A stretch of 64,000 nucleotides of DNA, taken from assembly GCA_963836075.1 (NCBI GenBank), contig CAWIIB010000009.1:1312001-1376000 (forward strand), written 5' to 3'. Every line of letters starts with the position of its first letter. Positions within the stretch are counted from its first letter, which is position 1. The notes under the pieces were generated by a model. It did not search any database. It had not been told where the DNA came from and saw only the letters and a program-made list of their open reading frames with translations. Below, in pieces: positions 1-64,000 of the stretch. Both the position numbers and the translations under genes were made by a program. The DNA is from an uncultured Acidobacteriota bacterium. Lineage in GTDB: Bacteria; Acidobacteriota; JAQAZP01.

Positions 1-118
1 CTTCAAACGTTGGTGTACTCAATCTGTTGCTCACTCTTCTCGGGGCCGGACCCGCCGGTTCGATCGGGTGATCGGCAACGGTCGGCAGCCGGATACTGTT
101 CGTTCTTCAGGCGTAGCG

Positions 119-147
119 ACTATAGGAGGAAGACGGGGGACTGTCAA
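119..147 (-). promoter_or_regulatory. sigma70-type promoter for a gene running off the left edge of the window
   Basis: Minus strand TTGACA (147-142), 17-nt spacer, TATAGT (124-119); lies just downstream of the terminator at 175-204. Confidence 0.65.
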
Positions 148-174
148 CAGGATCGTCGGTGACGGGAAGGGAAA

Positions 175-204
175 GGGCCTCTCCCCCGGGGAGGGGAGAG
201 GCCC
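175..204 (-). terminator. Intrinsic terminator after the matrixin gene
   Basis: 12-bp perfect stem GGGCCTCTCCCC/GGGGAGAGGCCC, 8 nt after the stop codon, followed by TTTCCCTT on the minus strand. Confidence 0.75.
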
Positions 205-212
205 GTAAAAGA

Positions 213-1559
213 CTAGTTTCCAGTGGTGCTGCAGGAGTCGCTGTCCGTGCTGCCCGACGGTGAGTAGGGCGGCTGGTTGTACGGCGCTGCCGTGATGTCG
301 GTGCCGATGAGGGTGAACGTGTTCACCCCGTGCACTCCGGGCACGTCCGGCAGGTTGACCCCGAACGGCGTGTTGTAGCAGTAGCCGGGGCTCACGTTGG
401 TGGCGCCGGCCCGCCAGTTGAAATAGGTGGTGCCGCTGGCGAGGGTCACGTTGAGCTTGCCGTGGAGCCGGCGGGTGAACCAGTCGTCGTTGCAGAGCTG
501 GGGCCACAGCTGCACCGTGTAGGGCAGGGTGCCGCTTTCCGGGACACAGCCGATGATCGTGTGCATCGTGTCCCCTGACAGGGTGACGGTCAGCGTCAGG
601 TTGTAGTCGTTTTCCGCCCCGGAGGCGCCGATGACGCGGGTGTAATAGGTGCCGGCCGGGAGGCCGGTCCCCGACACCGTCTCGTTGTCGGTGGAGGTCG
701 TGGCGATATCCAACAGGGACTGGGCCGGGTTGTAGAGGTAGAGGCTCAGGTTGCCGCTGGCGTGGGTGAAGGTGATATCCACCTGGACGTTGGCTCCCTC
801 GCTGACGCTGAAGGAGAAATAGTCCTCGTCGCCGGAGCAGATCTGCAGGTTGTTGATCGTGCCGGCGCTGATTGCACTGGCCCCGGCGAACGAGTCGTTG
901 TCCTCGTAGCCGTCGTCGGTGCAGCCGCCGCAGACACCGTAGATCGCCTGGATGCCGGCGATGTCGTCGGAATGCAGGGTCCGGGCGTAGGTCTGGCCCG
1001 GGCTGCCGTAGCCATACATCGTTTTGGCCGAGTCACCGCCGCCGTAGAGGTCTGCGAGGCAGAGGTAGTGGCCGAACTCGTGGGTCGCGATGTTCCAGAT
1101 GTCGAACTGGCTGTACGTTGGGGTGCCCACGCCGTTCCAGGTGTAGCTCTGGTCATTGAACACCAGGTCGTTCTCGGTGACGTTGCCGCCTGAGGTCCAG
1201 ATGTAGGTGGCCGCGATGTAGCCGCCGCCGTCGGGCGGGGTGGTATCGAAATAGACCAGGTTGATATTGTTGTAGGTCACGCTGGTGCCTGTGGTGGTGC
1301 CGCCGTAGGTGAACTCGAAGCAGGCATTGGCGCCGTTCCAGGCGCCCGCGCCGGCCTGGATGGCGGCGATCTGTTCGGCGGCGGTGCCGGCGGCGGAGTC
1401 GACACAGTTGGGGTTGATGCGATAGTTCTCGCCCATCGGGCTGGACTGGTAATCCCAGTCATAACCGCAGAGGCCGTAACCGGCGGCGTTCTGAGCCGGG
1501 CCGGCCAGGGTCAGCAGCAGGCCGACCAGGGCGATCAGGGTAATCCGGGTGAATTTCAT
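213..1559 (-). CDS. Secreted matrixin-like (M10/metzincin) metalloprotease with PPC domain and uncharacterised C-terminal domain
   Basis: AAGGAGG RBS before ATG 1559; signal peptide; HEFGHYLCLAD zinc motif; Met-turn (KTMYGY); LHSDDIAGIQAIYG; DDGYEDND followed by PPC-like DEDYFSF...LYLY...GTYY. Confidence 0.85.
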   Translation of the reverse strand: MKFTRITLIALVGLLLTLAGPAQNAAGYGLCGYDWDYQSSPMGENYRINPNCVDSAAGTAAEQIAAIQAGAGAWNGANACFEFTYGGTTTGTSVTYNNINLVYFDTTPPDGGGYIAATYIWTSGGNVTENDLVFNDQSYTWNGVGTPTYSQFDIWNIATHEFGHYLCLADLYGGGDSAKTMYGYGSPGQTYARTLHSDDIAGIQAIYGVCGGCTDDGYEDNDSFAGASAISAGTINNLQICSGDEDYFSFSVSEGANVQVDITFTHASGNLSLYLYNPAQSLLDIATTSTDNETVSGTGLPAGTYYTRVIGASGAENDYNLTLTVTLSGDTMHTIIGCVPESGTLPYTVQLWPQLCNDDWFTRRLHGKLNVTLASGTTYFNWRAGATNVSPGYCYNTPFGVNLPDVPGVHGVNTFTLIGTDITAAPYNQPPYSPSGSTDSDSCSTTGN

Positions 1560-1637
1560 TCTCGATATCCTCCTTCTCTCATTCGCTGGGCGGAAAGGCA
1601 AATATGTGCGCACATTCATCATCGGGTGCCGATCCGT

Positions 1638-2153
1638 TTACTGCTGGGCCAGAATTTCGGTCCTGATGTTCTGGAGCAGCTCGTCGGCGGGGAGCCCGCC
1701 CTCCATGGTCAGCGTGCCGCAGTTGGGGGCGGACTGGTAGGCGATACCGTCCACCACCACATACTTGCCCTGGAACCAGCCGGCCAGCCGGTTTCCGCTG
1801 TTCTTGAGGAAGAGGATCACCGATTCACCTTCGCTGAAGCTGGGCGCCTCGGACATCCGCATGGTCTGGTCGCCCACGGTGCCGCCGGGGATGGTCACTT
1901 CCACCTCAACGCTCTTCTCGCCCTTGAGATGTTCGGTGATCAGCACGGTGGCCCGGGTGTAAATCCGGCCGTCCTCGATTGCGAAGCACTCTGTCCGCAC
2001 CACCTCGCCGGTGACGATCTGGTCGGCACGGGCGGTGAGTGTGGCCAGGTCCACGTTCTCGGTCAGCGCCGCGGCCTGATGCGTGGACACAAGCGCCAGC
2101 AGGACGAAGGTCCCGAGAAGAAAGACGGAATAGATGAGTTTTTTGCCGGTCAC
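1638..2153 (-). CDS. Secreted protein resembling the N-terminal pro-like domain found on many bacterial matrixins
   Basis: GTG start with AAGGAGG RBS; signal peptide; DLATLTARADQIVTGEV...LKG...IPGGTVG...APSFSEGESVILFL pattern. Confidence 0.75.
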   Translation of the reverse strand: MTGKKLIYSVFLLGTFVLLALVSTHQAAALTENVDLATLTARADQIVTGEVVRTECFAIEDGRIYTRATVLITEHLKGEKSVEVEVTIPGGTVGDQTMRMSEAPSFSEGESVILFLKNSGNRLAGWFQGKYVVVDGIAYQSAPNCGTLTMEGGLPADELLQNIRTEILAQQ

Positions 2154-2459
2154 AACAACCTCCTTTTAGATACGGATTTCCTCACAGCCAGTTATTGATT
2201 GATCGCAGCCTTAGCAGCGTGCAGACATACAACACAACGGGATAGATGGGTGCCCCTGCGGTTGACGGAGAAACCACCGCAACCATTGCGGTGACGGCGA
2301 ACAGCGGTTTTCCCCAACCGGGCGCCACCCGGGCGCTGTCAGTCGGACTGCAACCAGCCAACTCGGGATCGCCGGCTGCTGGAGGAGAGTGGGCCATGGT
2401 CGGAAGAACAAAGGCCCTGCAGCCGGGTTACCCTGCAACAATCAAACTTCAACAAGATA

Positions 2460-2488
2460 AATATAGGGATATTGGTCAACTATGTAAA
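2460..2488 (-). promoter_or_regulatory. sigma70-type promoter for the 2153/1559 genes, giving a ~300-nt leader
   Basis: Minus strand TTTACA, 17-nt spacer, TATATT, within an AT-rich patch. Confidence 0.5.
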
Positions 2489-2563
2489 GAGAAAAGGATA
2501 GGCTTCGGCGGGTTTATTAAAAAAAATTTATTCAACGAATGGGGATGAGACGCTGAAAACCGT

Positions 2564-3094
2564 CTATTTATCAGTGTCCAGCAGCTTCCTGAGCTCATTT
2601 TCCAGGGTCGCCACCTCGATTTCACGGCCCAGGGTCCGGACCTTGCGGCCCTCGGTGCCGCTGTACAAGGCACAGCCGAAATCCCAGGCGGAGGGGACCA
2701 CCAGGCCTTCCCAGTGGCGGAGAAAGAAGATCCCGCTGACGCCCACCGCCAACCCCTGGGGCATGTCGCTGGCCGTGAACGTCTGTCCACCGAACTCCCC
2801 GCCGAGGATGGCGAACTCGGTCAGCGTGCGTGCCGCCAGTTCACCCTTGTAGCGGTGGGTGACCCGGAGGGTGAAGACGGTGATCACGGCCTCCTTGAAC
2901 CCGGGGATGTCATCCCGCAGTTCGCAGCGCCGGCCGACGATCTCGCCGGCCACGATATCCTCCGACTTTTCCGTCATCCAGGCCAGGTCCACTTCCGGGG
3001 CGATGGAGGCCGGCGCCGGTGTCCCACCCGACAGGAAGAGGGCAAGCAGGGACAGAAACAGGGCGGCGCTGGCGGTCTGGCTGGCTCTGCTCAT
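2564..3094 (-). CDS. Secreted paralog of the 1638-2153 protein
   Basis: GAGGAG RBS before ATG 3094; signal peptide; VDLAWMTEKSEDIVAGEIV...YKG...ILGGEFGGQT...P..G.SGIFFL aligns by eye with 1638-2153. Confidence 0.75.
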   Translation of the reverse strand: MSRASQTASAALFLSLLALFLSGGTPAPASIAPEVDLAWMTEKSEDIVAGEIVGRRCELRDDIPGFKEAVITVFTLRVTHRYKGELAARTLTEFAILGGEFGGQTFTASDMPQGLAVGVSGIFFLRHWEGLVVPSAWDFGCALYSGTEGRKVRTLGREIEVATLENELRKLLDTDK

Positions 3095-3195
3095 CGTTAT
3101 CTCCTCGGTCCGGTGAACCTGGTTGGTACACCTGTCAATATAGGCCCCGTGGGCTTCTTTGTAAAGTATCGGCATAGTGTGGGTTCTTGATGAAG

Positions 3196-3372
3196 AGGTG
3201 ACAGCCACCTGTTTTCTGTCAATCAGCCATTGTTAAACACCACGAGAACAATCGGTGACAGTCACCAATTTCTCCCAGTGCTATGAGATCGTTGAAATAA
3301 TTGGTGACTGTCACTTGTCTTTCAAGGCGAATTATTCTGGTGGCAACGAGTAAAAAATAGGTGACTGTCACT
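3196..3372. repeat. Cluster of four GGTGAC(A/T)GTCACC-type palindromes forming nested inverted pairs (REP/REPIN-like)
   Basis: Copies at 3196-3210, 3254-3266, 3303-3314 and 3360-3371; 3255-3270 and 3299-3314 form a perfect 16-bp inverted repeat; outer pair matches 16/18. Confidence 0.8.
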
Positions 3373-3374
3373 GC

Positions 3375-4091
3375 TTACAGCAGGCGTTCACGGGCGTGGG
3401 TGCGCCTGAGGGCCAGGCCGAGGAGAGCGAAGGCCCCGCCCAGCACCAGCATGCGGTTGATCACCGCGATGCGGATGAATTCTTCGTAGGGCAGGTCGCG
3501 GGCCAGTTCCTGGATGTTGATGAAGGGATAGATGATCGACTCGTTCCAGCCGCCCTGGGTGAAGAAGACCAGGAAGAGGACAATGCTGGACAGCAGCGCC
3601 CCGCCGTTGGTGGAGCGGGTGACGATGGAGAAGAGAACCGTCATGTTGCCGAAAAAAAGCGCCGGGACCATGCTGTTCAACAGCACCTGGAGAAAGGGGA
3701 AGTCGGTGATGGCGACATAGGTCAGCACGGCCAGCATCAACTGGAGAACGAAGATGGCGATGTAGACGGTCAGTGCCTTGAGCAGCCAGACCCGGTAGCG
3801 CGATCGGGAGATGGCGAACATCACCTCGATGGTCCCGGTTTCACGCTCCTGGAGCACCAGTTGCATGCCCAGCAGGATGGCCAGGAAGACGCCGGGGACG
3901 GCCAGGATCATGTTCAGCACGTCCGTCGGCCCGTAGGGCTCATTGTCGCCAAAGGCGTTCATCAGCCAGATGATGACGAAGTAGACCAGTCCGCCCACCA
4001 GCAGGAACCAGTAGCGGGTGGAGAAGGTCACCTTGAGGCAGAGCCGGAAGAGCAGCAGCCACGACCCGATTCTTCCACGCATCTTTGCCAT
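3375..4091 (-). CDS. ABC-2 type transporter permease
   Basis: About six TM helices; QERETGTIEVMFAISRSRYRVWLLK matches the ABC-2 ExExGT..L...P.SR......K coupling motif; start reassigned to MAKMRG. Confidence 0.85.
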   Translation of the reverse strand: MAKMRGRIGSWLLLFRLCLKVTFSTRYWFLLVGGLVYFVIIWLMNAFGDNEPYGPTDVLNMILAVPGVFLAILLGMQLVLQERETGTIEVMFAISRSRYRVWLLKALTVYIAIFVLQLMLAVLTYVAITDFPFLQVLLNSMVPALFFGNMTVLFSIVTRSTNGGALLSSIVLFLVFFTQGGWNESIIYPFINIQELARDLPYEEFIRIAVINRMLVLGGAFALLGLALRRTHARERLL

Positions 4092-4120
4092 CGCACGTTT
4101 CTCTCTTTCTTCCCCCGTCA

Positions 4121-4194
4121 GGTCGGGCCGTGTTGCTCCTGAGCGACGTCGGAGGTCCGCCGACCGGAGCGAAGAGCAATATGGCCTGACCCCC
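4121..4194. repeat. Imperfect intergenic inverted repeat (GGGGTCAGGCC-type, REP-like)
   Basis: Arms 4121-4138 and 4174-4191 match 15/18; occupies the only gap inside the transporter operon. Confidence 0.55.
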
Positions 4195-7100
4195 TTACAC
4201 CGGCGCGGTTCCGCCGCGCAGGTAGAGATAGGCGTCCTCGAGATTCGGCTCCGCGTCTTCCGCGGCCAGGCCTTCCGGCGGGCCGTCGGCCAGGAAACGC
4301 AGCCGGATACGGTCAAAGCCCTCGCCGATGTGGTTGACCACCTTCAGCCGTTTGGACAGTTCGGGCAGTCGCTGCTCTTCAGTCACCGCCTCGAAGACCT
4401 TGCCCCGGGTGCGGTCGATCATTTCCTCGACGGTGCCGTCAAAGACCACCCGGCCCTTGTCGATCACCGCCACCCGGTTGCAGGTGCCGGAGATGTCCTC
4501 CACGATGTGGGTGGAGAAGATGACGATCCGCTCCTTGGCCAGCTCGGCCAGCAGGTTGCGGAACCGGATCCGTTCCTTGGGGTCGAGGCCGGCGGTGGGC
4601 TCGTCCACCACGATGATCCGCGGCAGGTGCAGCAGCGCGGTGGCGATCCCCACCCGCTGCTTCATCCCCCCGGAGTAGCCCTTCAGTTTCTCGTCCTTCC
4701 GTTCGAAGAGGGCCACCCGCTTCAGCACGCCGCTGACCAGTTCTTCCCGCTCCTCGCGGTCGTAGATCTCGTTGAGCAGCGCGTAGTAGTTGAGCAGTTC
4801 CCAGGCAGTGAAGTTCTCGTAGACCCCGAAGTTCTGCGGCAGGTAGCCCACCAGGCTCTGAACCGCGTCACGGTGCTCCCGGGGGTCGCGGCCGTTGATC
4901 GCCACCGTGCCCCGGCTCTGCTCGTAGATGTTGCAGATCACCCGCATCAGGGTGGTCTTGCCCGCGCCGTTGGGCCCCAGCAGACCGAACATCCCGGCGC
5001 CGATGTCCAGGGACAGCCCGCGCAGCGCCGCCACCCGCTCCTTCTCGTGACCCACCCGTGGAATGACACTGACCAGTCGCCGCCAGGTGCGGGCCAGCCG
5101 CTTGAAGATGTTGCCGCCCCGGCCCCTGGTGTTCGTTTCGCCGCTCCGCAGTTGGCGGCCACTGCTCAGGGCCATGGCCGCCAGGCCGAGGATGGCGGTG
5201 AGGGTGAGGGTGAAGCCGTAGTGCATCTGGCAGGCCACGTGGGCCTGGACCAGGGCCAGGGTTGCCAGCGCAAGGCCGAAGACCAGGTTCAGCCAGCGGG
5301 TTTTCGAGAAGGGGATCGGTACCCCGGGCGCCGGTTCCCCACCCCGCCGCAGCCGCCACAACGCGGTGATGGTGACGATGAAATCGCGGACGAAATACCA
5401 GGTCACTCCGATGAAGACAAAGAGCCAGAACCGGTTCTCGAAGTAGAGCAGGAGGTAGAAGAGCAGGGCCAGCAGGGGGATCTTCCAGATCAGGTTGACC
5501 GCCAGCCGGCGCCTCGTTTCCATGGGCATGCCGCGCTGCCGGGCGTGCTTCAGCCAGCGACCGTACTGCTTCCAGCCGCGGAGGAAGGGGCCGTCCTCAC
5601 CGTAGACTTTCTTCAGCTCCCGCACCGCGATGTCCAGTGGCTGGTCTGCACCAAAGATCTCCCGCCGCTCTTTCCCCCGGGCCAGCCAGAGGCCAAAACG
5701 GACCAGGCCCAGGCCGGCAAACCAGATCGGCAGAAGGAAGATGATCCGCCAGACCTCGGAGTCGATCCAGCCCAACTTGAAGTAGAGTGCCCAGATCACC
5801 ACGCCGGCCCCCAGGGTGCCGGCCAGCGCCCAGGGCAGGCCCAGAGTCTCGCGTATCCAGCGGCCGATGAAACGGAAGGAGAGAAAGCCCATGGGGATCA
5901 GCAGCAGGGTGCCGATGGTGGAGGTGGCCATGCCGCCGATCACCGCGATGGCGAAGGGCGGCCAGATCTCGTTCTCGCCGCCCATGCGCATGGCCAGCGG
6001 CAGCATGCCGGCGATGGTGGTGGTGGCGGTCATGACCACCGGCCGGAAGCGGGCCCGGCCCGAAGCGATGATCGCCCGTTCGGGGCGGAAACCCCGTTTG
6101 CGCACCAGGTGCCGGGCGTAATCGATGAGCAGGATGCCGTTGTTCACCACCATGCCCAGCAGCACCAGCAGGGCGAGAAAGACCAGCGGCCCGATGCCCA
6201 CCCCGGTGAGCGCCAGCAGGATCAGCACCCCGATCATCGCCATGGGGATGGTGAAGAGGATCAGCAGCGGGTGGGCGAACGACTCGAAGGAGGCGGCGAG
6301 GATCATGTAGACCAGGATCAGCGCCACGTAGAGCATGAACTTCCAGACGTTCTCCTCCTCGTCTTCCCGCTCGGCGGTGAGGGTGTAGCCCCGGGGCAGG
6401 GGGATGGAGAGCAGCAGGTCGTCCACCGCGGAGCGCAGTTCATCCAGCCGGGTCTGAGTGCCCAGGACCTCATCCTCATAGCCGTAGTAGACACGGATGC
6501 GGTGGGTGCCCTGGTGGCGTTTGAGGCTGGGCAGTCCGGCTTCCTGTTTGAAATCCATCAGCTCGGTGACCCGGACGAATGAGCCGTTGGGCGTGGGGAT
6601 GGAGAGGTCGCGCAGGTCGCGGAAGCTCCAATCACCTTCCTCGCCCAGGCGAACCTGGATCTGCATCTCGTTGTCCTGCCGGTCGCGGTAGGGGTAGGTG
6701 ACCTGGTCCCCTTCCCGGCGGGCCATCCAGAGCAGGCCCATCACCTGCTGCATGGAGAGGCCCCAGGCAGAGAGGTCCTGGTAGCGGGCCTCCAACCGCA
6801 CCTCGGGGGTGACGTCGTCCACGTCCATGCGAATGGTGCGGTCATCCACTCCTTCGATCTGTTCCAGCCGGTATTTCACCTCGTTGGCCAGGTCCACCAG
6901 CCGGGGCATCTCCTCGCCGGTGAGCACCACCGTCTCCACGGCGCGGGCCAGGCCCAGCGCCGCCGCGCCCCCCTCTTCTTCGTCGCCGCCGCCGGCGCTC
7001 TGGAACTGCGAGCGGTCGAACAGGATCGTCGCCCCGCTGACCTCCTCGGTGCGGTCCTTCAGTTTGTTGCGGATCGCACCCAGTGAATCGTCGGACGTCC

Positions 7101-8961
7101 GTTCGTCTTTCGGCAGCAGCTCCACGGTGATAAAGGCCTCGCCCTCGCGGATGGTGGAGCGGGTCATCTTGCGGTCGGGCAGGTCGAGGGTCATGGCCTC
7201 CACCTGGGCGGTGACCGCTTCGGTGGACTCCAGGTCGGCCCCCTCGGGCATCTCCAGCTTCATTTCGATCCGGCTGTCCGGCGGCTGGCTGCTGCCGTAG
7301 AGGTAGAGGATCACCGGCGTGGTGATCAGCACCGTGAGCATCAGCACGGCGAAGAACATGACCGTGGTCAGGACCTGGTGCCGGGAGCACTGTTTGAGCA
7401 GCAGGGTGTAGATCTGCAGGATGCGCTGGGGCCGTTTGCGGTCCGCGGCGGGATCGAAACCCTGGCCGGACATTGTCCGCTCCCCGCGCCGGCCCAGGCG
7501 GCTGGCCAGCATGGGGATCAGGGTCACCGCCACCAGCAGCGAGATCAGCAGGGGGAAGATGATCGCCAGGGCAAAGTCGTTGTACAGCTCGGTGAACTCG
7601 GTCTTGACCCAGAGCAGCGGGGTGAAGACCACCACCGTGGTCACCGTACCGACGATGATCGCCTTGAACACCTCGGAACTGCCGGTGACCGCCGCTACCA
7701 TCCGGCTGAGCCCCCGCTCGCGGTGCCGGGTGATGCTCTCCAGCACCACGATGGCGTTGTCCACCAAGAGACCGATGGAAAGGGTCAGGCCGATGAGGGT
7801 CAGCACGTCGATGGCCAGGCCGGCGGCGGCCATCAGGTTGAAGGTCAGCAGCAGGGAGACCGGGATGGCCAGTGAGACCACCACCACCGGGCCGGGCCGC
7901 TTGAGGAAGATCAACAGCACCAGCAGGGCCAGCAGGCCGCCGCTCAGCGCCAGCTTCTTCACCCGGTTGATGTCCTTTTCGATCAACTCCGCGGCGTCGA
8001 AGGCGGTGGTGATCCGCACCCCCGGCGCGGCCAGCTCGTCGTTGATCTCCGCGATCTCCTGGCGCAGCAGCTGGGCCACCTTGATCAGGTTCGACTGCTC
8101 GTCCTTCTGGATCAGGATGCTCACCGTGGGGTGCCCGTCCACCCGCGACATCTGGGTCTGGCGGTCCGGTGCCTGCTCCACCCGGGCCACGTCGCGGAGG
8201 AAGACCATTCCGGCCCCGGTCGTCAGCGGCAGGTCGCGGATCTCCTGCAGCGAGGTGAAGCGGCCCTCCACCATGGCGAACTGCCGGCGGCCGTCCACCT
8301 CCACCTCGCCCACGAACTCCCGCCGCTGGTGGTAGCCGTTCAGAGTGGCCAGCACCTGGGTGGGCATGATGCCGTAGGAGCGCAGGCGGTCCTCGTCGAG
8401 AGTCACCTGCACCGCCAGCTGCCGGCCGCCAAAGACCTGAACGCTGACCACCCCGTTCACCGACTCCAGCTGGGGCCGGATCTTCTCCTCGGCCAGCCGG
8501 CGGACAAAGGGCAGCCCCCCCGGGCCGGCCACGTTGAGCTGCATGACGAAGTTGGAGAAGGCCGAAGTGTCGAAGCGTTCGACGCGCAGCGTCGCCGTTT
8601 CAGGCAGCAGGCCCACAAGCCCGTTGGCCTTCTGTTCCAGCTTGAGATAGGCGTAGTTGAGGTCGGTGCCCAGCTTGTACGAGACGGTGATCATCCCGTA
8701 GTTCTGGTTGGAGACGGCCTCGATTTCCTCGATGTCCTCGAGGGTGGAGATCTCGGCCTCCAGCCGCTCGATCAGGTCCTCCTCCACCTTCTCCGGCGAG
8801 GCGCCGGGGTAGCCGGCGATGACGAACATCTTGGGGTAGATGTAGTTGGGGATCAGCTGCACCGGCAGGGTGGTGTAGCTGATCACGCCCAGCACCCCCA
8901 GGGCGATGAAGAACATCACCGTGGTCACCGGGCGCTTGATGGCGAGGGTGGGGAGGTTCAC
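4195..8961 (-). CDS. RND (AcrB-family) permease fused to extra TM segments and a C-terminal ABC ATPase domain, 1588 aa
   Basis: RND motifs KRPV, [35 protein letters not shown] Walker A [9 protein letters not shown], Q-loop YLPQ, signature YSGGMKQR, Walker B [8 protein letters not shown], H-loop STH; one uninterrupted ORF; GTGA overlap with the upstream stop. Confidence 0.92.
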   Translation of the reverse strand: [1588 protein letters not shown]

Positions 8962-11900
8962 GCGTCCTTCCCCCTGCCGGCGGGCCGCAGGCGGTCGATC
9001 AGGTCATAGGCCACCGGCAGCACCACCAGGGTCAGAATGGTGGAGGTGACCAGCCCGCCGATGATGGCGTAGGCCAGCGGCGCCCGCAGTTCGGCCCCCT
9101 CGCCAAAGCCCAGGGAGAGGGGCAGCAGGGCGAGGATGGTGGTGGAACTGGTCATCAGGATCGGCCGCAGCCGGGCCTGTCCGGCGGCCAGCAGTGCCTC
9201 CTTGCGCTTCATCCCCCGGCGGCGCAATGTGTTGACGAAGTCGATGAGGATGATCCCGTCGTTCACGGCGATGCCGGCGAGGATGATGATGCCGATGAAG
9301 GCCATCACCGACAGCGGCAGGCCCGCGAAATAGAACAAGGCCGCCACGCCCACCCCGGCCATGGGGATGGTGAGCATGATGGTGAAGGGATGGACCAGCG
9401 ACTCGAACTGCGAGGCCATCACCATGTAGACCAGCAGGAGGGCCAGCAGCATGGCGAAGCGCAGCTTGTCGAACGACTCCTGGCGTCGCTGTTCTTCGCC
9501 GCCCACCAGGAAGCGGTAGCCCCGCGGCACGTTCATCCCCTCGAGGCGTGAGCCGATTTCGCCGCTCACCTCACTCAGCGTCACCCCTTCGGCCAGGTCG
9601 GCCTGGACCAGGGCCACCCGCGACTGGCCGCGGCGCAGGATCTCCCGCGGGCCGGTCTCGCTCTCCACCCGGGCGATGTCCTTGAGCAGGATCCGGGTGC
9701 CGGTGGGGTTCTCGATTTCCAGGTTGAGCAGCTGGTCGAGGTTCATCATCGGGTGGCGGATGGCGATGTCGCGGTCCTCGTCCTCGGCGCGGAAAATGGA
9801 GATCTCCTCACCGTAGAGCTTTCGCCTGACCAGCCGGGTGATGGTGGCCACGTCGAGACCCAGGCTGGCCGCGGTCATGCGGTCGATGTGAATCGCCAGT
9901 TCCTCGCGGCCGCCCTGGAAGCTGGTGCGCACGTTGTAGATGCCCTTGCCCCCGGCTTTCATCTCCTCCAGCTGGGCCGCCACCCCGTCACTGATCTCCC
10001 GCAGCCGGTCCACGTCCTGACCCCGCACCTCGATGCTCACCGGAGCGTCACCGGAGCCGATGGTCTGCTGCAGGGCGGTCTCGCCGAGATTGTATGTGGT
10101 CTCCAGGCCCGGGACGTCGCGCAGCACCGGGTCGATGGCGCCGATGATGGCCGAGGTGTGCAGGTCGCGTTCGGCGAAAGGCTTGAGCGAGACCAGGACC
10201 AGCGAGGTATTCTCGTCCCACACCTCTTCGGTGAGCAGCTCGTCCTCCAGCCGCCGTTTGCCGATGTCGCTGTAGACCGCGGTGATCTCTTCGCCGAAAT
10301 TCTCCAGCAACAGGTCCTCCACAAAGCCGGACACCGCGGCGGTGCGCTCCACCGGGGTCCCCTCGGGGAGCACCAGCCGGATGCCGAACTCGCCCTGGTC
10401 GGCCCGGGGCAGGAACTCGGTGCCGCTGCGCCTGAAGGCCTCGGCGGCAAAGAGGCCGAGGACCAGGGTGATGACCACCACGATCAGCTTGTGGTTCAGG
10501 GCCCAGACCAGCAGGCCGTTGTACGCCCTGCTGCGCACCACGTGCTCCGAAGCCGGGCCGGTCGCCGCAGTTCGTTTCTGTTTCAGCATCCGCGAGGCGA
10601 GCATGGGGATCAGCACCATGGCCACCACCAGCGAGCAGAGCAGCGAGATGCTCACCGTGAAGGCCTGTTCCTTGAGCAGCTCGCCGGTGATGTCGCCGAT
10701 GAAGACCACCGGCAGGAAAACCACGCAGGTGGTCAGGGTGGAGGCGAAGATGGCGCCGCCCACTTCCGAGGCACCGTCGATGGCCGCTTCGATCTTTCCC
10801 TTGCCCGCCTGGAGGTGGCGATAGATGTTCTCGATCACCACGATGGCATTGTCCACCAGCAGGCCCACCCCCAGGGCCAGGCCGCCGAGGGTCATGATGT
10901 TGAGGCTCAACCCGGCGAAATACATCAGCACGAAGGTGGCCACGATGGAGAGGGGGATGGCCAGGGCGATGACCAGGGTGGCGCCGAAGCTGCGCAGGAA
11001 GAGAAAGAGGATCACGATGGCCAGCAGCGCGCCGATCAGCGCCTGCTCCTCCACCTCGCGGATCGATCCGGTGATAAAACGGGCCTGGTCCCGGACCACC
11101 TGGAAGCGCACGCCGGGAAGCGAGCGGGACAGCTGGTCCAGGCTGCGGCGCACGTCGTCGCTCACCATCACCGTATTGCTGCCCCCCTCCTTGTGTACCG
11201 AGAGGCCTACCCCCTCGGTGCCGTTGATCCGCACCAGGTTGCGCACCTCCTTGTCCCCGTAGTAGACCCGGGCCACCCGGGAGAGGGGCACCGGTACCTT
11301 CAGCGGGTCGAAGGCGGTATTCTGGGAGACGAGGTCCGAGGGGGCCTTGCTGCGGTCGAGGTAGGCCACGGTGAGGGCGCGGAGCTGGTCCAGGTCGGAA
11401 AACCGGCCAACCCCCTTGATGACGTAGATCTTGCCCTCCTCCTCCAGCGTGCCGCCGGAGGTGTCCATATTGGCCTCCCTGACCCGGGAGGCCACGTCGT
11501 CCACGGTGATGCCGAATGAGTCCAGCAGGAACTCGTCGGTCTCGACGATCACTTCCCGCTCGCGGCCGCCGGAAATGCGCACCGCGGCCACACCGCGCAG
11601 CCGCTCCAGGGCCGGGCGGACATAGTCCTCGGCCAGCCGCCGCATTTCGTCCAGGTCGGCGCTGCTCTCGTCTTCGGCCGAGGGGAACATCCCCACCCGC
11701 AGCACCGGTGCGGCCTGGGGGTCGAAACGGCGGATGCTCAGGTTGTCCACTTCGCGGTCCGCCTGGAGGTAGCCGATATTCTTCTGCACCTCCAGCAGGG
11801 CAAAGTCCATGTCGCTGTCCCAGTAGAACTCCACGGTGACCATGATGCTGCCCACCCGGGAGACAGAGGAGACACGGGAGACGCCGCTGATGGTGCTCAG

Positions 11901-12113
11901 CTGGGACTCCAGCTGCTCGCCGAAGACGTCCTCCATCTCCCGCGGCGGCCGGTTCCCCGACTCGAGCACCACCACCACCTTGGGGCTGGAGATGTCGGGC
12001 AGCAGGTCGATGCCCAGCTTGTCCAGGGAGATGTAGCCGAGGAGCAGCACGCCGGTGAAGATCATCACCACGGTGACCGGGAAACGGACCGCGAGGTTGG
12101 CTATGGCTTTCAT
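8958..12113 (-). CDS. RND (AcrB/AcrD/AcrF family) permease
   Basis: 1051 aa; GLLVDNAIVVIENI, GIAVNDGIILIDF, RLRPILMT, FESLVHP; TGATG coupling to the MFP gene. Confidence 0.93.
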   Translation of the reverse strand: MKAIANLAVRFPVTVVMIFTGVLLLGYISLDKLGIDLLPDISSPKVVVVLESGNRPPREMEDVFGEQLESQLSTISGVSRVSSVSRVGSIMVTVEFYWDSDMDFALLEVQKNIGYLQADREVDNLSIRRFDPQAAPVLRVGMFPSAEDESSADLDEMRRLAEDYVRPALERLRGVAAVRISGGREREVIVETDEFLLDSFGITVDDVASRVREANMDTSGGTLEEEGKIYVIKGVGRFSDLDQLRALTVAYLDRSKAPSDLVSQNTAFDPLKVPVPLSRVARVYYGDKEVRNLVRINGTEGVGLSVHKEGGSNTVMVSDDVRRSLDQLSRSLPGVRFQVVRDQARFITGSIREVEEQALIGALLAIVILFLFLRSFGATLVIALAIPLSIVATFVLMYFAGLSLNIMTLGGLALGVGLLVDNAIVVIENIYRHLQAGKGKIEAAIDGASEVGGAIFASTLTTCVVFLPVVFIGDITGELLKEQAFTVSISLLCSLVVAMVLIPMLASRMLKQKRTAATGPASEHVVRSRAYNGLLVWALNHKLIVVVITLVLGLFAAEAFRRSGTEFLPRADQGEFGIRLVLPEGTPVERTAAVSGFVEDLLLENFGEEITAVYSDIGKRRLEDELLTEEVWDENTSLVLVSLKPFAERDLHTSAIIGAIDPVLRDVPGLETTYNLGETALQQTIGSGDAPVSIEVRGQDVDRLREISDGVAAQLEEMKAGGKGIYNVRTSFQGGREELAIHIDRMTAASLGLDVATITRLVRRKLYGEEISIFRAEDEDRDIAIRHPMMNLDQLLNLEIENPTGTRILLKDIARVESETGPREILRRGQSRVALVQADLAEGVTLSEVSGEIGSRLEGMNVPRGYRFLVGGEEQRRQESFDKLRFAMLLALLLVYMVMASQFESLVHPFTIMLTIPMAGVGVAALFYFAGLPLSVMAFIGIIILAGIAVNDGIILIDFVNTLRRRGMKRKEALLAAGQARLRPILMTSSTTILALLPLSLGFGEGAELRAPLAYAIIGGLVTSTILTLVVLPVAYDLIDRLRPAGRGKDA

Positions 12114-13195
12114 CAGGAACTGACCTTCACCGGTGTCTTGTCTTTCAGGGTCTCGTAGCCCTGGACCACCACGCGCTCGCCGGCCTCGATGCCGGAGAGG
12201 ATCTCCACCCGCTCCTCATCCTCCAGACCGGTGACCACCTCGCGCATCTCGGCCTTCTGCCGCGAGACGACAAAGACCGACGGCCGGTTGTTGCGCACCA
12301 CCACCGCGTGCCGCGGCACGACCAGGGCGTCCTCCCGGGAGCGGGTGACGATGTCGGCCTTGACGAACATGCCCGGCCGCACCAGCCCCTCGCGGTTCGA
12401 AAGCAGTACCTCGACGCGGAAGGTCCGTGACTGAGCCTGGATGGTGGGGCTGATGTAGCGCACCACGCCCTCGAAGACCTGGTCAGGGTAGGCGTAGTTG
12501 GAAACCCGGACCGCCATCCCCTCCTTGACCCTGGCGATGTCGCCGCCGGGCAGCTCCAGGTCGGCCAGCACCCGGGAGAAGTCCATCACCTCGGCCAGTT
12601 CTTCCCCGGCGGTGACCTTGGCCCCGTCCACCTCGCGGGTCAGCCAGGTCAACCGGCCGCTGATCGGGGCGAGGATCCGGGTCTGTTCCTCGACGATCAG
12701 GGTGTTTTCGTAGTTGTAGCGGGCGGTGGCCAGCGCGCTCTCGTAGTTCCTCATCTCCTGTTCGGAGACGAAGCCTTCCTCGAAGAGCCGTTGATAGCGC
12801 TGGTAATCATTCTCCGCTTTCTGCAACTCGGCGCGGCGGGCGTCGATGCCGCTCTTCTTGTTCACCCGCGTCTCTTCACTGTCCAGCAGGGCGATGACCT
12901 GGCCCTGTTTCACCGGGTCGCCCTCGATAAGCCGCCGGCCGTTGCCGCCCAGCCGGCCCAGGTTCAGATATCCGGTCATCGGCGCGTCCAGCTTGACCTC
13001 CTGGATCGCCCGCACCGAGCCGGTGGTGGTGAGGTGTTCCTCGATGCCGGCGCGGCCGGCTTCCTCCACCCGCACCGGGATTTTCACCTCCAGGCCGGCC
13101 TGGGATTCCGGTTCGCCGCACCCTGCAGTGAGGAGGAGCAGCGGAATGAGGCAGAGCGCCGCGACAATTGAGACCTGTGGGCATCTGGTGGTCAT
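12113..13195 (-). CDS. RND periplasmic adaptor (membrane fusion lipoprotein)
   Basis: Lipobox LTAGC; EGDPVKQGQVIA, ILAPISG, RPGMFV, SGIEAGERVVVQG; ATGA overlap with the upstream stop fixes the start at 13195. Confidence 0.9.
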   Translation of the reverse strand: MTTRCPQVSIVAALCLIPLLLLTAGCGEPESQAGLEVKIPVRVEEAGRAGIEEHLTTTGSVRAIQEVKLDAPMTGYLNLGRLGGNGRRLIEGDPVKQGQVIALLDSEETRVNKKSGIDARRAELQKAENDYQRYQRLFEEGFVSEQEMRNYESALATARYNYENTLIVEEQTRILAPISGRLTWLTREVDGAKVTAGEELAEVMDFSRVLADLELPGGDIARVKEGMAVRVSNYAYPDQVFEGVVRYISPTIQAQSRTFRVEVLLSNREGLVRPGMFVKADIVTRSREDALVVPRHAVVVRNNRPSVFVVSRQKAEMREVVTGLEDEERVEILSGIEAGERVVVQGYETLKDKTPVKVSS

Positions 13196-16100
13196 TCGGT
13201 TGCTCCTTCCTTGTCCTCGTCCGCGAAGGTGAATTTCACCGCGTCGGCGATCACCGCCCCGTCGGCCTGGTCGCTGAGGGTGACCACCGCCTCGTTGTCC
13301 GGAGAGAAATAGAACGTGCCGAGGCTGTTCCAGCCGATCTCCGCGACGGTGGCGTCGAGGCTCACCGTCTCCGGTCCGTCCTCGTGTTCGATGGTGTAGC
13401 TGTAGTTCGTACCCAGCTTCCGGTCGTCGGAGCGGGCGCGGAGGTTGCTCCCCTCCACGCCGATGAAGGCAAAGACCTCGTAGCGCCCCCGGCGGGGCAG
13501 TTCGGCGACCCAGCGGGCCGAAAACTCGCCCTCGCCGCCGCCCTTCATTTTCATGGTGTGGTTGTACAGGCCGTAGGCCTCGTCGCGGGTCCAGTTGACC
13601 CATTCGTCGGGGATGCCCCTGAGGTAGTCTTCCAGCTGGGGCCCGCCCTCCTCATCGTCGTCGTCACCCCTTGATGACCGCCAGCGCAGCAGCGAGCTGC
13701 CGGTTTCGCCGGCCAGGCTGAAGCCCGGGTCGAGATCATCGACGATCACCGTGAGCTCGTCCTCCGATTCACCGGTCTCCAGCACCGCCACCCGTTCGAA
13801 CGGTTCGGCCTGCACCGGCTCTTCGGGCAGCTTGAAATCCTTGGTCAGCGGTTCCTTGTTCCGGGCCAGGATGGGGTCCACCACCAGCCGTACCGGCTCG
13901 TCAGGCACCACCAGCGCCACCTCCACGGTCTGCAGGCCGTCGAGGCGCACCCGCCGTTCCACTTCGTCACCGCGGGTTTCAAAGTAGAGGATGGCGAACC
14001 CGGAAGCGTTCTCCTCGTTGGCCAGCTCCACCCGCACCTGGTAGAGCGGCGCTTCGCCGTCGGTGGCGATACGGTAGGCTTCGCTGTTCTTGATCCGGTA
14101 GCCCGGCAGGTCGGTGCTGTGGGTCCACTGCTGGAAGAGCCAATCCACGTCCTGGTCGGTCACTTCGGCGGCCAGCACGCGCAGGTCCTCCATGGTGTAC
14201 TGGCCGTACTGGTGGCGCTGCACCAGGCCGTTGACCAGCGCACGGAAGGCCTCCTCGCCGAGATACTCGCGCAGGGTGACCACGAAACCGCGGCCCTTGT
14301 GTCCCATCACATTGTAGAACAGCTCGGGGTCTTCTTCCGGCTCCATGTCGGCCAGTGGCGTGGCCTTGATCGACTTGTAGACCTGGTCGATGTTCACCGT
14401 GGCGTCGTAGAACGCCTCCTGCCAGCTGGAGTTGCCGGTGAAGCGGGCCTGGATCCCCTGGCCCAGCACCTGCTGGAAGTTGGTCATCATGTAGACCGAG
14501 GCAAAGGGCCGGGTCCCGGTGACTGTTTCCTTGAGATAGTTGTCGAGGCAGTAGCCGGCAACAGGGTAGAGCGGGCCGCTGGGGTCGAGACGGAAGCCCC
14601 AGAAGTTGGGCATGGCGTTCTGCAGCAGGCTGCCGCTGACCACATCGAGGTCGAAGAAGAGCTTGAGCATGTCGACCTTGATCTGGGCGGCGTCCACCTC
14701 CTCGTCGGCCTCTTCCGCCTGCTCGGTGCGAGTTTCGAAGGCCCGCTCGAAGTTGGCCGAGAAGAAGCCGGCCTCCTTGAGCATCACCACCCCCGGCTGG
14801 ATCAGCGGGTTGGGGCTGTCCCAGCCCTCCGAGTAGGCCCGCATGGCGCCGGGGACCTCCACCAGGCTCAGCGCCGGGTAGGGGTAGTCCAGACCGGTAC
14901 GTTCCTGGATGTCGGAGAGCTTCTTTTCCAGCTCTTCGTGGATCCTGTCCCGGGCGTCGTTGAAGAATTCGATGTTGGCCGCGTGGCTTTCGCTGAAATA
15001 GAAGGCCAGCTGCATCGGCCCCACTTCGCCCTTGATCACCTGGTACTCGCCGCTGTTCACCGAGAGGCCGGGCACCGGCACATCGGAGCGGTAGGTGAAG
15101 ATCGCGTTCCCGCCCGAGTCATCCCGGGCCGTCATGGCGCCCTGGGTCACCGCCTGCTGTCCGTCCGGGACGGTGATCCGCAGGCCGGCGGTGGCGAAGT
15201 TGTCCGGGCGCTTGTCCGGATAGGTGTAGCCGTGGTCGACGTTGGGCGAGGGATACCACCTCGCCTGGGGCAGCAGCACCGAGTAGCGCGAACCGATGTA
15301 GGACGGCAGGTAGCCGAGAATGGCCACGTTGTTGCGCGCCTGGCCCTTCAGTTCGTTGATTTCGTTCTCGCTGTTGAGGAAGATGGTATTCAGCGCCAAA
15401 GTTCCGCCATAGGCCACGGTCACCTCGGTTTCGCTGCCCGGCGTCAGGGCCGGGATGTTCACCACCAGGGTGGTGTCCCCCCGCTGGAATTCCAGCGCGC
15501 TCCCCCCGGCGCCGGTGACCGACTCCACGTCGAGGCCGCTGTTCAGCACAAAGGTCAGCTTCTCCTGGGATTCGGCCCCGTCGTTGCGCACGGTCATCCG
15601 GGCGGTGGCCGTGAGCCGGCTGCCGCGGGCCAGGTCGAGGTCCATGTCGTAGTGGGTCACCCGGGTCAGCGGGTTCTCCAGCAGCGCCTGCTGCTCGGCG
15701 CGGGCCGCCTCGCGCAGGGTGTAGTCGTTGTGTCCCGACCAGAGGCCGTAGCCGACGTAGCAGAGGGCCAGGATGGCCGAGACGGCGGCGGTGCCCAGCA
15801 CCGGCCGCGAAACCCGGTCGTCCTGCTTGAGCCGCGGGTAGAGCATGGCGGTGAGGGCCAGCAGCAGCAGGGTCAGGGCGATGATATATCCCCGCTGGAA
15901 CAGCAGCAGCCCGAAATCGGTGAAACCGATCAGGTCGGAGTGGAAGGTGGTCAGCGAATAGCCGCTGAAATCAACCAGCGGCACAAACTGGGCCTTGATC
16001 CAGCGGCCGAGGCTGATGAAGACCACCAGGTCGATGATCACGTAGGCGTGGGCGATGATGATCGCCGCCACCCGGCTTTTGGTCACCAGGGTGAGGAAAA

Positions 16101-16611
16101 AGACCAGGGCGACGATAAAGGCCAGCCCGGGAAGAATGGTGACGAAGAGGTGCATCAGGTAGGGGCCCAGACGGAAGGGCAGGTGGAAGAGCGGGATGAA
16201 CCGCAGGCAGACCGAGACCAGGGTGAGGATCAGGGCCGTGGCAAAGGTGGGGACCAGCGCCCCGAGGAATTTGCCCCAGACCAGCCCGAAGGTGCTCAGC
16301 GGGCGCGAGTGCACCACGCCGTCCACCCGGCATTTGCTGTCCTTGCTCAGGAAGTCATAGCAGAACCAGATCAGCAGCACGGCGAATAGCGTGATGAACT
16401 GGGAGTAGACGATCTGCAGCACCAGCCCGGCGGAGAGCAGCCCGATGGTGCCCGAGTAGCCGGAGAAGAAGTTGTGCAGGAAGGCGTAATAGATGTTGAT
16501 GATCACCAGGAAGAGCAGCCCGAGGCAGACCAGGATCCAGAACTTCCAGGTGCGGCGGAGGAGCCGGCTCTCGTACTTGGCCAGGCCCATGATTCCGGCA
16601 AGGTCAATCAT
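13192..16611 (-). CDS. ABC-2 permease fused to an M1-aminopeptidase-like domain lacking HExxH and a golvesin/xanthan-lyase-like C-terminal domain
   Basis: N-terminal TMD (SRPLSTFGLVWGKFLG); M1-like segments HYDMDL, FVLNSGL, WYP, YPYPALSLVEVP, KG...LREYLGEEAF; C-terminal VDD.DPGF...GRYEV...GWNSLGTFYF...VIADAVKF; GGAGGAG RBS before ATG 16611. Confidence 0.8.
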   Translation of the reverse strand: MIDLAGIMGLAKYESRLLRRTWKFWILVCLGLLFLVIINIYYAFLHNFFSGYSGTIGLLSAGLVLQIVYSQFITLFAVLLIWFCYDFLSKDSKCRVDGVVHSRPLSTFGLVWGKFLGALVPTFATALILTLVSVCLRFIPLFHLPFRLGPYLMHLFVTILPGLAFIVALVFFLTLVTKSRVAAIIIAHAYVIIDLVVFISLGRWIKAQFVPLVDFSGYSLTTFHSDLIGFTDFGLLLFQRGYIIALTLLLLALTAMLYPRLKQDDRVSRPVLGTAAVSAILALCYVGYGLWSGHNDYTLREAARAEQQALLENPLTRVTHYDMDLDLARGSRLTATARMTVRNDGAESQEKLTFVLNSGLDVESVTGAGGSALEFQRGDTTLVVNIPALTPGSETEVTVAYGGTLALNTIFLNSENEINELKGQARNNVAILGYLPSYIGSRYSVLLPQARWYPSPNVDHGYTYPDKRPDNFATAGLRITVPDGQQAVTQGAMTARDDSGGNAIFTYRSDVPVPGLSVNSGEYQVIKGEVGPMQLAFYFSESHAANIEFFNDARDRIHEELEKKLSDIQERTGLDYPYPALSLVEVPGAMRAYSEGWDSPNPLIQPGVVMLKEAGFFSANFERAFETRTEQAEEADEEVDAAQIKVDMLKLFFDLDVVSGSLLQNAMPNFWGFRLDPSGPLYPVAGYCLDNYLKETVTGTRPFASVYMMTNFQQVLGQGIQARFTGNSSWQEAFYDATVNIDQVYKSIKATPLADMEPEEDPELFYNVMGHKGRGFVVTLREYLGEEAFRALVNGLVQRHQYGQYTMEDLRVLAAEVTDQDVDWLFQQWTHSTDLPGYRIKNSEAYRIATDGEAPLYQVRVELANEENASGFAILYFETRGDEVERRVRLDGLQTVEVALVVPDEPVRLVVDPILARNKEPLTKDFKLPEEPVQAEPFERVAVLETGESEDELTVIVDDLDPGFSLAGETGSSLLRWRSSRGDDDDEEGGPQLEDYLRGIPDEWVNWTRDEAYGLYNHTMKMKGGGEGEFSARWVAELPRRGRYEVFAFIGVEGSNLRARSDDRKLGTNYSYTIEHEDGPETVSLDATVAEIGWNSLGTFYFSPDNEAVVTLSDQADGAVIADAVKFTFADEDKEGATE

Positions 16612-17491
16612 TGTTCTCCTCCTCCAGGCCACCCATGAAGTTGATGTAGGCGTCCTCCAGGTTGGGGTTCACCGGTTTCAGCTCCAGGCCGTTGGCCGAC
16701 CCCTCGCCCACCAGCCGCAGGTGCAGCCGGTCGCCCCGCGGGGCGGTGCTGATCACGCTGAAGCGCCTCTTGATTTCCGACAGGTCTTTTTCCTCGGCCA
16801 CCGTCTCCCAGGCTTTGCCCTCGGCTTTGGCGGTCAGTTCCTGGGGTGAGCCGTGATAGAGCACCTTGCCCTTGTCCAGGATCACCAGGTTTTCACAGGT
16901 GCTGGAAATGTCGCCGACGATGTGGGTGGAGAGGATGATAACGATATCCTTGCCGATGTCCTGCAGCAGGCCGCGGAAGCGGATCCGCTCCTCGGGGTCG
17001 AGACCCACGGTGGGTTCGTCGACGATGAGCAGTTTCGGCTCGCTGATCAGCGCCTGGGCGATGCCCAGCCGCCGCAGCATGCCGCCGGAGAGGGCCTTTA
17101 CCTTGCGCCGGGCCGCGTCGGCCAGCCCCACTTTCTCCAGCATGTCGTCCACCCGCTTGTCCCGGCCGGCCTTGGGCATGCCGTTGAGGCGGGCAGTGTA
17201 GTCGAGGAACTCCTGGGCCTTCATCTTGGGGTAGACCCCGAACTCCTGGGGCAGGTAGCCCAGCCGCGAGCGGATCTTCCGCCGGTCCTTCGACACGTCG
17301 AGGCCATCGATGGTCACCTCGCCGGAGGTGGGTTCCAGCAGGGTGGCCAGGATTTTTATCATGGTGCTCTTGCCGGCCCCGTTGGGGCCCAGCAGGCCGA
17401 ACATGCCGGCGGGAATCTCCACGTTGACCCCGCTGAGCGCCGTCACGCCGCCCTTGTAGGTTTTGGTCAGGTCCCGGATAGTGATAGCCAT
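16604..17491 (-). CDS. ABC transporter ATP-binding protein (ABC-2/DrrA-like)
   Basis: GPNGAGKST, YLPQ, LSGGM, IVDEPT, STH; C-terminal PNLEDAY. Confidence 0.95.
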   Translation of the reverse strand: MAITIRDLTKTYKGGVTALSGVNVEIPAGMFGLLGPNGAGKSTMIKILATLLEPTSGEVTIDGLDVSKDRRKIRSRLGYLPQEFGVYPKMKAQEFLDYTARLNGMPKAGRDKRVDDMLEKVGLADAARRKVKALSGGMLRRLGIAQALISEPKLLIVDEPTVGLDPEERIRFRGLLQDIGKDIVIILSTHIVGDISSTCENLVILDKGKVLYHGSPQELTAKAEGKAWETVAEEKDLSEIKRRFSVISTAPRGDRLHLRLVGEGSANGLELKPVNPNLEDAYINFMGGLEEENND

Positions 17492-17594
17492 TTATTGAGT
17501 CCTCTCTCTGGATCTTCCCCCGAATCGGGCAGGGAAGTCCTTTTATTTACGTAACCGTGCAGTTTCGGGTTTCATCAAATGAGGACACAATTCC

Positions 17595-17688
17595 TGGCAT
17601 TGCGAGGAGCCGTCGAAGACGGCGACGAAGCAATCTCCCGGCAATAGTGATGCATCTTTTGGATTGCTTCGCTACGCTCGCAATTACA
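17595..17688. repeat. Palindromic CATTGCGAG...CGAAGCAATC / GATTGCTTCG...CTCGCAAT element, copy 1
   Basis: Nested stems 17599-17606/17677-17684 and 17626-17635/17662-17671; second copy at 36907-36991. Confidence 0.8.
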
Positions 17689-17773
17689 GGTCGTGAATAC
17701 CGGTTTCCCTGTGGACGTAATTATGTACAATAGAAAGCCACAGTGACAGCAGAAGTCAGCGGAGGGCAGAACA

Positions 17774-18532
17774 GTGAGATGTGAACAGTGCGGCAACGAG
17801 TACGACGCCATGGACGGGCACGGCCAGTGTCCCTTCTGCGGCAAGATCCCCGGGTTCGGGGCGGACAGTCCCGGGACGGAGCCCCGGACGGATACGGCCC
17901 GCGGGGACTGCGCCTGGGAGCGCCGCGGTTCCTGGTTCGATTTTCCGGCGATGTTCGAGATGATCCGTGCGGTCCTTTTCGAGCCCTCCGCCACCTTCCG
18001 GCGGATGAAGACATCGGGCGATCTGGCGTCGCCGGTTCTCTTCGCCGCGCTGTTGGGAACCGTGGGGGTGCTGGGCAGCCTGGTCTGGAACGTCATGTTT
18101 CAGAGCATGGGGTTCCTCTCCCAAAACGCCGCTATGGAGGAATTTTTCTTCTCCACCGGCATCATCATGGTCATGGCCATCCTCTCCCCGCTGTTGACCA
18201 TTATCGGCACCTTTATCTCGGCCGGGATTCTCCATCTCTGCCTGATGATCGTCGGCGGGGAGCGCAACGGGTTCGAAGCCACCTACCGGGTGGTGGCCTA
18301 CGCCACCGGCGCCACCGCACTCTTCCAGTTGTTGCCCTTCTGCGGCGGGCTGGTGGGCGGTATCTGGGCCATCGTGACCCAGATCAACGGTGCCCGGGAG
18401 ATGCACGAGACCACCACCGATAAGGCCCTGCTGGCGGTGCTGCTGCCGCTGCTCCTCTGCTGCGGCTGTATCGCCGTCCTGATGTTCTTCGGTGTTGGCG
18501 CGGGCATGCTGGCCGCCCTGGCCGAGAGATAG
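17774..18532 (+). CDS. Zinc-ribbon YIP1-family membrane protein
   Basis: CEQC...CPFC N-terminus; WE motif; VLFEPSATF; FEATYRVVAY; about five TM helices. Confidence 0.8.
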   Translation: MRCEQCGNEYDAMDGHGQCPFCGKIPGFGADSPGTEPRTDTARGDCAWERRGSWFDFPAMFEMIRAVLFEPSATFRRMKTSGDLASPVLFAALLGTVGVLGSLVWNVMFQSMGFLSQNAAMEEFFFSTGIIMVMAILSPLLTIIGTFISAGILHLCLMIVGGERNGFEATYRVVAYATGATALFQLLPFCGGLVGGIWAIVTQINGAREMHETTTDKALLAVLLPLLLCCGCIAVLMFFGVGAGMLAALAER

Positions 18533-18556
18533 TTCTCCGGGAGGAGCGGTCCACCA

Positions 18557-18979
18557 ATGCGCTTCTATTACTGGCGGCCCGGCTCAACTGAGCCGGGCGT
18601 GGATCACGAGCTGATCTGGGGCATGGTGGGGCTGATCACCCTGGCCGTGGCGCGGCTGGTACCGCCGGCGCTCACCAACTGGTACAAGTGCCCCTTCCAC
18701 TCGTTTACCGGCATCCCCTGCCTGACCTGCGGGATGACCCGCAGTTTCCGCTTCATGGTCCACGGCCAGTTCGCCGAGGCCTTGAGCCTCAATCCCCTGG
18801 GCGCCATCCTCTGCATCCTCACCATGATCTACGTGCTCTGCGCCCTGGCCCTGGTGGTCTTCCGCCTGCCCCGGCCCCGTTTCCGCCTGGAGAGTAGAGC
18901 CGCCCGCTGGACTCTGCGGCTGGGCCTGCCCGGGATCCTTCTGGTAAACTGGGTCTATCTTTACTGTCACGGTGTCTGA
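18557..18979 (+). CDS. DUF2752 family membrane protein
   Basis: CPFHSFTGIPCLTCGMTRS...LNPLG signature. Confidence 0.85.
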   Translation: MRFYYWRPGSTEPGVDHELIWGMVGLITLAVARLVPPALTNWYKCPFHSFTGIPCLTCGMTRSFRFMVHGQFAEALSLNPLGAILCILTMIYVLCALALVVFRLPRPRFRLESRAARWTLRLGLPGILLVNWVYLYCHGV

Positions 18980-20471
18980 CCCGCGGCCGGGCCGCGGCTC
19001 GCAACTCGGCTTGATGATGAACCAGACCAACATCGGCCTGGCGGAACGCTGGTTCCCCCTGGCGGCAGCGATCAGTTGCGCTGCGGTATTTGTTCTGCTC
19101 CCCCTGGTCGACCCGGGCGGGCGTTTCTGGGGCCTGGGACATGCCGCCCTGGTGCCGCTCTGGCTCCGTGTTCTGCAGGGCCTGGTCCTGGTGTTCGTGG
19201 CGCTGCCCCGGGTGGGCCAGCGGCTGGCGGGCTTTCTTGAACCGCCGGCCGGCCGGGCCCAAGACTTTTTCCGCCGCTATCCAGGGCCGGCCTGGGCCGG
19301 CACCGGCATCTTCTCCGCCGTTGTCTTCTGGCTGCTGCGCGACCGCAACCTGGCCGTGGGGGACAGCGAGCACCTGATCAAGGCGGTCACCTGGTATGTC
19401 CACCTGGAGGGCTGGCACGTCACCTTTGACGAGGCCCTGGAACTGCTGTTGCACTCCGCGGTCTACCGGCTGTTTATTGCCGCCGGCTACCCCGGCGCCG
19501 CGGAAACCGCCTTTGCCCTGACCAGTGTCCTGGCCGGCGGGCTCTTTGTCATCGTCCTGCTGCTGCTGGTCCGCCGCCTGGCCGGCCCGGCCGTGCTGCG
19601 TCTGTCCCTGCTGGTTCTGGCCCTCAGTGCCGGCTATGTCCAGCTGCTTTTCGGTCACGTGGAGAACTACACCGTGGTGGCGCTGCTGATGCTGCTCTAC
19701 CTCTACTCCGGGGTGCGCTACCTGCGGGAAGCGGGCCGGGGGCTCTTCCCGCCGGCGGCCCTGCTCTCCACCGCGGTTTCCTTCCACCTGCTGGCCGGCT
19801 GGCTCTACCCCTCGCTGCTGTTTCTCTGGTGGGCCGGTCGCGGGCGGAAGGACGACGGCGGCAAACGCAATGACGGCGGACTCACCGCGCTGGTCGTCGG
19901 GGTTGTGCTGCCCCTGGCGGCCGCCTTCGGTCTCTGCCGCCTGGCCGGCTTCGGTTCCGAACGGTTCGGCGAGACCCACCTGGCAGCGATGAAGTTCGTC
20001 TTCCTCCTCGACCCGCAGACCTACGAGCACTACCAGTACGGGTTCCTCTCCCCGGCCCACCTTTTCGAGGCCCTGAACCAGTTCTGGCTGGTGGCGCTGC
20101 CCGCACTCCTCGCCCTGCTCTATCTGGTGTTGCACGGGGGGAAGGGAAAGGGGGGCCGGGAAGCGCGGGGTGAAGCGGGCTTCGCCCTCATCGCGGCGGT
20201 CTCGCTGCAGTGCTTCACCCTCTGCTGGAACCCCGACCTGGGGGCCTTCAAGGACTGGGACCTCTTTGCCGCCGCCGGTCTGGGCTGGACCTTTGCCGCC
20301 CTGGTGCTGCTCTCCCGGCGCCGGGTGGCGGTGCGGGCTCTGCTGGTCCTCACCCTCTGCGGCCTGCTGTTCACCGTCCCCTGGGTGCTGGGCAACCACA
20401 CCACGGTGGTGGAGGTGAACCCCGGCCTGGAAGCCATCCCTGAAACCTTTGCCCCGCCGGTTCGTAAATAA
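18972..20471 (+). CDS. Polytopic membrane protein, possibly a GT-C-fold glycosyltransferase
   Basis: More than 10 TM helices; GD, HVENY and KDWDLF loop motifs; overlaps the upstream stop. Confidence 0.55.
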   Translation: MSDPRPGRGSQLGLMMNQTNIGLAERWFPLAAAISCAAVFVLLPLVDPGGRFWGLGHAALVPLWLRVLQGLVLVFVALPRVGQRLAGFLEPPAGRAQDFFRRYPGPAWAGTGIFSAVVFWLLRDRNLAVGDSEHLIKAVTWYVHLEGWHVTFDEALELLLHSAVYRLFIAAGYPGAAETAFALTSVLAGGLFVIVLLLLVRRLAGPAVLRLSLLVLALSAGYVQLLFGHVENYTVVALLMLLYLYSGVRYLREAGRGLFPPAALLSTAVSFHLLAGWLYPSLLFLWWAGRGRKDDGGKRNDGGLTALVVGVVLPLAAAFGLCRLAGFGSERFGETHLAAMKFVFLLDPQTYEHYQYGFLSPAHLFEALNQFWLVALPALLALLYLVLHGGKGKGGREARGEAGFALIAAVSLQCFTLCWNPDLGAFKDWDLFAAAGLGWTFAALVLLSRRRVAVRALLVLTLCGLLFTVPWVLGNHTTVVEVNPGLEAIPETFAPPVRK

Positions 20472-20629
20472 ATTTGATTATCCGGACGGGATGCGTGCCA
20501 TTGATGTATAATCCTCAATTGCAATCGATATTTCCCTGAAATTGAGTCAGGCAGACCAGGTGATCAAGTTGCCGGTCCCGAGGGGCCGACAGTTATTTGT
20601 GAACTCTGTTCCGCACAAGGAGGAGACCG

Positions 20630-21136
20630 ATGAAGAACCTGTTCGTGGCACTCACAGCCATGGTCCTGCTGCTTTCCGCCGGCGTGCCCGCCGTGGCCGG
20701 GGAGGGCGTCCGCTGCATTCCGGTGGAACTCACCGTGAAAACCAACTTCGACGGCATCGAAGTGCTGATGGGCCTGGAAAAGGGCGTCAATGACATGAAG
20801 AGCTTCGGGCTCAGCCCGGTGACGATCCAGCTTCTTGCCGTGGTGGCCGATGTGCCCGGGGAAAAGAAGCCGGTGCTCCGCCTGCTGCCCGCCAAGGAAG
20901 AGTGTCCCGGGGCCGACGCCGACTGGAAGTCGCTGCCCACCGAGGCCCGCTACTTTTACATCGAGCCGGGGCACACCGGCTATGAGCCCATCCGGAACAA
21001 GAAGAAGAAGATCGTAAAGATAAAGGAAGTGATCAAGGCCCTCGACGCCGGCGACGAGAAGATGGAGAAGGAGATCAAGTTCACCCTCGAACTGCCCCAG
21101 GCATCGAGCCAGCCGGGCGGCGGTTTCGGCGGTTAG
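20630..21136 (+). CDS. Secreted hypothetical protein
   Basis: AAGGAGG RBS; signal peptide; followed by a terminator. Confidence 0.75.
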   Translation: MKNLFVALTAMVLLLSAGVPAVAGEGVRCIPVELTVKTNFDGIEVLMGLEKGVNDMKSFGLSPVTIQLLAVVADVPGEKKPVLRLLPAKEECPGADADWKSLPTEARYFYIEPGHTGYEPIRNKKKKIVKIKEVIKALDAGDEKMEKEIKFTLELPQASSQPGGGFGG

Positions 21137-21164
21137 CAGCAGGCCGGCCACGGCCGGAAGAACC

Positions 21165-21198
21165 GAAAAAAGGACACCTTGCGGGGTGTCCTTTTTTC
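21165..21198. terminator. Bidirectional intrinsic terminator
   Basis: GAAAAAAGGACACC...GGTGTCCTTTTTTC between convergent genes. Confidence 0.9.
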
Positions 21199-21215
21199 AG
21201 TACCTGGAGGTTGGT

Positions 21216-22118
21216 TCAGAAACTCTGCAGGTCGGCCAGGCCGTCGAAGATCCAGCGGGCTTCGCCCTCCAGCATCACCCGGCCCCAGCGAGCCATGGCG
21301 GCGTCTTCAGAATCGCCGTCCGGCTCACTGAACCCCACCGTGAGCAGCGAGCCTCCGCGGGTCAGGCAGCGCACGGGCGAGTCGTAGCCGAATCGCTGGG
21401 CCGCCACCAGGGCGGTGGCGGTGCAGCCGGTTCCGCAGGCCAGGGTTTCGGCTTCCACACCACGCTCGTAGGTCCGCACGGCCAGGGTGCGGGTCCTCTC
21501 GTCCACCACCGAGTAGAAGTTGACGTTGGTCCCGGCAGGGCCGAACAGACCCAGCCCGCGGATGGCGGACCCCCAGCGGTTGACCGCCATGGACGGGAGC
21601 TGGTCCGACGGCAGGTGGTGGACGAAGTGCGGGACGCCAACGGTGAGGAACTCGCCGGAAAAGACCCGCCGACTGCCGTCACCGGCGGAGATTTCGGCTT
21701 CCACGCTCCGGGCCGGCCAGCTGATGGGCGCCATCTCCAGGTTGACCCGCGATTCCTCCACCTCGGCGGAAAGGATTCGTCCTTCGCTGGTTTCGATGGT
21801 GGGCCGGGGACCGGCCAGACCCTTGCGGTACAGGTAATTGGCCAGGCAGCGGCCGCCGTTGCCGCAGAGGGCGGCGGTGTCCCCGCCGGAGTTGACATAG
21901 GCCATGCGGGCGTCGGCGGTCTCGGACCGGCGGACGAGGATCAGGCCGTCGGCGCCCACCGCGGTGCCGCGGGGACAGAGCGCCCGGGCCAGCCAGGACT
22001 CCCGTCCGGCCCACTGGTTCTTCCGGTCGTCGATGATGATGAAGTCGTTGCCCCCGCCTGACATTTTGACGAAGGGCAGGCGTTTCTCCATTTCCTTGCC
22101 GACGTCCTCGCTCTCCAT
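21216..22118 (-). CDS. dapF: Diaminopimelate epimerase
   Basis: KMSGGGNDF, VGADG, LCGNGGRC, GVPH, GTNVNF, RTYERGVEAETLACGTG. Confidence 0.95.
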   Translation of the reverse strand: MESEDVGKEMEKRLPFVKMSGGGNDFIIIDDRKNQWAGRESWLARALCPRGTAVGADGLILVRRSETADARMAYVNSGGDTAALCGNGGRCLANYLYRKGLAGPRPTIETSEGRILSAEVEESRVNLEMAPISWPARSVEAEISAGDGSRRVFSGEFLTVGVPHFVHHLPSDQLPSMAVNRWGSAIRGLGLFGPAGTNVNFYSVVDERTRTLAVRTYERGVEAETLACGTGCTATALVAAQRFGYDSPVRCLTRGGSLLTVGFSEPDGDSEDAAMARWGRVMLEGEARWIFDGLADLQSF

Positions 22119-22124
22119 GGCGTC

Positions 22125-23849
22125 CTATCTGGCCATCACCTCGAGCGGTTCACTCCGCTCGCTGCGGTTGGCCGGTTCAGCGCTGTCCAGTGCCTCCACC
22201 AGGTAGGTGTACCAGGTTTCGGGCAGTACCGTCGAGTCCTTGTAACGCGGTTCATCCAGCGGTTTGTCGTTCAACTGGACCAGTTCGCTCTGCGCGTTTC
22301 CGCTGGTGCCCTTGTGGCGGTAGAGGTTGTAGCCCAGCAGGTCCGGTTCGCCGTTGGGGGTCCAGAACAGGGTCACTTCCCCGGCGGCGGCCACGTAGGT
22401 GAAGTTCACCGGGGTGATCGGCGGGTAGACGTCCACCGTGGTCACGGTGACCGGGGGGCTGCCCTCGCTCTCCACCCGGCCGTCCTCGGTGACCATCACG
22501 GTGCGCACGGTGAAGCGGTAGGTTTCACCAAAGGTGAAGAGCCTGTTGGAGTAGGTCTTCTCGATCAGCGGCTGTCCGTGGCTGGGCAGCGTGGGTGTTC
22601 CCTCGTCCGATTCCAACTGGCGGAAGACATAGTACCCGGCGATGTATGGCGGCACCGGTCTTCGCGGCCCCACCGGCCAGGGCTCGGGCCACAGGGCGAT
22701 GAGCCGGACCGGCGACGCCGGACCGAACAGCGCCGGCGGCTGGACGATCCAGCCGGGCACCACCGCGTCTTCCGGCAGCCCTTCGATCTGGCCCTCCTCC
22801 TCGGCGCTCCCCTTTGACGGGGCAGTCTTCCCGCCCGCCGCCATTTTTTTCTTTGCCCCGGCAGCGGCGGCTTTCCCGTCGCCGGGGTCCGCCGGGATCC
22901 CCGGTTCCAGCTCATCGCCGTCGGGGCCCGTGGCCAACTCTTCTTTTTCCCGGGCGATCCGCACCCAGGGGTCCACCGGCGGCCCGTCCCAGGTCAGATC
23001 GATGGATCGTTCCGTGCTCTGCACCTGCAGGTTGTGGGGCGCCACCGGCGGCACCAGCGGAGTGACCAGCTGGAACTCGGAGAAGAGCCCCTCCCGGTCC
23101 ATGGTATCGGTCACACGCACCGCATAGTGGTAGCGGGTCAACTCCAGGGTCTCCTCGTCCAGCTGGGGCAGCGGGTCGGTGTGGTAGAGGCGGCGGGATG
23201 TACCCGACTCCTCGATTTGGCTGCCGGTGAGGGTGTGGATCAGTTCGGCCTTCCTTTCGAACTTGCGGGCCGAGATGAATGAGCCGGAGACATCGCGGAA
23301 CCCCGGGGTGATCCGTGGCTGCCGCTGCTGCTGCTGGTCGGCCCAGCCGTCCCGGTCGTCACCGCTGCGCCCCGAGCGGCTGGATCCCGTCCCGCCCAGG
23401 GTGCCGGTGTTCGACTGCCCGCCCCCGCCATACTTGCCGTCCGCCCCTTCGTCCGGGCCGCCCATGGCGCCGGTGCCGTACCCGGCGCCGTACAAGCCGG
23501 CGTCCTCCGGGTCGTCGGCCAGGAAGCTCTGGGTCACCTGGTCCAGCACGTCGAAATTGGTCGGGGTTTCCTCCTCGTCCTCCTCCCCTTCCTTTTTCGG
23601 CTTGAGCAGTTCGGTGTAGCGGAACAGTTCCACCCGGGTCACGCCCACCAGGTCGCTCTGGTCGGTGTTCTGCAGGGGCATCATCCAGGAGAGGGTGATG
23701 TTGTCCCCGTGCTGGGTGGAGATGAGGCCCGTACTGCCCTGGGGCTGGACCTTGATCGGCGGCTGGGGCGGCCCCTTGCGGCCGCAGGCCGGGGCGGCAA
23801 GCAGGGCGATGACCATCAGCAGCAACGGGATATGTCTGGTTCGGCTCAT
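22125..23849 (-). CDS. Lipoprotein with LptM/LppL-like N-terminal motif and fibronectin type III domains
   Basis: Lipobox APAC followed by GRKGPPQPP; FN3-like PVAPHNL...IDLTW, GYYVFR, DVYPP.TP...VTLFW...GYNLYR. Confidence 0.75.
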   Translation of the reverse strand: MSRTRHIPLLLMVIALLAAPACGRKGPPQPPIKVQPQGSTGLISTQHGDNITLSWMMPLQNTDQSDLVGVTRVELFRYTELLKPKKEGEEDEEETPTNFDVLDQVTQSFLADDPEDAGLYGAGYGTGAMGGPDEGADGKYGGGGQSNTGTLGGTGSSRSGRSGDDRDGWADQQQQRQPRITPGFRDVSGSFISARKFERKAELIHTLTGSQIEESGTSRRLYHTDPLPQLDEETLELTRYHYAVRVTDTMDREGLFSEFQLVTPLVPPVAPHNLQVQSTERSIDLTWDGPPVDPWVRIAREKEELATGPDGDELEPGIPADPGDGKAAAAGAKKKMAAGGKTAPSKGSAEEEGQIEGLPEDAVVPGWIVQPPALFGPASPVRLIALWPEPWPVGPRRPVPPYIAGYYVFRQLESDEGTPTLPSHGQPLIEKTYSNRLFTFGETYRFTVRTVMVTEDGRVESEGSPPVTVTTVDVYPPITPVNFTYVAAAGEVTLFWTPNGEPDLLGYNLYRHKGTSGNAQSELVQLNDKPLDEPRYKDSTVLPETWYTYLVEALDSAEPANRSERSEPLEVMAR

Positions 23850-23858
23850 GAGCTCCCG

Positions 23859-25256
23859 TCAGAGGATGTAACGGCTCAGGTCCTGGTCTTCGATGATATC
23901 GGCGAGCATCCGCCGGACGTAGTCGCGGTCGATCTGCACCTGCTTCTGCCGCAGGTCGGCTCCCTCGAAAGAGATCTCATCCAGCAGCTTTTCCATGATC
24001 GTGTGCAGCCGCCGGGCCCCGATGTTCTCGGTGGTCGAGTTGACCGTCGCGGCAAACTCGGCGATCTCGCGGATCGCCTCCGCGTGGAAGGTCAGTTCGA
24101 TGCCTTCGGTTTCCATCAGCGCTTCATACTGCTTGATCAATGCGTTTTGCGGCTCGGTGAGGATGCGCACGAACTCTTCCGCACCCAGGCTCTCCAGCTC
24201 CACGCGGATGGGGAAACGGCCCTGCAGTTCAGGGATCAGGTCCGCCGGCTTGGACATGTGGAATGCTCCGGCGGCGATGAACAGGATGTGGTCGGTGCGC
24301 ACCAGCCCGTACTTGGTCTGTACCGTGGTACCCTCGACGATGGGCAGGATGTCCCGCTGCACCCCCTCGCGGCTGACGTCGGGGCCGTGGGACGATTCCC
24401 GGCCGGCCACCTTGTCGATCTCGTCGAGGAAGATGATCCCCGATTGCTGCACCCGCTCCAGGGCCTGGCGGGTCACCTTGTCCATGTCCACCAGCTTTGA
24501 CTCCTCCTCTTCCAGCAGGTGCTGGCGGGCTTCGCCGATGGTCATCTTGCGCCGCTTCTTCTTGCCGCCGAACAGGCCGGGGAACATCTCCTTGACGTTG
24601 ATCCCCATGTTCTCCACACCCTGGTTGGTGAAGATCTGCATGTTGGGGACGCTCGATTCGGTGACATCCATCTCCACCGGCCGGTCCTCCAGTTTCCCCG
24701 CTTTCAGCTGATCCTTGAACTTCTCCCGGGTACTGGAGGAGACGCCGGTTTTCACCGCCCCCTCAGCCTGGTCGCCGGGCATGGGTGGCTGGGGCATGGA
24801 CGGCAGCAGCAGGTCCAGCAGGCGCTGCTCCACGTTTTTCTCCGCCCGGGAGTGCACGTGCCGTGTGGCCTCTTCCTTGACCATGTCCACCGCGATCTCG
24901 GTCAGGTCGCGGATCATCGACTCCACGTCGCGGCCCACGTAGCCCACTTCGGTGAACTTGGAGGCCTCCACCTTCATGAACGGTGAACGGGCCAGCCGGG
25001 CCAGCCGGCGGGCGATCTCGGTCTTGCCCACCCCGGTGGGGCCGATCATGATGATATTCTTCGGCGCCACCTCCTCGGCCATCTCCGGCGAGAGGCGCTG
25101 GCGGCGGATCCGGTTGCGCAGGGCGATGGCCACCGCCCGTTTGGCCTTGTGCTGCCCCACGATGTAACGGTCCAGCTCGGAGACGATCTCCCGCGGGACC
25201 AGCTGGTTTTCCCAGCGCTGATCTTCCTCGATGGTTCCCTTCAAGTGAATAACCAT
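23859..25256 (-). CDS. hslU: ATP-dependent protease ATPase subunit HslU
   Basis: [60 protein letters not shown]. Confidence 0.98.
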
Positions 25257-25309
25257 GGTGCTTCCCCGGCGCCCGGCTTCACGCAGGCGCCGCTATGGTC
25301 GGGGCAGGG

Positions 25310-25870
25310 CTACTTCTCCGCCAGTGGCGGCAGTGTTTCCACCCGGATCGAGTCGTTGGTGTAGATGCAGATCGAGGCGGCGATACGGATCGCTTCCTCG
25401 GCGATGGCCTCTGCCGTGAGGTCGGTGTGCCGGATCATGGCCCGGGCCGCGGCCAGGGCGTAGGCGCCGCCGGAACCGATGCCGGCCAGGCCGTCGTCCG
25501 GCTCCAGCACCTCGCCGCCGCCGGAGAGGAGATAGGTGATCTCCTTGTCCGCCACCAGCATCAGCGCGTCGAGCTTGCGCAGCACGCGGTCGGTCCGCCA
25601 GTCGCGGCCCAGCTCATACGCCGCCCGCCGGAGGTTCCCCTGGTGGGCCTCCAGCTTCCCCTCCAGACGGGAGAAGAGGGCGAAGGCGTCGGCGGCAGAC
25701 CCGGCGAATCCGGCCAGAATCGAGTCCTTGTGCAGGCGTCGGATCTTGGCCGCACCCTGCTTCATCACCGTGTTGCCCAGGGTCACCTGGCCGTCGCCGG
25801 CCAGGGCTACCCGCCCGTCCCGCCGCACGGCGATGATGGTGGTGGCTCTCATAGTATTGTCTACGCTCAT
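25310..25870 (-). CDS. hslV: ATP-dependent protease subunit HslV
   Basis: [36 protein letters not shown]. Confidence 0.98.
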
Positions 25871-25908
25871 TATCTCTCCCGTGTTGAGGATTCTAGCATG
25901 GAAAACGT

Positions 25909-25937
25909 TTCATAACACCGCCCCCCGGGAGTGTCAA
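25909..25937 (-). promoter_or_regulatory. Candidate sigma70 promoter for hslVU
   Basis: Minus strand TTGACA, 17-nt spacer, TATGAA with extended -10 TG. Confidence 0.45.
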
Positions 25938-25946
25938 CTTGGCACA

Positions 25947-26057
25947 GGGACGCACAGGGGACGTACATGAATTTATGAATATTTGAGAACCGGCCTGGAA
26001 AAGTAGAGACGATTTTCAAATATTCATAAATTCATGTACGTCCCTGGCTACGTCCCC
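25947..26057. repeat. AT-rich element with perfect 29-bp inverted repeats (MITE/REP-doublet-like)
   Basis: GGGACGTACATGAATTTATGAATATTTGA at 25958-25986 and its reverse complement at 26016-26044; outer GGGACG/CGTCCC motifs. Confidence 0.85.
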
Positions 26058-26058
26058 A

Positions 26059-26964
26059 TCACGCACGGGGATGCGCTTTGTCATACACTTCCTTGATCTG
26101 GGTGATGCTGGTGTGGATGTACTTCTGGGTGGTGGAGAGGCTGACGTGGCCCAGCAGCTCCTGGATCACCCGCAGGTCGGCCCCGCGGGACAGCAGGTGG
26201 GAGGCGAAGGAGTGGCGGATGGCGTGGGGGCTCAGGTTGTGGTTCAGGGCCAGCTGGTCCACGTATTTTTTGATCAGCCGCCGGATGCTGCGGTCGGTGA
26301 GCCGGCCGCCGCGGTTGTTGAGGAACATCTCTCGCTTGCCGGCGGCTGCCGGCTTGCCCTCGCGTGCGTCGAGGTAGGTGGTCACCGCCTGTGCCGCCGG
26401 CTGGCCCAGTGGTACGATCCGCTCCTTGCTCCCCTTGCCCAGCACCCGTACCAGCCGCGCCTTGAAGTCGAGGTCCTCCACGTCCAGGGCCACCAGTTCG
26501 CCCACCCGGATCCCGGTGGCGTAGAGCAGTTCCAGGATCGCCCGGTCGCGCAGCCCGCTGAGCCTGGCGGGATCGGGCGCCTGCAGGAACTCGCCGATCT
26601 CCGGTTCGGTGAGGTGGGGCATCAGCTTGCGCCGTTTGCGCCGCTGGCTCACCACCCGCGCCGGGTCGCGCTCGATCACCTCCTGGCGGCGGAGAAAACG
26701 GAAGAAGCTGCGCAGGGCGGAGAGCTTGCGCGAGATGGTGCTGCCCGCGCTGCCCCGCATGTTGAGGTGGCCCAGCCAGGCGATTACCGCCGGGGTGTCC
26801 ACCGCGGCGGGGTCCACTGTCTGGTTCTCGCCGGCGGCGTAATAGTCCACCTCGAGGAAAGTGATGAAGTCCTCGAGGTCTGAACGGTAGTTCTTGATGG
26901 TGTGGGGGGAGGCATTGCGGCCGAACTTCAGGTGCTGGATGTAGGTTTCCAGGTGGTCGCGCAC
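26059..26964 (-). CDS. xerC: Tyrosine recombinase XerC
   Basis: LYATGIRVGE, GKGSKER, HAIRHSFASHLL, QELLGH.SLSTTQKY; upstream of hslVU. Confidence 0.9.
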   Translation of the reverse strand: MRDHLETYIQHLKFGRNASPHTIKNYRSDLEDFITFLEVDYYAAGENQTVDPAAVDTPAVIAWLGHLNMRGSAGSTISRKLSALRSFFRFLRRQEVIERDPARVVSQRRKRRKLMPHLTEPEIGEFLQAPDPARLSGLRDRAILELLYATGIRVGELVALDVEDLDFKARLVRVLGKGSKERIVPLGQPAAQAVTTYLDAREGKPAAAGKREMFLNNRGGRLTDRSIRRLIKKYVDQLALNHNLSPHAIRHSFASHLLSRGADLRVIQELLGHVSLSTTQKYIHTSITQIKEVYDKAHPRA

Positions 26965-27058
26965 AGTGCTCCTCCGTCCCCTGTCTGTTCCGCTTGACGG
27001 TGAATGTTTGTTCTTCCTTCATAGTAGCCGCCGGGCCTACGCGGCGCAAGCTGGGAAC

Positions 27059-28192
27059 TCACCAGGTTTTGAGACATTTGCCGCCGGGCAGCATCCGCAC
27101 CAGCCCCTCCAGTTCCAGGCAGAGCAGGTGGCGGTGCAGTTCCGGGGGCGGCAGGCCCAGCGAACGGGAGAGCTCGTCAAGACCTCGGGGCTGGTCCACC
27201 TGGAGGGCGTCCAGGACTTTGCCCTCCGCTCCCGAGCGCCGGGCGGCGGCCACCAACGTTGTTCCACCCCCACTCTCCGGCTCTCCGGCCCTGGCCGCCA
27301 TGCGGAGACGAACTTCAGGCGGCAGTTCCTCCACTGCGTCCAGTCCCCGCTGGACCAGCTTTGCCCCGCCGGCCAGCAGCAGGTTGGCCCCGACGCTGGC
27401 CGCGGAGGTGATGTTACCCGGCACGGCAAAGATCTCCCGTCCCTGCTCCAGACCCATCCGGGCGGTGATCAGCGACCCGCTCAGCCGGTCCGCCTCCACC
27501 ACCAGCACACCCCAGGAGAGGCCGCTGATGATCCGGTTGCGCCGGGGGAAATGGTGGGGCAGCGGGCTGGTCCCCGGGGGCAGCTCGGTGACCAGCGCTC
27601 CGCCGGAATTGCAGATGTCCCGGGCCAGCCGCCGGTGTTCGGACGGGTAGAGCCGGTCCAGGCCGCTGCCCAGCACGCCCACCGTCACCCCGTCCCCGGC
27701 CAGGGCTCCGCGGTGGGCTGCGGCATCGATCCCCCGGGCCAGGCCGCTGAACACGGCGGCCCCCAGGGAAGCCAGCTCGCGGCCCAGCATTTCGGCCGCC
27801 GCCCGGCCGTACGGGGTGGCCTTGCGCGAACCCACCACGGCGATCCCGTCCGCCGCCAGGGCTCCGGTGTTCCCCTCCACCCAGAGGGCCAGCGGCGGGT
27901 CGTGGATCTGGCCCAGCAGGTGGTCCGGGTAGTCGGGGTGGGCGGGGGTGACGATCTGCCAGCCGCTGGTCCGGGCCAGCTGTTCAGCGCCGGCCGCCTG
28001 CCGGGGAATACCGGGGTGGAGGATCGCCCGGGCGTTTTTCGAACTGATGCCTTCGATGCCGCACAGTTCATCGACGGTGGACGAGAAAATCCGTTCGGGT
28101 TCGAAGTGGTGGTGTTCCAGCAGGCCCCGGGCCTGCCGCGGGGTGAGCGATGGGACCAGCCCAAGGGCGAGAAAGGCACAGTTTCGCTGCAT
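27059..28192 (-). CDS. dprA: DNA-processing protein DprA
   Basis: AVVGSRKATPYG, SGLARGID, FPRRNRIISGLS, SGSLITA, AVPG; C-terminal winged helix LELEG. Confidence 0.95.
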   Translation of the reverse strand: MQRNCAFLALGLVPSLTPRQARGLLEHHHFEPERIFSSTVDELCGIEGISSKNARAILHPGIPRQAAGAEQLARTSGWQIVTPAHPDYPDHLLGQIHDPPLALWVEGNTGALAADGIAVVGSRKATPYGRAAAEMLGRELASLGAAVFSGLARGIDAAAHRGALAGDGVTVGVLGSGLDRLYPSEHRRLARDICNSGGALVTELPPGTSPLPHHFPRRNRIISGLSWGVLVVEADRLSGSLITARMGLEQGREIFAVPGNITSAASVGANLLLAGGAKLVQRGLDAVEELPPEVRLRMAARAGEPESGGGTTLVAAARRSGAEGKVLDALQVDQPRGLDELSRSLGLPPPELHRHLLCLELEGLVRMLPGGKCLKTW

Positions 28193-28251
28193 CGGTAGAT
28201 CTCCTCAACCAGCGCCGCGCCCTCGTTCGGCTTCCCGGAAAAGGAGCCTCG

Positions 28252-28303
28252 ATTATCGGCAAACGGGGGTGGGGAAGTCAATGGGGACAAAAAAACTGTC
28301 CCC
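28252..28303 (-). promoter_or_regulatory. Candidate dprA promoter with adjacent GGGGACA-N7-TGTCCCC palindrome
   Basis: Minus strand TTGACT, 18-nt spacer, GATAAT; palindrome at 28283-28303 in the divergent intergenic gap. Confidence 0.35.
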
Positions 28304-28409
28304 TTGATGGGACGGGCCGGGGGAAAGTATGGTTTAATCTTAAGGTGACAGCCGGCGGGCATCTTCCTCACCGCCGGCGAGGGGTTCTAACTCAGTTCGG
28401 AGGATCCTG

Positions 28410-29024
28410 ATGATCCGTCTCGTGACCAGAGCAGCAACCGTCGTCCTGCTCACCCTCCTGTTTCTACACCCAGCCGCAGCCCGTGCCGGTGACAAGGAAG
28501 GCCCCTCCTCGAAGGAAGTCAAGCAGATGATCAAGTTCGGCGTCTCCCTCGGCAAGCAGGGCCTGTGGAAGGAAGCCCTGTACCGCTGGCGGGAGGCGCT
28601 GCGCCACGACCCCGACAATCCGGTGCTGTATAACAATATCGCCGTGGCCCTGGAAAGCCAGGGTGATCTGGAGGGGGCGCGGGAGTCGTACCGGCGGGCT
28701 GAGGAGCTGGCCGGGAGGGCCAAGTATCTCAAGCGGAACATCGAAAATTTCGAAGAGCTGTTCACCGCGCTGGAGCAGTACGAGGCCGAGTATCGCAAGC
28801 CACCGGCAGGTGCGCCGGAGGAAGAGGCCGCTGCCGCCGCCAGCGACGGGGACGCCGGGAGCGGCGAGACGCCGGCTGACGGTCCGGCGGGCGACGAAGC
28901 CGGCACCGGCACTGAAGCCGAACCGGTTGAACCGCCGGCCACGGAGTCTGCCCCGGCTGCCGACGAACCAGAGCCGGAGAGCGAAACGCCGGCCGATGAC
29001 CAACCAGTGGAAGAAGTGGAATGA
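28410..29024 (+). CDS. Secreted TPR protein with acidic low-complexity tail
   Basis: Signal peptide; GLWKEALYRW...DPDNPVLYNNIAVALESQG TPR pattern. Confidence 0.85.
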   Translation: MIRLVTRAATVVLLTLLFLHPAAARAGDKEGPSSKEVKQMIKFGVSLGKQGLWKEALYRWREALRHDPDNPVLYNNIAVALESQGDLEGARESYRRAEELAGRAKYLKRNIENFEELFTALEQYEAEYRKPPAGAPEEEAAAAASDGDAGSGETPADGPAGDEAGTGTEAEPVEPPATESAPAADEPEPESETPADDQPVEEVE

Positions 29025-29761
29025 GCCACCTGAACAGAGATACCGAACCGGCCCGGGGGCGCCTCACCGGGGTCGCCTGCCTGCTGCCGCTGATCTGCTT
29101 CGGCCTGCTCCTGCCGGCGTGCCTGCCCGCATGGGCCGGAACGACGCAAGTGACCATCGAGGTTCCGGTGAAGCCGAAGATCGACATCAGTGATTACAAC
29201 TCGCTGATGGTGGCCAACTTCATCTGCGACCGCAATACGCGGATGGATCTGGACGTGGAAGTCGTCCGTTACCTGCGAAAGATGCTGCTGCGCACCCTGA
29301 AACTGGAAGTGGCCAAGGGCGAAGCGCCCACCCTGCCCACCGGCCGCGGCGGCAAGCCGATTTTCGAGGTGCCCGACTACTGGACGGACCTTGGCGGCCG
29401 TTTCGACAGCGACCTGATCCTCTCCGGGACCGTCGCCTTCAGCACCGAAGATCGTTCGGGATACGAGCAGATCGACCTCAGGCAGGGCGGCTACCGCCGG
29501 GATATGGGCTACTCGCCCTACAACACCAGGACCATATTCATCGAGCAAACCGGGTTCTTCCTCAATCTCGAGGTTCACCTGCTCAACGGCCGGACCGGCG
29601 AGGAACTCTACACCGACAAGTTTTACCAGGAGATTATTTACAACGGCAACGGACCGGACGACCTCTCGGTATTCTTTATGATGATGGACAAGCTGGCGCC
29701 GCAGATCACCGGTATCTTGGCCGAACGGAAGACACGCGTCACCCGCTACCTGCTGGACTGA
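29021..29761 (+). CDS. Secreted protein with CsgG/LpoB/TolB-N-like alpha/beta fold
   Basis: Signal peptide; LGGRFDSDLILSGTV...LEVHLLNGRTGEELY pattern; ATGA coupling to the TPR gene. Confidence 0.6.
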   Translation: MSHLNRDTEPARGRLTGVACLLPLICFGLLLPACLPAWAGTTQVTIEVPVKPKIDISDYNSLMVANFICDRNTRMDLDVEVVRYLRKMLLRTLKLEVAKGEAPTLPTGRGGKPIFEVPDYWTDLGGRFDSDLILSGTVAFSTEDRSGYEQIDLRQGGYRRDMGYSPYNTRTIFIEQTGFFLNLEVHLLNGRTGEELYTDKFYQEIIYNGNGPDDLSVFFMMMDKLAPQITGILAERKTRVTRYLLD

Positions 29762-29837
29762 CCGTCCGGGTGCACTGCGGCGTCACACGATAATACTGAT
29801 CGGACCTCCACTCGATGCGCAAGGAGCACAGAGACTG

Positions 29838-32744
29838 ATGACCAGACCCACCGGAACCGCAGTGCGGCGCCCGGGACGGCCCGGCACGCTGACCATCGTC
29901 CTCCTGCTGGCGGCACTGGCCGCCCTCGTCAGCTCGCCGGCTCTCGGCCAGTACCGCAACATCGGCGGCAAGAACAAGATCACCCATGATACATTCGACT
30001 GGAAGGTTTACGAGTCACCGCACTTCAATATCTACTACTACCCCGAGGTGGAGCCCTTCCTGGAGAAGCTGGTCAGCTACTCCGAGAGCGCCTACCTCAA
30101 GGTCAGCACCACCCTCGACTACCAGCTGGGGTTCAAAGTGCCGGTCTTCTTCTACAAGACCCACGGCGAGTTCGAACAGACCAATATCACCATGTCGATG
30201 CTCCCCGAGGGGGTGGGCGCCTTTGCCACGCCGTCGAAGAACCGCATCGTCATCCCCATTGACGACCCGCCGGACCAGATGCAGACCACCCTGACCCACG
30301 AACTCGTTCACATCTTCCAGTATGACCTGTTCTACCAGTCGGACCTGAGCAAGGCCTACCGCAGCGCGCCGCCACTCTGGATCATGGAAGGCATGGCGGA
30401 GTTCGTGGGGCAGACCGGCTGGAGCACCCGTAACGAGGCGGTGATCCGGGACGCGGTGCTCAACGACATGGTCCCGCCGATCCTCCAGCTCAACGCCCAG
30501 TCCTTCCTGACCTACCGCTTCGGCCAGGCGGCTTTCGATTACATGTATGAGCAGTGGGGCCTGGAAGGGGTGCGGGATTTCATCCAGGCCTTCCGCCGCC
30601 ACCTCACCACCCGCAATCTGGGCAAGGTGGTGGAAGAAGCATTCGGGGTGACGGCCGAAGAGTTCGACACCGGCTTTCGCCGCTACCTCCGCGGCAAGTA
30701 TATTCGCGGGTCGATCGAGAAGGATGAGCCCGCCGACTACGGCAAGGAGATCGGGCTCAAGGGCCCCTACGTCCACACCTTCTCCCCGGCTTTTTCCCCC
30801 TCGGGTGAACTGGTGGCCGTGCTGACCAACATGGAGGGCGAGGTCGACCTGGTGCTGATCTCCGCCGAGGACGGCGAAGTGGTGAAGAACCTGACCAAGG
30901 GTTACACCACCGCCTACGAATATATCGTCATCGAGTCCTTCTCGGGCAAGAACGATGTGGACTGGGCCCCGGACGGCAACACCATCGCCCTCTTTGTCCG
31001 CCGGGAACGGGGCCGCGACCTGATGCTGGTCAATGCCATCACCGGCCGCAAAATGGCCCAGGTCACCCTGCCCAACCTGTACGAGAACGCCTCCCCCGCC
31101 TTCTCGCCGGACAGCAAGCGGATTCTCTTTGCGGCCAACCAGGACGGGGTGGTGGACATCTTCGAGTTCGAGATCGACACCGAGAACATTCGCAACATCA
31201 CCCAGGATGCTTTCTGGGACACCAACCCCACCTACTCGCCCGACGGCAACTACTGCGTCTACAACCGGCGGATCAACGGCCACGAGAAGTTGATCAAGGT
31301 GTCGCTCACCGACCCCGAAGAGAAGACCCAGTTGACCTTTGGCGAGCACGACGACATCCAGGCTGCCTACGCTCCCGACGGCAAGCGGATCTACTTCACA
31401 TCGGACGAGTCGGGGATCTTCAACTTCTCGATTCTCGACCTGGAGACGCTGGAGGTCAGTGTCTACACCGACGTGGTCAGCGGGATCAGCAACCCGATCC
31501 CCCTGGCCTCCACCACCGATGCCGAGCGGGTGGGCTTCACGACCTTTTTCAAAGGCAAGTTCCGGCTCTACGAGATGGAGCTGGACGAGCCGATGCGGAC
31601 CATCGAGCCGCCCGCAGGGGATGAGGTCCCCGACCTGGACGAGCAGGAGGACTTCAAGCCGGACCTCGAACTGACCATCGACGACGAGGACAAGCAGGAG
31701 TATCAGAAGTACAAGTTCTTCGTCGAAAGCGCCGAAGCCATTGCCGGGCTCAGCGACCTCGGCGATTTCATCACCTCCTCCTACATCAGCCTCAGCGACA
31801 TGTCCGGCGACCAGCGCATCCAGGTGATACTCCAGTCGCTGTACACCTACACCAACATCGAGGCCACCTATTTCAACACCCGCAAGCGCTACGACTGGGG
31901 GGTCCACCTCTTCGACCTGCGGGATTACTTCGTCTACTACGATCCCACCGAGCCCAGCGGGCTGGGCCGTGACCAGACCTATCGACGCACCGGGGGGACC
32001 CTGTTCGGCGCCTACCCGGTGGACAAGTTCCGCCGCTTCGAAGGTTCGGTGGGCTACATGTTCCGCGACCACTGGACGCCGTACGTGGAGGACAACGTGA
32101 TCGTCGATTACGTGCCGGTGGACGACGACCTGCCCTTCGTGGGGCTCTCGTTTATCGGTGATACGGCCCGCTACTCCAGCTTCGGGCCGATCCATGGCCG
32201 GAAATACACCATGAGCGTCCAGTACGCCCCCGAGATCAGCGGGCGCACCTCCGGTTTCACCGATGTCCAGGTCGAGTTCCGCAACTATTTCCAGCTGACC
32301 AAGCGTTCGCTGATCGCTCACCGGCTCTTCGCCTTCGGCAGCTTCAGCGACGTGCCCAACTTCCGCACCTTTGGTGGGATGAACACCCTGCGCACCTGGG
32401 ATTTCCGCACCTTCATCGGCAGCCGCACCGCCTTCTCCAACCTCGAGTTCCGCTTCCCGCTGGTGGACCGTGTGGTCTTCCCCTTCGGTATGCAGCTCCG
32501 CGAGATCCGCGGTCTGCTCTTCTGGGACATCGGCACCGCCTGGTGGGAAGATGCAGGTTACGAGTTCACCTATGAGGACGAAGAAGGCAAGACGCGCTTC
32601 CAGGACGTCTACTCGTCCCTGGGCTGGGGCTTCCACCTCTTCTTCGGCCCCTTCCAGTTGCACTGGGACTTCGGCAAACGCTGGGACCTGGTGGACTTCA
32701 GCAGCGGGTTCATCACACAGTTCTGGATCGGCTACGAATTTTAG
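29838..32744 (+). CDS. Omp85/BamA-family outer membrane protein with N-terminal peptidase-MA-like domain and PD40 (TolB-like) propeller
   Basis: GKNKI...FDW; HELVH...WIMEGMAE; repeated PAFSPSG/WAPDG/FSPD/YSPDG; C-terminal barrel LEFRFPL...FWDIG...FWIGYEF. Confidence 0.85.
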   Translation: MTRPTGTAVRRPGRPGTLTIVLLLAALAALVSSPALGQYRNIGGKNKITHDTFDWKVYESPHFNIYYYPEVEPFLEKLVSYSESAYLKVSTTLDYQLGFKVPVFFYKTHGEFEQTNITMSMLPEGVGAFATPSKNRIVIPIDDPPDQMQTTLTHELVHIFQYDLFYQSDLSKAYRSAPPLWIMEGMAEFVGQTGWSTRNEAVIRDAVLNDMVPPILQLNAQSFLTYRFGQAAFDYMYEQWGLEGVRDFIQAFRRHLTTRNLGKVVEEAFGVTAEEFDTGFRRYLRGKYIRGSIEKDEPADYGKEIGLKGPYVHTFSPAFSPSGELVAVLTNMEGEVDLVLISAEDGEVVKNLTKGYTTAYEYIVIESFSGKNDVDWAPDGNTIALFVRRERGRDLMLVNAITGRKMAQVTLPNLYENASPAFSPDSKRILFAANQDGVVDIFEFEIDTENIRNITQDAFWDTNPTYSPDGNYCVYNRRINGHEKLIKVSLTDPEEKTQLTFGEHDDIQAAYAPDGKRIYFTSDESGIFNFSILDLETLEVSVYTDVVSGISNPIPLASTTDAERVGFTTFFKGKFRLYEMELDEPMRTIEPPAGDEVPDLDEQEDFKPDLELTIDDEDKQEYQKYKFFVESAEAIAGLSDLGDFITSSYISLSDMSGDQRIQVILQSLYTYTNIEATYFNTRKRYDWGVHLFDLRDYFVYYDPTEPSGLGRDQTYRRTGGTLFGAYPVDKFRRFEGSVGYMFRDHWTPYVEDNVIVDYVPVDDDLPFVGLSFIGDTARYSSFGPIHGRKYTMSVQYAPEISGRTSGFTDVQVEFRNYFQLTKRSLIAHRLFAFGSFSDVPNFRTFGGMNTLRTWDFRTFIGSRTAFSNLEFRFPLVDRVVFPFGMQLREIRGLLFWDIGTAWWEDAGYEFTYEDEEGKTRFQDVYSSLGWGFHLFFGPFQLHWDFGKRWDLVDFSSGFITQFWIGYEF

Positions 32745-33661
32745 TTACTCTTCCGAGATGGGGAAGCGGGTGAGGGCCAGGGTGCTGCCGGCCAGGCCGA
32801 GCAGGAGGCCGGTGAGGATCAGGCAGACGGTCATGGAGAGGGAGAGGAAATCCACGGCCAGGAAGCCGAGGAGCACCGCCGAGGTTTCCTCGAGGTAGTG
32901 CAGGAACCACTGCCAGACCACCGAGAGCAGGGCCAGGGAGCAGAGTGACCCCAGCAGGCCCAGCACCATCCCCTCGAAGAGGTGCGGCCCCTTGATAAAG
33001 GCCGGGGTGGCGCCGACGATGCGCATGATCTCGATCTCGTCCCGCCGGCCCATCAGGGCCAGACGGATCACCGCCGCGGTGGTCAGGGCCGCGGCCAGCG
33101 AGATGATCGCGCCGAAGAGGCTGCCCACCAGCCGGACCACCGCGGCCATGGCCGATACCCGCTCCAGCCAGCGGGTGTCCAGTTGCAGCTCGTCCACCGC
33201 CGGGCTGGTGGCCCACTGTTCGGCGTAGTCCTCCAGCTGTTCCATGTCCTCCGGGCCGGTGTCCCCCTTGAGGCGAACCTCCAGGGAGGCGGGAAGCGGG
33301 TTCCGTTCGAGGTCGGCTTCGACGCCGCGCAGGCCGGGGAAATACTCCCGGAACCGCTGGCCGGCCTCCTCCTTGCTGATGTAGACCACCCCTTCCACCA
33401 GCGTGCACTGGTTGATCTCCTTCTTCAGCGCGGCCACGTCGCCGTCCAGGGCCTGGTCGGTGAGGAAGATGGTCACTTCAAGGCTCTCGCCCCAGCCGGC
33501 CACCGCTTTCTGGATATTGGCCGCGGCGAGGAGGAAGGCCCCGAGGACGAAGAGGGCCGAGGCGATGATCGCCACCGCCAGCAGGTTGATCCCCTTGCTG
33601 CGCCAGAGGCCGTAGGCGGCTTCCTCGACAAAGTACTTCAGTGCGGCCAGGTAGCGTGACA

Positions 33662-33662
<1 letters not shown>
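32745..33662 (-). CDS. ftsX: Cell division permease FtsX
   Basis: ISKEEA, NPLPASLEV, RRDEIEIMRIVGATPAFIKGP.LFEG. Confidence 0.93.
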
Positions 33663-34386
<724 letters not shown>

Positions 34387-34390
<4 letters not shown>

Positions 34391-36816
34391 CAGCCGCGAG
34401 CCTCCTCTTCCTCCTCCCACTCTTCCAGGCGCCGGCGGTTCCGGCGCCGCTTGCGCAGGTAGCCCAGCACGAAGAGCAGGGTCACCAGCAGCCAGAGCGT
34501 GCCCCCGCTGGTCACCATGGGGATGTAGCGGTAGCGCCAGGTGAGCCCGCGCCGCCAGTCGGCCTCCACGCTGTGCAGCGGGCGGCCGGTGACCTCGCGA
34601 AAGGCTTCATTGAAGGCCGTCCCCGAGCCCACCCGCCTGAGTATACTCCCCGGCGCGCCGCTGCCGTATTCCTTTCGCAGGTGGGTCAGGAACAGGTAAC
34701 TCTGGGCGTAGGCCACGCTGGCCGACCACCGCCCGTCAGGGAAGCCGCGGGTCAGCTCGCCCAGGGGGAGCGGCTTGCGGGTGATCAGGTGTTTGGAGAT
34801 GTTCACCACGTCGCCCAGGCCCCAGGCCCGGGTGTGGATCATGGCCAGGCCCTCGTTGAACCAGCGGGGCACCAGGGCGGCGTAGGGGCCGGCGGCGTCC
34901 TGCACCAGGATGTGCACCAGCTCGTGGCGGAAGGTGCTCAGCACGTCCTGATGCACCGTGCCCCGCATAAAGGCGGTTTTCAGCACGATGATCCTGCGGC
35001 CGGCCACGGCATAGCCCACCGACCATTCCGGAGTGGGCGGCAGGGAAAAGGTCAGCTGGGCCACGTCCCTGTCGGTGGTCAGGATCATCACCCGCACCGG
35101 GCCCCGGGGAATGATGCCCATGTCGCCGGAGATCTCGGCCAGGATCGGTTCGGCCTGGCCGGTCAGCACCTCCAGCGCCCCCCTGTAGCGTGCGGGGGCG
35201 TAGAGGTGGAAGTGCGGAGTGGTGCGGGCGATGAAGTAGCCCGGGGTGCGGCCCAGCTGTTCGGGACGTGCCTGACGGGTCTGGGCCGCCGCCGGCTGGA
35301 GCAACCCGAAGAGCAGGGCGAGGCAGAGGATCAGCATGGCCAGCGGGCCGGGCAGGCCCGGTTTCCCGCCGGATGCGTTGTCGCCCAGCTTACGGCGCAG
35401 GACCTCCGACACCTGCTGCGGGTCGGCCGTGCCGCCGGTGGCCTTCATCACTTCTCCGATGAGGAAGGTCAACACCGCGCTTTTGCCCCTGCGGAACTGT
35501 TCCACCGATTTCGGGTTCTGATCCATAACCCGGTCGGCGGCACGCTCCACATCGGCTTTGTTGGCCAGTCCGGTCTTGCCCAGCCGCTGGGCCGCCTCGC
35601 CCGCGGTGTCGCCGGTGCGGAACATCTCGCTGAACACGTCCTTTGACGCCGGGCCGCTCAACTGACCTGCCTGCACCATGTTCACCAGGCCGCCGAGGTG
35701 CCGGGGCGGCAGCGGGCAGTCCTCCACCGGGATCGTGCTGCTGCTTAGAGCGTGGAGCAGCTCGCCGGTGATCCGGTGAGCCAGGTCCACGGGATTGGAA
35801 CAGGATGCAGCCGCCGTCTCGAAATAGTCGGCCAGGGCCTGCTCACTGCAGAGCAGGACAGCGGTTTCCCGGGCCAGGCCGAACTGGTCCACCAGCCGTT
35901 CCCGCCGCGCCGCGGGAAGCTCGGGCAGCCGGCCGCGCAGCCGGGCCAGCGACGCCTCGCTCACCAGGGCGGGGGGCAGGTCCGGTTCGGGGAAATAGCG
36001 GTAATCGGGGGCGTCAGACTTGGGGCGCATCAGGATGGTGCGTCCGGTCTCCTCGTCCCAGCTGCGGGTCTCGTCCTGCACCTCGCCGCCTGCATCCAGC
36101 AGCTGGGATTGCCGCCGGATCTCCTCGACGATGGCCAGGCGCACTGCCCGGAAGGAGTTGAGGTTTTTCAGCTCGGTGCGGGCCCGCAGCTCGCTGCTGC
36201 CGGCCGGGCGGAGCGACACATTGACGTCGCAGCGCAGGCTCCCCTCCTCCATCCGGCCGCTGCAGATCCCCAGATACTCGAGGATGGTTTTCAGCTCTTC
36301 CAGGTAGCGCACCGTCTCGCCGGGACTGCGCAGGTCGGGCCGGGAGACGATTTCGATCAGCGGGATGCCGGCGCGGTTGAAGTCGAGCAGTGTACGGCCC
36401 TCGACCTCCTCGTGGAGCAGCTTGCCCGCGTCCTCCTCGAGGTGGATCCGCTCGATGCCGATCCGGCGGCGGCCGTGGTCGTCACCCTCCATATCGAGGT
36501 GGCCGTCCACGGCCAGCGGTTCATTGTGCTGGGTGATCTGGTAGCCCTTGGGCAGGTCGGGGTAGAAGTAGTGCTTGCGGGCAAAGCGGGACGAACCGTT
36601 GATCCGGCAGTCACAGGCCAGGCCCATGGAGGCCGCCATTTCCAGCGCCCGGCCGTTGAGCAGTGGCAGGGTGCCGGGGTGGCCAGTGCAGACCGGGCAG
36701 GTGTTGCTGTTCGGCGGGTCGCCAAACGCTGTGGAACAGGAGCAGAACAGCTTGCTGCGGGTCAACAGCTGGGCATGGACTTCCACGCCGATGACCGCTT
36801 CCATGGTCTCCTTCAT
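34387..36816 (-). CDS. gatB: Asp/Glu-tRNA amidotransferase subunit B fused in frame to a membrane-anchored peptidase-MA-like domain
   Basis: IGVEVHAQL, YFYPDLPKGYQITQ, HLEEDAGK, RCDVNVS, ELKNLNS, DYRYFPEPDL, YqeY-like tail; then a hydrophobic signal-like segment, HELVH...PRWFNEGLA and a C-terminal TM plus basic tail. Confidence 0.85.
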
Positions 36817-36854
36817 CAGGGTCTGCTCCGAGCCGGAATCATTGGAATGAAGCG

Positions 36855-36863
36855 ATTATAACA
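36855..36863 (-). promoter_or_regulatory. Extended -10 promoter for gatB-ftsEX
   Basis: Minus strand TGTTATAAT, 38 nt upstream of the ATG. Confidence 0.55.
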
Positions 36864-36906
36864 CAGGGGGGTGAGGGGGGATCGTGGGGAGAGAGGGGAT
36901 TCGTCC

Positions 36907-36991
36907 GTCATCGCGAGCGTAGCGAAGCGATCTCCAGTTCGCTAAGGCGAACGTAGAGATTGCTTCGTCACCGTCGGGGCTCACCATGAAC
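36907..36991. repeat. Palindromic CATTGCGAG/CGAAGCAATC element, copy 2 (inverted relative to copy 1)
   Basis: 36907-36932 matches the reverse complement of 17662-17687 at 23/26; 36956-36975 matches the reverse complement of 17618-17637 at 19/20. Confidence 0.8.
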
Positions 36992-37001
36992 AGACTCCCG
37001 C

Positions 37002-37688
37002 TCAGGCCTTTTTGAAGTAAAAGTCGATCCTGGCCCGGCCCAGCTCGATGGTGTCGAAGTTCTTGAGCATCACCCGGTCGCCGACCTTGCGGCCATTGAC
37101 CCGCGGACGGGCCAGGCCCTTGATCCGCCGCAGCTGGAAGCCGCGGTCCTGGCGGTTGATGGTGGCGGCGAAGCGCCCGACAAAGAGCCCCCGGATCTGC
37201 ACGTCGTTGGCCTTGTCACTGCCCAGGCGGGTGATCCACTTGGTCAGCTCCATATCGCCGTTGCCGCCCTTGACGAAGGTGAGCATGGCCGTCTTCTCCT
37301 CGGGCATGTTGCTCTCCAGCATCTCGCGGAAGCTGCTGGTGTCCAGGACCATGGTCTGGTCGATGGCCGCGCCGTTGTCCGGTTGGGGCGCCTCCTCTTC
37401 GCTGAGGCCGAAGATCAGCTGGTGCTTGCCCACGGTGATCACGTCACCGTCGGTGAGCCAGTGGCTGGAGACCATTTTGCCGCCCACCATGGTGCCGTTC
37501 TTGCTGTTCAGGTCGGTGAGCAGGTAGCCCTGCTCCACCTTGTCGATCCGGGCGTGGACCGACGAGACGGCAATGTTGTCCACCACGAAATCGTTGCTGT
37601 CGCGGCGGCCGATGGTCCAGGACTGCGACCCGAACAGCGGGTGCTCGCCCTGCGGCACATTCTTGAAACTGACGTTGAGAGTCGGCAT
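37002..37688 (-). CDS. Tandem FHA domain protein
   Basis: IGRR..ND...VSSVHA...DLNSKNGT canonical FHA; second, degenerate FHA at the C-terminus; AAGGAG RBS before ATG 37688. Confidence 0.9.
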   Translation of the reverse strand: MPTLNVSFKNVPQGEHPLFGSQSWTIGRRDSNDFVVDNIAVSSVHARIDKVEQGYLLTDLNSKNGTMVGGKMVSSHWLTDGDVITVGKHQLIFGLSEEEAPQPDNGAAIDQTMVLDTSSFREMLESNMPEEKTAMLTFVKGGNGDMELTKWITRLGSDKANDVQIRGLFVGRFAATINRQDRGFQLRRIKGLARPRVNGRKVGDRVMLKNFDTIELGRARIDFYFKKA

Positions 37689-37902
37689 CTTCCTTACTCC
37701 TTCTCCTTCGGTGCCGCGAGGGGGATGGCACAATCCACCTCCGGAACCGCCGGCGGCCGTATACACCATGTCGGCAGAACCGGTCATTATCTTGAGTGTG
37801 CGGAAACTGTTCATTGAATCCGGTGAAACGACCGATAAGTGAGGTGATGAAGGGGTTCATCAAGCGGTTCAGGGGACCGCAGGCCGCGAGCAGTACAGTG
37901 GT

Positions 37903-39720
37903 ATGGCTGAAATCGACGAGCGGTATGAGATTCTCGACGAGCTTGGACGCGGGGCCCGCGGCGTTGTTTACAAGGCGCGGGACAAGCGGATCGGCCGCCT
38001 GGTGGCGCTGAAGGCGATCCGCCCCGAGCCCGGGTTGAGCCCCGACGAGGAACAGGAGTTCTTCCAGCGCTTCCACCGCGAAGCGCTCACCGCCGGCAAC
38101 CTGACCCACCCCAATATCGTCACCATCTACGACATTTACGAAGATGCGGCCACCCGCACCTCGTATATCTCCATGGAATATATCCGCGGCCAGTCGCTGC
38201 AGCAGATGATCGACGACGGGCGGGTGTTCAACATCGAGGAAGCGATGAAGATCGCCATCCAGGTGGCGGCGGGCCTCGATTTCGCACACCGGCGCGGGGT
38301 GATTCACCGGGACATCAAGCCGGCGAACCTGATCTTCGATACCGAAGAGCGCCTGATCATCACCGACTTCAGCGTGGCCCGCATCGACACCTCCGAACTG
38401 ACCAGGGACGGCCAGTTCATGGGCACCCCCAGCTTCATCGCCCCGGAGCAGATCACCGGCGGCCAGGTGGGGCCCCGTTCGGATCTCTTTTCCCTGGCGG
38501 TGGTGTTGTACCAGCTGTTGACCAACGAACGCCCCTTCATCGGTGACAACATGTCCACCGTGCTGTACAAGATCGTGCACCGCGACCCGCCGCCGCCCTC
38601 GCTGCTCAACACAGCGGTGAGCCAGGATATCGACGCGGTGGTGGCCATGGGCCTGGACAAGAACCCCGATAAAAGATACCAGGAGGCCTCGTGGTTCAAG
38701 GAGGACCTGGTGTCGCTGATCCGTGGGCAGAGACCGCACCACGCCGTGAGTGGAAATATAGACGAACCGTCGTTGGCCACGGTGGCGCTGGCGCTGCCCC
38801 CGGCGACGGACGGGGGATTGACCCGGACAGCCCAAAGCCTGGCCAGGATGGCCACCGCTTGCCGGCGGGTAGTTCACCTCCTGTTCCGGGTGGACCTGCT
38901 GGCCCGGCTGCCCAACTGGGTCAGAAGCCTGGAACACCGGGCCCGCTGGGCCATGATCTCCGCCTTCTGCGTGATTCTGGCCACGGCGATCTTTTCCTGG
39001 ACCTGGTTCGGCAGTGCCGGCGCCGGAACGCCGGTCTCCCTGCTGCCGGACAATCCGCTGATCGAAACCATACGCCGGCCGTCGGATGTCTGGTTCGACC
39101 AGTCGCGTTACCAGGACGGAGGGCCGGGGGGCATCGCCTTCGCCTCGATGCAGGAGCAGTGGCAGGAGTTCGTGGTCCGGCCGGCGGAAGCTGAGGAACG
39201 GGCCCGAGCGGCCGAACGGGCGGCCCGGGCCGCCGAGCGCCAGCGGGCCGCGGAGGAGGCCGAGGCCCGGCAGCGGGAAGAGGCTGAGGCGCTGGCAGAA
39301 CTGGCGAAGCCGCGAGTTGTGCCACCGGCCCCGCCGGTGACCAGAACTGTGGCCATTCCCCTGCCGCCGCCGGGCACCCTGGACCTGGTGCTGCACCACT
39401 CCTTCCCCCAGGGCACGCTCACGGTTCGTGCCGGAGGCAAGGTGCTCTTCTCCTCGCAGATCAACAGTGATGCCGAGGGGGAGGCCGGGAGCAGGAAGCC
39501 GATGCAGGGCCTCAAGCGCCGCTTCAAGCAGGAGGTTGCCACCTTCAGCGGTATCCCCGTGCCCTCGGGGCACAACCAGCTGGAGGTGCAGCTGGAGGTG
39601 CCGGGCAAGGATGTGCTGCCGGTGGAACTGGGCGCGGCCTTCCAGCCGGACGAGAAGCGGAGGCTGCACGTCACCTACGGCCGGATCAAGGGCAAGAAGG
39701 TCACCACCCGCTGGGACTAG
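37903..39720 (+). CDS. Membrane-anchored Hanks-type Ser/Thr protein kinase
   Basis: LGRGARGVVY, VALK, HRDIKPANL, DFS, GTPSFIAPEQ, SDLFSL; TM helix, Ala/Glu/Arg coiled coil, C-terminal beta domain. Confidence 0.92.
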   Translation: MAEIDERYEILDELGRGARGVVYKARDKRIGRLVALKAIRPEPGLSPDEEQEFFQRFHREALTAGNLTHPNIVTIYDIYEDAATRTSYISMEYIRGQSLQQMIDDGRVFNIEEAMKIAIQVAAGLDFAHRRGVIHRDIKPANLIFDTEERLIITDFSVARIDTSELTRDGQFMGTPSFIAPEQITGGQVGPRSDLFSLAVVLYQLLTNERPFIGDNMSTVLYKIVHRDPPPPSLLNTAVSQDIDAVVAMGLDKNPDKRYQEASWFKEDLVSLIRGQRPHHAVSGNIDEPSLATVALALPPATDGGLTRTAQSLARMATACRRVVHLLFRVDLLARLPNWVRSLEHRARWAMISAFCVILATAIFSWTWFGSAGAGTPVSLLPDNPLIETIRRPSDVWFDQSRYQDGGPGGIAFASMQEQWQEFVVRPAEAEERARAAERAARAAERQRAAEEAEARQREEAEALAELAKPRVVPPAPPVTRTVAIPLPPPGTLDLVLHHSFPQGTLTVRAGGKVLFSSQINSDAEGEAGSRKPMQGLKRRFKQEVATFSGIPVPSGHNQLEVQLEVPGKDVLPVELGAAFQPDEKRRLHVTYGRIKGKKVTTRWD

Positions 39721-39730
39721 GGCTCCGGGA

Positions 39731-40081
39731 TCACTTCCTGCCGGATGAACTCAGCGCCGCATCCACCTGCTCCCGCTCGCGGTCCAGCCGCTCCCCGATG
39801 GAATTGCAGACGCTCTCGCAGATGGTAAAGACCTTGGGGTCGGTGATGCCGTAGAAGGCGTTGAGGCCTTCGCGGCGGCAGTCCACCAGGCCGGCGCGGC
39901 GGAGCACCGCCAGGTGCCGCGACACGTTGGCCTGGCTGCCGCCCACCGCCTCGATGATCGAGGTGACGCTCAGTTCTCCCCCGTGCAGGCTGTGCAGGAT
40001 ACGCAGCCGCATCGGGTCGGCCATCGCCTTGAGCACCTCGCTCACCTGGAGGATGACGTCCTCTGTCATTCTATTGCTCAT
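39731..40081 (-). CDS. ArsR/SmtB family transcriptional regulator
   Basis: LKAMADPMRLRIL, SQANVSRHL, RREG...Y; C-terminal CxxxC. Confidence 0.92.
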   Translation of the reverse strand: MSNRMTEDVILQVSEVLKAMADPMRLRILHSLHGGELSVTSIIEAVGGSQANVSRHLAVLRRAGLVDCRREGLNAFYGITDPKVFTICESVCNSIGERLDREREQVDAALSSSGRK

Positions 40082-40115
40082 CGGTACTACTTTCGTGAAC
40101 CGGTCTCCTGCAGAC

Positions 40116-40400
40116 TCAGAGCATCTGGTCGGCGTGCCAGACGATCATGTGCATGTGCTGGGCGCAGCTCTGGCAGAACTCCTTGATGTTCCCGGCCAGC
40201 TTGTCCGCTTCGTCGTCGCCGAGCACGGTGAAAATCACGCTGGAGGTTTTGGGGAAGGCCCGCGAGCCCATGCGAGTGCCGGTGGCCCCGGTGCCGAAGA
40301 CCTGGGGGATCTCAGTGTAACCCACGATATCGTGGTTGTTCAGCAGCACTTCCAGCTGCTCCTTGTACCCCGACTCCACGATCATCATCAGCATCTTCAT
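40116..40400 (-). CDS. PII-like (PG0541-type) transporter-associated protein
   Basis: MKMLMMI...GYT.IPQV.G.G..G..MGS..FP pattern; 94 aa; downstream of an RND permease. Confidence 0.7.
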   Translation of the reverse strand: MKMLMMIVESGYKEQLEVLLNNHDIVGYTEIPQVFGTGATGTRMGSRAFPKTSSVIFTVLGDDEADKLAGNIKEFCQSCAQHMHMIVWHADQML

Positions 40401-40412
40401 CGGCGCTTCTCC

Positions 40413-40604
40413 TCAGTCCTCGCGCAGGCCGAGCTTGCGGAAGATGGTCATCGCCGGGCACCAGTTGGTGAACGCCGATTGCAGCAGGTTCAAGCCCACG
40501 AAGGCGGTGAACAGATACCAGAGCGGGTTGACCCAGTGGCCCAGTGCGAGGGACAGCAGGACGACGGTTCCGGCCATTGCTCTCAGTGCTTTGTTAACGG
40601 TCAT
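40413..40604 (-). CDS. DUF2892 / YgaP-like small membrane protein
   Basis: RAMAG...FVGLNLLQSAFTNWCP signature. Confidence 0.9.
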   Translation of the reverse strand: MTVNKALRAMAGTVVLLSLALGHWVNPLWYLFTAFVGLNLLQSAFTNWCPAMTIFRKLGLRED

Positions 40605-40634
40605 GGCTATCTCCTTGTTGGTGTGGTTCTCCGT

Positions 40635-43600
40635 TCAGCTTTCCTGTTCGTTGCCGATGTTTACCACGTTCTCCGGTCCGGCGGCTTTGAGGAACATGTA
40701 GTAGAGCACCGGGATCACCCCCAGGGTGAGGAAGGTGGAGACGGTGATGCCCGAGATCAGCGCCAGGGCAAGCCCCTGGAAGATCGGGTCGGCGAGCATG
40801 AACACCCCGCCGACGATGGTCGACGCCTGGGTCAGCACGATGGGCAGCAGGCGCACCGCGCCGGCCTTGATCACTGCGTCGTTCAGCGGCTCTCCGGCCT
40901 GCAGTTCGAGATTGATGAAGTCCACCAGCAGGATCGAGTTGCGGACGATGATCCCGGCCAGGGCGATGAAGCCGATCATCGAGGTGGCGGTGAAGAAGAT
41001 GCCGAACATGCCGTGGGCCGGCAGGATCCCCACCAGGGTCAGCGGGATGGGCACCATGATGATCATCGGGGTGATGAAGGACTTGAACCAGCCCACCATC
41101 AGCACGTAGATCAGCACCATCACCACGGCAAAGGCGATGCCCATGTCGCGGAACACCTCGAAGGTGATGTGCCACTCGCCGTCCCACTTCATGATGTAGC
41201 GGGTGGTGTCCTCGGGCAGGGTGGTGGCGATCACCTCCAGCGGCTCGCCGTCCGGGGTGGTGATCTCAGCGATGCGGTCCTCCATGTCGAGGATGGCATA
41301 GACCGGGGCCTCCAGGGCGCCGGCCACCTCGCCGTAGACGTAGGTCACCGGCTGGAGGTTCTTGTGGTAGCGGCTCGGCTCGCGGGTGCTTTCCACCACC
41401 CGGGTCAGCTCGGCCAGCGGCACCATGCCCCCCTGGCCGTTGTGCACCGTCAGCCGGAGCAGCTCGTCGATGTGCGAGCGCTGGGCCCGGTCCAGGCGCA
41501 GCAGGATCGGCACGTCGGTGCGCGCCGCCGGCTGGTGGGACAGGCCGGCCTCGCCGCCGCTGAGGGCCAGGCGCAGGGTGCGTACCACCTGCTCGGGGGT
41601 CACCCCGGCGCGGATCGCCTTTTCGCGGTCCACCACGATCTCGGCGCGCGGGGCGGCGTGTTCCACTTCCCAGTCCACGTCCACCACGCCGTCCGTCTCT
41701 TCCAGCACCTGTTTCACCCGGCCGGCCACGTCGAGGCGGCCCTCCATGGTCGGCCCGTAGATCTCGGCCACCAGGGTGGAGAAGACCGGCGGGCCGGGCG
41801 GGATCTCGGCCACCTTGACCAGCACCCCCAGCCGCTGGGCGATGGGGGTGATCATCTCCCGCACCTTGCCCGCCAGCTGGTGGGACTGCAGGTCCCGTTT
41901 GTCGGCGTGGACGAAGTTGATCTGGATGTCGGCCATGTTGCTCTGGTCGCGCATGAAGTAGTGGCGCACCAGGCCATTGAAGTTGTACGGCGAGGAGGTG
42001 CCGCTGTAGACCTGGTAGTCGGTCACCTCGGGCATGGTGCGGAAGACCGCGGCGATCTCGCGGGCCGCGGCGTCGGTCTTCTCCAGGGTGTAGCCCTCGG
42101 GGGCGTCGATAATCACCTGCAGCTCGGACTTGTTGTCGTGGGGCAGCATCTTCACCGTGGTGAACTTGAAGTAGACCGTGCTCATGGAGCCGGCCAGCAG
42201 CAGGGCCACAAAGGCCAGGAAGGCGTAGCGGTAGGCGCTGGAGCGGATCATCGGCCGCATCAGCCTGGTGTAGGCCCGGGCGAGGAAGTTTTCCTTTGGC
42301 GGCCCGGAGGCGTCGGGGCCCTTGCTGACGATCTTCGCTTCGCTGGTGAACAGCCGCTTGGTCAGCCAGGGTGAGATGACAAAGGCGGCGCCGAGGGAGA
42401 TCATCATCGCCGCCGAGGCGTTGATCGGGATCGGCCGCATGTAGGGGCCCATCAGGCCGCGGACAAAGGCCAGCGGCAGCAGGGCGGAGATGATGGCGAA
42501 GGTGGCCAGGATGGTGGGGTTGCCCACCTCGTCCACTGCGTAGACCGTGGTCAGACGCCGGCCGGCCCAGCCGAGTTTCATGTGGCGGTGGACGTTTTCC
42601 ACCACCACGATTGCATCATCGACCAGTATTCCTATGGAAAAGATCAGGGCAAAGAGGGTCACCCGGTTGAGGGTGTAGCCGAAGAAGTAGGAGGCGGCCA
42701 GGGTCAGGGCCAGGGTCACCGGGATGACCACTGCCACCACCGCCGACTCGCGCCAGCTCATGGTGATCCAGATGAGGAAGATTACCGCAATGGTGGCTTC
42801 GAAGAGGTGCTTGAGCAGTTCGTCCGACTTCTCCTTGGCGGTGAAACCGTAGTCGCGGGTCTTGAGAATCTTTACGTTGGAGGGGATCACCTTCCCCTGC
42901 AGCCCTTCGATCCGCCGGTCCAGGTCGTTGACCATCTCGGTGGCATTGGTTCCCGGCTTCTTGGCCACGGCCAGGGTCACCGCCGGGTGGTCCAGGCCGT
43001 CGGGCAGCCCCTTGTCCGAACCGGCGGGGCCGGCGCCCAGCCAGACGTAGTCGGACGGTTCGTCGGGGCCGTCATGGATCTCGGCCACGTCCTTGAGGTA
43101 GACCGGGTTGGAGTTGTAAACCCCCACCACCACGTTGCCCACTTCGGCGGCGTCGGTGAGGAACTGCCCGGCGTCGACCTGGATCTCCTCGTTGAGCAGC
43201 GAAACGCTGCCCGCGGGAAGGCGCCAGTTGAAACCGCGCAGCGACTGGTAGGCCTGGAGCAGCGAGACGTTGAATGCGGTGAGCCGTTCGCGGTCCACGT
43301 CCACCCGGACGGTGGAGCGGCCGCCGCCGATGACCCAGGCCTGGCCCACCCGCGGGTGGCGGGAGAGCTCGACCTGCAGCTCGTCAGCCACCTTGCGCAG
43401 CTGGTGCGGAGTGGCGTCACCACTCCAGAAGGTGTAGGCGGCCACCGGTACGTCGTCAATGGTCCGTGGTTTGACCACCGGGGTCATGGCGCCGTCGGGC
43501 ATCCGGTCGGCGGCCGAGGCGATCTTGGCGTGGACCCGCACCGCCGCCTGGTCCGGGTCGGTGCCGACGAGGAAGCGGACGATGATCAGACCTCCGGAGG

Positions 43601-44003
43601 GTTGCGAAGTGGAGTAGATATACTCCACATTCTCGATCTCGTAGAGCAGCTTCTCCAGCGGAGTGACCACGCGGCTCTCCACCTCTTCAGCGGTGGCGCC
43701 GGGGAAACCGACCAGGACGTCGATCATCGGCACCTTGATCTGCGGCTCTTCCTCGCTGGGGGTGACCAGGATGGCGAAGGCACCCAGCAGCAGGGCAAAG
43801 ACCACGATCAGCGGGGTCAGCTTGGAGTCGAGGAAGGCGCTGGCGATCCTGCCCGAGACGCCCAGTTTGCGGCGGGTCATCTTCAGCCGCAGCGCCTGGC
43901 GCCGGATCTTATCCAGCTCTTCGGGGGTCACCTTCTTCCCTTCGTCGGGAGCCGGGGCCGCCGTGTCGGGCCGTTTGTTGTTCTCGGGGTGCTGGTCGTT
44001 CAT
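40635..44003 (-). CDS. RND permease
   Basis: EEEPQI.VP, GILVDDAIVVVENV, GIIVRNSILLVDF, DPIFQGLA. Confidence 0.93.
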   Translation of the reverse strand: MNDQHPENNKRPDTAAPAPDEGKKVTPEELDKIRRQALRLKMTRRKLGVSGRIASAFLDSKLTPLIVVFALLLGAFAILVTPSEEEPQIKVPMIDVLVGFPGATAEEVESRVVTPLEKLLYEIENVEYIYSTSQPSGGLIIVRFLVGTDPDQAAVRVHAKIASAADRMPDGAMTPVVKPRTIDDVPVAAYTFWSGDATPHQLRKVADELQVELSRHPRVGQAWVIGGGRSTVRVDVDRERLTAFNVSLLQAYQSLRGFNWRLPAGSVSLLNEEIQVDAGQFLTDAAEVGNVVVGVYNSNPVYLKDVAEIHDGPDEPSDYVWLGAGPAGSDKGLPDGLDHPAVTLAVAKKPGTNATEMVNDLDRRIEGLQGKVIPSNVKILKTRDYGFTAKEKSDELLKHLFEATIAVIFLIWITMSWRESAVVAVVIPVTLALTLAASYFFGYTLNRVTLFALIFSIGILVDDAIVVVENVHRHMKLGWAGRRLTTVYAVDEVGNPTILATFAIISALLPLAFVRGLMGPYMRPIPINASAAMMISLGAAFVISPWLTKRLFTSEAKIVSKGPDASGPPKENFLARAYTRLMRPMIRSSAYRYAFLAFVALLLAGSMSTVYFKFTTVKMLPHDNKSELQVIIDAPEGYTLEKTDAAAREIAAVFRTMPEVTDYQVYSGTSSPYNFNGLVRHYFMRDQSNMADIQINFVHADKRDLQSHQLAGKVREMITPIAQRLGVLVKVAEIPPGPPVFSTLVAEIYGPTMEGRLDVAGRVKQVLEETDGVVDVDWEVEHAAPRAEIVVDREKAIRAGVTPEQVVRTLRLALSGGEAGLSHQPAARTDVPILLRLDRAQRSHIDELLRLTVHNGQGGMVPLAELTRVVESTREPSRYHKNLQPVTYVYGEVAGALEAPVYAILDMEDRIAEITTPDGEPLEVIATTLPEDTTRYIMKWDGEWHITFEVFRDMGIAFAVVMVLIYVLMVGWFKSFITPMIIMVPIPLTLVGILPAHGMFGIFFTATSMIGFIALAGIIVRNSILLVDFINLELQAGEPLNDAVIKAGAVRLLPIVLTQASTIVGGVFMLADPIFQGLALALISGITVSTFLTLGVIPVLYYMFLKAAGPENVVNIGNEQES

Positions 44004-45082
44004 TTTGCCACCTCCACCGGGGAGCCGTCAGGTACCGGGCCGTGAAGGCCGAGCAGCGCCTGTTCACCTTCGGCGAGGCCGGAGAGGATCTCGACTTTTT
44101 CGCCGCCGAGGGTCCGACCGGTGGTCACCGCCCGGGTCCGGGCCAGGCCCTCCTCACTGCGCAGCACAACCAGTTCCAGGCCGCCGCGGGCGTGTACCGC
44201 TGCCGCGGGGACGGCCAGCCGTTCCACCGGGTCGCCGGCCAGGTAACCGCGGCCGCTGGCGCCGGAAGCGGCCGCATCGGCGGGGAGCCCCACCTTGACG
44301 GTGAAGGTGTGGGTGGCCGCGTCGGCGGCGGCGGAGATCTCGTCAACCGTCCCCTCGATCCGTCCCAGGTCGGGCCGGGAGTCGAGGCTCACCTCCAGGG
44401 TCTGCCCCAGGCTGATCCGTTTGATGTCCGCCTCGCGCACGGTGAGCCGCATCTGGCTGCTGGAGCGGGACTCCAGGCGCAGCAGCGGCCGGCCCGGGGC
44501 GGCCATGTCGCCCACCTCGGCCATCTTTTCCACCACCCGGGCGTTGAACGGTGCGGTGACCTTCGCATCGCCGGCCACCGAGCTGGCCGAACTCACCGCA
44601 CCCTCGGCCTGGGCCACGGCGCCCTTGGCCTGGTCGTACTGCATGCGGGCCATGTCCATCTCCACTTCGGAGGCGGCATTCTTCCGCTGCAGCTCTTCGT
44701 AGCGGTGGAAGTTCTTCTCGGCCATGGCCAGGGCGGCCTGGGCCTGGGAGAGGGCGCCCTGGGCCTGGGAGACCTGGCCCTCGATGGAGTCGGGTTCGAT
44801 TTCCAGCAGGATCTGCCCCTTGCGCACCGTGTCCCCCGGGGTCACCTTGACCGCGGTCACCGGGCCGGAGACCCGGCTGGAGACCACGGCCTGCCGCGCC
44901 GGCTGCACGGTGCCGAAGACTTCGATGGTTCGCGGCTCGGTGAGCCGTTCCACGGTGGCCACTTCCGCGGTCACCATGGCCAGTTCGGGAGGCGTCGCTC
45001 CGGGCTCCGATCCGCAGCCGGAGGTGAGGAGCAGGGCGGCCAGCAGGGTCAGGCTGCTCAGTCTGAATGTTCTGGTGTTCAT
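44000..45082 (-). CDS. RND periplasmic adaptor lipoprotein
   Basis: Lipobox LTSGC; GDTVRKGQ, APFNA, EILSGL.EGE; ATGA overlaps on both sides. Confidence 0.9.
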   Translation of the reverse strand: MNTRTFRLSSLTLLAALLLTSGCGSEPGATPPELAMVTAEVATVERLTEPRTIEVFGTVQPARQAVVSSRVSGPVTAVKVTPGDTVRKGQILLEIEPDSIEGQVSQAQGALSQAQAALAMAEKNFHRYEELQRKNAASEVEMDMARMQYDQAKGAVAQAEGAVSSASSVAGDAKVTAPFNARVVEKMAEVGDMAAPGRPLLRLESRSSSQMRLTVREADIKRISLGQTLEVSLDSRPDLGRIEGTVDEISAAADAATHTFTVKVGLPADAAASGASGRGYLAGDPVERLAVPAAAVHARGGLELVVLRSEEGLARTRAVTTGRTLGGEKVEILSGLAEGEQALLGLHGPVPDGSPVEVAK

Positions 45083-46439
45083 ATCTCTTCATCCTCCGTG
45101 GCGACGATGGGATTGATCAGGGAGAACCCGGCGGCAAAGTGGAGCCGAAACAGGGCGAAGGCCTCGTCATAGCGGGCGGTCAGTTCGCGGACCTCCGCCT
45201 CGCGCAGCGAGGTTTCGGCGTCCAGCAGATCGATCATCTTTTCCAGCCCCTGCTGGAAGCGCTCGTCGGTGATGCGCAGCGCCTCTCCGGCCGAAGCCAG
45301 CGCGGCCCGGGCGGTTCCGCTGCGCGCCCGGGCGGTGGCCAGATCCTGCCAGGCCTGGCGGACCTCCAGCCGGATTCCCTCCTCGAAGCGGCCGATGTTT
45401 TCGTCAAAGGAGCGCGTCTGGTGCCGTGCCGCATCCAGGGCCTGCTTGTCCGCGCCGCCGCGGAAGAGGTTGATCCGGGCGTTGACCATCACCGAGCCGG
45501 AATGGCCGTTGCTGCCGAGAAAGGAGTCGTCATAGAGGTCGTAGTGACCGATCAGTGCCACCTGGGGCATGAAGCCCGAGCGGGCCTTTTTCTCCTCCAG
45601 CTTGCCGGCGTCCCGCTGGGTGCGCGAGGCCCGGAGGTCGTCCCGCTGCTCCAGGGCCATGGCGGTCCACTCTTCCAGAGTACCCCGGCGAACTGGTTCT
45701 CCGGCAACGGGGCCAGTTCCTGGGGCGTGGACTGGTCCAGACCCATGTGGAAGTTTAGCGCCGCCTCGGCCAGCTGGGCCCCGGCCTCGGCCTGGGCGGT
45801 GAAATCGTCCATCTCCGAGAGGTAGACCCGGGCCTTGAGCACTTCGGCCTCGACGATCATCCCCACCGCGGCAAACTCCTCGGCCAGGCGCACATGTTCG
45901 GCGGTGGTGGCCCGGGCCTTGACCATCAGCTTGTGATATTCCCGGGCCTTGGTCAGGTTGGTGAAGGCGGTGAGCGTTTCGTAGGCCACCTGCTGGCGGG
46001 TCCGCTGGTACTGCGACTGCTGGGCTTCGGCCATCAGTTTCGCCTGATTCACCTGGGAGGTGAGTTCGCCGCCGAGCCAGATCGGCTGCACCAGCTCCAG
46101 CCGGGTCATCCAGTTGTTCAGCCAATCCGGGTTGTTGGGGTCGCCGGCAAAGAAATCATTCATGTCGAACCGTTCCTGGTTCAGCTGGTAGGCGAAGACC
46201 TCAGCCGGATTGTTGGTGCCGTGATAGACCTCCACCAGGTCGACTTTCGGATACCAGTGGCCCTTTGACTGGGACGCCCGGGCTTCGGCGGCAGCCCGTT
46301 CGGCGTCGCTGGCTGCCAGCGACGGGCTGTTCTCCAGCGCCGTGGCCACCGCCCCGTCCGGGGTGAGCGGCTCTGCGGCGTCCAGAGCTGCAGCCGGCAG
46401 TACCAGTGCCAGGAGAAGAGCTGTCAGAATACTTTTCAT
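45079..46439 (-). pseudogene. TolC-family outer membrane channel with a frameshift near 45683-45686 (possibly an assembly error)
   Basis: N-terminal half (signal peptide, ALENSPSL, QPIWLGG) in ORF 45552-46439; C-terminal half (ALEQRDDL, NLFRGG, IDLLDAE) in ORF 45079-46125; switch at a G4 run. Confidence 0.85.
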
Positions 46440-46585
46440 TGCTCACCTCATTAGTCGGTTAGATCCATAAGAATGTAGGGAATCCGTTGAAAAAATTCTG
46501 GAAAAACCAATTAAATATTGCTCTCATCTCTTCACTCGGTTATGGTGACCTCTTCGTTTGCAGGCCGCCATGGCCTCTTGACTGC

Positions 46586-46617
46586 ATGACTATATAATCA
46601 TATACGGATATTGTCAA
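46586..46617 (-). promoter_or_regulatory. sigma70 promoter of the tolC-RND-arsR operon with overlapping palindromic candidate operator
   Basis: Minus strand TTGACA, 17-nt spacer, TATAGT; ATGACTAT/ATAATCAT palindrome (46586-46601) over the -10; flanking CTCTTGAC/GTCAAGAG inverted repeat. Confidence 0.7.
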
Positions 46618-46693
46618 GAGGAAATCCGGACCTTTTTTATCACTTTTTTCATTGGATTTCAGCCGGATATACCGGCGGGATGGAGATGCACCC

Positions 46694-47605
46694 ATGGGGA
46701 TTCCAAAAGAAGCCACCGGCCTGAAAGTGGGGCTGTACATTGACGTGGCCAACCTGTCGTTGAACGGCGGCTTCGGGCTGCGCTACGACGTGCTGCGGGA
46801 GTTCGTCTGCCGGGGCGGGGCCGAGCCGATGCGGCTCAATGCGTATGTGAGTTACGACTCCGACAGGGCTGCCGCGGACCAGGCCTACAAAGCCTCGCAG
46901 TACGGTTTTCACTCGGTGCTCCGTGACCTCGGATTCAAGGTGATCGAGAAACGGGTCAAATGGTTCACCGACGAGCACGGCAACCGCTTCGGCAAGGCCA
47001 ATGTGGACCTCGACCTGGCGGTGGACGCGCTGCTGCAGTCGGAAAACATGGACCGCGTGCTCCTGGCCACCGGGGACGGCGACTTTGTCCAGGTGGTGCG
47101 GGCTCTGCAGAACAAGGGCTGCCGGGTGGAGGTGGTGGCCTTTGACAACGTCTCCGCCGAGTTACGGCGCGAGGCGGACAGCTTTATCTCCGGCTACCTG
47201 ATTCCCAACCTGCTGCCGGTGCAGCGCGGACGGTCCTGGGCCTCCCAGGCCTGGGGCGAGGTGGGCTCGGTGGTCCGCGGCGTCTGCTGCAGCCATGATC
47301 CGGACAAGCCGTACGGTTTTCTCCGCTTCCTCCAGGACTTCAATGCCGAACTGTGGAAAACCGATACCCGCCAGCCCGACAGCCCCTACCGCACCATCTT
47401 CTGCCACGACTCGGAACTGCCGGACGATGTGCGGGTCTACGACCTGCCCAGCCGGGCGCTGATTTTCGAGTTCGAGATCGCCGAGGGTGAGCCGGGCAAG
47501 GGGCAAAAGGCGGTGAACGTGACGCGGATCATGGCCAAGCCCAAGGGCGGGCCCGGCCGCGATCCGGCGACCCGCGAGCTGCCGTTCAAGAACGGCAACA
47601 ATTAA
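46694..47605 (+). CDS. NYN (LabA/DUF88, PIN-like) domain protein with C-terminal cold-shock-like OB domain
   Basis: YIDVAN, KANVDLDLAVD, LATGDGDFV; C-terminal YGFL...IFCHDS...FEFE...KG.KAVNV; GGAG RBS before ATG 46694. Confidence 0.85.
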   Translation: MGIPKEATGLKVGLYIDVANLSLNGGFGLRYDVLREFVCRGGAEPMRLNAYVSYDSDRAAADQAYKASQYGFHSVLRDLGFKVIEKRVKWFTDEHGNRFGKANVDLDLAVDALLQSENMDRVLLATGDGDFVQVVRALQNKGCRVEVVAFDNVSAELRREADSFISGYLIPNLLPVQRGRSWASQAWGEVGSVVRGVCCSHDPDKPYGFLRFLQDFNAELWKTDTRQPDSPYRTIFCHDSELPDDVRVYDLPSRALIFEFEIAEGEPGKGQKAVNVTRIMAKPKGGPGRDPATRELPFKNGNN

Positions 47606-47910
47606 AGGCGTCCGGCGGTCACGTTGGTGCCGTGGGTCAGGCCCGCATCCCCCCACCAGCTCGCTGCGGCCGAGCCGTCGAAGCGCCAGCCGCGAACGTG
47701 GGCGGCGAACTCACCTCCCGGACCGGGTGCTGTGACGATTTCGTCACAGTACCCGCGTCGATGTTTCCCGCAGTCACATTGACCCCGAAACGGTTCGTGC
47801 TGTTGGCCAGGAAGCTGCGGCCGGGCAGCGGTGTGCCGTCCGCCCCGAATCCCCTGATGTGCGAGCCTTAGATATCCCCCGGCCCGGGGCCGGCGATGAG
47901 CAACGGCTCC
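47602..47910 (-). pseudogene. Decayed C-terminal remnant of an FG-GAP-like repeat protein
   Basis: Hand translation: LLIAGPGPGDI*GSHIRGF...SFLANSTNRFGVNVTAGNID/(frameshift)/DEIVTAPGPGGEFAAHVRGW...HGTNVTAGRL*; two internal repeats, in-frame TAA at 47868-47870, frameshift near 47750. Confidence 0.7.
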
Positions 47911-48065
47911 GCCATGGCGATGCCGTGGTGGTGACCCATGTTCACCACGCCCCTGTCAGCATCGAGGCACGGGCTGTCCGCGGCTTGACCGAGGGGCCGG
48001 AGTTGTTTAGTCGAACATTCTTGACACATCGTGCTCTGCCATATCCAGCCAAATCACGCAGACAT

Positions 48066-48108
48066 CTAACCGGGCCTAAACATTAATTTAACAATTGAAG
48101 AGTAGATT
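48066..48108 (+). promoter_or_regulatory. Pho boxes and -10 upstream of pstS
   Basis: CTAACC (48066), TAAACA (48077), TTAACA (48088) at 11-bp period, then TAGATT at 48103. Confidence 0.6.
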
Positions 48109-48250
48109 GAGCCAGGTTCATTGGAGGTGGGCGGGGCACTGGCAGCAGCACGTCCCCCGACAGCACGACGAACCGCCGATATCAGAGCCTGTTTTAGCAA
48201 CGGTGTTTTACCCGTAGGTTATCTCGCAAACAGTCGAATGGAGGATTGAG

Positions 48251-49240
48251 ATGAGGAAGTATCTCGGTTTTGCTCTCGTGATCGTGGCCGCCCTGACCGT
48301 GGTGGCCAACCCGGTACTCGCCCAGGTGCAGGTCGACCCCAATCTGCCCCGGTACAAGCCGGTGCAGGGCGTTTCGGGGAGCATCAAATCGGTGGGTTCC
48401 GACACGCTGAACAACCTGATGACCCTCTGGACCGAGGGCTTCAAGAAGATCTATCCCAACATCCAGATCGAGATCGAGGGCAAGGGGTCCTCCACCGCTC
48501 CGCCGGCGCTGATTGCCGGCACCTCCAACTTCGGCCCGATGAGCCGGAAGATGAAGGACAAGGAGCTGGACGAGTTTGAAGCCAGATTCGGCTACAAGCC
48601 CATCTCGCTTCCCACCAGCATCGACATGCTGGCCGTGTTCGCCAACAAGGACAACCCGGTGAAGGGTCTGACCCTGCCGCAGATCGATGCCATTTTCTCC
48701 AAGTCCCGCAAGCTGGGATTTGCCGAAGACATCACCAGCTGGGGTCAGCTGGGCCTCAAGGGCGAGTGGGCCAACCTGCCGATCAGCCTTTACGGCCGCA
48801 ACGCCGCCTCCGGCACTTACGGGTACTTCAAGAAGCATGCCCTGGGCAAGGGCGACTACCGCGATTCGGTCAAGGAGCAGCCGGGCAGCAGCGCGGTGGT
48901 GCAGGGCGTGGCCAGCGACAGGGGCGGCCTGGGTTACAGCGGCATCGGCTACAGGACCGCCGACGTCATCGCCGTGCCCCTGGCCCGCGACGCCGGTTCT
49001 CCGATGATTCCTGCGACGCCCGAATATGCCTACACCGGTGAGTATCCCCTGGCCCGCTTCCTCTACATCTACGTCAACCACAAGCCGGGCAGCGACCTCG
49101 ACCCGCTGCGCCGTGAGTTCATCAAGTATGTCTTCAGTGCCCAGGGTCAGGAGGACGTGGTCAAGGACGGCTACTTCCCGGTAACCGCCAAGATCGCCCG
49201 CGACACCCTGGAATCCCTGGGCATCGAACCTGGATTCTGA
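48251..49240 (+). CDS. pstS: Phosphate ABC transporter substrate-binding protein
   Basis: GSDTL, GKGSSTA, SR, GRNAASGT, YPLARFLY. Confidence 0.95.
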   Translation: MRKYLGFALVIVAALTVVANPVLAQVQVDPNLPRYKPVQGVSGSIKSVGSDTLNNLMTLWTEGFKKIYPNIQIEIEGKGSSTAPPALIAGTSNFGPMSRKMKDKELDEFEARFGYKPISLPTSIDMLAVFANKDNPVKGLTLPQIDAIFSKSRKLGFAEDITSWGQLGLKGEWANLPISLYGRNAASGTYGYFKKHALGKGDYRDSVKEQPGSSAVVQGVASDRGGLGYSGIGYRTADVIAVPLARDAGSPMIPATPEYAYTGEYPLARFLYIYVNHKPGSDLDPLRREFIKYVFSAQGQEDVVKDGYFPVTAKIARDTLESLGIEPGF

Positions 49241-49286
49241 TCCGTTCCGAACTCCTCATCCCTGTTTTTTGTATCGGAATTGAACC

Positions 49287-52004
49287 ATGGCTTCCGGCCC
49301 CAGCTTCACCGGCTACCAGCGCGCCAAGAAGACCCGCTTCTCGGTGAGGGCGGGTGACGTGCTGTCGCGGTTCTTTATCACCGTGGGCGGTATCGGAACG
49401 ATCATCGCCGTCTCCACCGTGGCACTCTTTCTGCTCTGGGTAGCTTTCCCCCTGCTCAAGCCGGCCCTGATCGGCGACCAGCAGGAGGTTCGCACTCCGG
49501 TTCGCACCGACAAACCGCTGCGCATCGCCATGGACGAATACCAGCTCTCCGGCTGGGCCCTTTACGGTGACGGGGAGCTGGTCTCCTTCCGGCTGGACAC
49601 CGGCGAAGTGCTGCAGCGGCAGCGACTTTTTGAAGAGAGGACGGTCACCGCCAGTTCCTTCTCCATTGCCAGGGGCGGACTGCGGGTGATGCTGGGATTT
49701 GACGACGGCAACGCAGCCTTCGGGTCGATCGTCTACCGCACCCGGTTCATCGATCTCGCTGACGCTCCGCCGGAGTTGGCCGGGTTGGAAGTGGGGCACG
49801 GGGCCAGGCTGGACACGGCGATGGTGGAGCGCGTCTCGCCCACCCAGTTCCGGGCCACGCAGCTGAACGCCGTGTTCGACGAGCCGATCAGCGTTGTGGC
49901 CGCTACGCCCGAGAGCGCGGCAGATCTGTCAGCCGCCACGGATCCGGTGGATTCGGACCACGCCCCGGCACCGGACGAAGTGGATGACAGTCTTGAATCC
50001 GTGGTGGACGCCTCCAACCCGGTGCTGCTGGTGGATCACCTGGACAGCGACGGCGACCGTGTGTTTGCCGCCTTCACCGCTGACGGCAGTCTCGGCATCC
50101 ACCGCCAGCGGGCACGGGAGAACATCCTCACCGGCGAGGTGACCTACAGCACCAGCAGCACGCCGCTGCCCTACGAGCCGCTCGCCGGGCAGGGGCAACC
50201 GAAATTCCTCAGGCTGTCGGGGCTGGGGGACTCAGTGATGCTGGCCTGGGAGAATGGACACCTGGTCCGCTTCAACACCCGCGATTTCTCATCCCCCTCC
50301 ATCGGGGAGCGGGTGGACCTGCTGGAGGACAGCACACTCCGGCTCACCGCCCTGGAGTATCTGCTGGGCCGAACAACCCTGCTGGCCGGCGACAGCTCGG
50401 GACGGGTGCGGGCCTGGTTCCCGGCCAACATCTCCACCGGCGGGAGGGCGGGCCGTCTGGAGAACAGGCTGGTGACGGCGCACACCTTCCCCGGCGACGG
50501 GTCGCCGGTGTCCTGCATCGGTTCCTCGCAGCGGATGCGCGCCATGGGTGTGGGGTACGGGGACGGCAGCCTGGAAATGCTCCACGTCACCAGCCACAAA
50601 CTCCTGGGCCGGCTGCAGGAGGCGGCGGGTGACGAGCCGGTTCAGGCGTTGGCCTTTGCGCCCAAGGATGACGGGCTGATGGCCCTGACCGGCGGCGGGA
50701 TCCTGCGCTGGGTGGTCGATCCCCGGCATCCCGAATCCACCTTCCGTGCCCTGTTCACCAGGGTGTGGTACGAAGGGGCGGCCGAGCCGCAGCATGTCTG
50801 GCAGTCCTCATCGGCCACCGACGACTTCGAACCGAAGTTCGGCATGATGCCGCTGATTTTCGGCACGCTGAAGGCGACGCTCTTCTCGCTGCTTCTCGGT
50901 GTGCCCATTGCTCTTTTCGCCGCTATCTTCACCAGCGAGTTCCTCAATCCCACGGTGCGCTCGAGGGTCAAGCCGGCGGTGGAGCTGATGGCCAGCCTGC
51001 CCAGCGTGGTGCTCGGCTTCCTGGCCGCGCTGGTTTTCGCGCCGGTGGTGGCCGACCACCTGGTGGTCTTCCTCGTTTCCTTTGTCACCATCCCGGCCTC
51101 GTTTCTCTTTGGCGCCCGGGTCTGGCAACTGCTGCCGCACCAGTTCACCCTGCTGCACCACCGCTGGCGCTTCCCGGTGATGTTTCTCGGGCTGCCCCTG
51201 GGCGCTCTGCTGGCCCTCCTTTTCGCTCCCACGGTGGAGCGATTCTGTTTCGCCGGCGATGTGATGCGCTGGCTCGACGGCCAGATCGGCGGTGCTGGCG
51301 GCGGCTGGCTGGCCCTCCTCTTCCCCCTGGCCTGCTTCGGCGCGGCCTGGGGCACCAGCCGCCTTTTCGGCGACCTGGTGCGCCGGGTCTCGCGGGACTG
51401 GAGCCGCCACCGCTGCGCCCTCTTCGACATTGCCAAGTTCGTGGCGGTGGGGCTGACCGCGTTCCTGCTGGCCGCGGCGGCCGCGTGGCTGCTGACCTTG
51501 CTGGGTTTTGACCCCCGAGGCGGCATCATCGACACCTACGTCCAGCGCAACGCCCTGGTGGTGGGTTTCGTGATGGGCTTTGCCATCATCCCCATCATCT
51601 ACACCATTTCCGAGGACGCGCTCACCGCCGTGCCCGAGCACCTGCGCTCGGCCTCGCTGGGTGCCGGGGCCACACCGTGGCAGACCGCCACCCGGGTCAT
51701 CGTGCCCACCGCCATGAGCGGTCTCTTCTCGGCGGTGATGATCGGGTTGGGACGGGCAGTGGGTGAGACGATGATCGTGCTGATGGCGGCGGGCAACACG
51801 CCGCTGATGGAGTGGAACGTCTTCAACGGCTTCCGCACCCTGTCGGCCAACATCGCGGTGGAGCTGCCGGAGGCGGTGCGGGACAGCACCCACTACCGTA
51901 CGCTGTTTCTCACCGCGCTGGTGCTCTTCGCCATGACCTTCGTGCTGAACACCATCGCCGAGATCGTGCGGATGCGGTTCCGCAAGAAAGCGTTTGAACT
52001 GTAG
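49287..52004 (+). CDS. pstC: Phosphate ABC permease PstC, long form with periplasmic beta-propeller-like domain
   Basis: WQSSS....EPKF, PLIFGTLKA, ELMASLPSVV, SEDAL.AVP, GRAVGETMIVLM. Confidence 0.92.
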   Translation: MASGPSFTGYQRAKKTRFSVRAGDVLSRFFITVGGIGTIIAVSTVALFLLWVAFPLLKPALIGDQQEVRTPVRTDKPLRIAMDEYQLSGWALYGDGELVSFRLDTGEVLQRQRLFEERTVTASSFSIARGGLRVMLGFDDGNAAFGSIVYRTRFIDLADAPPELAGLEVGHGARLDTAMVERVSPTQFRATQLNAVFDEPISVVAATPESAADLSAATDPVDSDHAPAPDEVDDSLESVVDASNPVLLVDHLDSDGDRVFAAFTADGSLGIHRQRARENILTGEVTYSTSSTPLPYEPLAGQGQPKFLRLSGLGDSVMLAWENGHLVRFNTRDFSSPSIGERVDLLEDSTLRLTALEYLLGRTTLLAGDSSGRVRAWFPANISTGGRAGRLENRLVTAHTFPGDGSPVSCIGSSQRMRAMGVGYGDGSLEMLHVTSHKLLGRLQEAAGDEPVQALAFAPKDDGLMALTGGGILRWVVDPRHPESTFRALFTRVWYEGAAEPQHVWQSSSATDDFEPKFGMMPLIFGTLKATLFSLLLGVPIALFAAIFTSEFLNPTVRSRVKPAVELMASLPSVVLGFLAALVFAPVVADHLVVFLVSFVTIPASFLFGARVWQLLPHQFTLLHHRWRFPVMFLGLPLGALLALLFAPTVERFCFAGDVMRWLDGQIGGAGGGWLALLFPLACFGAAWGTSRLFGDLVRRVSRDWSRHRCALFDIAKFVAVGLTAFLLAAAAAWLLTLLGFDPRGGIIDTYVQRNALVVGFVMGFAIIPIIYTISEDALTAVPEHLRSASLGAGATPWQTATRVIVPTAMSGLFSAVMIGLGRAVGETMIVLMAAGNTPLMEWNVFNGFRTLSANIAVELPEAVRDSTHYRTLFLTALVLFAMTFVLNTIAEIVRMRFRKKAFEL

Positions 52005-52018
52005 AGAGGGAATCTCCT

Positions 52019-53791
52019 GTGCCGGACAACGAAACAACCAGCAAAGCGATGAAGGACGGCAGCAGCGCCGGCGGCGGCTCCGGCCGTCGGCCCCGCCGCC
52101 GGGCCCGGGCGTCCCTCTTTGCCCACGGAGAGCCGATGGTCTGGCTCACCGGGGGCGGACTGGTGCTGGCCCTGGTGATGATCGCCGGCCTGCTCTCCTA
52201 CATCTTCCTGCAGGGGATCACAACCCTCTGGCCGGTGCCGCTGGTCAAGGTGGAGATGCGCGACGGTAGGGTGCACATGGGGGAGGTGACCCGGGAAGAG
52301 CTGTACCTGCCGGCGGAGACCGAGTTGGCGGGTTTGGACGGGGAAGCGGCCGCCGCCGCGGGCAACGAGATGAATCGCGGTGCTGGACAGTTGCGGCGCC
52401 GTCTCTTCCGCACCGGCAACTTCGACCTCAGCGGTGAGCACTTCAACTGGATCAACGACTACCAGGTGGCAGACGAGACGGAGCCGCAGTGGGGGCTGGT
52501 GGTGGAGCGGCTCTCCTGGGGCCGTTTTTACGGTTTCCCCACAGCCTTCGAGATCGACGGCGAGCGGCTGGCCGAAACGCCGGAAACGGTCTGGGCCAAA
52601 TTCCAGGAATATCACCACGAAGTTCGTCAGCGCTGGGACGCACGCCGCAAGCTGGAAACCCACGCCATCGGCAAGGTGAACCGCGAGCTGGAGGAAGCTC
52701 GTCTGGCCCTGCGTGAGGTGGAGATGAAGTCGGGGCTGGAATCGGAGGCCTGGCAGCGGCAGGAGGACATCTTCAGCCGGTCCGAGGAAGAGATCGGCTT
52801 ACGGTACCAGGAGATCCGTGAGAAGATCCAGCAATTGGACGCGGAGAATGCCCGCTACCGCATGGTGCTGGTTACCGCCGCCGGCAAGGAGAAGGCTCTG
52901 GCCCTGGACGAGATCGTTCGGGCCTACCCGGCCAACAGCCTTGGTATCCTTGCCCGGCTGGGGGTCTACTTCTCCCGGTGGGCCGAGTTCCTCCTCGACG
53001 ACCCGCGGGAGGCGAACAGCGAGGGTGGGATCTTCCCCGCCATCTTCGGCACCATCGTGATGACCCTGCTGATGTCGATGGCCGTGGTCCCCTTCGGCGT
53101 GATGGCGGCGCTCTACATCCGGGAATACGCCAAGGGCGGGCCGCTGATCAGCGCGGTCCGCATCTCGATCAACAATCTGGCCGGCGTGCCGAGTATCGTC
53201 TTCGGTGTTTTCGGCCTCGGTTTCTTCTGTTACCTCACCGGCGCCGGCATCGACGAACTCTTCTTCGCCGCCAAATTGCCCAATCCGACTTACGGCAAGG
53301 GCGGAGTGCTCTGGGCGGCGCTGACCCTGGCCTTGCTCACCCTGCCGGTGGTGATCGTGGCCACCGAGGAGGCGCTGGCCGCGGTGCCCAACTCCATGCG
53401 CGAAGGATCGTACGCCTGCGGCGGCAGCAAGTGGCAGACCATCCGCCGCATCGTCATGCCCCGGGCCCTGCCCGGCATCATGACCGGCATGATCCTGGCC
53501 ATGGCCCGCGGGGCCGGCGAGGTGGCGCCCCTGATGCTGGTGGGTGCGGTGAAGATCGCGCCGGAATTGCCGCTGGACGGCATTTTCCCGTATATCCACC
53601 CCGAACGGAGTTTCATGCACCTGGGGTTTCACATCTACGACCTGGGATTTCAAAGCCAGAACAGCGAGGCGGCCAAACCGATGGTCTTCACCACCACGCT
53701 GCTCCTGATCGCACTGATATTCATTTTGAACGCCCTGGCGGTGCGCTTGCGGACGCGCTTGCGGAAAAAATTCGTCTCCGCCGCCTTTTAA
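52019..53791 (+). CDS. pstA: Phosphate ABC permease PstA, long form
   Basis: PREANSEGGIFPAIFGT, NNLAGVPSIVFG, ARGAGEVAPL. Confidence 0.93.
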   Translation: MPDNETTSKAMKDGSSAGGGSGRRPRRRARASLFAHGEPMVWLTGGGLVLALVMIAGLLSYIFLQGITTLWPVPLVKVEMRDGRVHMGEVTREELYLPAETELAGLDGEAAAAAGNEMNRGAGQLRRRLFRTGNFDLSGEHFNWINDYQVADETEPQWGLVVERLSWGRFYGFPTAFEIDGERLAETPETVWAKFQEYHHEVRQRWDARRKLETHAIGKVNRELEEARLALREVEMKSGLESEAWQRQEDIFSRSEEEIGLRYQEIREKIQQLDAENARYRMVLVTAAGKEKALALDEIVRAYPANSLGILARLGVYFSRWAEFLLDDPREANSEGGIFPAIFGTIVMTLLMSMAVVPFGVMAALYIREYAKGGPLISAVRISINNLAGVPSIVFGVFGLGFFCYLTGAGIDELFFAAKLPNPTYGKGGVLWAALTLALLTLPVVIVATEEALAAVPNSMREGSYACGGSKWQTIRRIVMPRALPGIMTGMILAMARGAGEVAPLMLVGAVKIAPELPLDGIFPYIHPERSFMHLGFHIYDLGFQSQNSEAAKPMVFTTTLLLIALIFILNALAVRLRTRLRKKFVSAAF

Positions 53792-54685
53792 TTGAGCAGA
53801 GGACTGGAAAGACATGATGATCGCCAGCACCATGGAAAAACACAGTGCGAGCCCCAGGCCGAGAACCGTCTGGCCGCCATCGCCGCCGGGCAGACCTTTC
53901 CCACCGAGACCCACGGGGAGGTGGAGAAGGAGGAGATCGTCCTTGACGTCCGCAACTTCAACCTGCACTACGGGGCGAAGCAGGCGCTGTTCGACATCAA
54001 CATGAAGATCGCCAAGGGCAAGGTCACCGCGCTGGTGGGCCCCTCGGGGTGCGGCAAGTCAACCCTGCTGCGGTCGGTGAACCGGATCAACGACCTGCTG
54101 GATATCGTGCGGATCAAGGGTGACATGCGGCTCAACGGCGAATCGATCTACGATCCGGGGGTCGACGTGATCGAACTGCGCAAGCGGATGGGTATGGTCT
54201 TCCAGAAGCCGAACCCGTTCCCCATGAGCATCTACGAGAACGTGGTCTACCCGCTGCGTATCGACGGTGAGCGGAACAAGTCGGTGCTGGACCAGGTCTG
54301 CGAGCAGAGCCTGCGGGGCGCGGCGATCTGGGACGAGTGCAAGGACCGGCTGCAGGAGAGCGCCCTGGGCATGTCCGGCGGCCAGCAGCAGCGGCTCTGC
54401 ATCGCCCGGGCCATCGCTGCCGAGCCGGAGGTGCTGCTGATGGACGAGCCCTGCTCGGCCCTCGACCCCATCGCCACCAACAAGATCGAGGCGCTGATCG
54501 ACGAGCTGCGCGGCGACTACTCGATCCTCATCGTGACCCACAACATGCAGCAGGCGGCGCGCACCAGCGACTACACCGCCTTCATGTATCTCGGCCGGCT
54601 TATAGAATACGGCCCCACCGCCACCATCTTCCAGAATCCCCACCTTCGCGAGACCCTGGACTATGTGACCGGCCGTTTCGGCTAG
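53792..54685 (+). CDS. pstB: Phosphate ABC transporter ATPase (start uncertain)
   Basis: [54 protein letters not shown]. Confidence 0.95.
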
Positions 54686-55360
54686 TTGTTGTTGGGTTGG
54701 ATCTCGATGTTGTGGCGGACGATCACGCCCTGGCAGGAGTAGATCACGTCCTCGGCGATGTTGGTGGAGAGGTCGGCGATGCGCTCGAGGTGGCGGGCCA
54801 CCAGCATCAGGCTGAGCATCGGCTCCAGCTTCTCGTGGTTTTCCCGGATGACTGTCCTGGTCTGCCGGGCGGCCTTGTGGTTGTATCTCGTCCACCACCT
54901 CGTCGGCGTCGCAGACGTCCCGCGCCAACTTCGGATCCATCCGGACCAGCGAGTCGAGGCTGTTGCGCAGCATCTCCATCGATTTCTCGGCCATCATCGC
55001 CAGTTCATAGGGGATCTCTGTCGGTTCGTTCGATGCCAGCTCGATGGCCCGCTCGGCGATGTTCACCGCCAGATCGGCGATACGCTCGAGGTCGTTGTTG
55101 ATCTTGAGCACCGCCACCACCTCGCGGAGGTCGGTGGCCACCGGCTGGTAGAGGGCGAAGACCTTGAGACACTCCTCCTCGATCTCCACTTCGATGCGGT
55201 CCACTTCCGGGTCACCGTCGATCACCTCCCGGGCCAAGTCCGGGTCGCGGTCGGTCACCGCCTTCACCGAGCGGCGCACCGCTTCTTCGACGATGGCGCT
55301 GAGCGAGAGAATCGATTTCTTCAACTTATTGGTCTGTGCTTCCAGATGTACACTCATCAT
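54682..55360 (-). pseudogene. phoU: Phosphate signalling protein PhoU with a frameshift near 54885 (possibly an assembly error)
   Basis: QPVATDLR, DLERIADLAVNIA; after DEVVDE the other frame continues ARHLERIADLSTNIAEDVIY...IVRH to a TAG at 54682. Confidence 0.88.
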
Positions 55361-55376
55361 TCTCTCGTCCTCATTT

Positions 55377-57152
55377 TCAGTCCAGCGGGAGGTGCAGCGT
55401 GAAGGTACTGCCGCGTCCCGGCTCGCTTTCCACGGTCACTGAACCCTGGTGAACCTGCATGATGTGCTTGACGATGGCCAGCCCGAGGCCGGTGCCGCCA
55501 AGCTGCCTGCTGCGTGCTCTGTCCACGCGGTAGAATCGTTCGAAAACCCGTGGCAGATGTTCATTTTCGATCCCGGGCCCCTGGTCCTGCACGCTGAGCA
55601 CCAGCTCCGAAGCCGTCTCTCCGGCCATGATGCCCACGCTCGCCCCGGAGTCGCTGTACTTTATCGCGTTGTCGATGAGATTGACCAGCGCCTGGACCAT
55701 CAGCGAGTGGTTGACCGTGCCTTCCAGGTCGGAGGGGCAGGAGGCATCGAGGGTTACCCCGCCCTCGGCGGCCCGTTCACGGCAGGCGGTCACCGCTGCA
55801 TCCACAATTCCGTGGAGCGGCGTCGGCTCGAAGGCCACCTTCTCCGCGTCTCCGTTCTGCTCGATCCTGGACAGGGCCAGCAGGTCCTCGATCAAGGTGT
55901 TGAGCCGTTCGGAGTGGGTGCGGATGATCTTGAGGAAGCGCAGCCGTTTGTCGGCGTCCTCGGGATTCTCGTCGATCAGGGTCTCCACAAAACCCTTGAT
56001 CGAGGTGATCGGCGTCTTCAACTCGTGGGAGACGTTGGCCACGAATTCCCGCCGCACATTTTCCAGCCTTCTCAGGCTGGTCACGTCGTGCAGCACCACC
56101 AGTGCGCCGATCCGCTCCCCGGCGGAGTCCCGCAGCTGGGTGCCGTGAGCCTGGAGGGTCCGTTCGCCGTCGCGGTGCAGCACGATCTCCGTCTCGCAGG
56201 CCTCATCGCTGGCCAGGGTCCGGGTGACGAAGTCGTGCAGCTCGCGGTTGCGCACCGCCTCGGGCAGGCTCATCCCCTCGGCCTCGCCCGCGCCGTGGCC
56301 GATAATCGTTCCGCAGGCCTGGTTGATGCCGATGATCTTCAGTTCGGGGTCCACGGCCATTACCCCTTCCACCATGCTGGCCAGCACGGCCTGCAGCTCG
56401 TTGCGCTGCCGCACCACGGTCTGGATTCTCGTGTCCAGCTCACCGGCCATACGGTTCATGGTCTCGGCCAGCTCCCCGATCTCGGCCGAATCGGGCACCG
56501 GCAGCCGCCGGGAGAAATCGCCGTCGGCAAACCGTTCCGTGCCCTGCTTCAGCTCCTCCAGCGGCCTGACGATCTTGCGCGAGAAGTAGACCGCCAGCAG
56601 CACCGCCAACAGGACGATCAGCAGCCCGCCAAGGAAGAAGTCGGCGTAAAGGGACTTCAACGTCTGGGCGATTGAGTTCACCGGCAGCGAAGAACGAAGG
56701 GTGCAGGCGATGCGGCCGTCCAGTTCCACCGGCACGGCGACATACATCATCTCCTTGCGGGTGGTGGAACTGTAGCGCGTGGATGTGCCGACGTTCCCCT
56801 TCATCGCCTCGACGATCTCCGGCCGGTCGGCGTGGTTCTCCATGCTCTTCGGGTCGCGTCCCGAATCACTGAGCACGGTGCCGTCCGGCATGATCACCGT
56901 GATCCGGGTCTTGATGCGCTCCCCCAGCTTCTTGACCCGCCGGTCCACTTCGTCATCCCGGCCCCCTGCCACCAGGCCGCCCACCTGCTCTCCGGCCACG
57001 GCCGAAATCGCTTCCAGGTCCCAGCGAGTCTGCTTGATGTGGAAATTCCGCAGCAGGATGGCGGCGTAGACACTGAAGCTGATCAGTGAGACCAGGGCCA
57101 GGACAAAGAACAGCGGCGCGATCTGGCGGATCAGTTTTTTGCGCGATTTCAT
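55377..57152 (-). CDS. phoR: Phosphate regulon sensor histidine kinase (HAMP, PAS)
   Basis: MENHADRPE, EFVANVSHELKTP, NLIDNAIKY, FERFYRVD, GGTGLGLAIVKH; Pho context. Confidence 0.9.
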   Translation of the reverse strand: MKSRKKLIRQIAPLFFVLALVSLISFSVYAAILLRNFHIKQTRWDLEAISAVAGEQVGGLVAGGRDDEVDRRVKKLGERIKTRITVIMPDGTVLSDSGRDPKSMENHADRPEIVEAMKGNVGTSTRYSSTTRKEMMYVAVPVELDGRIACTLRSSLPVNSIAQTLKSLYADFFLGGLLIVLLAVLLAVYFSRKIVRPLEELKQGTERFADGDFSRRLPVPDSAEIGELAETMNRMAGELDTRIQTVVRQRNELQAVLASMVEGVMAVDPELKIIGINQACGTIIGHGAGEAEGMSLPEAVRNRELHDFVTRTLASDEACETEIVLHRDGERTLQAHGTQLRDSAGERIGALVVLHDVTSLRRLENVRREFVANVSHELKTPITSIKGFVETLIDENPEDADKRLRFLKIIRTHSERLNTLIEDLLALSRIEQNGDAEKVAFEPTPLHGIVDAAVTACRERAAEGGVTLDASCPSDLEGTVNHSLMVQALVNLIDNAIKYSDSGASVGIMAGETASELVLSVQDQGPGIENEHLPRVFERFYRVDRARSRQLGGTGLGLAIVKHIMQVHQGSVTVESEPGRGSTFTLHLPLD

Positions 57153-57841
57153 GAACGTTCCCTGAAGCGGTAGCCCACGCCCCGCACGGTTTCGATGTAT
57201 TGCCCGGCGTCACCGAGCTTCTTGCGCAGCCACATCACCTGCACGTCGATGGAGCGGTCGGTCACCGGGTAGTCGTCACCGTGGACGGCGTCGATGATCT
57301 GGTCCCGGGTGAAGACCCAGCCGGGCCGCCCGGCGAGAAAGTGGAGGATGCGGAACTCGGTGGAGGTGAGGTCCACCGGCTCGCTGGCCACCAGCACCTC
57401 GTGGCGCCCGGGGTGGATCAGCACCTCGTGCACTTTCACCGCCTCTTCGGTGTCCGGCGCCTGCCGTGACCGGCGCCGCAGCACCGAGCGCACCCGGGCG
57501 ATGAGCACCCGCGGGCTGAACGGCTTGGTGACGTAGTCGTCGGCCCCCAGTTCCAGGCCGGTGACGATGTCGCTCTCCTCGCTCTTGGCGGTGAGCATCA
57601 CGATGGGGATGTGGGCCGTCTTGTGGTTGCCTTTCAGCAGCCGGCAGACTTCCAGGCCGTCCACACCGGGCAACATCAGGTCGAGGAGGATCAGGTCCGG
57701 CTGTTGCTTACCGGCGGCGCGCAGGCCTTCCTCCCCGGCGCTGGCGCCGGTGACCTGGTAGCCCTCTTTCTCCAGGTTGAAGGTCAGCAGTTCGAGGATG
57801 TCCTCCTCGTCCTCCACCACGAGAATTTTTTCATGCGCCAT
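57149..57841 (-). CDS. phoB: OmpR-family response regulator PhoB
   Basis: VVEDE, LDLMLP, GADDYVTKPF, ETVRGVGY; ATGA-coupled to phoR. Confidence 0.88.
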   Translation of the reverse strand: MAHEKILVVEDEEDILELLTFNLEKEGYQVTGASAGEEGLRAAGKQQPDLILLDLMLPGVDGLEVCRLLKGNHKTAHIPIVMLTAKSEESDIVTGLELGADDYVTKPFSPRVLIARVRSVLRRRSRQAPDTEEAVKVHEVLIHPGRHEVLVASEPVDLTSTEFRILHFLAGRPGWVFTRDQIIDAVHGDDYPVTDRSIDVQVMWLRKKLGDAGQYIETVRGVGYRFRERS

Positions 57842-57902
57842 CTTCTTCCTCTCGAGCCAAACAGCCAGGGGCCGCAGGCTGATCCGACGGATTGACCCGG
57901 AC

Positions 57903-57967
57903 ATCCTACTGGCCGAATGTTAATGTACCGTGAATCAGCGATCAAATCCGTATGACATGGGTATGAA
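57903..57967 (-). promoter_or_regulatory. Pho box array and -10 upstream of phoB
   Basis: Minus-strand hexamers TTCATA, GTCATA, TTGATC, TTCACG, TTAACA at 57962, 57951, 57940, 57929 and 57918 (11-bp period), then TAGGAT at 57908-57903. Confidence 0.7.
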
Positions 57968-58027
57968 CTGCGTAAGGGATCGTCAGGGAGTCTCCCCCGG
58001 TCACCATTTCATTGGTGTTTCTCTGGA

Positions 58028-59263
58028 TCAGTAGTCGATCTGGATGCGCAGGGTGGCGATCAGGGTGCGGCCCGTGTCGGCGAGGCAGGCGTGAATGCCG
58101 TCCAGCATCAGCCGGCAGTGCGGGCTGAGATGCCAGTTGAGGCCCACGGTGACGTCACGCAGCCGGCCGCCGTGCACGTCGCCCCCGTCGAGATCCAGGG
58201 CCGAATACCGTGCGGCCAGTTCCAATGCCCCCGGGCCCTCTCCCCTCCAGACATTGCTCTTCAGCCTTGTCTGGACGAATTTGCCCTGTGCCGGATCGTA
58301 GGTCCGGTGTTCGCCGGTGATGAACCAGCTGACCTGGACGTAGCCGCCGTGGAACACCGGGTCGCCGGCCGCCGTGCTGTCCACGGCCGATCGGACGTAC
58401 TCTCCCTGCAGCGACAGTGGCCCCAGCACCAGCGCCGACTCGAAGTTGGTGATCAGGGCGCCCCGGGATTCGAACCGCCCCGTGTCGAGATAGACCGGAG
58501 TCTGGGCGGATTCGGGCACGGCGATGACCCGCAGGTAGTCCAGGTCCCGGACGCTGCAGGCCAGGCCGAGGTGCAGCAGGCGGTCCTCCGCCGGCCGCCA
58601 GGGCAGGGCGGTGAGGCGGCCGGAAACGGTGATTCCCGACCCCTTGCCGCGGTTGTAACCGTCCACGTCGCGATAGATACCGGCGGCCCAGGTCATCCGC
58701 TGGCCCGGCAAATCGGCCAGGTTGACGATCCCCCGGTTGCGCAGCGGCAGCAGGAAGAAGGCCAGCGAGCGTTCGGTGAATGGCACGTGGTTGGTGCTGG
58801 CCTGCTGTTCGAGGCCCATCGGTTCCTTGACGTTGCCCAGGCGCAGGGTCCCCACCACCGGCAGGGCCCGGATCCCGATATAGAGATCTCGGAAATTGCG
58901 GAAGTCCTCGACAATGTTGACGAACTCGTAGTCGGCCTTGAAGATCAGCCGGTTGGCAAACGAACCGGAGAGGCAGAGCCGGGCGCGGCGGAAATCCAAC
59001 TGGTCTTCCAGCGGCTGGCCCTCGTTCACCGCGTCGCGGACCGACTGGTCCTCGTTGAACCAGCCGGCGTCAACAAGCAGCCGGCCGCCGAGACGCAGCT
59101 TGAGGCGGCCGCTTTGCGAGCGCCAGCTGATGCCCTCCTCCCACCCGGCATCAAGGCCGCCCGGGTTCGAGGTGCCGCACTCCGCCGGTGTCGCCGTCGC
59201 AAAACCGCACAGCAGGGCCAGGAACAAAATCGATACTGAGAAAAGGGAATGCCGGGCTCTCAC
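58028..59263 (-). CDS. OprO/OprP family phosphate-selective porin
   Basis: Signal peptide; FRRARL, GNVKEPMGLE, FTERS, SWFITGEHR.Y, ELAARYS.LDL, GLNW. Confidence 0.9.
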   Translation of the reverse strand: MRARHSLFSVSILFLALLCGFATATPAECGTSNPGGLDAGWEEGISWRSQSGRLKLRLGGRLLVDAGWFNEDQSVRDAVNEGQPLEDQLDFRRARLCLSGSFANRLIFKADYEFVNIVEDFRNFRDLYIGIRALPVVGTLRLGNVKEPMGLEQQASTNHVPFTERSLAFFLLPLRNRGIVNLADLPGQRMTWAAGIYRDVDGYNRGKGSGITVSGRLTALPWRPAEDRLLHLGLACSVRDLDYLRVIAVPESAQTPVYLDTGRFESRGALITNFESALVLGPLSLQGEYVRSAVDSTAAGDPVFHGGYVQVSWFITGEHRTYDPAQGKFVQTRLKSNVWRGEGPGALELAARYSALDLDGGDVHGGRLRDVTVGLNWHLSPHCRLMLDGIHACLADTGRTLIATLRIQIDY

Positions 59264-59640
59264 GGTGGCGCTCCTCCACCTGGAATCACAATCTGGCCCG
59301 GGACTATATCACCACGTCCCTTCCGGTAAAACAGGCAATACATCTACCAGGTAGATAGTCAATGCAGTGGCGGGGGGGAGAATTGCAGCAGTAGTGACCA
59401 TCCACCGTACAAAAAAATCGGGAGTGTGTGCTCCCGGGGTCAGGTCCACTGAACGTGAACCCTGTCCGCGCCAGCCACCGGTGCCTCGAATGGGGACCGG
59501 TGCGTTTCACGAACTGTATCTGATCGGGGCTTGGCCACCCCGGAGGCGCTTGCGCCTCGTTAATTCGAGAGGATTATCGGCGAAGAGTGTGAGCGTTTGA
59601 TGAGGGACGGGTAAAAGTTCGGTAAGCCGGATCAGACGGA

Positions 59641-60567
59641 TCAGCTTTCCCCGGGAAAGCCGATGAACAGCACCTCGGTCTCCAGGAAGACGCCGAACTG
59701 CTCCAGGACCCGCTGACGCACCCGCTCTTTCAGCCGGTGGATGTCGGCGGCCGTGGCCGAGCCGCGGTTGAGGATGAAGTTGGCGTGTTTCACCGAAACC
59801 TCGGCGCCGCCTTCGCGCATCCCCTTGCAGCCGGCGGCCTCCACCAGCCGTCCGGCGTAGTCCCCGGGCGGCCTTTTGAAAATGCTGCCCGCCGAGGGGT
59901 AGTCCAGTGGTTGCCGGGCCTCGCGGCGGGCGATGATATCCTCTCGCACCACTTTCAGTTCGGTACCATCTCCCGGCTCGAGGTCCAGGTCGCAGCCGAG
60001 GAGAACCAGATCCTGCAGACCATCGGCCTGGCGGTAGTCGAAGCCCGCCCTGTCCCGGGGCACCTCAACCGCCTCGCCCTCCCGGGTCAGCCCGCGCACC
60101 GTGACGACCCGGTCGCCGATCTCGGTGCCGAAGGCCCCGGCGTTCATCACCAGCGCACCTCCCACCGTGCCGGGAATTCCGGAGAGTTGCTCCAGCCCGG
60201 CCAGCGAATGCTCTTCACAAAAGAGGACCAGGCGTTCCAGGCTGCGGCCGGCCCCCACCCGTACCCGTCCACCGTCCGCCTCCAGCCGGCGGCAGCCGGC
60301 TTCGAGGTTGATCACCAGCCCGCGGAACCCTTCGTCGGCCACCACCATGTTGGTCCCCCGGCCGAGGATCAGGACCGCTATTTCCTCTCGGGCGGCCCGC
60401 TGCAGCAGCAGTTGTACGGCATCGCTGTCCGGGGGGGCGCAATAGGCGTCGGCCGGGCCGCCCACGCCATAGGACGTGTGGACGGCCAGCGATTCCCCGG
60501 CACGGAGAAGTTCCTCGCAGCCGTGGAAGATCCGCTGGATCACCGCCGCTGGCACGGTTCCGGTCAT
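59641..60567 (-). CDS. murB: UDP-N-acetylmuramate dehydrogenase
   Basis: HTSYGVGGPA, GRGTN, GIPGTVGGALVMNAGAFG, QP...PSAGSIFK, KHANFILN, LETEV. Confidence 0.95.
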   Translation of the reverse strand: MTGTVPAAVIQRIFHGCEELLRAGESLAVHTSYGVGGPADAYCAPPDSDAVQLLLQRAAREEIAVLILGRGTNMVVADEGFRGLVINLEAGCRRLEADGGRVRVGAGRSLERLVLFCEEHSLAGLEQLSGIPGTVGGALVMNAGAFGTEIGDRVVTVRGLTREGEAVEVPRDRAGFDYRQADGLQDLVLLGCDLDLEPGDGTELKVVREDIIARREARQPLDYPSAGSIFKRPPGDYAGRLVEAAGCKGMREGGAEVSVKHANFILNRGSATAADIHRLKERVRQRVLEQFGVFLETEVLFIGFPGES

Positions 60568-62792
60568 GGGGCATTCTCCGGCGGCACGGGCTCTGTCCGT
60601 TCCGGTTCCAGGGTATCCTCGAAGAACCGGATCAGCCGTTGGAAGATGTGCATGTGGGCGTTCTCTTCCCGCATGGAGTGGCCCTTGTCGGGGCAGATGA
60701 TCAGTTCGTATGCCTTGCCGGCTTTGTTGAGCGCTGCCGCCATTCTGGCCGTGTTGCGGAAGTGGACGTTGTCGTCGCCGGTGCCGTGGGCCAGCAGCAG
60801 TTTGCCCGCGAGGTTCTTCGCGTGGTTCACCGGTGCGGTGACCTTGTAGCCCCGCTCGTTTTCCGCGGGCAGGCCCATGTAGCGCTCGGTGTAGATGGTG
60901 TCGTATTCACGCCAGTCGGTCACCGGCGCCACCGCCGCCCCGGCGGCAAAGACTCCCGGTGAGCGGAGCATGGCGTTCAGCGCCATGGTGCCGCCGTAGC
61001 TCCAGCCGTAGATCCCGATCCGTTCCGGGTCCACGTAGGGCAGGGTCCGGAGATAGCGCACCCCGCAGAGCTGGTCCTCCAGTTCCTGTTCACCCAGGCG
61101 GCGGTCCACCGCCCGTTCCCAGGCCGCGCCGCGCCGCGCCGACCCGCGGTTGTCCAGCCAGAAGACCACGAAACCCCGCTGGGCCAGCAGCTGCAGCCAG
61201 AGGTTGGTGCTCGATCTCCAGCAGTCCCGGACCACCTGGCCGTGAGGGCCGCCATAGGTGTAGACCACCACCGGGTAGCGGCGGGAGCGGGACATGCCCG
61301 GGGGAAGGAGCAGGGCCGCGGGCAGCCGGGCCCCGTCGCCGGCGCTGACCTCCACAAAGGTGGGCGGGCGCAGGTGGTAGCGCCGCAGGTCATTGCCCGC
61401 CCCCTCGTGGATGATCCCCAGCAGGGTGCCGTCAGCCTGGTGCAGGGTGAACCGCGGCGGGCGGTGGCTCACCGAATGCCGGTCCACGTATGTGCGGCCC
61501 TGGGGGCTCATGGTGATGATGTGCCACCCCGGGGCCTGGGTGATGCGGGTCAGACCACTGCCGTCCAGCCGCACGCGGTAGAGGTGCTGCTCCAGCGGGC
61601 TCCTCTTGCTGGCGGTGAAATAGACAAAACCGGCTGCCTCGTCCAGGCCGGTGACCTTGTCCACCTGCCAGTTGCCGCCGGTGAGCCGCAGCGGTGCGCC
61701 GCCGACGGCGGGGTAGCGGTAGAGGTGCCGCCAGCCGTCCCGCTCCGAGCTCCAGATGAAACCGCCACCCTCCACAAATCGGAGGTCGTCGGAGATGTTG
61801 ACCCAACTGGGGTCGGTCTCCGCCAGCAGCAGTTCCATCTCCCCTGCACCGCCAACCTCAGCGGCCAGCAGTTCCAGCCGTTTCTGGTCCCGGTTCAGCC
61901 GCTGGAGGGCCAGCCGTTTCCCGCCGGGCATCCAGGTCAGGCGGGCCAGGTAGAATTCTCCGTCAAGACCCCGGCCCGGATCGATCCAGTGGACGGCGCC
62001 GCCGGAAGCGTCCACCACGCCCACTTTCACCCGGGCGTTCGCCTCCCCGGGCCGCGGGTAGTACTGCAACGTGATTTCGGGATCCGCCCCGCCATAGTTC
62101 ATCAGCGGCCACTGCCGGACCCCCGACTGATCGAAACGACAGAAGGCGATCCGCCGGCTGTCCGGGGACCAGCAATAGCCGGAATCGAGGTCCAGCTCCT
62201 CCTCGTGGACCCAGTCGGCCGCCCCGTTGATCAGCGGGCCGCCTCCGTCATCGGTCAGCCGCCGTTCCCCGCCGCCGGCGAGATCGACCACGTAGAGGTT
62301 CTGGTCCCGGACAAAGGCCACCCGGGCCGCATCGGGGGAGAACTGCGGGTCACTCTCCTCTCCCGCACCGCGGGTCAGTTGCCGCCAGCTATTTTCTTCG
62401 AGGTCCAGCAGGAAGAGGCCGCTGTCGGTTTCCGCCAGCAGGTGCCGGCCGTCCGGGGACCAGTGGTGGGCCCCGATCGTGGTGATCAGGCCCTGGTCGG
62501 TCTCGCTGTTCCCGGTGGAGGGAAGGGTCTGCGCCAGTTTCTCCGGCTTCCCCGTGGCCAGATCCATGGACAGCAGCCGGGTCTCCTCCCCACTTTCCAG
62601 CAGGAAACTGACCATGTTGTTGTCGGGAGACCATTGGAAATCGGAAGGGTTGTTGCCGGTCACCGGATTTTCGCCGTAGATCGCCTCCACGGTGAGCCGC
62701 TCGTGGATGTCCAGCGGTTCGGCGGCATGAATGACGGCGGGCAGCAGGGCGGCGATGAACAGCGGTAGCAGTGCGGACCAACGGGTCTTCAT
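60564..62792 (-). CDS. Dipeptidyl peptidase IV family (S9B) serine peptidase
   Basis: Signal peptide; DWVHEEE; YGGP; GWSYGG; YDTIYTERYMG; HGTGDDNVH; C-terminal catalytic His. Confidence 0.93.
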   Translation of the reverse strand: MKTRWSALLPLFIAALLPAVIHAAEPLDIHERLTVEAIYGENPVTGNNPSDFQWSPDNNMVSFLLESGEETRLLSMDLATGKPEKLAQTLPSTGNSETDQGLITTIGAHHWSPDGRHLLAETDSGLFLLDLEENSWRQLTRGAGEESDPQFSPDAARVAFVRDQNLYVVDLAGGGERRLTDDGGGPLINGAADWVHEEELDLDSGYCWSPDSRRIAFCRFDQSGVRQWPLMNYGGADPEITLQYYPRPGEANARVKVGVVDASGGAVHWIDPGRGLDGEFYLARLTWMPGGKRLALQRLNRDQKRLELLAAEVGGAGEMELLLAETDPSWVNISDDLRFVEGGGFIWSSERDGWRHLYRYPAVGGAPLRLTGGNWQVDKVTGLDEAAGFVYFTASKRSPLEQHLYRVRLDGSGLTRITQAPGWHIITMSPQGRTYVDRHSVSHRPPRFTLHQADGTLLGIIHEGAGNDLRRYHLRPPTFVEVSAGDGARLPAALLLPPGMSRSRRYPVVVYTYGGPHGQVVRDCWRSSTNLWLQLLAQRGFVVFWLDNRGSARRGAAWERAVDRRLGEQELEDQLCGVRYLRTLPYVDPERIGIYGWSYGGTMALNAMLRSPGVFAAGAAVAPVTDWREYDTIYTERYMGLPAENERGYKVTAPVNHAKNLAGKLLLAHGTGDDNVHFRNTARMAAALNKAGKAYELIICPDKGHSMREENAHMHIFQRLIRFFEDTLEPERTEPVPPENAP

Positions 62793-62985
62793 CGGAGGCT
62801 CCTCATACTGGCCATTGCTGGCAGTGGCGGTTCCGGTGCTCCGCTGCAGAGTCTAGGCGAGCGCTTTGCCGCCGGTCAAGGCGGCCGCCGGTTGACAGCC
62901 CGCGGTGACCGCGAATACCCTTTACCCTCGCTGCGGCCGCGGCGTCTGGACGATTTGTTTTCACGAGAATACCGGAGTTGCCGAC

Positions 62986-64000
62986 ATGCGGAGAAACATC
63001 GTATTTCATGCCCCCGTTCTGATGATCATCCTTGGCTCTCTCCTCTTCCTGCCCTCCTGCGGGAAGACGGAGAGCGGTGAAGCGCAGCCCACCCCGGAGA
63101 GCGTGGCCGCGGAAACCGCGCAATCGGTCACCGGCGGACCCTCCGGTACTGCTGGTCACCGTGGATACCCTGCGCGCCGACCGCCTCTCCTGTTACGGGT
63201 ACACCGGCGGGTCCACTCCCTACCTCGACGAGCTGGCCGCCTCGGGCGCGCTGTTCGAGGACGCGGTTACCCCGGTCCCGATCACCCTGCCCTCCCATGC
63301 CACGATTCTCACCGGGCTCTATCCGTCGACACTGGGGATACACAACAACGGGACCTACCGGCTGGGGCAGCAGGCGGTGACCCTGGCCGAGCTGTTCCGG
63401 GACGCCGGCTACCGCACCGGCGCCTTTATCGGTTCCTACGTGCTCGACTCCGTGTTCGGCCTGGACCAGGGCTTCGACAACTATGACGACAAGATGCCTG
63501 AACGTCGCGGCACCGCCCTCACCCAGCGCCGGGCCGACCTGGTGGTCAGCTCAGCGGTGAAATGGCTGGCTGTGAAGAGCCCCAAACCGTTCTTCGCCTG
63601 GATCCATATCTGGGACCCCCATTTCCCATACACTCCGCCGGAGCCGATGAAGAGCCGGTTCCCCGACAACCCCTACTTCGGCGAAGTGGTTTTTGTGGAC
63701 GCCCAGATCGGGCTGCTGCTCAAGTCGTTGAAAGCGTTGGGGTTCGATGGTGAGAACCTGCTGGTGGCCCTAACCTCAGATCATGGTGAAGGCCTGGGCG
63801 AGCATGACGAATCGAGCCACGGAGTCTTTATCTACGACAGCACCCTGCGGGTGCCGCTGCTGATGCGGATGGGCGGGAAGATCGACGGTGGCCAGCGGGT
63901 TCCGCACATGGTGCGGACCCTCGACATCGCTCCCACCCTGCTCGACCTGGTGGGGCTCCCATTGCCCGACGGCATTGAAGGTGTGTCGCTGGTTCCGCTG
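62986..64000 (+). CDS. Sulfatase-like hydrolase/transferase lipoprotein; frameshift near 63145; runs off the right edge
   Basis: Lipobox LPSC; from 63146 the other frame reads VLLVTVDTLRAD...PITLPSHATILTGLYP...WDPH...SDHGEGLGEH and stays open to the window end. Confidence 0.85.

What the first reader, a model, noticed from the sequence alone, without database searches (positions are those of the whole stretch)
3375..17491. Candidate undescribed RND-ABC hybrid export machine in one operon
Seen: six co-oriented genes, the first five overlapping at their start/stop codons. Order is ABC ATPase, ABC-2 permease::M1-like::golvesin-like, MFP, RND-1, RND-2::ABC ATPase, ABC-2 permease. The parts add up to a heterodimeric ABC transporter (two TMDs, two paralogous NBDs) with one NBD covalently tethered to one of two RND subunits. 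Established: RND pumps such as AcrB and MdtBC are proton-driven and ABC-2 exporters are ATP-driven; I know of no characterised system that fuses them. Inference: a supercomplex in which ATP hydrolysis powers or gates an RND heterotrimer, or in which an ABC exporter hands a peptide, lipoprotein or glycan cargo to RND/MFP for passage across the envelope. No TolC is encoded in the operon.
Basis: partly seen in the sequence, partly recalled or inferred. Interest (0 to 1): 0.92.

Follow-up and report, generated by a model that had tools for sequence, protein, structure and literature searches.

The report
Conserved RND pump fused to ABC ATPase
A six-gene operon joins a proton-driven RND efflux pump to an ATP-driven ABC-2 transporter by a real gene fusion that recurs, with the same neighbours, in several bacterial phyla; no paper found here describes it.

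Summary
Window 3375-17491 (minus strand) holds six genes. They encode an ABC ATPase; an ABC-2 permease fused to an M1-like and a golvesin-like domain; a lipoprotein MFP; RND-1; RND-2 fused to an ABC ATPase (1588 aa); and a second ABC-2 permease. The first five overlap by 1-8 nt.

The fusion is not an artefact. RND-2 and the ATPase share one reading frame in 57 of 57 loci, including cultured Bacteroidota. The gene order is kept in 42 of 42 loci with enough flank. Contigs from two other metagenome studies bridge the junction without gaps.

New anatomy:
- Six extra predicted transmembrane helices link RND-2 to the ATPase.
- Four of them are inserted between the ATPase's first strand (invariant K1118, Y1120) and its Walker A motif.
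- The M1-like domain has the aminopeptidase fold but no zinc motif (0 of 51).
- 40 of 42 related loci carry a TolC-like gene inside the cassette. The window does not.

Best reading: an ABC-2 heterodimer tethered to an RND heteromer, working as one export machine. How the two are coupled, and what is exported, remain inferred. Six literature searches found no description.

The parts
16604..17491 (-). g1, NBD-A: free-standing ABC ATPase, 295 aa
   Evidence: Pfam ABC_tran 119 bits. Nearest NCBIfam models are DrrA (218 bits, cut-off 312) and GldA (212 bits, cut-off 403), both below cut-off. The Walker A lysine, Q-loop Q, SGG signature, Walker B D-E and H-loop H are each kept in 30 of 30 cassette homologues aligned.
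13192..16611 (-). g2, TMD-A: ABC-2 permease with seven predicted membrane helices, fused to a periplasmic pseudo-M1 aminopeptidase and a golvesin-like (CBM84-like) beta-sandwich. 1139 aa from the ATG at 16611.
   Evidence: Pfam hits. Seven hydrophobic segments. AF2 model with pLDDT 76.5 and pTM 0.70. Same ORF for the three parts in 38 of 41 loci.
13711..15666 (-). M1-aminopeptidase-like periplasmic region of g2 (residues about 316-967), without the zinc site
   Evidence: Foldseek matches IRAP, ERAP1, F3 and EryP over about 640-650 columns at E about 1e-19 and 12-16% identity. HExxH is found in 0 of 51 homologues and GxMEN in 0 of 51. No histidine is among the invariant columns of A3.
13225..13602 (-). 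Golvesin_C-like beta-sandwich at the C-terminus of g2 (residues about 1004-1129)
   Evidence: Pfam Golvesin_C 68.9 bits. The profile matches the C-terminal module (residues 922-1038) of Paenibacillus xanthan lyase 6f2p at E 5.6e-10.
12113..13195 (-). g3: membrane fusion (periplasmic adaptor) lipoprotein, 360 aa from the ATG at 13195
   Evidence: HlyD_D23 86.8 bits. TIGR01730 RND_mfp 214.8 bits, above its 94.9 cut-off. A hydrophobic signal ends in a cysteine. ATGA overlap with g2.
8958..12113 (-). g4, RND-1: unfused RND permease, 1051 aa
   Evidence: ACR_tran 774.7 bits over profile positions 1-1020 of 1021. Cassette partners form a pure clade of 50 rows, support 0.961.
5872..8961 (-). g5 residues 1-1030, RND-2: the RND permease part of the fusion
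   Evidence: ACR_tran 613 bits. The fused RNDs form a pure clade, support 0.998.
5062..5871 (-). g5 residues 1031-1300: six-helix membrane linker (TM13-18) carrying the displaced first strand of the ATPase
   Evidence: Six hydrophobic segments at 1040-58, 1073-91, 1153-71, 1178-96, 1226-44 and 1249-67. AF2 helices match them. The linker profile finds 156 representative clusters, and the full-length ones hold it at about residues 1020-1285. It is not related to TMD-B (hhalign probability 1%).
5602..5631 (-). g5 residues 1111-1120: first beta-strand and putative A-loop of NBD-B, about 200 residues ahead of Walker A
   Evidence: AF2 strand 111-120 of the model, with block pLDDT 92. K1118 and Y1120 are the only invariant columns among 56 linkers. 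The same L-x-K-x-Y pattern sits at the N-terminus of g1.
4195..5061 (-). g5 residues 1301-1588, NBD-B: the ABC ATPase core with a C-terminal extra domain
   Evidence: ABC_tran 94.9 bits. Walker A, Q1376, S1430-G-G, D1453-E1454 and H1485 are invariant in 53 sequences. The nearest folds are TM_1403 (4yer) and NosF (7osf_B, 7o0y_B).
3375..4091 (-). g6, TMD-B: small ABC-2 permease with six predicted helices, 238 aa from the ATG at 4091
   Evidence: ABC2_membrane_2 29.7 bits, above its 27.2 cut-off. Six hydrophobic segments. A homologue follows the fusion in 41 of 42 loci.

Best explanation
The operon encodes one composite export machine built from two transporter classes. A heterodimeric ABC-2 transporter is made of NBD-A with TMD-A and NBD-B with TMD-B. 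TMD-A carries a periplasmic pseudo-aminopeptidase and a carbohydrate-binding-like domain. This transporter is held on an RND pump because NBD-B is part of the same polypeptide as RND-2, joined by six extra membrane helices. RND-2 assembles with its paralogue RND-1 and the adaptor lipoprotein g3. An outer-membrane channel is encoded inside the cassette in most lineages and elsewhere in this genome.

Inferred working model: the ABC part uses ATP to move or extract an amphipathic or glycan-bearing cargo. It holds that cargo on its periplasmic domain beside the RND porter domain. The RND, adaptor and channel then expel it. If the RND trimer is two RND-1 to one RND-2, as in MdtB2C, each trimer would carry exactly one ABC transporter.

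Shown here: the parts, the fusion, its conservation, intact ATPase motifs, the loss of the peptidase zinc motif, and the predicted topology. Inferred: physical assembly, stoichiometry, hand-over and cargo.
For: - Domains and gene junctions.
- The fusion is real. All of the 120 best hits to residues 1030-1588 carry PF00873 and PF00005 at about 1560-1620 aa, some from cultured Marinifilum.
- RND-2 and NBD-B lie in one ORF in 57 of 57 cases, 56 loci plus the window.
- Contigs of two other studies (X7 record 18, 5087-5962; X8 record 25, 4957-5967) cover the end of RND-2, the linker and Walker A with 0 gaps.
- The cassette is inherited as a unit. Of 42 loci with at least 9.5 kb upstream and 0.8 kb downstream, 42 have the M1-like part, MFP, RND-1 and RND-2::NBD-B in the same order. 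Golvesin is found in 41, TMD-B in 41, NBD-A in 38 and TMD-A in 38. The last two are lower bounds.
- No other downstream gene is shared by more than 5 loci.
- One MAG (L051) has the same parts in a different order, with a short linker.
- Fused RNDs and their partners form separate pure clades, support 0.998 and 0.961.
- Both ATPases keep all catalytic motifs.
- Topology by hydropathy and the positive-inside pattern puts the M1-like and golvesin domains in the periplasm and both ATPases in the cytoplasm.
- The NBD fold is nearest to TM_1403 and NosF. NosF belongs to an ABC-2 machine that works with a periplasmic partner; that role is recalled, not read here.
- Complex prediction of g5 residues 1031-1588 with TMD-B gave weak support. 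The score was 0.57 and the best of 3 controls 0.00. The mark was reached by 58 of 80 solved complexes and 2 of 110 mismatched pairs, but at 0.60 or under by only 7 of those 80 and by both mismatches that passed. The runs agree in at least 68% of contacts and the partner's pLDDT is at least 71. Solved NBD-TMD complexes exist, so the pass may come from likeness.
- An MdtB2C1 heterotrimer is the precedent for two RND paralogues in one pump (passage in PMC7015380).
Against: - No experiment and no RNA data bear on it.
- The only interaction test gave weak support and covers a textbook type of pair.
- Hand-over, stoichiometry and cargo rest on inference alone.
- g2's ABC-2 match is below Pfam's cut-off (23.2 against 27.2 bits).
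- The window's own operon has no outer-membrane channel gene.
- Both RNDs lack AcrB's D408 and K940, so even their proton coupling is assumed, not shown.
Pairing of the displaced strand with the ATPase sheet is therefore inferred from its pLDDT and its motif, not measured.
- The family is patchy: 22 of 301 genomes in the window's phylum sample and 4 of 401 in a Bacteroidota sample, one of those being the query's own genome.
Confidence: 0.5

Rival explanations
1. ATP-gated or ATP-driven RND. Nucleotide binding and hydrolysis at NBD-B, dimerising with NBD-A, are transmitted through the six-helix linker to TM12 of RND-2. They gate or drive the conformational cycle of the RND trimer. The ABC-2 permeases serve mainly as the stator, not as a separate transport path.
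For: - The first strand of NBD-B carries the invariant K1118 and Y1120, placed where ABC ATPases have the adenine-stacking aromatic residue (recalled knowledge).
- That strand is flanked by membrane helices on both sides, so nucleotide binding could pull directly on the membrane module.
- NBD-B is the most conserved part of the cassette, at 51-58% identity against 31-37% for RND-2.
- AcrB D408 is N in 46 of 52 fused RNDs and 47 of 51 partners. K940 is N in 52 of 52 and 47 of 51.
Against: - The same D-N / N-N variant occurs in unfused RNDs of the same genome: C9_1842762 and C1_1213378, with a near-variant D-S / N-N in C1_1216569. It is therefore not specific to the fusion.
- D407, R971 and T978 are kept in all sequences.
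- One variant (L051) joins the ATPase to RND-2 by a short linker with no clear membrane helix. The membrane insertion is therefore not essential to the fusion.
- Two complete permeases are conserved, which fits a working ABC transporter.
Confidence: 0.22
2. Co-localisation only. The ABC-2 system and the RND pump are two independent transporters of one pathway or stress response. The fusion merely fixes their expression ratio or their place in the membrane, without any mechanical or substrate coupling.
For: - NBD-A plus TMD-A::M1 modules also occur without any RND nearby (L058, L071, L074).
- A permease-M1 fusion family was already catalogued on its own as TC 3.A.1.145 (passage in PMC3924187).
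- A Comamonas MAG has MFP and RND next to unfused ABC-2 and M1 genes.
Against: - The fusion and the full gene set are kept across phyla, including a rearranged locus.
- Only one of the two RND paralogues is ever fused. The fused ones form one clade, which points to a fixed structural role.
- No free-standing linker-plus-ATPase form was found. The short hits look like fragments.
Confidence: 0.2
3. Artefact. The 1588-aa ORF arises from an assembly or indel error that joins an RND gene to an ABC gene.
For: This assembly has frame breaks elsewhere. rpoB aligns in two frames. The TolC-like gene at 45079-46439 is in two overlapping frames. The second cassette copy on contig C3 is broken many times.
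Against: 57 of 57 loci from other genomes have the same single ORF. The 120 best database hits all have the same two-domain make-up. Contigs from other studies cross the junction without gaps.
Confidence: 0.01

Closest known systems
MdtABC / MuxABC-OpmB (heteromeric RND pumps; MdtB2C1)
   Same: Two adjacent paralogous RND permease genes follow one adaptor gene. The best equivalog matches of g4 and g5 include MdtC and MdtB. The heterotrimer precedent is a passage in PMC7015380.
   Different: Scores are far below the MdtB and MdtC cut-offs (430 against 1774 and 414 against 1584 for g4). One paralogue carries six extra helices and an ABC ATPase. Two ABC-2 permeases and a second ATPase are part of the operon. 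D408 and K940 of the AcrB relay are replaced.
MacAB-TolC (ABC-driven tripartite pump)
   Same: An ABC ATPase, a permease with a large periplasmic domain, an MFP-type adaptor and, in most related loci, a TolC-like channel are encoded together. The adaptor g3 matches MacA weakly (72 bits, cut-off 342).
   Different: MacB is an N-terminal ATPase fused to a four-helix FtsX-type permease, as recalled and as described in a passage of PMC8277102. Here the permeases are of the ABC-2 type, and a full RND pair is present as well.
NosDFY (ABC-2 machine with a periplasmic partner)
   Same: NBD-B's fold is among those nearest to NosF (7osf_B, 7o0y_B). The permeases match the family ABC2_membrane_2. A large periplasmic domain is attached to the permease.
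   Different: There is no NosD-like beta-helix and no link to N2O reductase. The periplasmic part is an M1-like fold plus a golvesin-like module fused to the permease. The NosDFY mechanism is recalled, not read here.
TC 3.A.1.145, ABC-2 permease fused to an M1 peptidase domain (Myxococcus xanthus Q1D520)
   Same: An ABC-2 permease has a C-terminal Peptidase_M1 domain and is functionally uncharacterised (passage in PMC3924187).
   Different: Q1D520 is described with 13 membrane segments and as a zinc-dependent peptidase domain. g2 has seven predicted helices, no zinc motif (0 of 51), an added golvesin-like module, and sits in an RND cassette. Homology of g2 to Q1D520 was not tested here.
AcrAB-TolC (canonical proton-driven RND pump)
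   Same: Full-length ACR_tran fold with 12 helices. D407, R971 and T978 are kept. An adaptor lipoprotein is present.
   Different: D408 and K940 are replaced by N. The pump has two paralogues. One is fused to an ABC ATPase. The AcrB equivalog scores are 221 and 228 bits against a cut-off of 2150.

Membership tests
RND permease, AcrB/HAE-1 type | Full-length ACR_tran domain (12 membrane helices and two large periplasmic loops) | tested here: met
   g4 774.7 bits over profile positions 1-1020 of 1021. g5 613 bits over 3-1020 of 1021.
RND permease, AcrB/HAE-1 type | Canonical proton relay D407, D408, K940, R971, T978 (AcrB numbering) | tested here: not met
   D407, R971 and T978 are kept in 51 of 51 RND-1 and 52 of 52 RND-2. 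D408 is N in 47 of 51 and 46 of 52. K940 is N in 47 of 51 and 52 of 52. The same variant occurs in unfused RNDs of this genome.
RND permease, AcrB/HAE-1 type | Score above the NCBIfam subfamily or equivalog cut-off | tested here: not met
   The best model is RND_permease_2, at 669 bits (g4) and 541 bits (g5) against a cut-off of 1250.
Tripartite RND pump | Adaptor (MFP) gene in the operon | tested here: met
   g3 scores 214.8 bits on TIGR01730, cut-off 94.9. An MFP is present in 42 of 42 loci.
Tripartite RND pump | Outer-membrane factor (OEP/TolC) gene in the operon | tested here: not met
   There is none among g1-g6. An OEP gene lies between the g2 and g3 homologues in 40 of 42 related loci; the two exceptions are Latescibacterota. 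The genome has 29 OEP matches, one pair in the window at 45079-46439.
Heteromeric RND (MdtBC-like) | Two paralogous RND genes co-inherited with one adaptor | tested here: met
   RND-1 and RND-2 are both present in 42 of 42 loci and form separate pure clades.
Heteromeric RND (MdtBC-like) | 2:1 heterotrimer | not testable with these tools
   The size limit of complex prediction (1000 residues) excludes even one RND pair.
ABC transporter ATPase | Walker A, Q-loop, LSGGQ-type signature, Walker B D-E and H-loop | tested here: met
   NBD-B: invariant in 53 sequences. NBD-A: 30 of 30 for each key residue.
ABC-2 permease (Pfam ABC2_membrane_2) | Score above Pfam's gathering cut-off | tested here: inconclusive
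   g6 scores 29.7 bits against 27.2 and passes. g2 scores 23.2 bits against 27.2 and falls below. Neither matches any NCBIfam permease model.
M1 zinc aminopeptidase | HExxH plus downstream E zinc site, and the GxMEN exopeptidase motif | tested here: not met
   HExxH is in 0 of 51 and GxMEN in 0 of 51. The fold is nevertheless M1-like, and Pfam Peptidase_M1 matches only profile positions 130-218.
MacB-type (type VII) ABC tripartite pump | ATPase fused to a four-helix FtsX-type permease | tested here: not met
   No FtsX-family hit. The permeases hit ABC-2 families.
GldA gliding-motility ABC ATPase | Score above the TIGR03522 equivalog cut-off | tested here: not met
   g1 scores 211.9 bits and g5 174.3 bits against a cut-off of 402.6.

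The most novel reading that the evidence does not exclude
This would be a natural chimera of a primary and a secondary active transporter that runs on two energy sources. ATP binding at an ATPase whose adenine-contacting strand is stitched into the membrane on both sides would be mechanically coupled, through a six-helix module, to one protomer of a 2:1 RND heterotrimer. ATP would then gate or drive the RND cycle, or load the RND directly with cargo taken from the cytoplasm or inner leaflet. No such coupling between ABC and RND machinery has been described in the literature I searched.
Probability: 0.3. Interest if true: 0.92.

Novelty: new variant of a known kind. Interest (0 to 1): 0.78.

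Why it matters
RND pumps and ABC exporters are treated as separate solutions to envelope export, one driven by the proton gradient and one by ATP. A fusion that is conserved across phyla shows that some bacteria build them into one assembly. That raises a testable question: how do two energy sources and two transport paths cooperate?

The family occurs in cultured strains, among them Prolixibacter bellariivorans, Marivirga tractuosa and M. sericea, Draconibacterium mangrovi, Maribellus maritimus and Marinifilum species. Genetics and cryo-EM are therefore feasible.

The ATPase with four membrane helices inserted between its first strand and Walker A is an unusual variant of a very well-studied fold.

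Public annotation currently calls these proteins plain 'efflux RND transporter permease subunit', which hides the architecture.

Tried and rejected
- Loss of the proton relay as evidence for an ATP drive: rejected as specific evidence. Unfused RNDs of the same genome share the D-N / N-N pattern.
- The linker as a cryptic ABC-2 permease: rejected. hhalign of the linker profile against TMD-B gave probability 1%.
- Free-standing linker-plus-ATPase proteins: the 'shorter' search with the linker found 2 proteins. Both carry ACR_tran pieces; one is on a 1310-nt contig and one is from contig C3 of this genome. In the profile search, short hits mostly start or end at the protein's end and look like fragments, but I could not see their contigs.
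- Conserved neighbours beyond the cassette: none is shared by more than 5 loci.
- Promoter and terminator scan: 4 promoter-like sites against 1.5 +/- 1.2 expected, and 11 terminator-like sites against 8.1 +/- 2.9. This does not define the operon ends.
- Protein Atlas search with the linker: no usable hit.
- Expression: no RNA holder was listed. The four runs laid were all DNA contigs.
- Literature: and a term search in the held first 300,000 characters of PMC8277102, gave no description of an RND-ABC fusion. Subscription journals are not covered. Supplements were not consulted.
- I could not read model coordinates, so no contact analysis of the displaced strand was made.
- The taxon of the window is only inferred. 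The best named RpoB relatives are Acidobacteria (Vicinamibacterales, Thermoanaerobaculia) at 63-65% identity.

Full report
OBSERVATION. Six large ORFs lie on the minus strand between 3375 and 17491. Pfam gives these assignments:
- g1: ABC_tran.
- g2: ABC2_membrane_2 (below its cut-off), the C-terminal part of Peptidase_M1, and Golvesin_C.
- g3: HlyD_D23.
- g4: ACR_tran.
- g5: ACR_tran over residues 5-1029 and ABC_tran over residues 1314-1457.
- g6: ABC2_membrane_2.

NCBIfam names g3 an RND adaptor above its cut-off. It places both RNDs nearest to RND_permease_2, MdtC and MdtB, and both ATPases nearest to DrrA and GldA, all below cut-off.

The junctions were read from the sequence. g1/g2 overlap by 8 nt, g2/g3 as ATGA, g3/g4 by 1 nt and g4/g5 as GTGA. 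A 103-nt spacer precedes the likely ATG of g6 at 4091.

IS THE FUSION REAL? A search with residues 1030-1588 of g5 returned 120 listed hits. All carry both PF00873 and PF00005, and most are 1550-1620 aa long at 39-91% identity. Source names among them include Marinifilum flexuosum and M. fragile, Latescibacter, Krumholzibacteriota, Gemmatimonadetes, Zixibacteria, KSB1 and Chlorobi.

A scan of one genome per species found 595 related stretches, of which 80 loci were kept. The full-length matches include cultured Prolixibacter bellariivorans, Draconibacterium mangrovi, Marivirga sericea and M. tractuosa, Parabacteroides massiliensis, Bacteroides sp. 224 and Maribellus maritimus. They also include MAGs labelled Calditrichaceae, Gemmatimonadaceae and Latescibacterota.

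In 57 of 57 cases (56 loci and the window), the RND-2 part and the ATPase lie in one open frame. Public sediment and salt-marsh metagenomes from 11 studies hold part of g5. Contigs of two of them cover 4957-5967 and 5087-5962, which is the end of RND-2, the linker and Walker A. They differ by 55-58 letters and have no gaps. An assembly artefact is excluded, even though this assembly has frame breaks elsewhere.

THE CASSETTE. tblastn with the ten domains of the window's genes shows the same order almost everywhere: NBD-A, TMD-A::M1-like::golvesin, MFP, RND-1, RND-2::linker::NBD-B, TMD-B.

Among the 42 loci with enough flank, the counts are as follows:
- M1-like part, MFP, RND-1 and the fusion in order: 42 of 42.
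- Golvesin: 41.
- TMD-B: 41.
- NBD-A: 38.
- TMD-A: 38.

The last two are lower bounds, because some loci are cut just upstream and the permease is weakly conserved.

In 40 of the 42 loci, a gene between the g2 and g3 homologues matches the OEP/TolC family; in L006 it scores 146.8 bits. The two exceptions are Latescibacterota, which resemble the window in this respect. The window's genome has 29 OEP matches. One gene lies in the window next to a second, ordinary MFP-RND pair.

Nothing downstream of the cassette is conserved; the most widely shared gene occurs in 5 loci. One MAG (L051) holds the same seven components in a different order, with a 1438-aa fusion. Keeping the set while shuffling the order argues for a functional unit.

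In a FastTree tree of 116 RND sequences, the fused RNDs form a pure clade of 53 rows (support 0.998; one of these rows repeats L051). Their partners form a pure clade of 50 rows (support 0.961). The tree was rooted on AcrB. Rows under 900-950 aa were left out.

The family is patchy. 22 of 301 genomes in the window's phylum sample match the linker. 4 of 401 genomes in a Bacteroidota sample do, one being the query's own genome. RpoB places the window's genome nearest to Acidobacteria at 63-65% identity.

NEW ANATOMY OF g5. After TM12 of the RND part there are six more hydrophobic segments, at 1040-58, 1073-91, 1153-71, 1178-96, 1226-44 and 1249-67. An AF2 model of residues 1001-1588 has mean pLDDT 78 and pTM 0.65, and shows matching helices.

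Between the second and third of these helices lies a beta-strand, residues 1111-1120, with block pLDDT 92. Its K1118 and Y1120 are the only invariant columns among 56 aligned linkers. The strand has the same L-x-K-x-Y pattern as the N-terminal strand of g1.

In ABC ATPases, the aromatic residue at this place stacks on the adenine ring (the A-loop) and lies about 25 residues before Walker A. This is established knowledge that I recall. Here it lies 209 residues before Walker A.

I therefore read the last four helices as an insertion into the ATPase fold, between its first and second strands. The first two helices form a hairpin joining it to the RND. Pairing of the strand with the ATPase sheet is inferred, because I could not read the model coordinates.

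The distribution of arginine and lysine fits a topology in which every loop that carries ATPase parts is cytoplasmic.

The linker profile finds 156 representative clusters in 1.84 billion proteins. In the full-length ones it sits at about residues 1020-1285. It shows no relation to TMD-B and has no Atlas neighbour. L051 lacks clear membrane helices in its short linker but keeps the strand and the fusion.

THE ABC PART. Both ATPases keep the Walker A lysine, the Q-loop, the signature, the Walker B D-E and the H-loop, so two active sites are expected. The nearest solved folds of NBD-B are TM_1403 and NosF.

g2 has seven predicted helices followed by a long stalk helix and about 830 periplasmic residues. 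Foldseek aligns about 640-650 columns of the model to M1 aminopeptidases (IRAP, ERAP1, F3, EryP) at E about 1e-19.

HExxH and GxMEN are nevertheless absent in 51 of 51 homologues, and no histidine is invariant. It is a pseudo-peptidase, probably a binding domain.

The C-terminal module matches the last domain of Paenibacillus xanthan lyase 6f2p at E 5.6e-10. Xanthan-binding CBM84 modules are reported from Paenibacillus nanensis enzymes (passage in PMC11002231). That the matched 6f2p domain is such a module is my recollection. It suggests glycan binding but does not show it.

A permease-M1 fusion family has been catalogued as TC 3.A.1.145 and is uncharacterised (passage in PMC3924187).

A complex prediction of g5 residues 1031-1588 with TMD-B gave weak support. 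The score was 0.57 and the best of 3 controls 0.00. The mark was reached by 58 of 80 solved complexes and 2 of 110 mismatches, but at 0.60 or under by only 7 of those 80 and by both mismatches that passed. The runs agree in at least 68% of contacts and the partner's pLDDT is at least 71. The pass may reflect likeness to solved NBD-TMD complexes.

THE RND PART. Aligned with E. coli AcrB, both paralogues keep D407, R971 and T978 in every sequence. D408 is N in 47 of 51 RND-1 and 46 of 52 RND-2. K940 is N in 47 of 51 and 52 of 52. In 20 of 51 RND-1 sequences, including the window's, the next residue is D.

This could suggest altered energy coupling. However, three unfused RNDs of the same genome show the same or a near-identical pattern. 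It marks a wider RND subclass and is not a property of the fusion.

MECHANISM. I commit to a composite machine. The covalent tether docks one heterodimeric ABC-2 transporter on an RND heteromer that shares the adaptor and an outer-membrane channel. The ABC part supplies or positions cargo through its periplasmic pseudo-peptidase and glycan-binding-like domain, and the RND part expels it. Only one RND paralogue is ever fused. With the MdtB2C1 precedent (passage in PMC7015380), this suggests one ABC unit per trimer.

The main rival is direct ATP gating or driving of the RND through the membrane-embedded ATPase strand. A weaker rival is mere co-localisation. None of these can be separated by sequence analysis. 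The experiments are listed under next steps.

NOVELTY. The proteins are in public databases under generic names. The permease-M1 fusion alone has a TC number. I found no paper that describes an RND-ABC fusion or this cassette. The searches were made, plus a term search in part of the main review. Subscription journals and supplements were not covered. I rate it a new variant built from known kinds, with a real chance of a new mode of energy coupling.

Noticed in passing
G000 contig C3, about 100-14400 (outside the window): There is a second whole copy of the cassette in the same gene order, at 41-96% amino-acid identity to the window's. Many frame breaks split it; RND-2 aligns in seven pieces. 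It could be a decaying paralogue, or a low-quality contig of a related strain binned into this genome (contamination estimate 4.61%).
   Followed up: partly
window 40635-46439, minus strand: An ordinary tripartite RND operon: RND (1122 aa), MFP (360 aa) and a TolC-like gene. The TolC-like gene appears in two overlapping frames (45079-46125 and 45552-46439), so it has a frameshift or an assembly indel.
   Followed up: partly
G000:C9:2605949-2609813 (L089): rpoB aligns to E. coli RpoB in two frames near its C-terminus. Its longest ORF is 1312 aa, against about 1423-1432 aa in relatives. This is another sign of indel errors in the assembly.
   Followed up: no
L051:629-15940: A variant cassette with a shuffled order: MFP, ATPase, small permease, RND-1, permease::M1 (919 aa, no golvesin match), RND-2::ATPase (1438 aa, short linker without clear membrane helices), then OEP.
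   Followed up: partly
L056:8841-21415 (Comamonas MAG); L070 looks similar: An unfused neighbourhood in Proteobacteria: MFP, RND, alpha/beta hydrolase, ABC ATPase, ABC-2 permease, a second ATPase, then a 1212-aa protein whose Peptidase_M1 match covers profile positions 3-203. It may be a relative or forerunner of the fused cassette.
   Followed up: partly
G000: C9_1842762-1846229, C1_1213378-1216491, C1_1216569-1220102: Unfused RND permeases with N (or S) at AcrB D408 and N at K940. The two on C1 are adjacent and may form another heteromeric pair. One of them is the sister of the fused clade in the small tree.
   Followed up: partly
window 4085-4195: The spacer between g5 and g6 varies. Contigs of runs X7 and X8 replace about 109 nt with about 25 other letters, so the spacer probably holds no conserved element.
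   Followed up: no
window 213-1622, minus strand: An ORF of 469 aa with Peptidase_M10 (matrixin) and PPC domains lies about 1.7 kb downstream of the operon. It is probably a secreted metalloprotease. No link to the cassette was found in other loci.
   Followed up: no
window 17500-17545, minus strand, just upstream of g1: A short GC-rich inverted repeat lies about 30 nt before the g1 start codon. It could be the terminator of the upstream gene or a regulatory hairpin.
   Followed up: no

Follow-up and report, generated by a model that had tools for sequence, protein, structure and literature searches.

A fused RND-ABC gene within a conserved gene order

The reverse strand of the window (the whole 64,000-nucleotide stretch of DNA analysed here) carries a membrane-fusion protein gene, an unfused RND paralog, an RND::ABC fusion gene and a small ABC-2 permease gene, as well as a free ABC ATPase paralog (Table 1). 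The fusion is a conserved single polypeptide in which a 12-helix AcrB-type RND permease is followed by two helices and an ABC-2-class nucleotide-binding domain (NBD). Its frame ends with TAA at 4195-4197 (reverse strand), and its GTG start shares GTGA with the stop codon of the RND gene upstream. The downstream permease matched PF12679 (ABC2_membrane_2) with an E-value of 4.9e-7 and 29.7 bits (cut-off 27.2). The span given for the membrane-fusion protein is that of the longest open reading frame; its HlyD_D23 match begins at residue 227, compared with 87-91 in relatives, and translation probably begins near 13190, right behind the stop of the preceding gene.

Table 1. Features of the fusion gene and its surroundings. 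Positions are those of the window; residues are those of the fusion protein.
Feature	Position	Strand	Basis or remark
RND::ABC fusion gene	4195..8961	-	uninterrupted frame, 1588 aa
RND permease core, residues 5-1029	5875..8949	-	Pfam ACR_tran E 1e-183; MdtB, MexB, MdtF alignments
Linker, two extra transmembrane helices, residues 1031-1099	5665..5871	-	hydropathy; AF2 H2-10, H13-33, H40-70
Displaced NBD beta-1 and A-loop, IAVRELKKVYG, residues 1111-1121	5599..5631	-	AF2 strand E82-91, alignment, PSSM
188-aa insert, residues 1122-1309	5035..5598	-	hydropathy, AF2, alignment
Basic aromatic amphipathic helix, residues 1125-1142	5536..5589	-	AF2 H96-113; alignment
Insert hairpin 1 (transmembrane), residues 1150-1205	5347..5514	-	AF2 H121-144, H148-176; hydropathy
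Insert hairpin 2 (transmembrane), residues 1222-1272	5146..5298	-	AF2 H193-214, H219-243; hydropathy
Basic cytoplasmic helix running back to beta-2, residues 1284-1299	5065..5112	-	AF2 H255-270
Remaining NBD, beta-2 to C-terminal domain, residues 1310-1588	4198..5034	-	Pfam, NCBIfam, motifs
ABC-2 permease, 238 aa, downstream of the fusion	3375..4091	-	Pfam ABC2_membrane_2; ATG at 4091
Unfused RND paralog, 1051 aa, upstream of the fusion	8958..12113	-	
Membrane-fusion (periplasmic adaptor) protein	12113..13603	-	Pfam HlyD_D23 E 1.6e-24
Free ABC ATPase paralog, 295 aa	16604..17491	-	contiguous beta-1/beta-2

The RND part is full length: ACR_tran (PF00873) was matched over model positions 3-1020 of 1021, giving 12 helices and two large periplasmic loops. 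The NCBIfam model RND_permease_2 scored 540.8 bits, below its cut-off of 1250. The proton relay of AcrB, which we take to consist of Asp407 and Asp408 in TM4, Lys940 in TM10 and Arg971 in TM11, is incomplete in the fused RND. TM4 reads VDNA (VDDA in MdtB and MexB) and TM10 reads VNNG (AKNA in MdtF), so that the equivalent of D407 is kept while D408 and K940 are replaced by Asn; RFRP is retained. Both replacements were found in all 34 long-insert fusions examined with a readable TM10. Unfused RND paralogs of the same genome (C9:1842762-1846229 and C1:1213378-1216491) share the DN/NN pattern, which makes the degenerate relay a trait of the clade that is not tied to the fusion; the notion that ATP replaces the proton relay was therefore dropped as specific evidence. 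The upstream unfused RND is 30% identical to the fused one and reads VNDG in TM10, and six of seven loci have an acidic residue in TM10 of this partner.

The first strand of the NBD is displaced and conserved

Strand beta-1 and the adenine-stacking Tyr of the NBD are cut off from beta-2 and Walker A by the insert. The preliminary description, made from the sequence alone, had placed an insert of about 188 residues after the A-loop; its coordinates were right, the insert is exactly 188 aa long, and VAALRGL begins at the first residue after it (1310, window 5034). The distance from the A-loop aromatic residue to the Walker A Gly is 209 residues in the fusion and 181-227 across the insert family, as against 21-27 (commonly 23) in 65 of the best 150 representatives, which were classed as canonical. 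The contiguous beta-1/beta-2 arrangement of ABC_tran NBDs, with a norm of about 23 residues, is thus lacking. All catalytic motifs had been described as intact, and they are: GPNGAGKTT (Walker A) at 1329-1337 (window 4951-4977), Q1376, SGGM at 1430-1433, Walker B DEP at 1453-1455 with the catalytic Glu E1454, and H-loop H1485. Walker A, the Q-loop, the SGGM signature, the Walker B Glu and the H-loop are invariant in an alignment of 49 sequences.

Pfam ABC_tran (PF00005) covers residues 1314-1457 (E 8e-27), and routine annotation does not see the split because this model begins after beta-1. The NCBIfam GldA model, which is full length, aligns only from model position 17, at residue 1312, and hence beta-1 and the A-loop are absent locally at the NBD. 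The DrrA and GldA models are the nearest to this NBD in sequence, with NCBIfam equivalog cut-offs missed throughout (GldA 174 vs 402; DrrA 170 vs 312). The nearest folds found by Foldseek in the PDB are TM_1403 (4yer) and NosF (7osf, 7o0y); these matches concern the NBD part only, come without residue ranges and are silent on beta-1. The pairwise comparison with the free ATPase that the preliminary description had proposed gave a divided answer. The two NBDs are 45% identical (124/275) from free-ATPase residue 16 on, and beta-1 alone yields five identities in ten positions with an E-value of 2.1, which is not significant for a single pair.

Family-wide evidence for the strand is much stronger. 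Its key residues are K1118 and Y1120; the Lys preceding the A-loop is Lys in 49/49 aligned relatives, and the Y1120 column holds 47 Tyr and two Phe. Entropy in the same alignment is 1.54 for beta-1, the same as for the NBD core, compared with 2.8-2.9 for the insert helices. A position-specific scoring matrix (PSSM) for beta-1, trained on 40 ordinary single-NBD proteins, found its top match across all 1588 residues at residue 1111 (13.4 bits; runner-up 6.0), a score matched by 17 of 20000 shuffles of residues 1030-1309. Of the 28 other family representatives, 27 had their top match at the homologous site, 181-226 aa ahead of Walker A. The split NBD is kept by selection and is not a chance join, as had been argued at the outset.

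Structure prediction agrees. The AF2 model of the window module (pLDDT 88, pTM 0.78) shows IAVRELKKVY as a 10-residue strand (E82-91, block pLDDT 96), a point that the preliminary description had proposed to check, and the model of a 34%-identical relative, P0056 (pLDDT 91.6, pTM 0.82), does the same at E64-73 (block pLDDT 97); the two models draw on largely one alignment. In both, an amphipathic helix comes next after beta-1, then four long helices, one more helix and beta-2, and the remaining strands all lie within the NBD. Judging from DSSP state and pLDDT, beta-1 would fold back and complete the antiparallel NBD sheet. The models thus suggest a normal NBD, predicted to be catalytically competent, that six helices would hold at the membrane's inner face.

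The insert and the linker add six helices

In the insert, an amphipathic helix comes first, then two transmembrane hairpins and then another helix in the cytoplasm. The two-helix linker ahead of the insert brings the chain back to the cytoplasm. The amphipathic helix sits just past the A-loop and bears the family motif RFxREW. Insert length ranges from 161 to 207 aa across the family. Crude hydropathy gives four insert helices in the window protein; among 49 relatives it gives four in 23, three in 14, two in eight, five in three and one in one, with two linker helices in 47/49. AF2 places four long insert helices in both models, mostly with pLDDT above 80 in the window module. The early estimates of about four insert helices and about two linker helices, as well as the even number expected of the insert, are borne out. 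Mean K+R counts of 10.5 and 7.7 in the insert-flanking loops, vs 0.3-1.05 in the short outer turns, indicate a cytoplasmic location for beta-1. Much as first described, the NBD is tied into the membrane and interrupted behind its A-loop, and neither the models, the alignment nor the charge counts point to an unpacked, unconserved or periplasmic strand, any of which would have spoken against that description.

The helices are conserved in number and position and poorly so in sequence, and conservation of the insert in homologs, a further check proposed at the start, is accordingly confirmed in the former respect and not in the latter. Such weak sequence conservation is no less in keeping with an anchor or scaffold than with a transmission element. 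Residues 1030-1310 matched no Pfam family, and residues 1036-1310 found no usable structural look-alike in the ESM Atlas. A comparison of the six extra helices with the downstream ABC-2 permease by hhalign revealed no similarity (probability 0.3-0.4%), and homology between the two was rejected. Among the three hairpins, hhalign gave a probability of 81% for AB vs CD and 63% for CD vs EF; they may be repeats, in a class of sequence where membrane helices often score so by composition alone.

Family members and related fusions

Five close homologs of the fusion are 1585-1589 aa long. The long insert occurs in about 46 of the best 150 representatives of 50%-identity clusters, 28 of them full length (1550-1601 aa). 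Of 41 genomes from the phylum, a set that includes G000, 6 carry the module in open frames of 1599-1834 aa, and these genomes fall into three families; it was also found in one Bacteroidales genome, and one cluster has Latescibacterota members. A contig scan with the family alignment found one true insert-type locus (L021) among 80, and it says little on taxonomic spread because it used generic Walker A/B patterns only. Contig C3 of this assembly has another copy of the locus, disrupted by frameshifts. Apparent stand-alone split NBDs of 501-649 aa, free of an RND part, were also considered; those checked proved to be fragments. P0037 (526 aa) comes from a contig of 2.4 kb and clusters with a 1567-aa member, and P0038 and P0050 start within RND TM10-11.

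Other fusions join an RND permease to the same class of NBD in the same order as in the window. In six of them (P0061, P0071, P0084, P0086, P0090 and P0096; 1389-1445 aa) the PSSM places the aromatic residue 46-72 positions before Walker A, and in two (P0106 and P0144; 1344 and 1328 aa) this distance is the canonical 23. These sister fusions lack the four-helix insert and, by eye, the two-helix linker as well; P0061 has a small soluble insert at the site where the window fusion has a membrane insert. They are known from sequence databases, and we found no publication on them.

Neighbouring genes and a predicted partner

The order membrane-fusion protein, RND, fusion, small ABC-2 permease holds in seven of seven loci, and the Bacteroidales locus has an OEP gene in addition. 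Complex prediction for the module with the permease gave an ipSAE of 0.56, vs 0.04 for the best control, with a partner pLDDT of at least 71 and agreement between runs in at least 72% of contacts; the verdict was 'weak support'. In calibration, 58 of 80 solved complexes passed the mark, as did 2 of 110 mismatched pairs, and the range up to 0.60 holds only 7 of the 80 solved complexes, yet both of the mismatched pairs that passed. Since NBD and ABC-2 permease make a textbook pair, the pass may reflect likeness to solved structures.

Comparison with known systems

The fusion resembles the ABC-2/type V exporters (DrrAB, NosDFY, the TM_1403 ATPase) in the fold and sequence of its NBD and in its ABC-2 permease neighbour. 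To our knowledge, no described member of this group combines its NBD with an RND permease or has the NBD split.

The closest parallel for the split is CFTR. According to PMC2217481, the regulatory insertion of NBD1 comprises residues 404-435, between strands 1 and 2, strand 1 being the central strand of the NBD antiparallel sheet, and CFTR cut at the insertion (414+433 split channels) stays functional. The site is the same as in the window fusion. The CFTR insert is about 30 aa long, soluble and mobile, with a PKA site, whereas here four membrane helices enter a bacterial, ABC-2-class, RND-fused NBD; the 188-aa insert is not of the short, soluble, disordered and phosphorylatable kind. Because sister fusions have a short insert or none, and because CFTR tolerates both an insertion and a chain break there, the beta-1/beta-2 turn is a permissive loop. 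That an ABC NBD tolerates a four-helix membrane domain in this turn widens the concept of the regulatory insertion, a soluble loop in CFTR, to include an integral-membrane module; it is also relevant to how NBDs fold and to the rules of gene prediction and domain annotation.

MdtBC, which a review (PMC8277102) names as a rare heterotrimeric HAE-1 pump, offers a parallel for the RND side. As in MdtABC, two tandem RND paralog genes follow one membrane-fusion gene, here in 7/7 loci. Unlike MdtABC, the window paralogs share the low identity given above and one of them bears an ABC module; both have DN, not DD, in TM4 and Asn for Lys940 in TM10. MacAB-TolC is similar in that an ATPase is covalently joined to a permease working with an adaptor and an outer-membrane factor. 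In MacB, however, an N-terminal NBD precedes an FtsX-type four-helix permease that has a periplasmic domain of its own, whereas the periplasmic head of the window fusion is the RND porter domain; Pfam found neither FtsX (PF02687) nor MacB_PCD (PF12704) in the fusion.

A term search of the opening part of PMC8277102 returned neither an RND-ABC fusion nor an NBD with a membrane insertion, and searches of the open literature gave no such case either. An RND pump fused to a membrane-split ABC NBD is apparently an undescribed design, one that is conserved in many uncultured bacteria.

Proposed working of the fusion

We lean, without great firmness, towards a tripartite RND pump to which an ATP-driven ABC-2 exporter is tethered. 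Gene order and the weakly supportive complex prediction suggest that the fused NBD would power the small permease encoded immediately downstream. The partners of the RND half would be the unfused RND encoded upstream, the membrane-fusion protein and an outer-membrane factor. Efflux by the whole machine would run in two stages and draw on two energy sources: the ABC-2 part would use ATP to move substrate out of the cytoplasm or the inner leaflet, and passage through the outer membrane would fall to the RND part. Insert and linker helices would serve mainly as an anchor or scaffold that fixes the NBD, and probably the permease too, beside the RND. RND (proton) and ABC (ATP) pumps are treated as separate efflux engines, and here, in a sizeable natural family, they occur in one protein; the family is a ready system for asking whether inner-membrane and trans-envelope pumps hand over substrates and how a threefold RND assembly meets a twofold ABC dimer.

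The symmetry mismatch between an RND trimer and an ABC dimer counts against a tethered exporter and pump. Speculatively, the two NBDs of the ABC dimer could come from a 2:1 heterotrimer of the MdtB2C kind, with two fused RND subunits and one unfused.

A mechanical or allosteric coupling, which extends the inference made in the preliminary description and in which ATP would move the insert and then the RND transmembrane domain so as to gate or drive the RND cycle, seems unlikely on balance. The insert leaves the NBD at the adenine-stacking Tyr, starting one residue past the A-loop Tyr-Gly, so that ATP would be expected to shift the amphipathic helix, with its moderately conserved RFxREW, and the hairpins behind it. 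Two of the three classical relay residues of AcrB are also missing from the fused RND in every one of the 34 proteins examined, and its unfused partner mostly keeps the acidic TM10 residue. Unfused paralogs of the same genome are DN/NN too, however; sequence conservation in the insert helices is poor, a short soluble insert or none at all suffices in sister fusions, and coupling would leave the conserved downstream permease without a role. We hold equally doubtful a transporter class with engines driven by proton-motive force and by ATP in a single chain, in which two fused subunits of a 2:1 heterotrimer would bring their stitched NBDs together and ATP binding at the A-loop would pass through the insert helices to gate or power the RND cycle. 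The protein would then be an ATP-controlled RND pump and not two linked pumps.

It is rather improbable that the linker and insert helices (two plus four) are the NBD's own membrane domain, making the fusion a self-contained half-transporter to which the downstream permease is unrelated. An ABC-2 membrane domain usually has six helices, the number of extra helices found here; the amphipathic helices on either side of the hairpins resemble interface helices, and the hhalign hint of hairpin repeats, possibly compositional, points the same way. These helices nevertheless have no Pfam match, no similarity to the downstream ABC-2 permease and low sequence conservation, and the fusions with a short insert or none do without them. 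The small permease, for its part, is syntenic in all seven loci and scores well above controls with the module.

Finally, a frameshift or assembly join, or a coincidental IAVRELKKVYG beside an NBD devoid of beta-1, could draw on the weak pairwise beta-1 match and on the frameshifted C3 copy in the same assembly, but stands refuted by the conservation data and is very hard to credit given the same architecture in dozens of independent clusters and seven genomes, a beta-1 as conserved as the NBD core, the PSSM result, two AF2 models and the identity of the apparent short forms P0037, P0038 and P0050 as fragments.

A membrane insert separates the first strand of a fused ABC ATPase from its core

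The fusion gene encodes a conserved polypeptide that combines an RND permease with a motif-complete ABC ATPase domain (NBD) of the ABC-2 class, and with a membrane insert in the beta-1/beta-2 turn of that domain (see table). The preliminary description had placed a membrane insert of about 188 residues after the A-loop, and its coordinates and counts proved correct: translation of the frame gives 188 aa between IAVRELKKVYG and VAALRGL. GldA and similar full-length NCBIfam ATPase models begin to align only at model position 17 (residue 1312), thus the first strand and the A-loop are absent beside the rest of the NBD. The automatic JGI name carries a double COG, “AcrB/ABC-type multidrug transport system ATPase subunit”.

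Features of the fusion gene, its product and its neighbours. Positions are window coordinates unless stated; module numbering plus 1029 gives the protein residue.
Feature	Position	Strand	Description
RND::ABC fusion gene	4195-8961	-	single open frame, 1588 aa
ACR_tran	residues 5-1029	-	full-length AcrB-type RND permease, Pfam E 1e-183
IAVRELKKVYG	residues 1111-1121 (5631-5599)	-	beta-1 and A-loop
VAALRGL start	residue 1310 (5034)	-	resumption of NBD
ABC_tran	residues 1314-1457	-	ABC ATPase domain, Pfam E 8e-27
Two-helix linker	module 2-10, 13-33, 40-70		predicted helices, AlphaFold2
beta-1 strand	module 82-91		AlphaFold2, block pLDDT 96
Helix after beta-1	module 96-113		AlphaFold2
Four long insert helices	module 121-144, 148-176, 193-214, 219-243		AlphaFold2
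Helix before beta-2	module 255-270		AlphaFold2
Strands, then normal NBD	module 281-291, 294-299		AlphaFold2
ABC-2 permease gene	103 bases past fusion		238 aa; PF12679, 29.7 bits (cut-off 27.2)
Unfused RND gene	8958-12113	-	1051 aa, directly upstream; stop overlaps GTG start of fusion (GTGA)
Membrane-fusion protein gene	ahead of unfused RND		HlyD_D23
ABC-2/M1 peptidase/Golvesin C-terminal domain gene	13192-16632	-	1146 aa
Free ATPase gene	16607-17491	-	same gene cluster; 45% identity (124/275) to fused NBD from its residue 16 to end
GatB + Peptidase_MA_2 gene	34387-36816	-	809 aa; GatB_N E 1e-115, GatB_Yqey; Peptidase_MA_2 E 5e-14
Second, ordinary RND operon	40635-46125	-	1122-aa RND and outer-membrane efflux protein

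Residues 1030-1588 (the module: linker, beta-1, insert and remaining NBD) were searched exhaustively with HMMER against 1.84 billion cluster representatives, and the best 150 were taken. A position-specific matrix trained on beta-1 from 40 ordinary single-domain ATPases assigned about 46 of them to a long-insert class, in which the A-loop aromatic precedes Walker A by 181-227 residues (the script gave 50, and four multi-NBD proteins were removed, the match being in another NBD); 28 of the 46 are full-length, at 1550-1601 aa. The canonical spacing of 21-27 residues, commonly 23, was seen in 65 of the best 150. Across all 1588 residues of the fusion the top matrix match is at 1111 (13.4 bits, runner-up 6.0), a score attained by 17 of 20000 shuffles of residues 1030-1309, and it falls at the homologous place in 27 of 28 other representatives, the exception, P0046, having a weaker motif. 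Three short matches were rejected as genuine stand-alone forms, all being fragments: P0037 (526 aa) comes from a contig of 2.4 kb and clusters with a 1567-aa protein, and P0038 and P0050 start within RND TM10-11.

Across 49 aligned members, which share 28-91% identity with the window's module, position 1118 is always Lys, and position 1120 holds Tyr 47 times and Phe twice. With the five closest homologs left out, column entropy comes to 1.54 for beta-1 and the A-loop, 1.53 for beta-2/beta-3, 1.54 for the remaining NBD, and 2.8-3.1 for flanking loops and membrane helices. The displaced strand is as constrained as the catalytic core, which together with the invariant Lys1118 argues that the split is selected and not a chance join, as had been proposed; the insert helices are poorly conserved in sequence. 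Pairwise comparison with the free ATPase bears out the kinship of the NBD remainder only: IAVRELKKVY matches the free first strand at 5 of 10 positions (E 2.1), and this pair alone proves nothing.

Predicted fold and membrane topology

AlphaFold2, run on the module with a 49-row alignment, gave a mean pLDDT of 88 and pTM of 0.78. A divergent relative, P0056 (34% identical), gave 91.6 and 0.82 with the same order of elements and a beta-1 block pLDDT of 97, the two models resting on largely one alignment. Beta-1 is a confident strand in both, in line with its earlier assignment to the NBD. Since a DSSP strand needs a bridging partner, and all other strands in both models lie within the NBD, we infer that beta-1 sits in the NBD sheet. 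The nearest folds to the NBD (Foldseek) are the ABC-2-type ATPases TM_1403 (4yer) and NosF; the domain probably folds normally, pinned under the membrane by six helices.

Topology was assigned from hydropathy and charge counts. Crude hydropathy finds two linker helices in 47 of the 49 members and four insert helices in 23, three in 14, two in eight, five in three and one in one; it undercounts, giving three for P0056 where AlphaFold2 gives four. The charges obey the positive-inside rule: Lys plus Arg averages 10.5 for the loop with beta-1, 1.9 for the one that joins the hairpins and 7.7 for the segment following the last helix, against 0.3, 1.05 and 0.3 for the three short turns on the outside. 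The RND C-terminus is cytoplasmic, as established for AcrB, so that after two helices beta-1, and after four more the NBD, would face the cytoplasm. The even helix number expected for the insert (four in both models) and a cytoplasmic, not periplasmic, beta-1 are thus both supported.

The closest precedent for the insertion site is CFTR NBD1, whose “regulatory insertion” of about 30 aa separates strands 1 and 2 of the antiparallel sheet; strand 1 is the central one of that sheet, and cutting the insertion leaves channel function intact (PMC2217481). That insertion is soluble and mobile, whereas the one described here is an integral-membrane module. The literature searched, which covered few subscription journals, and the examined part of a large efflux review (PMC8277102) yielded no account of RND-ABC fusions or of NBDs with a membrane-embedded insertion.

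Genomic context

The gene order adaptor, RND, fusion, small permease was found at all seven loci examined (the window, two same-genus genomes, three more of the phylum that belong to two other families, and a Bacteroidales genome, where an outer-membrane efflux protein gene stands in front). Of 41 sampled genomes of the phylum, the window's own among them, six have the module within an open frame 1599-1834 aa long; a seventh match extends over part of the NBD only. In the window's genus, the free ATPase gene and the adjoining gene for the 1146-aa protein sit next to the operon; the 1146-aa protein is conserved in L020, a locus of the same genus. Two of the three other phylum genomes also have next to the operon a free ATPase together with a large ABC-2 membrane protein, in whose incomplete sequence no peptidase domain was seen; G004 does not. 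We treated these genes as a separate ABC system.

The window's genome assembly has a second operon copy on a 29-kb contig (C3; locus L009, 1-20000; module match C3:11915-12866), 76-79% identical in the module and divided between two frames at about residue 1249. This contig consists throughout of many short overlapping ORFs; it may be error-rich, stem from a relative caught in the bin (contamination 4.6%) or hold a paralog in decay.

Possible function

Inner-membrane single-component pumps cooperate with tripartite pumps, as genetics has established. We lean towards a two-stage machine, in which a tripartite RND pump would hold an ATP-driven ABC-2 exporter on a tether. The conserved permease neighbour suggests that the fused NBD would power the small ABC-2 permease; the tripartite pump would carry substrate over the outer membrane, and the extra helices would serve as anchor and scaffold. 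Complex prediction for module and permease reached an ipSAE of 0.56 against 0.04 for the best control, graded “weak support” by the tool, with partner pLDDT of at least 71 and contact agreement between runs of at least 72%. Of 80 solved complexes 58 reached the mark, as did 2 of 110 mismatched pairs, yet scores at or below 0.60 belong to only 7 of those 80 and to both mismatches that passed; because an NBD and an ABC-2 permease are a textbook pair, the pass may mirror resemblance to solved structures. MacAB-TolC is a known ATP-driven tripartite pump, but its permease fold differs, the fusion having no FtsX or MacB_PCD domain in Pfam.

The tandem RND genes, 30% identical, resemble MdtBC, which PMC8277102 counts among the rare heterotrimeric pumps. 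Speculatively, fused and unfused RND in a 2:1 heterotrimer would provide two NBDs for an ABC dimer. The fused RND has Asn in place of both Asp408 and Lys940 of AcrB; TM4 reads DN in 34 of 34 long-insert fusions, and TM10 reads NN or NP in all 31 of these where it was located. Unfused paralogs of the same genome (C9:1842762-1846229, C1:1213378-1216491) carry the same DN/NN pattern, which is therefore no indication that ATP replaced protons. Where AcrB has Asp407/Asp408 and Lys940, this RND clade, including the unfused gene of the operon, reads Asp-Asn in TM4, and its TM10 pair is Asn-Asn, Asn-Asp or Asn-Pro.

That the insert transmits nucleotide binding mechanically from the NBD to the membrane domain, as the preliminary description suggested, seems unlikely to us. 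It begins directly behind the adenine-stacking Tyr, and the next helix bears a moderately conserved RFxREW motif, but its membrane helices are weakly conserved and sister fusions get by with a short soluble insert (P0061, P0071, P0084, P0086, P0090 and P0096; aromatic to Walker A 46-72) or without one (P0106 and P0144). These eight RND::NBD fusions of 1328-1445 aa form further classes; several with a short insert conserve a WRW(I/V)LLFW segment after the RND. In P0047 (590 aa), with two NBDs and no RND part, a soluble stretch of about 28 aa divides beta-1 from beta-2 in the second NBD, another sign that this turn tolerates insertions.

Less likely still is a reading in which the six extra helices would themselves be the membrane domain of the NBD: they have no Pfam match and no similarity to the downstream permease. 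Their three hairpins give a hint of internal repetition. In hhalign comparisons (residues 1031-1272, window 5146-5871) the linker matches the first insert hairpin at 81% probability and the first matches the second at 63%; the hairpins may be repeats, or the scores may reflect the composition typical of membrane helices.

Other unusual genes

Outside the window, a 1565-aa stop-free frame (C9:127651-132345, minus strand) holds a classical RND permease with DD in TM4 that continues into outer-membrane-factor-like sequence opening with a lipoprotein-type signal (LPLTGC); either RND and OMF are fused here or a stop was missed. The ordinary RND operon of the window has a 360-aa ORF (44000-45082) where the adaptor gene usually lies. 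The 809-aa ORF joins a complete GatB, a tRNA amidotransferase subunit, to a C-terminal metallopeptidase-like domain, an unusual fusion.
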